A stretch of DNA of 32,000 nt from Crocosphaera sp. (GTDB lineage Bacteria > Cyanobacteriota > Cyanobacteriia > Cyanobacteriales > Microcystaceae). A model generated the notes under the pieces. The model made no database searches and was not told where the DNA came from. It saw only the letters and a list, made by a program, of their open reading frames with translations. The number at the start of each line of letters is the position of its first letter. Within the stretch, counting starts at the first letter, position 1. Location of the stretch: the NCBI GenBank assembly GCA_030064955.1, contig JASJDW010000020.1, forward strand, positions 4,310-36,309, in the 5' to 3' direction. The position numbers and the translations under genes are program-made. Positions 1 to 32,000 of the stretch are shown piece after piece.

Positions 1-407
1 TCCCGATGAATAATAGGAGGATTATGATGTTGTAAATAAATTAAAATTTCTAAAAGAGAAACAGCAATTTTTTTAACCTGTTCAGAGGAGAAGTTAGATT
101 TAATCGCCAAAGAAGGGGCTTCTTTATACTCTTGAATCATACAAAAACCATCTTCAGTTTCAAAGGATGCAAAATAGCGAGGAATACGAGGATGTTCTAA
201 ACTTTCTAAAATACTAATTTCTCTTTCATAAGCTTTGTAACTACTCCAGCTTGCATTCGTATCGACAAAACGAAATTGTTTAATTACTACCTTTTGTTGT
301 GTCTTTAAACACTCTGCTAAATAACTAATTCTTCCCCCTTCTCGGTTACGTCCTAATTCACGAATAATACGGTAGTTATAGTGAGAAAAATCTGGTAGGT
401 TTTGCAT
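1..407 (-). CDS. Ser/Thr protein kinase, N-terminal part (gene runs off the window start)
   Basis: Minus-strand ORF with ATG at 407..405, open to position 1; absent from the ORF track because it is truncated. My translation is MQNLPDFSHYNYRIIRELGRNREGGRISYLAECLKTQQKVVIKQF...ISILESLEHPRIPRYF...LIYLQHHNPPIIHR. This shows a Hanks-kinase layout: glycine-rich region, VIKQF lysine, and the start of the HRD loop. Confidence 0.75.
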   Translation of the reverse strand, partial: MQNLPDFSHYNYRIIRELGRNREGGRISYLAECLKTQQKVVIKQFRFVDTNASWSSYKAYEREISILESLEHPRIPRYFASFETEDGFCMIQEYKEAPSLAIKSNFSSEQVKKIAVSLLEILIYLQHHNPPIIHR

Positions 408-470
408 ATTATTACCTAATTGATTAAATAATAAGATATAATATCCAGTGTATAATACGAATGAGCAATT

Positions 471-1157
471 ATGATTGATCTCTACTATTGGACTACACCT
501 AACGGCCATAAAATTACCATCTTTTTAGAAGAAGCCCAATTAGACTACAATATTAAATTGATTAATATTGGAAAAGGAGAACAATTTGATCCCGAATTTC
601 TGAAAATTTCTCCTAATAATCGTATTCCTGCTATTGTTGACCACTCCCCAACCGATGGCGATCAACCAATTAGTATTTTTGAATCAGGGGCAATTTTATT
701 CTATTTAGGGAAAAAAATAGAGCAATTTTTACCGACAGATATACGAGGTGAAATGGAGGTCATGCAGTGGTTGTTTTGGCAAATAGGGGGACTTGGACCC
801 ATGTTAGGTCAAAACCATCATTTTAGTCAGTATGCCCCTGAAAAAATCCCCTATGCTATTAATAGATATGTTAAAGAAACAGAACGACTTTATGGAATTT
901 TAGATAAACGTTTAGAAAATAGAGATTATATTGCAAAAGATTATTCCATTGCAGATATGGCTGTTTATCCTTGGATTGTACCCCATCAACAACAGCAGCA
1001 AAACTTAGCAGACTTTCCTAATCTTAAAAGATGGTTTGAAGCCATAAAAAATCGCCCAGCCGTTCAAAAAGCTTATGAAATAGCGAAAAACCTGAAAACA
1101 GAAGCGACTATCACAGAAGAATCTAAAAAGATTTTGTTTGGTCAAGGAAAACAATAA
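471..1157 (+). CDS. Glutathione S-transferase, Nu-class (YfcG/YghU-like)
   Basis: 228-aa ORF with ATG start. It has the thioredoxin-like N-domain (LYYWTTPNGHKITIFLEE, NNRIPAIVDH, FESGAILFYL) and the helical C-domain typical of GSTs. Confidence 0.85.
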   Translation: MIDLYYWTTPNGHKITIFLEEAQLDYNIKLINIGKGEQFDPEFLKISPNNRIPAIVDHSPTDGDQPISIFESGAILFYLGKKIEQFLPTDIRGEMEVMQWLFWQIGGLGPMLGQNHHFSQYAPEKIPYAINRYVKETERLYGILDKRLENRDYIAKDYSIADMAVYPWIVPHQQQQQNLADFPNLKRWFEAIKNRPAVQKAYEIAKNLKTEATITEESKKILFGQGKQ

Positions 1158-1173
1158 AATTCAATCAATGAGC

Positions 1174-1340
1174 GTAAGTATTCAGCTATCAGCCGTCAGC
1201 CATCAGCCAAAAACTATGAATCCCTATCATCGAAAGTAACTAAGATTAAAAGAATGCTTACCTCAACCTTGCCAACAGAATGTGCGGTGACCGCTTTGAC
1301 TCAAAAGCTGAACGCTGAACGCTGACGGCTGAATGCTTAC
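1174..1340. mobile_element. MITE-like non-autonomous element with ~34-bp imperfect terminal inverted repeats
   Basis: The left end gtaagtattcagctatcagccgtcagccatcagcc (1174-1208) is the imperfect reverse complement of the right end gctgaacgctgaacgctgacggctgaatgcttac (1307-1340). The heptamer caatgag flanks both sides (1166-1172 and 1341-1347), which looks like a target-site duplication. No ORF inside. Confidence 0.55.
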
Positions 1341-1392
1341 CAATGAGTAGTGATTAGTTAGCACTGACCAAATAATAAATAATTATTCATGA

Positions 1393-1953
1393 TTAATTAT
1401 TAATTGTTAATCCTTGAAGATACCATTTGCGCCAAGCGGTTGAACTTCGGATGGCTATCCATAATAACATTAATGCGATTAATCCCCCATTTTTTGGAGC
1501 ATCAAAAGCAAACAAAACCAATAAAATGCAGATAATATCTTCAATACAAATTACCCATATTGGTAAACCCCGTAAACGAAAAAACCAGCCGACTTGAACC
1601 AACTTTAAAACAAAAGCCAATAATCCTCCAATTACACCAATTAACCATAAAGGACTCATGTCTAAATTGGCTATTTTGACGACAGCAACCGCTAATAGAC
1701 CACCCACCAAAGGACTAAAAACTAATTGTATAATCTGTAAAATACGCTGGCCTAATAACTTTTTAGAGCCGAATAATTCAAACAATGACCAACTGGTTAA
1801 AATGCCGATCAATACTTGAGGGGGAATAGCCGAAAGTAAAGGAACTTGTGACCATAAATCACTACGAAGCAAGCCAATAATTAATAAAGGTAATGCAATT
1901 CTCATGCCGGCTGCTGCTGATGCAGAAAGGATCGCTAAAATACCAATAATCAT
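1393..1953 (-). CDS. DUF4126-like polytopic membrane protein
   Basis: 186-aa ORF, ATG start, hydrophobic throughout with about 5-6 predicted TM segments. N-terminus MIIGILAILSASAAAGMRIALPLL resembles the DUF4126 family. Confidence 0.6.
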   Translation of the reverse strand: MIIGILAILSASAAAGMRIALPLLIIGLLRSDLWSQVPLLSAIPPQVLIGILTSWSLFELFGSKKLLGQRILQIIQLVFSPLVGGLLAVAVVKIANLDMSPLWLIGVIGGLLAFVLKLVQVGWFFRLRGLPIWVICIEDIICILLVLFAFDAPKNGGLIALMLLWIAIRSSTAWRKWYLQGLTINN

Positions 1954-2042
1954 GTGATTTGACTGTTACTATTTAAGTCATCTGTTTTCCATTGTCGCTC
2001 ACTCTTGTACAATAAGATCGATCGCCTTTTATTAAACCCATC

Positions 2043-2783
2043 ATGGTTGAAGTTCCCAACAGTTTAGAACAAGCGGTTTCTCAAGCGAAAGAAGCAGCAA
2101 AACTCGCCCTAGAAGCAGGGGTAGAACGTATTTGCTTAGAAATTGTTATCCCAGAAATTGCCTTACAAGCTCAAGCATTAGCCTTAGAATTTACCACTTT
2201 ATTTGAAGGCCAACAATCAGGGTTAAAAGTGATCTTTCCCGACACTGGTGCAGCAGCTTTAGCTAGACGAGACTGGGGAGAAATCCCGTTTCAAGTAACA
2301 GACTTAGGGAGTCGTGCTACCTCTGTAGAAAGGAAAATTTCAGAGGCTGATGAAGCTTTTTTACTGGTATGTCCTTCCTCTGTAGAAGTGGAAATTGTTG
2401 AAAAACTCTGTAATTTAGCTGGCGATCGCCCTGTTATTCTCCTGATTCCCCAGTTAGAAGATGTTTCTATTGTAGGGATTGGTTATGCTGCCCGTCAACT
2501 GCGAGAACGGTTTATTAGTATTTTAGAATCGGTTTATTATTTTCGTCCTTTGGATGGGGTTGTAGTGTTGCGGTGTTATCCCTCTCCTTGGTTGGTATAT
2601 TTGCAAAAAGAAGAGGGGTATGAATTAATCGCTGAACAAGGACAAAAGCCTATGGGAGAAGCCTTAGACACTTTAGTTAATAATGCTTTGAAAGGAGAAG
2701 ACGACAATACTAATCAACCTCAACCCAAAAAATCAGGCATTTTTGCTAGTATGCAAAGTTTTCTAAAGGCATTGAGTCAGTGA
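2043..2783 (+). CDS. DUF1995-like protein (cyanobacteria/plastid-lineage family)
   Basis: 246-aa ORF, ATG start. Family resemblance is by eye (LEQAV...AKLALEAG..R..LEIVIPE ... FLLVCPS); no catalytic motif recognised. Confidence 0.6.
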   Translation: MVEVPNSLEQAVSQAKEAAKLALEAGVERICLEIVIPEIALQAQALALEFTTLFEGQQSGLKVIFPDTGAAALARRDWGEIPFQVTDLGSRATSVERKISEADEAFLLVCPSSVEVEIVEKLCNLAGDRPVILLIPQLEDVSIVGIGYAARQLRERFISILESVYYFRPLDGVVVLRCYPSPWLVYLQKEEGYELIAEQGQKPMGEALDTLVNNALKGEDDNTNQPQPKKSGIFASMQSFLKALSQ

Positions 2784-2906
2784 CACCTTTCTAAATACAA
2801 TCTCATCCATGACCAAACTACGAGGATTATAGACATCCATTGTCCTTAATAATTCGACAGGCCGTAAACAACACCACCCCGAACAATACCCGATCTTGTT
2901 CAAGTT

Positions 2907-3299
2907 TTAAACGAAATCACTGATTCCAAGAACAAAATTGCCATTAAGTCGTGCTAACGCTTCACCACTATCCATAACTTGAATAATTGTTTTGTTCTTT
3001 TTGACCTCAAACGAGAGATCCCCAAAGTCAAGACCTCCATCTAAGTGAAACAAATCTGTTCCTTGCTCAAAATCCCTAATTACATCAAAACCATCGCCCA
3101 CAGCCAAGATAAAGGTATCTGAGCCAGTTCCTCCCCATAGATGATCTCTTTTAGTTCCACCATCAAGAACATCATCACCATCTCCACCCATAAGCCAGTC
3201 AACTCCATCGCCTCCCATTAATATATCGTCGTTACCCAATCCATAGAGACGATCATTGCCTGCTTCTCCATGGAGTTCATCTCTGCCACTATTGCCCAT
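2907..3299 (-). CDS. Hemolysin-type calcium-binding (RTX) repeat region; probably the C-terminal part of a frameshift-split gene
   Basis: Contains tandem GGxGxD-type nonapeptides (GNDRLYGLGNDDILMGGDGVDWLMGGDGDDVLDGG). The same frame stays open upstream of the ATG to 3428 and still encodes RTX repeats (GTRKKDRLFGIVGDNLIQAGDGNDRV), so the ATG at 3299 lies inside the repeat array. Confidence 0.65.
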   Translation of the reverse strand: MGNSGRDELHGEAGNDRLYGLGNDDILMGGDGVDWLMGGDGDDVLDGGTKRDHLWGGTGSDTFILAVGDGFDVIRDFEQGTDLFHLDGGLDFGDLSFEVKKNKTIIQVMDSGEALARLNGNFVLGISDFV

Positions 3300-3405
3300 A
3301 ACTCTATCATTCCCGTCACCAGCCTGAATTAGATTATCCCCTACAATTCCAAAGAGACGATCCTTTTTACGGGTTCCATTAATAATATTAACGTCATCAA
3401 CTCCA

Positions 3406-3957
3406 TTAATTGTGATAGTCCCAAGGATCTATATAGGGTTTGACGACTCTATTAGCAATTGCTGTGAAGCCATCGTCTGTTTCGATATCAAAATTTTCTG
3501 CAACAGTTTCTCTAGGGAAAACGCTAAAGTTTTCTATTCTTTTACTACCATCTGCTTCAAGAATAAATCTCGCATCGTCAGAAATTGAAAACTCCATTGA
3601 GTTATATACCCAAACTCGATCTATATAATCATCAATATCATCCTCCCAGTTATACTGCTGCATACTCCAACTAAAAATACCTAATCCGAATATTTCTCCT
3701 AGTTGTGCTTTTGTATAGCTGCCAGGAGGAACTGTGGCTGATGTAAAAAGGGAATCAAAAAATCTTTGTACTAAAGTAAATTGACTACCAACGGCAAATC
3801 TACCAGCACCGGTTGCCATGAATTCTATTGTATCTACTTCGACCTTTGTAGTAGTATCTTTAGGACGAATTAAGTCCTCATCTGCTAGATTGCTGGGAGT
3901 TGTTAATTGTCCGTATAAATATAAATTGGTAATGTTGTTTTTATTGAGTTGAGTCAT
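3406..3957 (-). CDS. Hypothetical protein; probable N-terminal part of the split RTX protein
   Basis: I place the start at the internal ATG 3957 (MTQLNKNN...), preceded by aggaaaaatc. The paralog fragment at 4705-4820 is conserved exactly from this ATG onward. The track start at 4017 would overlap the upstream gene. No recognisable domain. Confidence 0.55.
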   Translation of the reverse strand: MTQLNKNNITNLYLYGQLTTPSNLADEDLIRPKDTTTKVEVDTIEFMATGAGRFAVGSQFTLVQRFFDSLFTSATVPPGSYTKAQLGEIFGLGIFSWSMQQYNWEDDIDDYIDRVWVYNSMEFSISDDARFILEADGSKRIENFSVFPRETVAENFDIETDDGFTAIANRVVKPYIDPWDYHN

Positions 3958-3998
3958 GATTTTTCCTAATACTTTTAGGTAGATGGTTAAGGCAATTA

Positions 3999-4451
3999 TT
4001 ATCGGGGTTTTCCACAATTTGTTAAGTAGTTATCAAAGCGTTTTTTTCCTATTTTGAGCGAGTTGTTTTCATCTAAATAACGCACTTGGAAATAAATAAC
4101 GACGATATCGCGTGAATCGTATCCAAAAATGCGATCAAGGAATTTGGCAGGAGGAACTTCATAACCGCCCCCAGGATTGACGGAACAACAATCTGGATAC
4201 AAGGCGATATATTCATCGAAACTGTTATATTTGATGTGTTTTGGATACCAAACACCTGAGAAGTTTTCTATCGGCAATGTATTTCGACTATTTTGATAAT
4301 CAAATACTCTTCTAATTTTTTCCTCATCGCTCAAATAGCGCATTTGAGCAAAACAGAATCCTGAATAATTGAATCCAAAGTAGGTAATAAGGGCAGTTAA
4401 GGGGAGTCCGACCAACAGTAGAAATTCATAAAGACAACCACGATTAACCAT
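3999..4451 (-). CDS. Hypothetical protein with N-terminal membrane anchor
   Basis: 150-aa ORF, ATG start, one hydrophobic helix (LLLVGLPLTALITYFGF). It lies 41 nt upstream of, and on the same strand as, the RTX-associated gene. No family recognised. Confidence 0.5.
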   Translation of the reverse strand: MVNRGCLYEFLLLVGLPLTALITYFGFNYSGFCFAQMRYLSDEEKIRRVFDYQNSRNTLPIENFSGVWYPKHIKYNSFDEYIALYPDCCSVNPGGGYEVPPAKFLDRIFGYDSRDIVVIYFQVRYLDENNSLKIGKKRFDNYLTNCGKPR

Positions 4452-4704
4452 GATTATTTACCCTAGTTCAATACAAGTAACTTAGTCATTTTAAACAATT
4501 AAACATTGATCACGTTCCTCTTAAAGAAATGGAGTGGACAATAATTAGATTCAAAATGCAGGTTTAATAGTTTTCCCACTTATTAGGAAATTTTTGATTG
4601 ACTTTACGATACTTTATTTTTTAGAAAAATAACATTGGGGGTTTTACCTATTTTTTCTTTAGTTTTCTCTATTTATTTTCTTCTCAATTCCGTAATTTCA
4701 CTTA

Positions 4705-4820
4705 AACTTTGGTCGTAGCATCTTTAGGACGAATTAATTCTTCATCTGCTAGATTGCTTGGAGTTGTTAACTGTCCGTATAAATATTGATTGGTGATGTT
4801 GTTTTTATTTAGTTGAGTAT
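4705..4820 (-). pseudogene. Decayed 5' fragment of a paralog of the 3406..3957 gene
   Basis: About 115 bp aligns to 3841-3957 at roughly 88% identity by eye. The start codon is destroyed (gagtcatgat becomes gagtatggt), an in-frame stop follows, and homology ends abruptly on both sides. Confidence 0.65.
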
Positions 4821-4875
4821 GGTAGTTCAACGCAAGTAATACCATTTCTCAAAAATAACTAGAGATATTTAGTTT

Positions 4876-4900
4876 GGGGTGTAGGGTGTAGGGTGTGGGG
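4876..4900 (+). repeat. GGGTGTA heptamer tract (STRR-like), G-quadruplex-capable
   Basis: ggggtgtagggtgtagggtgtgggg has four G3-4 runs separated by 3-4 nt loops. It lies 42 nt downstream of the oxidase stop. Confidence 0.7.
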
Positions 4901-4941
4901 TTTATTCTCCCATTCTCCCCGTCTCCTAATCCCCTTTGGCT

Positions 4942-6627
4942 TTAATTACGAGTATAAATGGCTAGATTCTTAACTGTGATAGTTTCATCCATCGGGCCGC
5001 CATCTTTGCGAATGGAGATGGATGCTGCATCTGTGTTAAGTTCCTCAATATTATTGAGTTGTGAGAGTAACTCATCAGTGATATCAAATTGAAACATCTT
5101 GGTGGTGGGGCGATCGCTTCTTACAACGAAGAAGGCAATGGTTCCCACGAAGTAGGTATTAATATCAGCCATAGCGGTCGTTCTGGCTTCTGCTTCATTG
5201 GGCAAATTGAGATAAACTTTGTAAATGCCGCGAGGTTGTCCAGTGTAACTAACCTCCACTTCTAAGGTATAGTTAGGTTGAGATAAGCGATCACCAGCAA
5301 TGGACTGAATAGAGTTCAGTTGATTACGCAATTGAGGAGCTAAAGGCACCGTCTGAGTAAACTCTTGCTCTGTTCCTACGGTTGTCTCAGTTTGCTCACT
5401 ACCCAGAAGTGTTCTGGGAAGTTGATTGGCCATCAGTGTCCTTAAATTGGATTTAACAACGGCATTAGGACTGCTTCCATCATCGTACACATAGTCCATA
5501 TTGTAGACTGCATTCACCACTTCCTCCATATCGTAGGCGACTACTTCCCCGTTGGGTTCAAAAAATTGATAGGGCCAAGTCACTTTTTGGAGTTCTTCTG
5601 GTGTAACGATGACGTTGGTTTCATTAGTCCATTGGGCCCATAGACGATCAATGTTGCCGTGGTGCATCCAAAAGATGGGGTCAAAGCCAGCACTGGGAAC
5701 ATTGGTCATTAAACCATATTGGGTTTCCCCCTCATCGGTTTGAGTGCGGTTATAAATAGGATTAAAGAGGTCTGTGTCCTCATTAATACCTCCCCCAAGA
5801 TAAACATGAATTAAACCATGAGGACGAACATCGATTTGTTCGTTAAAGTCTGCATAGACTTTTTGTCGTCTTAACCCTTCCACTGGATCTAATAAATTTT
5901 CTTGGGAAAAGGTTTCTGTAAAGGGTTCCCCTGCGGTTAAACTTTTATCTCTGGCTGACTCATATAAGGCGTTGCTGACATCAGCCGGGCTACGAAACTC
6001 AGTGGGCATGGTTAAGAGAGTTTTATCTGGGAGTTCCGTGTCAAATAAGCTAATATAGCCCCAGTAAGGAAGACTAAACTCAGGATCATTGGCTAATTTT
6101 CGCACAATTTTTTCAAAATGATGCACATAAAGTCGATGCCAGGGCAAAAAATGAATCACAGAATTTTGGCCCCCTTGGTTGGGAGCATGGGTACAATTAT
6201 CCCAGGAAGCCAGTAATTTATCACTACCAGGAAACGCACCGGTGAGTTCTGCGGGAAAATTAGAATAGCTAGGACATAAAGGATTTTCGTTTTGAAGGGC
6301 TGAGATATCTTCGCTAGCCGTTGGAACCCAATGAATGGCTCCTTGATAATACCAACTGACGGGATTTTCACATCCCATCTCTTTCATTTTTTGTAGGGCA
6401 ATTTTTAAGGACTCCAGATTTTTTTGACCTTCGGGGGTATGAGCTTCATAGCGAGTGTAGGAGGGAGCAGAATAGGATGCTGCCATCACAGGAGGGGGTA
6501 AAGTTCCCATCACTAGGGCAAAACAAAGCAGCAAAGTACAGACACTTTTGAGACATAAATGTCGCAAGTTATGGGCAACCCCAGTTCCCTTAACTGAGGT
6601 TTGGTTAGTGGTTAAAAGATTAAACAT
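4942..6627 (-). CDS. Type-3 copper polyphenol oxidase/tyrosinase with plant-PPO-like C-terminal domains and an N-terminal signal peptide
   Basis: CuA site: CTH...IHFLPWHRLYVHHFE. CuB site: HGLIHVYLGG...FWMHHGNIDRLWAQW. The downstream segment WPYQFFEPNGEVVAYDMEEVV...MDYVYDD resembles the PPO DWL domain, and KMFQFDITDEL resembles the KFDV domain. N-terminus is hydrophobic (LLLCFALVMGTLPPPVMAAS). Confidence 0.9.
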   Translation of the reverse strand: MFNLLTTNQTSVKGTGVAHNLRHLCLKSVCTLLLCFALVMGTLPPPVMAASYSAPSYTRYEAHTPEGQKNLESLKIALQKMKEMGCENPVSWYYQGAIHWVPTASEDISALQNENPLCPSYSNFPAELTGAFPGSDKLLASWDNCTHAPNQGGQNSVIHFLPWHRLYVHHFEKIVRKLANDPEFSLPYWGYISLFDTELPDKTLLTMPTEFRSPADVSNALYESARDKSLTAGEPFTETFSQENLLDPVEGLRRQKVYADFNEQIDVRPHGLIHVYLGGGINEDTDLFNPIYNRTQTDEGETQYGLMTNVPSAGFDPIFWMHHGNIDRLWAQWTNETNVIVTPEELQKVTWPYQFFEPNGEVVAYDMEEVVNAVYNMDYVYDDGSSPNAVVKSNLRTLMANQLPRTLLGSEQTETTVGTEQEFTQTVPLAPQLRNQLNSIQSIAGDRLSQPNYTLEVEVSYTGQPRGIYKVYLNLPNEAEARTTAMADINTYFVGTIAFFVVRSDRPTTKMFQFDITDELLSQLNNIEELNTDAASISIRKDGGPMDETITVKNLAIYTRN

Positions 6628-6873
6628 GATTAAATTTACTCTCCTAAGAGTGCAACTCTCAAGGCTTAAAACATCGATTCAGGAGAAAAAAATTGTATAG
6701 AATATCTGATCAAATCTTGCAGTTTGTAACAAATTATGGATTCTGGTTTTAATGCAAGATGTCAGTTCTATTGAAACTTAGGGAACAATGGGTTTTTTTA
6801 CGTGGTTGAGTACCCTTCCACTGAAAAATATATTACCATACGGATAGGATTTTAAAATTCTGTGTCGCCCCAT

Positions 6874-6912
6874 CAAAAAATATAACGCCTATTCTTGGAA
6901 TAGGCGTTTTTC
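6874..6912 (-). terminator. Intrinsic terminator downstream of hspA (bidirectional geometry)
   Basis: Perfect 11-bp stem aacgcctattc/gaataggcgtt (6884-6908) with a 3-nt loop. An A-run lies on one side and a T-run on the other, so a U-tract follows the hairpin on either strand. Confidence 0.65.
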
Positions 6913-6935
6913 TGCTTTTGTCTTGATAATGAGAA

Positions 6936-6957
6936 GGGGTCAACCACCGTTGACCCC
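6936..6957 (-). terminator. Stem-loop immediately after the hspA stop (possible first terminator or stabiliser hairpin)
   Basis: ggggtcaac-cacc-gttgacccc forms a 9-bp GC-rich stem starting 9 nt after the stop codon. The U-tract on the minus strand is weak. Confidence 0.4.
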
Positions 6958-6965
6958 CAGGAAGT

Positions 6966-7412
6966 TTATCCAATATTAACTTTTACAACTTTGTTTCTTT
7001 CTTCTTCTGCTTTAGGCAGGTTGAGATGAAGGATACCGTCTTTATATTCTGCGGTCACGTTGTTGTTTTGGACTTGGCTAGGTAAAGGAATGACTCGATG
7101 GAATTTACCGTAACGGAATTCAGTGCGAATTGTACCATTTTCTTCGGTTTTTTCTTCTGATTTCCGTTCTCCTTTAATGCTAACAGAGTCTGCTTGAACT
7201 TCTACCTCTAAGTCTTTGGCTTCTAACCCAGGAATTTCTAGTTTGAGGTCGATCGCTTCGGGAGTTTCACTCATTTCTGCGGCAGGAACGAAGGATAATT
7301 TATCAAAGTCATTGTCAGCTAAATCACTGGGATAAAGGCTATTAAATAAACGATTCATTTCTTTTTGTAGAGAGTCAATTTCTCTAAAGGGTTCCCAACG
7401 TACAAGTGCCAT
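6966..7412 (-). CDS. hspA: Small heat-shock protein, Hsp20/alpha-crystallin family
   Basis: 148 aa. Has the N-terminal MALVRWEPFREI motif and an alpha-crystallin domain (PAAEMSETPEAIDLKLEIPG...FHRVIPLP...AEYKDGILHLNLPK). ggaggt lies 9 nt before the ATG. Confidence 0.9.
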   Translation of the reverse strand: MALVRWEPFREIDSLQKEMNRLFNSLYPSDLADNDFDKLSFVPAAEMSETPEAIDLKLEIPGLEAKDLEVEVQADSVSIKGERKSEEKTEENGTIRTEFRYGKFHRVIPLPSQVQNNNVTAEYKDGILHLNLPKAEEERNKVVKVNIG

Positions 7413-7531
7413 ATATATTACCTCCGATTCAGAAGTTTCTCTTATTTTACTGGAGTTTGATTGCTTTTATCTCCCTCCACTGTCTATGGTAGCTAAGATT
7501 TTTGGGTTGCTATTTCGGTTTTGAACACTAT

Positions 7532-8401
7532 TTAGGCGTAGATTTCCGTACTAGGAAAATTCCCTAAATAATCGGCGCACTGCGAAGCGGATCTCTTCGA
7601 GATCGCTTGAACAAATCCAGTGAAAGAATGATAGTCTTTACCGATAATATCAACGGTTAATCCTAATTTTTTAGCATTACTTGCAGTATAAGGACCAAAA
7701 CAAGCAATCAAACAGTTTTTAGGAATACGAGTATTCTTTACTATTTGCAAAAAACTTTCTATTTCTGCGGTACTACTAAAGGCAATGATATCAATTTTTC
7801 CCTGTTTTATTAATTCAATTTCCACAGGATATAAACTAGGATCTAAACATCGGGTTTGATAAGCGTTAACAGTGGTAATTTTTATGTTTAATGTGTCTAA
7901 TGCTGTGATAAAGTTGGGGATAATATCGGGTTCAGAAATGCCAATAACCTCAGGAATAGGAACTAAAATTGTTTGTTGCTCAATATTAGGAATATTAGCG
8001 AGTTCTAAGACAATACCTTGGGGACTGGGTTCTTGGGGAAGAAGAGCAACTTTTAACCCCATTTCTTCTAATCTTTGGCTATCTTTTCCAATGGCAATTA
8101 ATTGACAGTTATCTAAACAAGATAAGGGAATATTTAACGTTTCTAAGCGACTGATAATAGCATTAATTCCGTTGCGACTGGTAAAGGCAATATAATTAAA
8201 TTGTTGGATAGTTTCTAAACAGTTATCTAACTTTTCATAAGATGTTACATAACAAGTTTCAATGGTAGGCATTAGAATAGGATTTCCCCCATAATTAATA
8301 ATTTCAGCAGCAAAACGAGACGCATAATTACGAGGTGTTGTGATTAAAATTCTTTTGTTATAAAGAGGAAGTTTTTTCGTTTCTATTAGAGTATCATTCA
8401 T
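7532..8401 (-). CDS. hemD: Uroporphyrinogen-III synthase (HemD) family protein
   Basis: Two-lobed HemD-like pattern: KRILITTPRNYASRFAAEIINYGGNPILMPTIE...YIAFTSRNGINAI, then VNAYQT...GKIDIIAFSSTAEIESF. The track start at 8404 is GTG; I prefer the adjacent ATG at 8401. Confidence 0.6.
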   Translation of the reverse strand: MNDTLIETKKLPLYNKRILITTPRNYASRFAAEIINYGGNPILMPTIETCYVTSYEKLDNCLETIQQFNYIAFTSRNGINAIISRLETLNIPLSCLDNCQLIAIGKDSQRLEEMGLKVALLPQEPSPQGIVLELANIPNIEQQTILVPIPEVIGISEPDIIPNFITALDTLNIKITTVNAYQTRCLDPSLYPVEIELIKQGKIDIIAFSSTAEIESFLQIVKNTRIPKNCLIACFGPYTASNAKKLGLTVDIIGKDYHSFTGFVQAISKRSASQCADYLGNFPSTEIYA

Positions 8402-8403
8402 CA

Positions 8404-8841
8404 CTAACTATTAGGTAAAAAAGTCTCATCTAACACTTTTTGAATGGTTAATTGTGACGTTTCTGGGAATATTTCTAAAGATAAACCTGTTTCATCAGCA
8501 GCATTCTCTCTGGCAATTTGATAACATTCCTCCATGATTTCTGCTGGATAATTTCTTAAACTAGGACTTTCTTTGATTCTTTTATGAATTCCCCAGCGAC
8601 TATTACGAATAGAGGCTTTCCAACTACCACAACGATGACTCGGTTGATATTGCCATTTGAGTAAATGTAAGAGGAGTACCTTTAAATAAGATTCAATTGC
8701 TCTTTTTTGGCTTTTGCCCATAGATTCAATTTCATCAATTAAATTAGGAATATCCAACTCAGAAAATCTCCCCTCTTCTAATAAATAGGCCGTTTCCAAC
8801 AACCAATTATAATAATCTTTTTCGTAATCTATTTTGCTCAT
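8404..8841 (-). CDS. DUF29 family protein
   Basis: 145 aa with the characteristic N-terminus YEKDYYNWLLETAYLLEEGRFSELDIPNLIDEIESMGKSQKRAIESYL. Its stop lies 2 nt before the hemD-like ATG. Confidence 0.8.
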   Translation of the reverse strand: MSKIDYEKDYYNWLLETAYLLEEGRFSELDIPNLIDEIESMGKSQKRAIESYLKVLLLHLLKWQYQPSHRCGSWKASIRNSRWGIHKRIKESPSLRNYPAEIMEECYQIARENAADETGLSLEIFPETSQLTIQKVLDETFLPNS

Positions 8842-8880
8842 AATCAGCCGTCAAAAATTACTAATTATTTCAGTCATTAG

Positions 8881-9216
8881 TTAGGGTAAAAATCGATCCA
8901 AAGCTGCCTTTAATTCTTGCAATTCTTCCTCTATATTACCTTCTTTAGCAGCCCGAGCAACACATTCATTCAAATGTTCATCCAAAATGAGACGAGAGAC
9001 TCGATCAATTGCTCCTCTAACGGCTGCTAATTGGATCAAAACTTCCGGACAAGGACGACTTTCTGATACCATATTTTTAACCCCTCTAATATGGCCTTCA
9101 ATACGAGAAAGACGGTTAATAATTTGTTTTAATGAGGCTTCATTATGAACATGATTATGGGAAGTATCCTCATGGTGATGATGATGTGGGCTTGATGGTA
9201 CCTTACTTTGAGTCAA
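8881..9216 (-). CDS. inrS: CsoR/RcnR-family metal-sensing repressor, InrS-like (His-rich N-terminus)
   Basis: Core sequence is NRLSRIEGHIRGVKNMV...RPCPEVLIQLAAVRGAIDRV...DEHLNEC, with the Cys/His/Cys ligand positions of the family and an N-terminal HHHHHEDTSHNHVH tract. The only available start is TTG at 9216; there is no in-frame ATG before residue 49. Confidence 0.75.
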   Translation of the reverse strand: MTQSKVPSSPHHHHHEDTSHNHVHNEASLKQIINRLSRIEGHIRGVKNMVSESRPCPEVLIQLAAVRGAIDRVSRLILDEHLNECVARAAKEGNIEEELQELKAALDRFLP

Positions 9217-9441
9217 TGGTTTCCGTTTAACCTCAAATTATTATTAAAAGGATGCTAAGACACTCATTAATTGAAAAGTGACTTAAAAGTATAACTCCTA
9301 ACAATTGTTATTATGACACATTATTAATTAATACTAATTACTTATTACCTCTAACGCTCAAAAATAAGCTATGGTAGAAGAGAGGAATTTTGGCTTGAAT
9401 TGTCAAAATAAGTAACGAAAATCAACCATTGAGGAGGATTT

Positions 9442-11967
9442 ATGCGTGCAGTGCTAATGGCTGGGGGATCGGGAACTCGGTTACGCCCATTAACCTGTGA
9501 TTTACCTAAGCCGATGGTACCCATATTAAATCGCCCCATTGCAGAACATATTATTAACTTATTAAAACGACATAATATTACAGAGATTATTACAACTTTA
9601 TACTATCTTCCCGATGTGATGCGGGATTATTTTCAAGATGGGAAAGACTTTGGAGTAGAAATAACCTATGCGGTAGAAGATGAACAACCTTTAGGGACCG
9701 CAGGGTGTGTGAAAAATGTGGAGGATCTCTTACACCATACCTTTTTAGTCATTAGTGGGGATAGTATCACCGATTTTGATCTCCAAGCTGCGATCGCGTT
9801 TCATCGTCAAAAAAAATCGAAAGCCACCCTTGTCTTGACTCGTGTTCCTAACCCCATGGAGTTTGGGGTGGTTATTACCGATAAAGACCAAAAAATTATC
9901 CGTTTTCTAGAAAAACCCTCCGCTAGCGAAATTTTCTCCGATACGGTTAACACGGGTACCTACATTTTAGAACCAGAAGTCCTGCAATACCTCCCGGCCA
10001 AGGAAGAAAGCGACTTTTCTAAAGATTTATTTCCCCTTCTCCTGGCCCGAGGGGAACCCATGTATGGCTACATTGCAGAAGGATATTGGTGCGATGTCGG
10101 CCATTTAGATGCCTATCGAGAAGCCCAATACGATGCCCTAGAAAAAAAAGTTAAGCTAGATTTTGCTTATACTGAACAGTCTCCAGGCATTTGGTTGGGG
10201 CAGAATACCTATATTGACCCTACTGCCAAAATTGAACCCCCCGCCCTCATTGGAGATAACTGTCGCATTGGTCCAGGGGTCATCATTGAACAGGGATGTG
10301 TGATGGGGGATAACGTCACTATTGGGGCAGCCTCAGACTTAAAACGCCCCATTATTTGGAATGGTGTCACCGTGGGGGATGAATCTTATTTGGCTGCTTG
10401 TGTCATTGCCAGGGGAACCCGCATTGATCGTCGATCGCAAGTATTAGAAGGGGCAATTATTGGACCGTTATCTATCCTGGGAGAAGAATCACAAATTAGC
10501 TCAAATGTCCGAGTTTGGCCTAGCAAACGCATCGAATCAGGAGCTATCTTGAATATTAACTTAATTTGGGGTAGTACCGCTAATCGTAACCTGTTTGGTC
10601 AACGGGGAGTCACAGGATTAGCCAATATTGATATTACCCCAGAATTTGCCGTGAAATTAGGGGCGGCTTATGGATCAACCTTAAAAGCCGGATCGCAAGT
10701 AGTGGTATCGCGGGATCAACGGGGTTTTTCCCGTATGATTAGTCGTTCTTTGATTTCGGGGTTAATGTCTGTGGGCATTAATATCCAAAACCTCGAAGCC
10801 ACCGCTATTCCTATCTCCCGTACCATGACTCCCAAATTAGGAGTATCCGGTGGAGTCCATTTACGGGCCCATCCCGATCGCACCGATCATATTTTAATCG
10901 AATTTTTTGACGATGAAGGCATTAATATTTCTAAATCTCAAGAAAAGAAAATTGAAGGGGCCTATTTTAAAGAAGATTTACGACGGGTGGGTATTGCTGA
11001 CATTGGCAATATGGCCTATCCGGCACAAGTGATCGAGACCTATCGTGAAACCTTTGAGACGCAATTAGATATTGACAGCATTAACAACAGTGACCCCAAA
11101 ATTGTCATTGACTACGTTTATGGGGTGTCAGGGGCGATTTTACCGCAACTTCTGACTAAATTTGGTTGTGATGCCATTGTCCTTAATGCCAGTTTACGAC
11201 AAACTACGGTTCCGATAGAAGAAAGAGAGTCCTTACTGCATCAACTGGGCCAAGTGGTGGAAGCGGTAAAAGCCAATTTAGGGGCGCAAGTGTCCGCCAA
11301 TGGGGAACAATTTATCCTGGTGGATGAGTCCGGTTTACCCATCCGAGGGGAATGGTTAACTGCGTTGATGGTTAATACTATTTTTACTGCTTATCCTCGC
11401 AGTACGGTAGTTGTTCCGGTGGAAGCGTCTAGCGCAGTAGAACAAATTGCCCGTCGTCACGATGGGAGAGTGATTCGCACTAAATCTAATCCTACCGCGT
11501 TGATGGAAGCAGCCCAAATGAATCCTAACGTCTCTTTAGGGGGAAGTGGGGACACGGGATTTATCTTTCCTCAGTTGCATCCAGGGTTTGATGCCATGTT
11601 TAGCTTAGCAAAACTGTTAGAAATGTTGGCCACTCAAGGGCGATCGCTGGTACAAATTCAAGCAGAATTACCTCGTATTTCTCATAAGTCCTACATTTTA
11701 CGCTGTCCTTGGAAAGTTAAAGGCTCCCTAATGCGTTATTTAGTAGAAATTCATAACCCTGAACAATTAGAATTAATCGATGGGGTAAAAGTAATTAATC
11801 CCCAAAATGATAACTGGGTGTTAATTTTACCCGATGCAGGAGAACCTTTAGTACATATTGTCGCTAACAGCGATGATCGGGAATGGGTAGACATTAATCT
11901 GAGGGAATATCGTCGCAAAGTACAATCTTTTATTGAACAAGAACAAGGAGATTTGATTAGTATGTAG
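9442..11967 (+). CDS. Sugar-1-phosphate nucleotidyltransferase (mannose-1-P guanylyltransferase-like) with left-handed beta-helix region, fused to a phosphomannomutase/phosphoglucomutase-like C-terminal region
   Basis: 841 aa. gaggagg lies 5 nt before the ATG. N-terminal signature is LMAGGSGTRLRPLT. The hexapeptide-repeat middle (IGDNCRIGPGVII...) is followed by a four-domain PGM/PMM-like region. Confidence 0.85.
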   Translation: MRAVLMAGGSGTRLRPLTCDLPKPMVPILNRPIAEHIINLLKRHNITEIITTLYYLPDVMRDYFQDGKDFGVEITYAVEDEQPLGTAGCVKNVEDLLHHTFLVISGDSITDFDLQAAIAFHRQKKSKATLVLTRVPNPMEFGVVITDKDQKIIRFLEKPSASEIFSDTVNTGTYILEPEVLQYLPAKEESDFSKDLFPLLLARGEPMYGYIAEGYWCDVGHLDAYREAQYDALEKKVKLDFAYTEQSPGIWLGQNTYIDPTAKIEPPALIGDNCRIGPGVIIEQGCVMGDNVTIGAASDLKRPIIWNGVTVGDESYLAACVIARGTRIDRRSQVLEGAIIGPLSILGEESQISSNVRVWPSKRIESGAILNINLIWGSTANRNLFGQRGVTGLANIDITPEFAVKLGAAYGSTLKAGSQVVVSRDQRGFSRMISRSLISGLMSVGINIQNLEATAIPISRTMTPKLGVSGGVHLRAHPDRTDHILIEFFDDEGINISKSQEKKIEGAYFKEDLRRVGIADIGNMAYPAQVIETYRETFETQLDIDSINNSDPKIVIDYVYGVSGAILPQLLTKFGCDAIVLNASLRQTTVPIEERESLLHQLGQVVEAVKANLGAQVSANGEQFILVDESGLPIRGEWLTALMVNTIFTAYPRSTVVVPVEASSAVEQIARRHDGRVIRTKSNPTALMEAAQMNPNVSLGGSGDTGFIFPQLHPGFDAMFSLAKLLEMLATQGRSLVQIQAELPRISHKSYILRCPWKVKGSLMRYLVEIHNPEQLELIDGVKVINPQNDNWVLILPDAGEPLVHIVANSDDREWVDINLREYRRKVQSFIEQEQGDLISM

Positions 11968-12150
11968 TAAGGCAAGTACAGGACTTGTTAGGCCATGCTG
12001 ACCCCAGGACAACGGTAAAGGTTCCTCTTTGATTCGTAGCGGTTTTCATTTGAATTGTCATTTATTTAACCGAATGTCGAAAAGAATTCCCCATTCGTCT
12101 TTCACGGTGGGGATGAATTTTTGACCAAAATATTGAACCGCGCAGCATCC

Positions 12151-12582
12151 TCATTTCTTAGCTTCTAATCCTCCTGATTGATTTTTGATATACTCTTTGA
12201 CCACTTCTAATGGTGCGCCACCACAAGAAATTATACATTTAGAATCATGCCACAACTTGGCTTGTTTTCCCCAGTAAAATTGAGCAATATGCTCAGAATA
12301 CTTATTTCTTAGAATGCGACTACTAGCAGATTTTAGTGCAGCCACCAAATTAGAGATATTATTATCAGGATGTAAATCAATTAATAAATGAACATGGTCT
12401 GGTTCTAAATTACATTCAAGTAGAAAACTTTTATTTTTTTGTAAGACTCTACTAAATATTTCTTTGAGGTCATCCAACATCTTTTTAGTTAATACTTTTC
12501 GTCTATATTTCGTAACAAACACAATCTGTAAATGAATAGAAAAAACCGCATGAGAAATTTTCCTAAGTCCAATTTGTTTCAT
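12151..12582 (-). CDS. tnpA: IS200/IS605 family transposase TnpA (Y1/HUH)
   Basis: 143 aa. Has the HUH motif (DHVHLLIDLHP) and a C-terminal catalytic Tyr region (VVKEYIKNQ). Confidence 0.9.
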   Translation of the reverse strand: MKQIGLRKISHAVFSIHLQIVFVTKYRRKVLTKKMLDDLKEIFSRVLQKNKSFLLECNLEPDHVHLLIDLHPDNNISNLVAALKSASSRILRNKYSEHIAQFYWGKQAKLWHDSKCIISCGGAPLEVVKEYIKNQSGGLEAKK

Positions 12583-12647
12583 TTTAGAAATTAAGTGATA
12601 TAATTATACCAGCTTGTAAAGCGAGAGAGTAGTTATAAAGAGTTACA

Positions 12648-14063
12648 ATGTTTACTGTTACTCGACGATATACATTTCGATTATATCCAAATAAAGCCCA
12701 AATGTCAAAGCTGTTTGAGGCGAGACGGTTACATTGTTATCTCTATAATGCAGCTATTTCTCATCGTAAAACTGAGTATCAATACTTTTCTAACTCTGTT
12801 AGTTATTTCCAACAGCAAAATGCTCTACCTGCTTTTAAAGAATGTTGGCCAGAATATAAAGAACTGAATTCTCAAACCCTACAGGCTACTATTAAAAGGG
12901 TAGATTTGAGTTATAACCGATTCTTCCAAGGATTGTCTAAAAAGCCCAAGTTCAAATCGATTCGAGACTATTCAGGTTGGACTTATCCAGGACACAGTGG
13001 ATGGGAGGCTTTAACTGAGGGTAAACATGGTCAAGTTCGTTTGAGAGATTTAGGCATAACTATCAGAATGAGAGGCCAAGCTAAACAATGGGGAACTCCC
13101 ACAACTTTGACTATTATTTACAAGCCTTATCTTAACCAATGGTTCGCTAGTTTTACTGTTAATGTAGCTATTCAAGAAACCTTATTTGCTTCTGATAGTG
13201 AGCTTAAATATCAATCAATAATTTCTATTGATTTAGGAACTGAAACGGCATTGACTGCCTATGATGGTCAAGAGTTTCTAGAAGTAGAAAATCAAAGATT
13301 TGCTAGGGGGGCCCAGAAAAAGATACAGTCTGCATCTAAACAATTAAGGAGGAAAAAATGTCCTAATCATAGAGAAAAAATCAAAGCTTCTCAACGTTGG
13401 AAGAAAGCTAGAAAGCAAGTTTCTAAACTTCAAAGAAAAGTGGCGGCACAAAGGAAAAATTGGCAGCATCAGGTAACAACAGAAATTGCTAGTCGTTATG
13501 ACATCGTTGTTACTGAGAAGTTAGAAACTAAAAAAATGACCCGTAAAGCTAAACAGGGTAGTAAGAGAAGCGGTGCGACCCCGCGCCGTTGCACGGCGCA
13601 AGGGAACGCGCACCAAGTAGCTGGACTTAATAAGTCAATTTTAGATGTGGGTTTTGGCAGTCTTAATAAATTGATTACCTATAAAATTGAAGCCAAAGGG
13701 GGATTAGCTTTATTTCTTCCGACCTTAAAAATCAAACCTTCACAGCGTTGTCCTAATTGTGGAACAGTGCATAAAGATTGGGCTGATTTGTCTAATCGTT
13801 ACCATGTCTGCAATGCTTCGGACTGTAATTTTGAGGGTCCAAGAGATAGAGGTTCTGTGATGGTTATGTACAACGTTGCTACCAATCAGCAACAGGGGTT
13901 GGGAACCAGCCTCTCAGACTGTGGATGCTTTAGCTCTACTGATTCGACCAAGAAGCGCAAGCATACTGGCTCGATGAAGCAACTAGGGCAGAAGAAACGT
14001 CAAAAGTCCCTTCTTGGAAGTTCGAGGTCTTCTGAAACCCCAACTTCTCAAAAGTTGGGGTAG
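12648..14063 (+). CDS. tnpB: IS605 OrfB / TnpB RNA-guided endonuclease
   Basis: 471 aa. RuvC-like residues lie in ISIDLGTE, VVTEKLE and PRDRGS. Zinc finger is CPNCG...CNASDC. The C-terminal ~60 aa are basic, low-complexity read-through of the predicted RNA-coding region. Confidence 0.9.
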   Translation: MFTVTRRYTFRLYPNKAQMSKLFEARRLHCYLYNAAISHRKTEYQYFSNSVSYFQQQNALPAFKECWPEYKELNSQTLQATIKRVDLSYNRFFQGLSKKPKFKSIRDYSGWTYPGHSGWEALTEGKHGQVRLRDLGITIRMRGQAKQWGTPTTLTIIYKPYLNQWFASFTVNVAIQETLFASDSELKYQSIISIDLGTETALTAYDGQEFLEVENQRFARGAQKKIQSASKQLRRKKCPNHREKIKASQRWKKARKQVSKLQRKVAAQRKNWQHQVTTEIASRYDIVVTEKLETKKMTRKAKQGSKRSGATPRRCTAQGNAHQVAGLNKSILDVGFGSLNKLITYKIEAKGGLALFLPTLKIKPSQRCPNCGTVHKDWADLSNRYHVCNASDCNFEGPRDRGSVMVMYNVATNQQQGLGTSLSDCGCFSSTDSTKKRKHTGSMKQLGQKKRQKSLLGSSRSSETPTSQKLG

Positions 14064-14072
14064 TTCATCGAA
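13900..14072 (+). ncRNA. Candidate TnpB-associated omega-RNA (reRNA) scaffold overlapping the tnpB 3' end
   Basis: Called from position (the last ~170 nt of an IS605-family element), visibly higher GC than the rest of tnpB, several short stems and the strong terminal hairpin 14038-14060. No covariance evidence is available. Confidence 0.35.
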
Positions 14073-14485
14073 CGATAAACAATGAATTGATTACGGTTAC
14101 GATTGTCAATTCTTTCATAGATTAACTGATCCACACTAATTTGTGCTAAATAAACCCCCAAACCGCCAATGTCTCGTTCTGATAAAGGATTTTCTAAATT
14201 ATTTGGGGTTGGCTGTTGAGTCGGATCATAAGGAATTCCTGTGTCTTCTAAGTAAATTGTTAAGGCTTTTTGATCGAGTTTTGCTTGTAATTCTACAGTT
14301 CCCTGACCTTTTTGATGAGCATATCCGTGTTCAATAATATTAGTGGCAATTTCATCAACTGCACGACGAAGATTATTGCTTTTTTTGCGATCTAATCCAG
14401 CTTTTTGAGAGATTTCTTTAACATAATCGGAAATAACGCTTAAGGAATCTCTGAGGGCAGGAACAATTAATTTTTCACCATTCAT
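14048..14485 (-). CDS. RsbW/SpoIIAB-type anti-sigma-like serine kinase (HATPase_c)
   Basis: N-box: VDEIATNIIEHGY. G-boxes: EDTGIPYDP and GGLGVYL. I prefer the ATG at 14485 (MNGEKLIVPA), preceded by aaggaactaaca; the track start is 14512. The last 6 codons (MNYPNF) are encoded by the IS right end. Confidence 0.8.
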   Translation of the reverse strand: MNGEKLIVPALRDSLSVISDYVKEISQKAGLDRKKSNNLRRAVDEIATNIIEHGYAHQKGQGTVELQAKLDQKALTIYLEDTGIPYDPTQQPTPNNLENPLSERDIGGLGVYLAQISVDQLIYERIDNRNRNQFIVYRSMNYPNF

Positions 14486-14654
14486 TGTTAGTTCCTTGTA
14501 ATTATATACCATTTCCTGGACTCATGAGGTACAGCTAATATTCAACTTCTGAACTCCTGCTGGGGAGCATCGGGCGAAGCCTGCCCTACCGAACTCCTAA
14601 ATCCTAAAACTAGAAGAGTTTGTCCCTCACAAGTATGGGAACTGCTATAATTAA

Positions 14655-14984
14655 TCAATCGGATATTTCATCTTCATTCTTAACGAGAATGACACTATGA
14701 TGAAAACCTGTTTTTTCGATGGTATCTAAGACAATTTCTTGTGCGCCTACCACATAAATATCAACCTGTTTTCCCATTTTTTGTTTGGCAAAGATGAGGA
14801 TTCTTAATCCAGCACTAGCCATATATTCTAAGTCTTCCATTAATAAAATAAGACAGCTTGGTTTTAAGGTTGCGGCTTCTTCAATTTTCTGTTTCAATTG
14901 TTCTGCATTACTACCATCTAATTCTCCTGAAAGAATAATTTTAGCTGTGTTGTTGGTGGTTTCTAAAGTGGTGGTTAAGTTCAT
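14655..14984 (-). CDS. STAS-domain anti-sigma-factor-antagonist-like protein
   Basis: Conserved phosphorylatable-serine motif LEYMASAGLRILIF. I place the start at the internal ATG 14984 (MNLTTTLE), because the longer track ORF would overlap glgX. Confidence 0.85.
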   Translation of the reverse strand: MNLTTTLETTNNTAKIILSGELDGSNAEQLKQKIEEAATLKPSCLILLMEDLEYMASAGLRILIFAKQKMGKQVDIYVVGAQEIVLDTIEKTGFHHSVILVKNEDEISD

Positions 14985-15030
14985 CTTTTTTGGACTGTTA
15001 GTGAATAAGAATGTGAGTGTGAAACTGTGT

Positions 15031-17157
15031 TTATTGGGCCTTGCCAACCAAAATGACAATAGAGCGATCGCCGAGTAAAATTTGAGATTGATCAGCTAAT
15101 GGGGGTTCTTTTCCTGGTTGATAACAATCATCGGGTGAACAACAACCCGTATTGACAAAAATATGCCAAGTTAGGCCGTGGGGAAGTTGAGGGAGTTCAA
15201 ACCCCAAAGTCTCCCAATACATATTCATGGCAACATAGATATAGTCGTCTGTTTGGGTTCGGAGTTGACTGTGTTGACCACACAACATAAAGGCTAAAGT
15301 TTGATGATTTTCTGACCAGTCAACAAACCATTTTTTGGTTCCATGCCAACTAATATCAGCATAACCACTTCCCACATAGTCAGTGTTGGCAAAATGAGTA
15401 CGGTTCCTTAAGATAGGATGGGTTTGACGAAAGGCAATACAATGCTTGACAAAGCGTAATAAGTCAGCATTTTGAGCGAGAAGTTCCCAATTAAACCAAT
15501 TTAGGGGAGAATCATGGCAATAGGTGTTATTGTTGCCTTGTTTGGATCGTCCCACTTCATCCCCCATCAATAACATGGGAACTCCTTGGGATACCATCAG
15601 TAAAGCGATGGCGTTTCGCATTTGTCGCTGTCTTAACTGGTTAATATGAGGATCATCGGTCCATCCTTCTACTCCACAGTTCCAACTCTCGTTATTATTC
15701 TCCCCGTCGTTATTATTCTCCCCATTCGCATCGTTGTGTTTCTGGTTATAGGAAACGAGATCCCCTAAGGTGAAGCCATCATGGGCGGTGATAAAATTGA
15801 TAGAAGTAGACGGTGGACGGTTAGCGTGGGCGTAGAGATCAGGGGAACCTTGTAAACGTTGGGCAACTTCGCCGATATTCCCTTGACCTTTGAGAAATTT
15901 ACGCAGGGTGTCACGATATTTCCCATTCCATTCTGACCAACGGCCAAAGGCTGGAAATGATCCCACTTGATAAAGTCCTCCAGCATCCCAAGCTTCAGCA
16001 ATCAGTTTACACTTGGCTAAAACGGGATCAAAGGCTAAGGTTTCGAGGAGGGGAGGGTTGGCTAAGGGAGTTCCCCAAGGATCTCGTCCTAAGATGGAGG
16101 CAAGATCAAAACGAAAGCCATCAATATGATATTCTGAAGCCCAATAGCGCAAACAGTCAAGTACCAAATTTCGCACAATAGGATTATTACAATTAAGGGT
16201 ATTACCACAACCACTAAAGTTGAAATAATAACCTTCTGGGGTCAACATATAATAGGTTTTGTTATCAATTCCACGAAAGGAAATATATAGACCGTTTTCA
16301 TTGCCTTCTGCTGTGTGATTGAAGACCACATCTAAGATAATCTCAATCCCATTTTTGTGCAAATCTTTCACTAAAGTTTTCAGTTCATCCATTTGCATTC
16401 CTAATTTTCCGGTCGCAGCATAACCAGCTTTTGGGGCAAAAAATCCGACGCTACTGTATCCCCAATAGTTATATAAAGTTTCTCCTGTAGTGGGAGATTT
16501 TTTAGAATTTTCAAATTCATCAAATTCAAAAATAGGCATTAATTCAACAGCATTAATTCCTAAGTCTTTTAAATAAGGAATTTTTTCCCTAAGTCCGGCA
16601 AATGTTCCTGGGTATTTAACCTTTGATGAGGAATGTTGAGTAAAACTCCGAAGGTGCATTTCATAAATAATTAAGTCTTCTAGGGGAGTTTCTAAGGGTT
16701 TATCGTCTTCCCAATCAAAGTCATCTAAAGCGATTCTAGCACGATGTTGATAAATATTATGACAGTTAGGTTCTTGTCCCCAAATATCTCTTCCTCCGAT
16801 TACTTTAGCATAGGGATCTAACAGGATTTTATTAATATCAAACCAATGACCTTCTTGGGGATTAAATAACCCATCAAAACGATAACCATATTCAATGTTT
16901 TCGTAGTCTAAATCAAAAACTATCATACTGTAGACATTGCCGATCTTAAATTCATTGGGGAAAGGGATTTCTACTAAAGGAGTTAAAGCGTGTTTTTCAA
17001 ATAAAACGAGCGTACAAGCAGTCCCATGACTAGAATAAATGGAGAAGTTCACCCCTCCAGGAATAATGGTTGTCCCAAAAGGAAAAGGTTTTCCACGACG
17101 TAGTTTAAAGTTTTGGTAATTGTGGGTTGGATAAGTATCAATTCGCTCTAACATCAT
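15031..17157 (-). CDS. glgX: Glycogen debranching enzyme GlgX (GH13 isoamylase-type)
   Basis: 708 aa. The N-terminal domain (PFPFGTTIIPGGVNFSIYS) is followed by GH13 regions VILDVVFNHT, GFRFDLASIL, LIAEAWD and FITAHDGF, then HNDANGENNNDG...SWNCGVEG, which is typical of GlgX. Confidence 0.9.
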   Translation of the reverse strand: MMLERIDTYPTHNYQNFKLRRGKPFPFGTTIIPGGVNFSIYSSHGTACTLVLFEKHALTPLVEIPFPNEFKIGNVYSMIVFDLDYENIEYGYRFDGLFNPQEGHWFDINKILLDPYAKVIGGRDIWGQEPNCHNIYQHRARIALDDFDWEDDKPLETPLEDLIIYEMHLRSFTQHSSSKVKYPGTFAGLREKIPYLKDLGINAVELMPIFEFDEFENSKKSPTTGETLYNYWGYSSVGFFAPKAGYAATGKLGMQMDELKTLVKDLHKNGIEIILDVVFNHTAEGNENGLYISFRGIDNKTYYMLTPEGYYFNFSGCGNTLNCNNPIVRNLVLDCLRYWASEYHIDGFRFDLASILGRDPWGTPLANPPLLETLAFDPVLAKCKLIAEAWDAGGLYQVGSFPAFGRWSEWNGKYRDTLRKFLKGQGNIGEVAQRLQGSPDLYAHANRPPSTSINFITAHDGFTLGDLVSYNQKHNDANGENNNDGENNNESWNCGVEGWTDDPHINQLRQRQMRNAIALLMVSQGVPMLLMGDEVGRSKQGNNNTYCHDSPLNWFNWELLAQNADLLRFVKHCIAFRQTHPILRNRTHFANTDYVGSGYADISWHGTKKWFVDWSENHQTLAFMLCGQHSQLRTQTDDYIYVAMNMYWETLGFELPQLPHGLTWHIFVNTGCCSPDDCYQPGKEPPLADQSQILLGDRSIVILVGKAQ

Positions 17158-17187
17158 AATTTCTCTTGAATAACTAGATCAAGTTTT

Positions 17188-17769
17188 TTAGTTATTTTTT
17201 GTTGCTTTAGAATACAACCAAAAAGCAAATATTCTGGTCATACGAGGCATAACAATATAAGTCATTAAATGCACTAAAATTACTGTTAAAATTAATGTCC
17301 TTTGTGGAGAAGGCAAATTACTTAAAATAGGGGCAAGGATCAAGTTAATTAAGTTAACCAATGGAAAGATTGCTAACCAAGTAATGACAGCCATTTTATA
17401 GCGTGGTGGAGGAATAATAGGTTTATTTCTCGAAAGCGTAAACCAAGTTTCTAACCCTGTAATTACTTCTATTATGGGTGATCCAACTGTTAAACTTTCT
17501 CCTCTTGCAAACCATTGACGACGACATTTTGAGCGTTCCCAACGTTCTAAGTTACTACGAGTATTGAATTTAAAAACGATTAAATATTCTCTATGAGTTG
17601 GATCGGTGGGGGGAAAAACGTTAGTCCCTAAATGTCCTTCAAAAGTCATTGACGCATTAATAATTCCTATCAGAAATTCCTCAAATTCTTTTTCACACCC
17701 TGGTTTAACTATCCGTTTAACAGTAACAGTTACAGGGGGATTATCATCAGTATTAGTTTGACGTTCCAT
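17188..17769 (-). CDS. ABM (antibiotic-biosynthesis-monooxygenase-like) domain protein with C-terminal transmembrane helices
   Basis: 193 aa. The N-terminal ferredoxin-like ABM pattern (VTVTVKRIVKPGCEKEFEEFL...YLIVFKFNTRSNLERWERS) is followed by three hydrophobic segments. The start codon lies inside the 3' end of the upstream STAS gene (17-nt overlap). Confidence 0.6.
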   Translation of the reverse strand: MERQTNTDDNPPVTVTVKRIVKPGCEKEFEEFLIGIINASMTFEGHLGTNVFPPTDPTHREYLIVFKFNTRSNLERWERSKCRRQWFARGESLTVGSPIIEVITGLETWFTLSRNKPIIPPPRYKMAVITWLAIFPLVNLINLILAPILSNLPSPQRTLILTVILVHLMTYIVMPRMTRIFAFWLYSKATKNN

Positions 17770-18097
17770 TGACTTGTATTAAGGCTGTTTCAAGATTATT
17801 ACTAAGGGTAAAAAAGTTGAGAAATCCTGTTACTTCCATCACATCTTTTACATCTTCAGACAGTCCAATTAAAATAACTTGACCTGCTTGATTTTTAGCT
17901 TGTTTATAGAGGTTTAATAAAACTCTTAAACCAGCACTTGACATATATTCAACTTCAGTTAAATTTAAGATAATTTTGCTCTGAGGGGTTAATAATGGTA
18001 GTAGTTTTTCTTGAACCATAGATGAAGTTTGTCCATCCATATCTCCTATGAGTTCAGCAATACAAACATCTTGTTGATTTTTGAGATTGATTTCCAT
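17753..18097 (-). CDS. STAS-domain anti-sigma-factor-antagonist-like protein
   Basis: Conserved motif VEYMSSAGLRVLLNL. I place the start at ATG 18097 (MEINLKNQ), 46 nt after the upstream gene's stop. Confidence 0.85.
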   Translation of the reverse strand: MEINLKNQQDVCIAELIGDMDGQTSSMVQEKLLPLLTPQSKIILNLTEVEYMSSAGLRVLLNLYKQAKNQAGQVILIGLSEDVKDVMEVTGFLNFFTLSNNLETALIQVNGTSN

Positions 18098-18143
18098 AAT
18101 AAATACCTGAATAGTGATGAAATTAAGGGAAGAAAAAACTTTT

Positions 18144-19961
18144 TTAAACAGGAACAATGGTAACCTTTACTTTAACTCTTTGTTCTGTTTTAGGAAGGTT
18201 GACAGTTAACTTATCCGCATCAAAATCATAATAAGATTCTCCCTCTATTTCCACTGAATTTATTTTGATAGAACCTGGGGGTAAAATATCAGGAGAAACC
18301 CTTAAAATATTATCAGAAAATCCTCCTGGTAAGGGTTTAAAATAAAAGTCCATAGGTTGTTTAGTAATCAATAAATTGGTATAAACGGCTGCTAAATAAC
18401 ATAACTCAAAGGAATGATAACCACTCATAGAATGACTCCCTTTTCCTCTTTCATTACCACCACTTAAATAAGGAATACCATTGGCTAAAACATTGAAGTA
18501 AACCCCTCCATCTTCTATGTCTAAAAACCAAGCATTATAAAAGGCCGCTGCTTCACGAGAAAAGCGATGATATTCTTCATTCTGAAGACAACCTGTTAAG
18601 ATTAAATAAGCCAAAATAGCTTGTTCTTGTTGCCACCAAGCTTTGCGATCGTGCCACACAAAACGATAAAATTCTTCCCCTGGTTGTAAACATCTTTCTA
18701 CCACATCATACCATCCTCCACGCTGGCGATCGCTACCAACGTCAGGCATAATATTAGCGATATTTGTTGCTAGTTTAAGATACTTTTCTTTGGGGTTTAA
18801 ACTATACATTCGCATTAAGTTCCAAGCAATTTTTAAGTTGTGGCCAACTACAGCACGATTTTGTTGCCATCCCCAGGTTATATCTGCTGTCCAATCTTCA
18901 TTGAATCTTTCTTGTACATAGGGACTATTTTCGGGATCTGGAAAGTATTTTTCAATGGTATCAAAGGTATCTTCTAGCATTTTTTCATATTCTTTGTTGC
19001 CTGTTGCTAACCATAAATTAATCAAATAAGCTGGAGCATGATCTCCAATAGAATTCCAATTTTTCTTAGCTTTATTCTGTCCTAAAGAATCACTTTTTGG
19101 ATCTAGAGTAACTGGATCAATATGAGAAAAATATCCACCATTTTCACTTTTATCTAGAAAAAAGTTATCAAAAAGCTTAATGGTTAACTCAGTATCTTTT
19201 AAGATAGCGGGATCACCATTAATTCGATAGGTTTGAACGGGGCCAGCAAGAGCATAAATTTGTTCATAAGCAGGAATAGCATGATAATCATCCCCAAATT
19301 CTGAGGCAAATATTTTTTGTTCTCGAATACCTTGAACATCAATGCCATGATACCAATAAACAATATCTTCATCAAGATCGAGAAATCTCATATGTTCTCG
19401 TAAATATTCAGTACCTTTTTCTGCTGCTTCTAAAAATTCATCTTTTCCTGTTAATAAATAAGCCGTTGCAAAACCATATACGAGACGGGATATGGTATCG
19501 GTTTCTTGACTAAAGTTATCAGAAGATCTTTCCCCAGATAAAGCTAAATTCGTTCTATAATTACGATAATTAATCTCACCTTCAGGAAATTGAGAGTTTA
19601 AATAAAAATGACCTAAAGATGCAATTTGATTAACCCACCATTGAGGTTTCTCAAAGCGGTATTCATCAGGATTTCGACCTAAAAATATAATTTGTTTAGC
19701 TTCAAATTTAGAACTATCAGGATAAAAAATACCATAAGTAAATAAATAGCGGCCAGGGGTTAACATAGTCCGCATTGTTCCTGTCGCATCGGGATAAGGT
19801 TCATCTAAGTTTTGAATAAGTTTAGCATAAGTCATGGGGGTTAATAAGGCTGTAAATTCTCGATTATCTGATGTTTTTATGCCAAAAATATCATTAGTTT
19901 GATCAAAGTAAGTAACGTATCCAGCAATCAGATCAGAGAAGGGAAAAGTAATGTTATTCAT
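18144..19961 (-). CDS. AGE-family (N-acylglucosamine 2-epimerase-like) (alpha/alpha)6-barrel protein with ~150-aa N-terminal extension
   Basis: 605 aa. Repeated aromatic/acidic helical-hairpin pattern and an AGE-like motif VVGHNLKIAWNLMR. The assignment is by eye only, and substrate specificity is unknown. Confidence 0.5.
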   Translation of the reverse strand: MNNITFPFSDLIAGYVTYFDQTNDIFGIKTSDNREFTALLTPMTYAKLIQNLDEPYPDATGTMRTMLTPGRYLFTYGIFYPDSSKFEAKQIIFLGRNPDEYRFEKPQWWVNQIASLGHFYLNSQFPEGEINYRNYRTNLALSGERSSDNFSQETDTISRLVYGFATAYLLTGKDEFLEAAEKGTEYLREHMRFLDLDEDIVYWYHGIDVQGIREQKIFASEFGDDYHAIPAYEQIYALAGPVQTYRINGDPAILKDTELTIKLFDNFFLDKSENGGYFSHIDPVTLDPKSDSLGQNKAKKNWNSIGDHAPAYLINLWLATGNKEYEKMLEDTFDTIEKYFPDPENSPYVQERFNEDWTADITWGWQQNRAVVGHNLKIAWNLMRMYSLNPKEKYLKLATNIANIMPDVGSDRQRGGWYDVVERCLQPGEEFYRFVWHDRKAWWQQEQAILAYLILTGCLQNEEYHRFSREAAAFYNAWFLDIEDGGVYFNVLANGIPYLSGGNERGKGSHSMSGYHSFELCYLAAVYTNLLITKQPMDFYFKPLPGGFSDNILRVSPDILPPGSIKINSVEIEGESYYDFDADKLTVNLPKTEQRVKVKVTIVPV

Positions 19962-20025
19962 GAGTCAAGATTTTTGGTTTTTACGAGAAACAGCAAGAGA
20001 ATTTTGTAGATGGCAAAAATGAGAT

Positions 20026-20475
20026 TTAAGGTACTTGTTTTTGTTCTATATCATTAATACGATAAATTCGTACATCAGCAGGTTGTTTAAGAATTTCACT
20101 ATAGGTTTCAGTGAGATTTTGTGTGTAAGATTTTTGAAGATGTTCTTCAAAAGCTTGTTCATTTTTCCAGTCTTCAAAGAAAAAGAATAAATTTGGGGTG
20201 TTTTTATCTTCATAAAACACATAACTATTAACTCCTTCTTCTGTTTCATTGGTCTTAGTTTGTACAATATTTGCTAAGTCAAGAAACCTTTGACGGTATT
20301 CAGGTTTAACTTCTAAATAAGCAATCACAATTAAAGGTTTTTCTGTGATGACTTGTTGCGTTTGAGCATAAGTTGATGAAGAGTTTAGACTGTGTTGTTG
20401 ATGATTATAAATACCAAAACCAACAATCAGAGAAGCCGTAATTAATAGAGGGTAAATTTTGCCAATGAGTTTCAT
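20026..20475 (-). CDS. Secreted ABM-domain protein (YgiN-type quinol-monooxygenase-like fold)
   Basis: 149 aa. N-terminal signal-like helix (MKLIGKIYPLLITASLIVGFGIY), then an ABM pattern IVIAYLEVKPEYRQRF...FFFFEDWKNEQAFEEHLQ. Confidence 0.6.
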   Translation of the reverse strand: MKLIGKIYPLLITASLIVGFGIYNHQQHSLNSSSTYAQTQQVITEKPLIVIAYLEVKPEYRQRFLDLANIVQTKTNETEEGVNSYVFYEDKNTPNLFFFFEDWKNEQAFEEHLQKSYTQNLTETYSEILKQPADVRIYRINDIEQKQVP

Positions 20476-20500
20476 GGTTAACTCCTTAAAATAATGGAAA

Positions 20501-22078
20501 CTAAATGCGTCTGACTGCTAAAATAGTGATATCGTCAGACTGTTCTTGATCACCCGTATGAACAAAAACTTTATGTCGAATTGTATCTACAATTTCTTGA
20601 GATGAATCAAAAGGATTTTCAACAATTTTCAAAACAGTTTCCCTCGAAAAAAATTCTTTATTTGAGTTGCGTGCTTCTGTAACGCCATCGGTATAACCTA
20701 AGAGAATATCTCCTGATTCTAGGAAAATGTTTTCAATCTCAAATTCAACATCTGCTAACATTCCAACAGCCATACCTGTTGCTTCTAAAGATTGTTTAAT
20801 TTTTCCATTTTTGTTGATAATTAAAATGGGTTCATGACCTCCATTAATATAACTTAATTGATAAGAATCTAAACATAACACTCCCATAAATAAAGTAGCA
20901 AACATTCCTTCATTTCCATGATTATTAGCGATGTAATCATTGGTTAATTGAACCGTTTTTAAAAAGCTTTTTGCAGTTACTTTAGATTCATGACTTGAGT
21001 AAGAGCGAGCCGTAAAAATGCGAATTAAACTCCTAAATAATCCCATAAATAAAGCAGCACTAACTCCCTTACCACAAACATCAGCAATGACAAAAGCAAT
21101 ATTATTGTTGGGAAGTTCAAAAACATCATAAAAATCTCCAGCAACTCGACGAGCAGGGGAAGTAAAAGCAGCAATTTCTATACCTGGTTTTTGCAATAAT
21201 TCATGAGGTAAAAAAGCCTTTTGCATCAAGCGACCTTTTTCTAATTCTTGATCAAGTGCTTGAGAATAAGCTGCTTCTCTTTCTAAACTTTTTTGAAGGG
21301 CTAATTCTGCTTGTTTACGTTGATAAATTGCTTCAGTAATTTGATTAAACATTTGCTTAAAAGCAGAAATTACGTCCCCTAATTCATCCTCTCTTCTCAA
21401 AGAAGCAGAAGAAAATTTTGGAGGTCTTTGATCATAAAAAATAGCTTCTCCTGCTGCTAATAAATCCCATCGCAATCGAAAAATAGGTATCAATACAATT
21501 GGTTCTAAAGCAATCCAAATAACAATAGTCATGAAAGCAGAAATAATCACAACTAAGCCGATTATTCTGCCAATATAAGCTATTAATCCCCTTAAAACTG
21601 AAGAAGCATCATGACGAAGAATAATTGTATATTTGGTTTCCATCTGTGAACCTGACCAAACCACATCATCATAAAAACTTCCTTGACGTTGAGGTTTATA
21701 ACTATCAATTTCAGATATAGAAATATTAGGAGAATTGCCGAATGTCCCTACAATTTCTCCAGAAGCATAATAAACAGATCCTCCTTTGAGAAAACTATTG
21801 TTTTCTTGTAATTCTTGTAATCTATCGATTAGTTGTTCTCCAGATATTTGAGGATAGGTAATCAAAATCCAAGCAACTTTTCCTGATGAAACTTCTTTTA
21901 TTTGCGATAAAAGTTCCCGCTCACGATATTGAACAGAAGGCACTAAAATAATCCCCTCAATCACAACAATTCCGCTAAAAACCCAAAAAATAATTTTTCG
22001 GGATAAAGGAGACTTTAACCTACTTTTTAAGCGAAGAATGTTTCGTTGGAGAAATTTTTTAGAATTTAGGCCAAACAT
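20501..22078 (-). CDS. Membrane sensor PP2C (SpoIIE/RsbU-type) serine phosphatase with HAMP linker, IcfG-like
   Basis: 525 aa. Two TM helices bracket a ~120-aa extracytoplasmic segment, followed by a HAMP/coiled-coil region. PP2C motifs: RVAGDFYDVF, ADVCGKGVSAAL, NGGHEP, YTDGVTEA, SDDITILAVRRI. Confidence 0.85.
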   Translation of the reverse strand: MFGLNSKKFLQRNILRLKSRLKSPLSRKIIFWVFSGIVVIEGIILVPSVQYRERELLSQIKEVSSGKVAWILITYPQISGEQLIDRLQELQENNSFLKGGSVYYASGEIVGTFGNSPNISISEIDSYKPQRQGSFYDDVVWSGSQMETKYTIILRHDASSVLRGLIAYIGRIIGLVVIISAFMTIVIWIALEPIVLIPIFRLRWDLLAAGEAIFYDQRPPKFSSASLRREDELGDVISAFKQMFNQITEAIYQRKQAELALQKSLEREAAYSQALDQELEKGRLMQKAFLPHELLQKPGIEIAAFTSPARRVAGDFYDVFELPNNNIAFVIADVCGKGVSAALFMGLFRSLIRIFTARSYSSHESKVTAKSFLKTVQLTNDYIANNHGNEGMFATLFMGVLCLDSYQLSYINGGHEPILIINKNGKIKQSLEATGMAVGMLADVEFEIENIFLESGDILLGYTDGVTEARNSNKEFFSRETVLKIVENPFDSSQEIVDTIRHKVFVHTGDQEQSDDITILAVRRI

Positions 22079-22125
22079 CTTAATTCAAAGTTGTTGTGAG
22101 TAAGGAGCAAAACAAAAAGTGAAGG

Positions 22126-22167
22126 GTTTAATCATTAATGTGAATGATTAAACTTGATTTTTTTGTC
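22126..22167. terminator. Perfect 11-bp hairpin with T-tracts, separating the OYE gene from the phosphatase gene
   Basis: gtttaatcatt-aatgtg-aatgattaaac (22126-22153). On the plus strand it is followed by ttgattttttt; on the minus strand by ccttcactttttgtttt. It starts 16 nt after the OYE stop. Confidence 0.5.
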
Positions 22168-22168
22168 A

Positions 22169-23278
22169 TTAATTCAAGGTTAAGTTAGCTCTTTCTAAAA
22201 AAGGGTAATCGATATATCCTTCTTTTCCTTGAGTATAAAAAGTAGAGCGATCATAATTATTTAGAGGTGCATTCAATTCAAATCTTTTTGGTAAGTCAGG
22301 GTTAGCAATAAATAGTCTTCCGTAAGCAACTAAGTCTGCATCTTCTGCTGCTAAAACTTCATTTCCTGTGTGTTTTGTATACCCTCCTGCTGTTATCAGA
22401 GTCCCTTGAAAAATAGGTCTAAAAAATTCAACTCCTAACCCACTACTTTGATCTTCATCATGTTTATCTCCTTTAATTCTAGGTTCAACAATGTGAAGAT
22501 AAGCTAAATTAAAGTGGTTCAGTTTTTGAGCAACATAACTAAATAAAGCTTCTGGGTTAGAATCAGACATATTCATAAATGTACTTGAAGGTGATAATCT
22601 GACTCCCACTCTTTTACTGTTCCAAACTTTAGTAACTGCTTCGGTTACTTCCATCAAAAAACGAGCGCGGTTTTCAATACTTCCTCCATATTTATCAGTG
22701 CGTTTATTGGAGCCATCTTGTAAAAATTCATCGAGTAAATAACCATTAGCACTGTGAATTTCTACCCCATCAAATCCTGCTTGTTGTGCATTTTTAGCAG
22801 CTTGAGCATACTGTTGTACAATTTGGGGAATTTCTTCTGTTTCTAATGCACGAGGGGTAACAAAGGGTTTTTCTCCTTCGTAGGTAGCGGCCATTCCTTC
22901 TGGTGCGATCGCACTGGGTGCCACGGGAAGTTCCCCATTCGGTTGCAGAGATGGGTGCGAAACCCGTCCAACGTGCCATAGTTGCATAAAAATGCGTCCC
23001 CCTTGTTGATGCACTGCTTCAGTGACTGACTTCCAACCTTCTATTTGCTGAGGAGAATGAATACCTGGAGTATGGGGATATCCGACTCCTTGGGGGGAAA
23101 TTTGCGTTGCTTCGGTAATAATTAAAGCAGCATTACTACGTTGTCGATAATACTCTACATTCATGGGTTGAGGGACATTTCCCTCTCCAGCACGCATTCG
23201 GGTTAAAGGTGCCATAACAATGCGTGAGGGTAGGTTTAAATCACCTAATTTGTAAGAGGAAAAAAGATTAGTTTGCAT
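22169..23278 (-). CDS. Old Yellow Enzyme family NAD(P)H:flavin oxidoreductase / alkene reductase (NemA/OPR-like)
   Basis: 369 aa. Motifs: MAPLTRMRA, ITEATQISPQG..YP.TPGIH, GGRIFMQLWHVGR, GVEIHSANGYLLDEFL, NKRTDKYGGSIENRARF. Confidence 0.9.
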   Translation of the reverse strand: MQTNLFSSYKLGDLNLPSRIVMAPLTRMRAGEGNVPQPMNVEYYRQRSNAALIITEATQISPQGVGYPHTPGIHSPQQIEGWKSVTEAVHQQGGRIFMQLWHVGRVSHPSLQPNGELPVAPSAIAPEGMAATYEGEKPFVTPRALETEEIPQIVQQYAQAAKNAQQAGFDGVEIHSANGYLLDEFLQDGSNKRTDKYGGSIENRARFLMEVTEAVTKVWNSKRVGVRLSPSSTFMNMSDSNPEALFSYVAQKLNHFNLAYLHIVEPRIKGDKHDEDQSSGLGVEFFRPIFQGTLITAGGYTKHTGNEVLAAEDADLVAYGRLFIANPDLPKRFELNAPLNNYDRSTFYTQGKEGYIDYPFLERANLTLN

Positions 23279-23393
23279 TGACTTATAGTGTCCAGTTTGG
23301 AGAATAATGCTGTCAAAAGATATGAGTTATAAGAGTGGGAATGTTTTTGATATTTTTTGTTTAGTACAACCCACTCCTATAATTAGGAAGAAA

Positions 23394-24026
23394 TTAAGAT
23401 GTAACTAACTCTTTATTAGTTTTATTCATTTCATCTAAGAAGAGTTGCATAAATTCTTCAACAACTCCTGGATGTTTTCCTGTAATGAGACTGCCATCTA
23501 CATAAGTTGCTGCTGTTTCATTACCGTTATACATAATAATCCCACCAGCATTTTCCACATCACAAATTATATTGTGAGCGCAGGTCACCTTACGGTTTTG
23601 AATTAGGTTAGGATCAGCACAGAAAAGCCATAAACTATGACAAATAGTTCCAATTTTTAAGTGATTCTGATCCATTAATTTGACTGATTCACGAAGAAAC
23701 TCAACAGCAGGAGATTTATTCAGTTGATTCGGTTCAGGATTCACTTGATAACGAAGGCGATCCATCGCATAACCACCTATTAAAATGATTCCTTGATAAT
23801 CAGTTAGTTTAACATCTTTGAAATCGATGGTAACGGTTACTTCTTCTTCATGGTCATTACCTTTAAAAGTTAGGCTGGATTGTCCCCAAAGATTGGAAAT
23901 GTATTCAACTTCATAACCATTTGTAGGGAAAAATTGGTTAAATCTTCGGTATTCAGTTTCATCAAAATGTTCTTCGATGAGAACACCTATTTTTCCTTTG
24001 ATTTCTGTATTCATTGTTACTACCAT
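23394..24026 (-). CDS. DJ-1/PfpI (class I glutamine-amidotransferase-like) family protein
   Basis: 210 aa with a nucleophile-elbow-like GTICHSLWLF and the flanking GIILIGGYAMD. An alternative ATG lies at 24014. The stop of the upstream gene is 6 nt away. Confidence 0.75.
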   Translation of the reverse strand: MVVTMNTEIKGKIGVLIEEHFDETEYRRFNQFFPTNGYEVEYISNLWGQSSLTFKGNDHEEEVTVTIDFKDVKLTDYQGIILIGGYAMDRLRYQVNPEPNQLNKSPAVEFLRESVKLMDQNHLKIGTICHSLWLFCADPNLIQNRKVTCAHNIICDVENAGGIIMYNGNETAATYVDGSLITGKHPGVVEEFMQLFLDEMNKTNKELVTS

Positions 24027-24032
24027 ACTTAA

Positions 24033-24389
24033 CTAACTATCAGCAAAAATTTCATTCAACATTCCAAAACAACCAGCAGCTTTATTAAAGCCAGCATAAA
24101 CACAAGTAAACAGCAATAATTCCTCAATTTCTTCTTTGGTTGCTCCTTGTTTAATCGCCATATTGACATGAGCAGCAAAAGGATTTCCTGGACCCGTTTG
24201 ATCTTGATTAACAACATCAATAGCAATAGTAATTAAAGCTTTAGTTTTCTGATCAATAAGCGGCAAACCCCAGGCTTCACCAGCAACACGGGTACAAAAG
24301 TCTCCAAATTTTGGATTAATACTGTTTAATCCTGCTTGTAATTCTTGGTCGTCAAGAACAGCATTTTTATACATTGTAATTTCCGTCAT
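24033..24389 (-). CDS. Carboxymuconolactone decarboxylase (CMD/AhpD-like) family protein
   Basis: 118 aa. CMD-type helices: DQKTKALITIAIDVV...HVNMAIKQGATKEEIEELLLFTCVYAGFNKA. Confidence 0.75.
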   Translation of the reverse strand: MTEITMYKNAVLDDQELQAGLNSINPKFGDFCTRVAGEAWGLPLIDQKTKALITIAIDVVNQDQTGPGNPFAAHVNMAIKQGATKEEIEELLLFTCVYAGFNKAAGCFGMLNEIFADS

Positions 24390-24393
24390 AACT

Positions 24394-24963
24394 TTACGCA
24401 GTTTTGATTAGTTTTAAGAGGTTTTCAGGAGCAAAAACATCACGATAAAAGGTTAATTGTTCGGTTTTGAGATAACAACCACCTCGATGACCTCGACGTA
24501 CCCAAGTAACACTTCCTTTGGCAATGGTTTCATTGGTTTCATCATCAACACATTTCCATTCAAAAAAAGTATGCTCACCAGAAAACATAACAATTGGCCA
24601 ACACATCGTTACCCCAGGTTGAGCAATTAAAGCCCACCAATGTTGTTCCCTTTCTTTTTGTTGTTCTAATCCTTGATAGGGTCCATCTTGACATAAATAA
24701 ATAAGGTCTTCTCGATACTCTCCCGTTAAAATATCTCCTCTTCCTTGTCGTAATGCTTCACAATGACTAGGCCACCAATCTTTATTTTCTTGCTCAATCA
24801 TCTCTAAACTGTAGGTATCGTTAATTTCTGGTAAAGTTGGTTCAATTTTAGTGATTAAGTCTTCTCCTAACTTGATTAACTTGGCTTTCATGTCCTCAGA
24901 AACTAATCCAGTACGAGAATAGTTTGCTGAAAGCTTTTTGTAATAGTTGGTACGTTGAATCAT
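24394..24963 (-). CDS. Hypothetical protein (possibly NTF2/SnoaL-like fold)
   Basis: 189-aa ORF, ATG start, 4 nt upstream of the CMD gene. The fold guess rests only on the C-terminal alternating pattern (FFEWKCVDDETNETIAKGSVTWVRR). Confidence 0.55.
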   Translation of the reverse strand: MIQRTNYYKKLSANYSRTGLVSEDMKAKLIKLGEDLITKIEPTLPEINDTYSLEMIEQENKDWWPSHCEALRQGRGDILTGEYREDLIYLCQDGPYQGLEQQKEREQHWWALIAQPGVTMCWPIVMFSGEHTFFEWKCVDDETNETIAKGSVTWVRRGHRGGCYLKTEQLTFYRDVFAPENLLKLIKTA

Positions 24964-25211
24964 GGAAGAGTAAGCTCCTTTTTTTGAGAAATTTATTTCC
25001 CTTTCATTTATTATTAACTCATACTTTTCTGAAATTAAGCTGAGATTTTTGAGTTACTTACTGAGAGGAAAATAAAAATATTGAAAATCTAGGAAATTTC
25101 AAAGTAAAAAACAAGATTTTCTAATTCTATAAAAATTAGAAAACCTTAACATTTGCTTTTTTACTCTAAAGATTGTATTGTTAAAACCTTACAAAGATAT
25201 GGTTACTCTAG

Positions 25212-25253
25212 CAAGATGATTTTGTTTATTAAAGTCATAGAATTTATCTATGA
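25212..25253. promoter_or_regulatory. Copy A of a shared ~42-bp motif containing the dyad TCATAGA-N5-TCTATGA
   Basis: caagatgattttgtttattaaagTCATAGAatttaTCTATGA. The dyad at 25235-25253 is a perfect 7-bp inverted repeat. It lies 281 nt upstream of the 24963 start and 40 nt downstream of the PEP-CTERM gene stop. Confidence 0.45.
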
Positions 25254-25290
25254 GTAAAATTAATTATTGACATATACCTTGTTTTATGAG

Positions 25291-26256
25291 TTATTGGTTT
25301 CTAAGATTTCTTCTAAGTAATGAAGTTCCACCTAATATTCCTAATACAAAAAGACCCAACTTATTACTAGATTCAGGAACAGAGATAGCTTGAGTATTAT
25401 AACCAATTGTCAGTATATCTATACTGCCATCTGCACTACTTTCTGTATCAGGAAGATTAAGGGGTGTCACTTCAAAACCAGCAAGACTTGTTAACGTTCC
25501 GGTTCCTATAAAATCTTCAATATCAAAAGCGATACCAGCTAAAGGAATATCATCAATAATCGTATTTTCTGATAATCCTAAATTACTTAAATTTTCTGAA
25601 TTGACCGTAATTTCAAAATTTTCAACAATGCCAAAATCTCCTAAATTTGTATTATTAAAAAGATTATCTCCTGGTCCACTGGTAAGACGCAAAACAAAAT
25701 CACCAATTAAATTTCCAGCATCATCAATGGGTCTTAAATCAACACCATCATCGCCGATTAAATCAATTAAAAAGAAGTCATTAGCAAGACCTGGTACTGC
25801 TGTTAATTTTCTTCCAAAAAAGACGTTAAAAGCTTGTGGAATACCTGATAACGTTCCACCACCATTATCGATCGCTGCACCTACATTAGTGCCTAATAAA
25901 GCCTCAATTCCTGATGGTTCTAGTCCCTGAAATCCCCATGTATTACGAATATTATCTTCTGTTGGAAAACCTGTCGGAAATGTCACGACTTCAGTGATTC
26001 TTACTGGACCAGCAATGGAGAAAACGCTGCTTATGTCAGTGGTAAAACCTGTCATTAATTGGTCGCTTTGAACGATATCAGGTCGTGTAATATCACTAGA
26101 AGGAAAACGAACTAAATCCGGTTGATCAGGAAATTCTACATCCGTAAGAGGAGGATTGTCCAGAATAATTGTTTTTAATCCCTTCACTTCTGCACTAACA
26201 GATAAAGGAAGCAAAATACTTATACTTGTAATGATGAGTGATAGGGAAAACTTCAT
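25291..26256 (-). CDS. Secreted PEP-CTERM sorting-domain protein
   Basis: 321 aa. Signal peptide MKFSLSLIITSISILLPLSVSAEV. C-terminus VPESSNKLGLFVLGILGGTSLLRRNLRNQ has a PE-type motif, a TM helix and a basic tail. Confidence 0.8.
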   Translation of the reverse strand: MKFSLSLIITSISILLPLSVSAEVKGLKTIILDNPPLTDVEFPDQPDLVRFPSSDITRPDIVQSDQLMTGFTTDISSVFSIAGPVRITEVVTFPTGFPTEDNIRNTWGFQGLEPSGIEALLGTNVGAAIDNGGGTLSGIPQAFNVFFGRKLTAVPGLANDFFLIDLIGDDGVDLRPIDDAGNLIGDFVLRLTSGPGDNLFNNTNLGDFGIVENFEITVNSENLSNLGLSENTIIDDIPLAGIAFDIEDFIGTGTLTSLAGFEVTPLNLPDTESSADGSIDILTIGYNTQAISVPESSNKLGLFVLGILGGTSLLRRNLRNQ

Positions 26257-26348
26257 GGTTAAATTTCCAGTTTTACACTTCTATAAGCTAGAAATAGAAC
26301 TTATTTTGATAGCCTTATTGATATCCTATATAAGATTGATCTTGATAA

Positions 26349-26390
26349 CAAGATGATTTTTATGATTAAACTCATAGAAATTGTCTATAT
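26349..26390. promoter_or_regulatory. Copy B of the shared motif (dyad TCATAGA-N5-TCTATAT)
   Basis: caagatgatttttatgattaaacTCATAGAaattgTCTATAT. The first 12 nt are identical to copy A and one dyad arm is degenerate. It is centred about 125 nt upstream of the PEP-CTERM start. Confidence 0.45.
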
Positions 26391-26496
26391 AAATAAAAAC
26401 TTAAATTTTAACACCCATATCAGTAGTTCATAATTTAGCTAATAAATAGCGATCGCATTTTCCAACCATTTGACACACTACATACAAAAAATAATA

Positions 26497-26847
26497 TCAA
26501 ACAAGATTTAAAGCTATTTTTAAAGCTTTCTGTACTTTAATAGACAAATCGGGTGATAAGTTGCCCAATTTTCTTTGGAAAACCGATTTACTTACCGTAG
26601 CTATTTTATCTGCTCTTATTAAAGATGTTTTCTTCAAGCCTGTTTGTACAAATTGAGCATCACTATCTTGAATCAATACCCAACTATTTTGTAAATCAGC
26701 AGCAGGAATTTTGGAAAATATACCCACAATAATGACTTCTTCTCGATGTACCGCTAAAATTAGGGCAGGTCTTAATTTAGCAGAAGTTAGATCGCTAAAA
26801 GGAAATCTGACTAGCCATATTTCTCCAGGTTGAGGTTTAGGCATCAT
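26497..26847 (-). CDS. PemK/MazF-family type II toxin
   Basis: PQPGEIWLVRFPFSD...KLRPALIL...TSLIRADKIATVSKS matches the MazF/PemK SH3-like fold pattern. I place the start at ATGATG 26847 rather than 26877, giving the classic short overlap with the antitoxin. Confidence 0.8.
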   Translation of the reverse strand: MMPKPQPGEIWLVRFPFSDLTSAKLRPALILAVHREEVIIVGIFSKIPAADLQNSWVLIQDSDAQFVQTGLKKTSLIRADKIATVSKSVFQRKLGNLSPDLSIKVQKALKIALNLV

Positions 26848-27007
26848 AGATATCTTCTTCCTCATCGTTCCATTCACTAAAGCCAGTTTCAGCTAGTTGC
26901 ATCATGTGTAGCGTTTCTAGTTTTTCTTCTAAATCTTTTATTAGTGTTATTTGTTCTTGTATCGGTAACTCAAAGATCATTTGTTTTATTTCTTCTAATG
27001 TTGGCAT
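26837..27007 (-). CDS. Small acidic antitoxin candidate (56 aa), not in the ORF track
   Basis: My translation from ATG 27007: MPTLEEIKQMIFELPIQEQITLIKDLEEKLETLHMMQLAETGFSEWNDEEEDIYDA-stop. The stop (26839-26837) overlaps the toxin start in ATGATGCCTAA. Confidence 0.6.
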   Translation of the reverse strand: MPTLEEIKQMIFELPIQEQITLIKDLEEKLETLHMMQLAETGFSEWNDEEEDIYDA

Positions 27008-27018
27008 AGTTGTTAAAT

Positions 27019-27114
27019 CGATCTAGTCATCTTGATTATTATTATCTCAAATTAAGGAAAGCGATCGCCAAAATATTTTACAAGGAAAACCCCTTAAACC
27101 AGGAACAGAACCTT
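27019..27114. repeat. Direct repeat R1 (~96 bp), immediately upstream of the antitoxin gene and downstream of DUF29
   Basis: Aligns with 27594-27689. The 69-nt core ctcaaatt...cagaacctt differs at 4 positions and the remaining ~27 nt is more diverged with indels. Contains a HIP1 site. Confidence 0.85.
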
Positions 27115-27115
27115 T

Positions 27116-27547
27116 TTATCCATCGTTGATAATATCTTCCAAGCTGTATTTTCGTTCTTGAGGAAAGCGATCGCCATTGATACTACTCTTGGTTTTTTTG
27201 ACGGCAGCTTGATATGCTTTACCATAGAGAAAATCTAAACGTTGAGCGAGATGCTTGCGTAAATTAGTAGTTAATTTATTGTTAAGCTGTAGTCTGAATC
27301 CTGTTATTTCCGCTTCCCAATGATTGCGATTCCACTCCGATTGTTCGTACCAGTACTCAATTAGTAACAGATGAAGCATAATTAGGTAGGCAAATTGCTC
27401 CACCGATGACTTTTCGCCTCTTACCAATGCTTCTATCTCCTCAACTAAATTATCGATGTCTAAATGTTGAAAATTGCGATCGCGCAATAATTGTGCTTGT
27501 TCCAATAGCCAGGAATCATATTCTGTATCAATATTATGTTTTAACAT
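27116..27547 (-). CDS. DUF29 family protein (second copy in window)
   Basis: 143 aa. N-terminus DTEYDSWLLEQAQLLRDRNFQHLDIDNLVEEIEALVRGEKSSVEQF is the DUF29 signature, paralogous to 8404..8841. Confidence 0.8.
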   Translation of the reverse strand: MLKHNIDTEYDSWLLEQAQLLRDRNFQHLDIDNLVEEIEALVRGEKSSVEQFAYLIMLHLLLIEYWYEQSEWNRNHWEAEITGFRLQLNNKLTTNLRKHLAQRLDFLYGKAYQAAVKKTKSSINGDRFPQERKYSLEDIINDG

Positions 27548-27593
27548 AGTTCCTAAGACTTTAAAAATTAGCTGTTAGTCTTATTTTACTGTG

Positions 27594-27689
27594 CGATCTA
27601 CTGGTCTTGATGATTATTGTCTCAAATTCAGGAAAGCGATCGCAAAAATATTTTACAAAGAAAACCCCTTAAACCAAGAACAGAACCTT
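27594..27689. repeat. Direct repeat R2 (~96 bp), upstream of the DUF29 gene
   Basis: See R1. R2 ends 46 nt before the DUF29 ATG. Confidence 0.85.
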
Positions 27690-27761
27690 AATGTTAAATA
27701 TCCTATCGCTTAATAGAGGTACAAAAGCACTGTACACATCAAATTTTACCCATAGTGACTA

Positions 27762-27920
27762 TCAGCTAAGATCCCAAAATAAAACCCCCCACACATTACC
27801 AGTGTTGAGGGGTTCAATAAATTTTTTAAATGTTACCTTGATTTTAGCCAAGTCAATTCTCTTTTTTTCTGATGTATTTTTCAGAAGGTATTTTAGTTCG
27901 GGTAATTTGTTGAAAAACAT
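27762..27920 (-). CDS. Candidate 52-aa small ORF (or an sRNA, see findings)
   Basis: Internal ATG at 27920 preceded by aaaaggagtaattaca (AAGGAG, 8-nt spacer). Product: MFFNKLPELKYLLKNTSEKKRIDLAKIKVTFKKFIEPLNTGNVWGVLFWDLS. This conflicts with a terminator-like hairpin inside its 3' end. Confidence 0.3.
   Translation of the reverse strand: MFFNKLPELKYLLKNTSEKKRIDLAKIKVTFKKFIEPLNTGNVWGVLFWDLS
27773..27812 (-). terminator. Terminator-like hairpin with U-tract on the minus strand
   Basis: Minus strand reads cccctcaacac-tggtaat-gtgtgggggg followed directly by ttttattttggg. The stem is 4+4 bp with an internal loop. Confidence 0.4.
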
Positions 27921-28195
27921 TGTAATTACTCCTTTTATTATATTTTGTAATACATCATAGCACAAAATTAATACCATGTCAGTCCCATAATTAGTATATA
28001 TTTGGTTAATCTAAGTGGAAATAAGTAGAAATTACTGGACAACCCACTTTTACCAGGAATAAATAAGGATATTGATAAAATATAATAAATTTGTATTGAG
28101 TCGTATAACTCCTTATTATCCGACTTATCAATCTATGATGCAATCGCTCAAGAATTATACCATTTTGATTAACTTGGACTACAGATGTTAATATT

Positions 28196-28223
28196 GTAGG
28201 GGTAAACGGCCGTTTACCCCTAC
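28196..28223. repeat. Perfect 28-bp palindrome gtaggggtaaacgg|ccgtttacccctac
   Basis: 14-bp self-complementary arms with no loop mismatch, 43 nt downstream of the amylase stop. No adjacent U-tract on either strand. Confidence 0.8.
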
Positions 28224-28265
28224 GAAAATGCGGGATATAGCAACAGAATTTAGTATTATTAATAA

Positions 28266-30158
28266 TCAACTACACCAAGTATCTTGCCATTTTACTGTTC
28301 CTTTTTCTACTAAAATCCAACGACGACTAACAATATTTTCTCTGATTGGTTTTTGGTTATCTCGAACAACCATATATTTATAAGTAATCGCTTTCCCTGC
28401 ACTTTCAGTAAAAGGAATTTCTCCAAACCAAGTATTATCATTAATGTATTCTAAAGCATAAGCTTTTGTCACATCCCAATTACCCAATTCTGGACAATTT
28501 CCTGTTACAACAATAGCTTCTCCTGGTTTCGTTTTTATTCCATTTAATTGAGCGCGAACAATGGTTTTACCCTTAACGCGATCGCCAATATAACTGATGA
28601 CAATAAATTCTTGAGATTCTAAAAATAAACCATTGATTTTTCCATCTTTTACTTCGATCTCTCTTTGAGTCATTAAACAATAATATTGACCATCTTCTAG
28701 TTCTACATTTTCTACATCTATGGTGATAGCATCTCCTTTATTAATAGCAATAAAACAACGAGAATCACGATAACGTCTTAAATAACAATAAACATCATTA
28801 CTGATATATTTTTCGATTTGACTCCCTAAAGAAACAGCAGGATTTAAACGTCTTAATTTAGATAATTTCTGAATCATTTGATAAATAGGTGTATCTTGAT
28901 TCCAACTTTCCATCATAGGACGATTATAAGGATCATGACCGCCATTTGTATTATTATAAATGTATTGTTCGGTACCATAATAAATACAAGGAATCCCTCG
29001 ACAAGTCATAATTAAACCTAATGCTAATGCTAATCGATTATGATCAGCATTTAAACTTAAAAATCGAGGCATATCATGGTTATCAACAAAAGTAATTAAT
29101 TCAGTAGCACTATTATATAAATAATCTTGGTTAAAAATATCCTGAATTAAATAAAATCCCCCTTCATTATTACTCCCCAAAGCATTACGAATAGACTGGG
29201 CTAACCCAAAGTCTAAAATAGACATTCCTGAATGGTTAGAAAAATGGGCAGATTGTCCATCTAGGGGATGACAATGTATCCATTCGCCAAAGATAAATAC
29301 AGAAGGTTTATGATTTTTGATATCGCTGGTAAATTCTTGCCAAAACCATAAAGGCATATGTTTAACGGTATCAATTCTTAACGCATCAATCCCTAAATTT
29401 AACCATTGTTTTATAGCTGTTTTAATATAATTACGATAGTCAATATTTTCTTCTTGAAATGTAGCTAAACCACATAACTCATATTCTTGTACTTGTTGTT
29501 GATTATCCCACTCCGTAATTTCAGGATTATGATAATACCAATTATTAGAATCATTGTAATAATCTGCAATTAAAACTCCATCATCATATAGCTTTCCTTT
29601 CTCTCCACTAACATCAGGACTACTATGATTACAAACAATATCTAAAATTAACTTCATTCCTCGCTCATGTAAACTATCGATCAGATTTTTTAAAGTTTTA
29701 CAACGAGTTAAAGAATTATCTTCATTAGGAGCTAAAAAACGAGGATTAATCCGCTTAAAATCCTTTGTCCAATAACCGTGCATTGCTGCTCTTTCTAACT
29801 GTAGAGCTTCCACTTGTTCAAATAACGGTGTTACCCAAATTGCTGTAATTCCTAACTGTTGTAAATAGTCAAGTTTGTTAATAATTCCTTGTAAATCGCC
29901 TCCCCAATATTTTCCCCATTGGTGTCTTGTTGGGTCATAAAGTTCAGGATTAAAACCAGAATTATTATTAGGTTCTCCATCCAAAAAACGATCAACCACA
30001 ATAAAATAAATTGTTTCTTGACGAAATTCAATGGCTCTTGTAAATAAAAATTCAAATTCAGATACTTTCTCCGATTCTACACTTTCTGTATAAAATCCTA
30101 AAGCGGCCTTATTCATTTCTGAATTATCTTGAGTTTGAAATGCTATTTGATTACTCAT
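28266..30158 (-). CDS. GH13 alpha-amylase-family enzyme with C-terminal CBM20 starch-binding domain, no signal peptide
   Basis: GH13 regions: FIVVDRFLDG, LILDIVCNHS, ALRIDTVKHM, IFGEW, FVDNHD. C-terminal CBM20 pattern: IVVTGNCPELGNWD...WFGEIPF...ITYKYMVV. I place the start at ATG 30158 (MSNQIAF), because the track start at 30284 is TTG with an implausible N-terminal extension. Confidence 0.85.
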   Translation of the reverse strand: MSNQIAFQTQDNSEMNKAALGFYTESVESEKVSEFEFLFTRAIEFRQETIYFIVVDRFLDGEPNNNSGFNPELYDPTRHQWGKYWGGDLQGIINKLDYLQQLGITAIWVTPLFEQVEALQLERAAMHGYWTKDFKRINPRFLAPNEDNSLTRCKTLKNLIDSLHERGMKLILDIVCNHSSPDVSGEKGKLYDDGVLIADYYNDSNNWYYHNPEITEWDNQQQVQEYELCGLATFQEENIDYRNYIKTAIKQWLNLGIDALRIDTVKHMPLWFWQEFTSDIKNHKPSVFIFGEWIHCHPLDGQSAHFSNHSGMSILDFGLAQSIRNALGSNNEGGFYLIQDIFNQDYLYNSATELITFVDNHDMPRFLSLNADHNRLALALGLIMTCRGIPCIYYGTEQYIYNNTNGGHDPYNRPMMESWNQDTPIYQMIQKLSKLRRLNPAVSLGSQIEKYISNDVYCYLRRYRDSRCFIAINKGDAITIDVENVELEDGQYYCLMTQREIEVKDGKINGLFLESQEFIVISYIGDRVKGKTIVRAQLNGIKTKPGEAIVVTGNCPELGNWDVTKAYALEYINDNTWFGEIPFTESAGKAITYKYMVVRDNQKPIRENIVSRRWILVEKGTVKWQDTWCS

Positions 30159-30312
30159 GTAACTTTTATTTTTGGTAAAGTATAGCCGATACAAGGTGAA
30201 CGAAAAGGTTAGGTAAAAAGGAGCAGTTTTAGTTAGTAAATACTTCAAATAATTGATGTAACGGTCTTTCGGATGAGGCAGCAAAGCTTACTTTGTGACA
30301 GATTTTTCCCTT

Positions 30313-30340
30313 CTGCCTCCTGCCCTCTGCCTCCTGCCTC
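30313..30340. repeat. CTGCCTC heptamer tract (4 units, STRR-like)
   Basis: ctgcctc ctgccct ctgcctc ctgcctc, between the PRX-like stop and the amylase upstream region. Confidence 0.8.
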
Positions 30341-30354
30341 CTTCAAGCAGTCAT

Positions 30355-30999
30355 TTACAAATTTTGTAAGGTAACTAAAATTGATTCTGGATCAAGTCGT
30401 TTGGTATAATCAGCATTAATAGAAGCTAGAACAACTTGACCTTTTTGATTTATTACATAGGTAGCTGGAATGGGTAACTCAAAACTTTCATCCCCGTTAT
30501 AAGAAGGAATATCAATACCGAAATTCTGATAAATGGGACGTAAGGTTTCAGGAAGAATAAACACTAATCCTAACTTTTTAGCAAATTGATTTCCCACATC
30601 TGATAAAACCTCAAAAGTTAATTCATTTTTTTCTTGAGTAGAAAGAGAATTATCAGGAGTTTCAGGAGAAATAGCGACTAACGTTGCACCATAAGATTGA
30701 AACTTAGGAAGATATTGCTGAAGCTTTCTTAATTCTAAATTACAATAAGGACACCATCCACCTCGATACAAAGAAATAATAACAACATTTTTTTGCAGTA
30801 AACTTTTCAATTCTATTGTGTTACCAACGGCGTTAGGCAAACAAAAGTTAGGCATTTGCTCCCCTAGTTTAATTCCTTTTTCTGCAATATTTGACGCAAT
30901 TAAATCATTGGTTGTTTTATCCATAATTGTTTTGACTTCTTCTGGGTGTTGATCTCTGAGTTGTTTGCGAAGATTTTGTAATTCATTAGTTAGGTTCAT
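30355..30999 (-). CDS. AhpC/TSA-type thioredoxin-fold protein (PRX-like, CxxC)
   Basis: 214 aa. Redoxin-like core with LYRGGWCPYCNLELRKL and a ~50-aa helical N-terminal extension. Confidence 0.75.
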   Translation of the reverse strand: MNLTNELQNLRKQLRDQHPEEVKTIMDKTTNDLIASNIAEKGIKLGEQMPNFCLPNAVGNTIELKSLLQKNVVIISLYRGGWCPYCNLELRKLQQYLPKFQSYGATLVAISPETPDNSLSTQEKNELTFEVLSDVGNQFAKKLGLVFILPETLRPIYQNFGIDIPSYNGDESFELPIPATYVINQKGQVVLASINADYTKRLDPESILVTLQNL

Positions 31000-31120
31000 A
31001 ATGTTGATCCAGTCATTATTTTTGAATGATTAATAATTGTACACTTTTAGAAAATGTCAGCAGAAATCCTTATCTATAAATTAAACTTCTGTGCGATAGC
31101 GCCGGAACGGAGTGAGGAAC

Positions 31121-31144
31121 TTCTGACTTCTGACTTCTGACTTC
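31121..31144. repeat. TTCTGAC heptamer tract (3.4 units, STRR-like)
   Basis: ttctgac ttctgac ttctgac ttc, in the divergent intergenic region between the PRX-like and LysR genes. Confidence 0.8.
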
Positions 31145-31235
31145 ATTAAACTCCCCTCTTGCAAAAATTATATATAAACGCTAAAGTTAATAGCAAGACC
31201 ATTTTCTTTATTAAATTCATAGATGTTAGCTATAG

Positions 31236-32000
31236 ATGAATTTAGACCAGATTCACTATTTTTTAGCCATTGTTGAAACAGAAAGCTTTACCCAAGCTGC
31301 GGAGAAATTACTACTTTCTCAACCTTCCCTATCTAGTGCCATTAAAAAACTTGAACGGGAATTAGGGGTTATTTTATTTGATAGAGGGGGAAGACGTACC
31401 ACATTAACCCCCGCAGGAGAAGTTTTTTTAACAAAAGCTAGACAAATTCTCGAAGACTATGAACAAGCACTTTATCAACTTAGAGACTTCCATAAACAAC
31501 CAACGCTAAGATTAGGAATTCTCTCTACTTTATCTATTGCTAGTGTTGCTGGATTAATTCGTTGTTTTCGTCAAGAACATCCTGATATTATTCTTGAACT
31601 TCGTAGTAGTCATGCCGATGATCTTGATCGTTGTTTAGCAGAAAAAGAAATTGATTTAGCCATTACAGCATTAAATGAAACAGATAATACTGAAACTTCC
31701 CTAACATTATTTAATCAACATTTCTTATTAGGTGTTCCTTCCATTCATCCTTTTGCTCAAAGGGAAATTATTAACCTCAATGAATTAGATAATCAACCCT
31801 ATATTCAACGGATTAACTGTGAATTTTGGCGTGCTGATCCCTTAATATATGAATCAGCAGGAGTCTATCCTAATATGATTTATCGCGCTGACTGTGAAGA
31901 ATGGGTAATCGCTTTAATTCAAGCAGGGTTTGGTATGAGTGTCATGCCTGAATGGAAAAATTTATCAAATGTAGTCTATGTTGATATTGAAGAAATGAAT
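31236..32000 (+). CDS. LysR-family transcriptional regulator (3' end beyond the window)
   Basis: ORF from ATG 31236, open to the window end; absent from the ORF track. My translation is MNLDQIHYFLAIVETESFTQAAEKLLLSQPSLSSAIKKLERELGVILFDRGGRRTTLTPAGEVF..., the canonical LysR wHTH, followed by a substrate-binding domain. Confidence 0.85.
   Translation, partial: MNLDQIHYFLAIVETESFTQAAEKLLLSQPSLSSAIKKLERELGVILFDRGGRRTTLTPAGEVFLTKARQILEDYEQALYQLRDFHKQPTLRLGILSTLSIASVAGLIRCFRQEHPDIILELRSSHADDLDRCLAEKEIDLAITALNETDNTETSLTLFNQHFLLGVPSIHPFAQREIINLNELDNQPYIQRINCEFWRADPLIYESAGVYPNMIYRADCEEWVIALIQAGFGMSVMPEWKNLSNVVYVDIEEMN

What the first reader, a model, noticed from the sequence alone, without database searches (positions are those of the whole stretch)
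14048..22078. icfG-type partner-switching set in one gene string with GlgX, an AGE-family protein and two ABM proteins, and no sigma factor
Eight consecutive minus-strand genes (22078 down to 14048) are separated by only -17 to +142 nt. In order they are: a HAMP-PP2C phosphatase (AGDFYDV, DVCGKG, GGHEP, TDGVTEA, DDITILAV), a signal-peptide ABM protein, a 605-aa AGE-like protein, a STAS protein (YMSSAGLRVL), an ABM+TM protein, GlgX isoamylase, a second STAS protein (YMASAGLRIL), and an RsbW-type kinase (EIATNIIEHG, DTGIPYD, GGLGVYL). All parts of a Bacillus-style partner switch are present, yet no sigma factor or other classical output is encoded nearby. Established knowledge, as I recall it: Synechocystis PCC 6803 carries the icfG cluster (slr1856-slr1861: STAS, isoamylase-type GlgX, STAS, PP2C IcfG, kinase). 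That cluster is genetically linked to glucose/inorganic-carbon metabolism and has no identified downstream target. This locus is a rearranged, expanded version with a membrane-sensor phosphatase, an AGE-like enzyme and two ABM proteins. My inference is that the switch output is post-translational control of storage-glucan catabolism, or of a membrane ABM protein, rather than transcription.
Basis: partly seen in the sequence, partly recalled or inferred. Interest (0 to 1): 0.78.

Follow-up and report, generated by a model that had tools for sequence, protein, structure and literature searches.

The report
Local variant of cyanobacterial icfG operon
This gene string is one species' version of the long-known cyanobacterial icfG operon, a phosphorylation switch sitting among sugar-enzyme genes. 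Related genomes in which the switch protein is fused to one of those enzymes suggest the switch acts on the enzymes directly.

Summary
Eight minus-strand genes at 14048-22078 encode a PP2C phosphatase, two ABM proteins, an AGE-like protein, two STAS proteins, GlgX and an RsbW-type kinase. No sigma factor lies in the 32-kb window.

The locus is not a new or expanded system. It is the orthologue of the Synechocystis slr1852-slr1861 (icfG) operon, which already includes the AGE-like gene (slr1855). The order DJ-1, AGE, STAS, GlgX, STAS, kinase recurs across cyanobacterial orders: GlgX in 45/46 loci and kinase in 35/37. The conserved string runs on to 24963.

Only three things are lineage-specific: the phosphatase sits upstream, and OYE and two ABM genes are inserted. 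That arrangement occurs in 5 of 62 loci.

A 2025 study reports that Slr1861 acts as an anti-SigC factor.

New here:
- A paralogous cluster fuses the AGE-like protein to a STAS domain (about 723 aa, at least 115 protein clusters).
- Distant relatives fuse the AGE-like protein to DJ-1.
- The AGE-like protein lacks one of the two catalytic histidines of AGE-family epimerases.

This supports direct STAS-enzyme coupling. It does not show whether the enzymes are the switch's output or its input. The locus is a new member of a known kind and of moderate interest.

The parts
24394..24963 (-). 189-aa conserved protein of unknown function. By position it corresponds to slr1852 and is the first gene of the conserved string.
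   Evidence: ORF. No Pfam family. Found upstream of the AGE-like gene in 30/40 loci that have enough flank, at 63-92% identity.
24033..24389 (-). Carboxymuconolactone-decarboxylase (CMD/AhpD-like) protein, in the slr1853 position.
   Evidence: Pfam CMD, E 2e-13. Conserved upstream in 26/40 loci.
23394..24026 (-). DJ-1/PfpI family protein, in the slr1854 position.
   Evidence: Pfam DJ-1_PfpI, E 2e-17. Lies directly upstream of the AGE-like gene in 38/55 loci. Distant AGE-like relatives are fused to a DJ-1 domain (P0259, P0261, P0262, P0272).
22169..23278 (-). Old-yellow-enzyme type NADH:flavin oxidoreductase, a lineage-specific insertion into the string.
   Evidence: Pfam Oxidored_FMN, E 6e-93. 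At this position only in L001-L004 and L036.
20501..22078 (-). Membrane PP2C (SpoIIE-type) phosphatase: TM 27-51, a loop of about 107 aa, TM 159-203, a HAMP-like segment, a coiled coil, and the PP2C domain at 324-524.
   Evidence: Pfam SpoIIE, E 9e-47. Weak, below-cutoff NCBIfam match to the SiaA phosphatase model over residues 172-523. HAMP is only sub-threshold. TM segments. Full-length homologues occur in 17 loci, upstream of AGE in only 5.
20026..20475 (-). 149-aa ABM-fold protein with an N-terminal hydrophobic segment (signal peptide or membrane anchor).
   Evidence: Pfam ABM, E 2e-15. Hydrophobic segment at residues 3-22. Close homologues at this position only in L001-L004 and L036; weaker ABM homologues lie upstream of the cluster in about ten other loci.
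18144..19961 (-). 605-aa AGE-like protein (slr1855 orthologue): N-terminal beta domain, (alpha/alpha)6 barrel, C-terminal beta sandwich.
   Evidence: Pfam GlcNAc_2-epim, 53.8 bits. AF2 model pTM 0.84. Foldseek top hits are glucose and cellobiose 2-epimerases, mannose isomerase and YihS. 67-95% identical across cyanobacterial orders. H374 is kept, but K377 and Q445 replace the Glu and the second catalytic His; these residues are invariant in 241 sequences.
17753..18097 (-). STAS1 (114 aa), a SpoIIAA/RsbV-type antagonist in the slr1856 position. Phospho-acceptor motif YMSSAGLR.
   Evidence: Pfam STAS, E 3e-24; TIGR00377, 99 bits against cutoff 53. ATG start confirmed by independent gene call. 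The Ser is invariant in 49/49 orthologues.
17188..17769 (-). 193-aa ABM domain protein with two C-terminal TM helices. It overlaps the STAS1 stop by 17 nt and is a lineage-specific insertion.
   Evidence: Pfam ABM, E 2e-5. PF27539 Y2318_C in the precomputed annotation. TM 125-152 and 156-178. Present only in L003, L004 and L036.
15031..17157 (-). GlgX-type isoamylase (708 aa), orthologue of Synechocystis GlgX2/slr1857.
   Evidence: TIGR02100, 698.8 bits against cutoff 640.9. GH13 regions I-IV with D351, E388 and D460 are intact here and in 50/50 orthologues. 70-79% identical to the in-cluster GlgX of other genomes. The published slr1857 primer hits the start of the L043 in-cluster GlgX.
14655..14984 (-). 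STAS2 (109 aa), in the slr1859 position. Phospho-acceptor motif YMASAGLR.
   Evidence: Pfam STAS, E 2e-16; TIGR00377, 79.5 bits. Gene call. The Ser is invariant in 48/48 orthologues. The STAS domain fused to AGE in the paralogous cluster is closest to this class (43% against 21% for STAS1).
14048..14485 (-). RsbW/SpoIIAB-type serine kinase (145 aa), in the slr1861 position.
   Evidence: Pfam HATPase_c_2, E 5e-22. RsbW and SpoIIAB equivalogs match but score below their cutoffs. Full length relative to orthologues. The M10 start is supported by the alignment and by the gene call.
12151..14063 (.). IS200/IS605 element (tnpA 12151-12582 minus strand, tnpB 12648-14063 plus strand) that bounds the string. 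It is not part of the system.
   Evidence: Pfam Y1_Tnp and OrfB_IS605. The 3' end of tnpB overlaps the kinase stop by 16 nt.

Best explanation
The locus is the local form of the pan-cyanobacterial icfG operon (Synechocystis slr1852-slr1861).

Its conserved core is a small metabolic set: DJ-1/PfpI, an AGE-like (alpha/alpha)6 protein and a GlgX2-type GH13 enzyme. A phosphorylation switch is layered on that core.

**Proposed mechanism**
1. The RsbW-type kinase phosphorylates the conserved serine of the two STAS proteins.
2. The PP2C phosphatase reverses this. Its sensor domain differs between lineages; here it is a two-TM, HAMP-like membrane sensor.
3. The phosphorylation state decides which partner each STAS protein holds. 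Unphosphorylated STAS binds the kinase. It also docks on the AGE-like/GlgX2 enzyme pair and changes that pair's activity.
4. Phosphorylation of the STAS proteins releases the kinase, which then sequesters a group-2 sigma factor encoded elsewhere (SigC in Synechocystis).

The switch would therefore link an alpha-glucan-derived sugar pathway of unknown chemistry to growth-limiting transcription.

**Basis of each step**
- Shown here: gene content, orthology, synteny, the fusions and the catalytic-residue status.
- Taken from the literature on the orthologues: kinase and phosphatase activities and the SigC link.
- Inferred: STAS binding to the separate AGE-like and GlgX proteins, and the direction of control.

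OYE and the two ABM proteins are read as lineage-specific pathway accessories, not switch components.
For: **Orthology**
- The order u189, CMD, DJ-1, AGE, STAS, GlgX, STAS, kinase (with PP2C) recurs in Nostocales, Oscillatoriales, Pleurocapsales, Microcystis, Trichodesmium, Pseudanabaena and Leptolyngbya-like genomes.
- In Synechocystis salina (L043) the order is AGE, STAS, GlgX, STAS, a 634-aa PP2C and a 143-aa kinase.
- The published slr1857 primer hits the start of the L043 GlgX.
- The Slr1861 residues named in PMC12329169 (R38, L39, D42, E43, L44, T46, N50) fall at the same numbers in the L043 kinase sequence aligned.
- slr1852-1862 is described as a single operon that contains Slr1855.

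**Switch biochemistry in the orthologues**
- Slr1861 phosphorylates Slr1856, Slr1859 and Ssr1600.
- IcfG dephosphorylates Slr1856.

**STAS-enzyme coupling**
- A 723-aa AGE::STAS fusion carrying PF07221 and PF01740 occurs in at least 115 90%-identity clusters from several orders.
- The linker in the fusion is only about 5 residues, and the AF2 model has pTM 0.79.
- That fusion gene is always preceded by a GlgX paralogue.
- In the unfused form, each enzyme gene is followed by its own STAS gene at a median gap of 68-84 nt.
- The phospho-acceptor Ser is invariant in both STAS classes and is mostly Ser or Thr in the fused domain.

**The metabolic core is older than the switch**
- Relatives at 44-47% identity sit in DJ-1, AGE, GH13-CBM48 neighbourhoods with no STAS, kinase or PP2C. 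Some of them are AGE::DJ-1 fusions.

**Precedents for enzyme outputs**
- The Anabaena STAS-glycosyltransferase All4160.
- SiaC-SiaD, HsbA-HsbD and BgrV-BgrR.
Against: - No direct evidence shows that the free-standing STAS1 or STAS2 binds the AGE-like protein or GlgX. A fusion shows functional linkage, not its direction.
- The fused STAS is only 43% identical to STAS2 and 21% to STAS1.
- The SigC link in Synechocystis already supplies a transcriptional output, and that could be the only one.
- The evidence for Slr1861-SigC binding is itself indirect: holoenzyme content and modelling.
- GlgX2/Slr1857 has no measured activity and no knockout phenotype.
- The chemistry of the AGE-like protein is unknown, and it lacks a canonical catalytic His.
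- Co-transcription in this organism is untested. The promoter and terminator scan was uninformative.
- About 5 of 60 loci lack a detectable STAS gene after AGE.
Confidence: 0.5

Rival explanations
1. Purely transcriptional partner switch. The kinase is an anti-sigma factor for a sigma factor encoded elsewhere (SigC-type). The two STAS proteins are only its antagonists. The AGE-like protein, GlgX2, DJ-1 and the other enzymes are co-transcribed cargo, so that regulator and carbon enzymes share a promoter without touching each other.
For: Slr1861 is reported as an anti-SigC factor and a kinase of three STAS proteins. All switch parts have the canonical motifs. Knocking out GlgX2 gives no phenotype.
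Against: This reading does not explain the recurrent AGE::STAS fusion, which sits in clusters with no kinase or phosphatase within 10 kb. It also does not explain the strict one-STAS-after-each-enzyme pattern kept across orders.
Confidence: 0.25
2. The enzymes are the input rather than the output. The AGE-like barrel, which has lost a catalytic histidine, acts as a sugar-binding sensor. It holds or releases a STAS protein according to a glucan-derived metabolite. That sets how much STAS is free to engage the kinase, and so how much sigma factor is released. The fusion would then resemble RsbR or YtvA, which have an N-terminal sensor domain and a C-terminal STAS domain.
For: The fusion has a sensor-STAS-like order, with the large domain N-terminal and STAS C-terminal. 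The second catalytic His is replaced by an invariant Gln and the Glu by Lys. icfG and slr1859 mutants have glucose and inorganic-carbon phenotypes.
Against: The AGE-like protein is extremely conserved and has many invariant polar barrel residues, as expected of an enzyme. The GH13 catalytic triad of GlgX is also intact. Relatives sit in clearly metabolic neighbourhoods without any signalling genes.
Confidence: 0.17
3. One reading: the switch output is the membrane ABM protein (17188-17769), whose gene overlaps STAS1.
For: The 17-nt overlap with STAS1 suggests translational coupling.
Against: The gene is present in only 3 of 62 related loci, or 4 counting the window, whereas the STAS, kinase and enzyme genes are nearly universal. 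Small proteins of the ABM, EthD and SnoaL types recur as neighbours of AGE-like genes even where no switch exists.
Confidence: 0.03

Closest known systems
Synechocystis sp. PCC 6803 icfG cluster, the slr1852-slr1861/1862 operon (Beuf 1994 and Shi 1999 as cited in PMC12329169; PMC8670252)
   Same: The gene families and core order are the same: slr1852-like, CMD, DJ-1, AGE-like (slr1855), STAS (slr1856), GlgX2 (slr1857), STAS (slr1859), PP2C and an RsbW-type kinase (slr1861). No sigma gene lies in the cluster.
   Different: Here the phosphatase lies upstream of the AGE-like gene rather than between STAS2 and the kinase. It has a two-TM, HAMP-like N-terminus in place of the IcfG N-terminus. OYE and two ABM genes are inserted. 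An IS200/IS605 element abuts the kinase gene.
Bacillus RsbU/RsbV/RsbW-sigmaB and SpoIIE/SpoIIAA/SpoIIAB-sigmaF partner switches
   Same: A STAS antagonist with a phosphorylatable Ser, a GHKL Ser kinase and a PP2C phosphatase.
   Different: There is no sigma factor in the operon. There are two STAS proteins, each paired with an enzyme gene. The kinase scores far below the RsbW and SpoIIAB equivalog cutoffs.
Anabaena PCC 7120 HenR / Alr3423 / All4160 partner-switching-like module, with the STAS-glycosyltransferases All2285 and XssP (bioRxiv 10.64898/2026.04.08.717354)
   Same: A cyanobacterial STAS domain attached to a carbohydrate enzyme and controlled in trans by an RsbW-type kinase and a SpoIIE-type phosphatase. 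The output is non-transcriptional.
   Different: [quoted passage not shown] Here the STAS proteins are free-standing, or in the paralogue C-terminally fused, and the partner is a soluble AGE-like barrel with a GH13 enzyme.
Pseudomonas aeruginosa SiaABCD, and the HsbR/HsbA/HsbD and BgrSTUWV systems (PMC8457831)
   Same: A PP2C phosphatase, a kinase and a STAS-like protein whose unphosphorylated form binds and activates an enzyme. The window phosphatase gives a weak, below-cutoff NCBIfam match to the SiaA phosphatase model (residues 172-523).
   Different: The output enzyme in those systems is a diguanylate cyclase. The match to SiaA scores 58 bits against a cutoff of 700, so this is not an orthologue.
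AGE-superfamily sugar 2-epimerases and isomerases (cellobiose 2-epimerase, glucose 2-epimerase, mannose isomerase, YihS)
   Same: The (alpha/alpha)6 barrel fold (Foldseek E 1e-10 to 1e-7, target TM 0.6-0.7) and the first catalytic His (H374).
   Different: Extra N- and C-terminal beta domains. The second catalytic His is Gln445 and the Glu that follows the first His is Lys377, both invariant. Sequence identity is 13-19%.

Membership tests
icfG operon (slr1852-slr1861 type) | A STAS, GlgX-type isoamylase, STAS gene run with an RsbW-type kinase and a PP2C on the same strand | tested here: met
   The order is the same as in L043 (Synechocystis salina) except for the position of the PP2C.
icfG operon (slr1852-slr1861 type) | Upstream genes of the operon: AGE-like (slr1855), DJ-1, CMD and an slr1852-like gene | tested here: met
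   The operon content of Synechocystis is given in PMC8670252.
icfG operon (slr1852-slr1861 type) | Orthology to the Synechocystis genes rather than a convergent assembly | tested here: met
   72-73% identity for AGE and GlgX with conserved synteny to L043. The slr1857 primer matches the L043 GlgX start. No gene trees were built.
icfG operon (slr1852-slr1861 type) | The kinase phosphorylates both STAS proteins and the PP2C dephosphorylates the first | not testable with these tools
   Known for Slr1861 and IcfG only from the literature. The acceptor Ser and the catalytic motifs are present here.
icfG operon (slr1852-slr1861 type) | Transcription as one unit | tested here: inconclusive
   Same strand and short gaps. 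The consensus promoter and terminator scan was no different from shuffled sequence.
Bacillus-type sigma-factor partner switch | A SpoIIAA/RsbV-class STAS protein with a phosphorylatable Ser | tested here: met
   TIGR00377 at 99 and 79.5 bits against cutoff 53. The Ser is invariant.
Bacillus-type sigma-factor partner switch | An RsbW/SpoIIAB equivalog kinase | tested here: inconclusive
   Pfam HATPase_c_2 is above its cutoff. The NCBIfam RsbW equivalogs score 44 bits (NF003144, cutoff 145) and 38.5 bits (TIGR01924, cutoff 155), and SpoIIAB scores 29 against 135.
Bacillus-type sigma-factor partner switch | A cognate sigma factor gene in or next to the operon | tested here: not met
   No sigma-70 domain among the Pfam-scanned ORFs of at least 100 aa in the window. 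tblastn with sigma-70 regions 2 and 4 gave no hit in the window and a hit in only 1 of the 84 related loci searched. Divergent ECF sigma factors could escape this test.
GlgX glycogen debranching enzyme (TIGR02100) | Score above the equivalog cutoff and an intact GH13 catalytic triad | tested here: met
   698.8 bits against 640.9. D351, E388 and D460 and regions I-IV are present.
GlgX glycogen debranching enzyme (TIGR02100) | Debranching activity on glycogen | not testable with these tools
   The orthologue Slr1857 showed no activity in a coupled GlgP assay and no mutant phenotype.
AGE-family 2-epimerase/isomerase | (alpha/alpha)6 barrel of the AGE type | tested here: met
   Pfam PF07221 above its cutoff. 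Foldseek hits to 2-epimerases and isomerases.
AGE-family 2-epimerase/isomerase | The pair of catalytic histidines, with a Glu three residues after the first. The role of these residues is from established knowledge of RmCE, AGE and YihS. | tested here: not met
   The HMMER alignment to 8bry gives GHNLK against GHAIE and WWQQE against WWPHNE. K377 and Q445 are invariant in 241 sequences. The alignment is at low identity, so this needs structural confirmation.
STAS-fused enzyme under partner-switch-like control (All4160 type) | A STAS domain in the same polypeptide as the enzyme | tested here: not met
   In the window, STAS1 and STAS2 are separate genes. The feature is met only in the paralogous AGE::STAS proteins of other genomes.
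HAMP-domain sensor phosphatase | A HAMP domain between the last TM segment and the PP2C domain | tested here: inconclusive
   Pfam HAMP at E 0.044, 14.6 bits against cutoff 25, covering only the second helix. A DELGxxxxAFxxM-like motif is visible in the sequence.

The most novel reading that the evidence does not exclude
The icfG-type switch is physically wired to a soluble carbohydrate-enzyme complex made of the AGE-like protein, GlgX2 and perhaps DJ-1. These would carry out an undescribed alpha-glucan-derived reaction. The phosphorylation state of the STAS proteins would switch that complex on or off, or report its ligand state, while the same kinase gates a SigC-type sigma factor. This would explain why a seemingly inactive GlgX2 sits in the operon, and it would give a first direct bridge between a sugar pathway and growth-limiting transcription in cyanobacteria.
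Probability: 0.4. Interest if true: 0.7.

Novelty: new member of a known kind. Interest (0 to 1): 0.5.

Why it matters
The icfG cluster has been tied to glucose and inorganic-carbon acclimation since the 1990s, yet there is still no account of why an isoamylase paralogue and an epimerase-like gene sit inside a partner switch.

This work adds four points:
- The whole slr1852-slr1861 string is close to universal in cyanobacteria.
- The AGE-like protein is the hub. It is fused to STAS in one paralogous line and to DJ-1 in distant relatives.
- The AGE-like protein lacks a canonical catalytic histidine.
- The enzyme core predates the switch.

Together these turn a vague association into concrete binding and activity tests that can be run in Synechocystis with existing mutants and antibodies. 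If the coupling holds, it would add a soluble sugar-enzyme output or input to the growing list of non-sigma partner switches, and it would link that output to the recently described SigC growth-control cascade.

Tried and rejected
- **Promoter and terminator scan of 13800-25400.** It found 37 promoter-like sites against 39.8 expected and 10 terminator-like sites against 7.3 expected, so it says nothing about the transcription unit.
- **HAMP.** Only a sub-threshold partial match, so I do not call the phosphatase a HAMP protein.
- **PDB sequence search with the AGE-like protein.** The matches were weak (E 1e-4 to 1e-5). They were useful only for checking residue alignment.
- **Shi et al. 1999.** The paper is not held. 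Its results are cited only through PMC12329169.
- **Cluster-member look-up.** It gave no taxon names for the distant AGE-like relatives, so the lineages of L085, L088 and L089 are undetermined.
- **L088 (distant AGE::STAS).** It has no GlgX, kinase or PP2C nearby and adds little.
- **One alignment call failed** because the coordinates were out of frame. The alignment was redone in Python.
- **Truncation of the kinase by the IS element: rejected.** The kinase is full length relative to its orthologues.
- **Chance adjacency: rejected** on the synteny counts.
- **The fused STAS as a simple fusion of the AGE-STAS1 gene pair: rejected.** The fused domain is closer to STAS2.
- **A canonical 2-epimerase role for the AGE-like protein: considered unlikely** from the catalytic-residue check.

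Full report
**1. Observation**

Pfam and NCBIfam assign them as follows:
- a SpoIIE-type PP2C (residues 324-524 of 525);
- an ABM protein with an N-terminal hydrophobic segment;
- a 605-aa protein with a GlcNAc_2-epim (AGE) match above the gathering score;
- a STAS protein;
- an ABM protein with two C-terminal TM helices;
- a GlgX above the TIGR02100 equivalog cutoff;
- a second STAS protein;
- a HATPase_c_2 kinase that matches RsbW and SpoIIAB below their cutoffs.

The window is an ENA metagenome scaffold. Independent gene calls on it agree with these ORFs. They fix the STAS starts at the ATG codons (114 and 109 aa) and the kinase at 145 aa. The closest named relatives of the AGE-like protein are Xenococcus/Xenococcaceae and other Pleurocapsales genomes.

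'HAMP' is only a sub-threshold match. The two TM segments are clear.

No ORF of at least 100 aa in the window that was scanned against Pfam carries a sigma-70 domain. A tblastn search with sigma-70 regions 2 and 4 finds nothing in the window.

The co-directional string continues upstream through OYE, DJ-1/PfpI, CMD and a 189-aa protein of unknown function, to 24963.

**2. What it is: the icfG operon, not an expanded relative of it**

I scanned one genome per species with the AGE-like protein. A tblastn search with all window proteins then gave the neighbourhoods.

Sixty-two loci have the unfused arrangement. Counting only loci with enough flank:
- a STAS gene follows AGE within 1.5 kb in 55/60;
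- GlgX follows in 45/46;
- a kinase follows in 35/37;
- two STAS genes are present in 35/37;
- DJ-1 lies directly upstream in 38/55;
- the slr1852-like gene lies upstream in 30/40, and CMD in 26/40.

These loci span Nostocales, Oscillatoriales, Pleurocapsales, Microcystis, Trichodesmium, Geminocystis, Pseudanabaena, Elainella and Pegethrix. Independent gene calls for Synechococcus sp. NIES-970 show the same order with Pfam labels.

Synechocystis salina (L043) has AGE, STAS, GlgX, STAS, a 634-aa PP2C and a 143-aa kinase. The published slr1857 forward primer hits the start of its GlgX. The Slr1861 residues named by Kurkela et al. fall at the same numbers in the L043 kinase sequence aligned.

The literature describes slr1852-1862 as one operon that contains 'Slr1855 N-acetylglucosamine 2-epimerase', Slr1856, GlgX and IcfG (PMC8670252). 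The AGE-like gene is therefore a standing member of the cluster, not an addition.

**3. What is specific to this window**

Only five loci share the upstream block of OYE, PP2C and ABM: L001-L004 and L036, from Xenococcus, a Microcoleaceae MAG, an Oscillatoriales MAG and Geitlerinema. Only three have the ABM-TM gene between STAS1 and GlgX.

The two-TM PP2C type is itself common. It occurs in 17 loci, usually downstream of the kinase. Other genomes put different sensor domains on the cluster phosphatase: HisKA-REC in NIES-970, and the IcfG-type N-terminus in Synechocystis. Swapping the input domain in this way is typical of RsbU/RsbP-type phosphatases.

The IS200/IS605 element abutting the kinase does not truncate it.

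**4. State of knowledge about the output**

Kurkela et al. 2025 (PMC12329169) report four things:
- Slr1861 binds and phosphorylates Ssr1600, a STAS protein encoded elsewhere;
- phosphomimetic Ssr1600 no longer binds;
- RNAP-SigC holoenzyme levels follow this pair;
- modelling supports competitive binding of SigC and Ssr1600 to Slr1861.

They also restate that Slr1861 phosphorylates Slr1856 and Slr1859, and that IcfG dephosphorylates Slr1856 only. A sigma factor encoded elsewhere is thus a likely output of the orthologous kinase.

The absence of a sigma gene beside the cluster is general. Only 1 of the 84 related loci searched has a group-1/2 sigma hit within 10 kb.

A preprint finds that GlgX2/Slr1857 has no debranching activity in a coupled assay and no knockout phenotype, while GlgX1 does the known job. 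'Control of storage-glucan catabolism' is therefore not an obvious reading.

**5. New evidence for a physical link between STAS and the enzymes**

Eighteen of the 80 loci carry a paralogous mini-cluster in which a GlgX paralogue (about 47% identical) is followed by an AGE paralogue (about 70%). The reading frame of that AGE paralogue runs straight into a STAS domain. In L051 this is a single 732-aa ORF.

A database search with that ORF returns at least 115 clusters of about 723 aa annotated with both PF07221 and PF01740. They come from Nostocales, Scytonema, Chlorogloeopsis, Symploca, Pleurocapsales and Gloeothece. In the complete genome of Nostoc sp. NIES-4103 it is called as one gene.

These clusters have no kinase or PP2C within 10 kb. 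They co-occur with an unfused cluster in at least two genomes: Nostoc sp. P12588 (L055 and L067) and Pleurocapsales LEGE 06147 (L010 and P0182).

The fused STAS is closest to the STAS2 class (43% against 21% for STAS1). It mostly keeps Ser or Thr at the acceptor position, with a minority of Ala, Gly, Pro or Asn.

In the AF2 model of the fusion, the STAS domain follows the C-terminal beta sandwich after about five residues. It is confidently folded (pLDDT 77-91, whole-chain pTM 0.79).

A gene fusion of this kind is classical evidence that two proteins work together. It does not say which one controls the other.

**6. The AGE-like protein**

It is 67-95% identical across cyanobacterial orders. 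The AF2 model (pTM 0.84) has three parts: an N-terminal beta domain, an (alpha/alpha)6 barrel and a C-terminal beta sandwich.

Foldseek matches the barrel to glucose and cellobiose 2-epimerases, mannose isomerase, YihS and AGE.

HMMER alignments to Pedobacter AGE (8bry) give two informative pairings:
- query GH374NLK377 against GHAIE;
- query WWQ444Q445E against WWPHNE.

From established knowledge of this superfamily, the two histidines are the acid/base pair. Here the first is kept, the second is Gln, and the Glu is Lys. All three positions are invariant in 241 homologues of both cluster types. The protein is therefore unlikely to be a canonical 2-epimerase. It may have a different chemistry or act as a binder.

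By contrast, the GH13 regions I-IV and the catalytic Asp, Glu and Asp of the cluster GlgX are intact in the window and in all 50 orthologues examined.

**7. The enzyme core is wider and older than the switch**

A search of 1.84 billion cluster representatives finds 916 relatives of the AGE-like protein. Several relatives at 42-47% identity carry a C-terminal DJ-1/PfpI domain (P0259, P0261, P0262, P0272).

Two such relatives were placed in their genomic context:
- L085 contains the AGE::DJ-1 fusion, a CBM48-GH13 enzyme, a TPP enzyme, a further DJ-1 and a GH77 MalQ.
- L089 contains DJ-1, AGE and a CBM48-GH13 enzyme, with a TPP enzyme, a ThiJ-like protein, two SnoaL_2 proteins, EthD, a glyoxalase and an MIase, and no STAS, kinase or PP2C.

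DJ-1, the AGE-like protein and a CBM48-GH13 enzyme thus form a recurrent metabolic trio tied to alpha-glucans. Small proteins of the ABM, EthD and SnoaL types are habitual neighbours of it. This makes the two ABM proteins of the window more likely pathway accessories than switch targets. Among the loci examined, the STAS, kinase and PP2C genes accompany this core only in the cyanobacterial clusters. The taxa of L085 and L089 were not determined.

**8. Mechanism**

My best reading has confidence about 0.5 as a whole. The orthology part alone is about 0.95.
1. The kinase and the membrane PP2C set the phosphorylation state of STAS1 and STAS2.
2. The unphosphorylated STAS proteins bind the kinase, and they also dock on the AGE-like/GlgX2 pair and modulate it.
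3. The kinase, when released, sequesters a SigC-type sigma factor encoded elsewhere.

Precedents for enzyme outputs exist:
- In Anabaena, the STAS-glycosyltransferase All4160 is negatively regulated by the kinase Alr3423 and needs the phosphatase HenR.
- SiaC-SiaD, HsbA-HsbD and BgrV-BgrR are further examples.

The rivals are as follows:
- A purely transcriptional switch with co-transcribed enzymes (0.25). This leaves the fusion unexplained.
- The reverse direction, with the AGE-like barrel acting as a sugar sensor that feeds the switch (0.17). This fits the sensor-then-STAS domain order and the lost histidine.
- The membrane ABM protein as output (0.03).

**9. Verdict**

The locus is a new member, with a minor rearrangement, of a known and very widespread operon. 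The interest lies in what the comparison exposes rather than in this window: the AGE::STAS and AGE::DJ-1 fusions, the altered active site, and the universal 'one STAS after each enzyme' layout. Together these make the old question of what the icfG cluster acts on directly testable.

Noticed in passing
window 12151-14063: An IS200/IS605 element (tnpA on the minus strand, tnpB on the plus strand) sits directly 3' of the kinase gene. The end of tnpB overlaps the kinase stop codon by 16 nt, in convergent orientation. A TnpB-associated RNA at that end would be antisense to the 3' end of the kinase. The same junction is present in a second metagenome scaffold (L087).
   Followed up: partly
window 28266-30284: A 672-aa GH13 alpha-amylase with a C-terminal CBM20 starch-binding domain lies on the same strand about 3.3 kb upstream of the conserved string. 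It is a second alpha-glucan enzyme near the cluster.
   Followed up: no
window 9442-11967: An 841-aa fusion of a sugar-nucleotidyl transferase (NTP_transferase plus hexapeptide repeats) with a phosphomannomutase/phosphoglucomutase, just beyond the IS element.
   Followed up: no
window 26497-26877, 27116-27547, 8404-8841: A MazF/PemK-type toxin gene and two DUF29 genes lie in the flanks. No antitoxin was looked for.
   Followed up: no
window 4942-6627 and 8881-9216: A 561-aa tyrosinase-domain protein with DUF7868, and a CsoR-type metal-sensitive repressor. Neither appears related to the cluster.
   Followed up: no
L051 12582-15703; L083 12503-15585: Downstream of the GlgX'-AGE::STAS mini-cluster, two genes are conserved in both Desmonostoc and Nostoc NIES-4103. 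One is a receiver domain fused to a pyridine-nucleotide-disulphide oxidoreductase. The other is a histidine kinase with a cNMP-binding domain. They may be an alternative regulatory input for the fused cluster.
   Followed up: no
L051 4360-7020: An 886-aa GH63/MGH1-like glycoside hydrolase lies upstream of the fused mini-cluster in Desmonostoc. In Nostoc NIES-4103 the upstream genes are instead SnoaL proteins, an alpha/beta hydrolase, an ADH and an aldo-keto reductase (L083).
   Followed up: partly
L023 14441-15115; L044 14646-14951 and 15999-16304: In Hormoscilla the STAS2 gene is a tandem double-STAS ORF of 230 aa. In Geminocystis CENA526 there are two identical STAS2 copies about 1.3 kb apart.
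   Followed up: no
L088 8611-11531: A distant AGE::STAS fusion (715 aa, 44% identity) abuts a TauE/SafE sulfite-exporter-family gene, whose start coincides with the last base of the fusion gene. No GlgX is nearby. Because YihS, the sulfoquinovose isomerase, belongs to the same superfamily, a sulfosugar link is conceivable, but nothing else supports it.
   Followed up: no
L085 and L089: A thiamine-diphosphate enzyme (TPP_enzyme_N/M/C) lies beside the AGE-like gene in both of the distant, switch-less neighbourhoods. It is absent from the cyanobacterial clusters.
   Followed up: no
window 24394-24963: The 189-aa first gene of the conserved string (slr1852 position) has no Pfam family, yet it is 63-92% identical across orders. 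It is an uncharacterised conserved member of the operon.
   Followed up: partly
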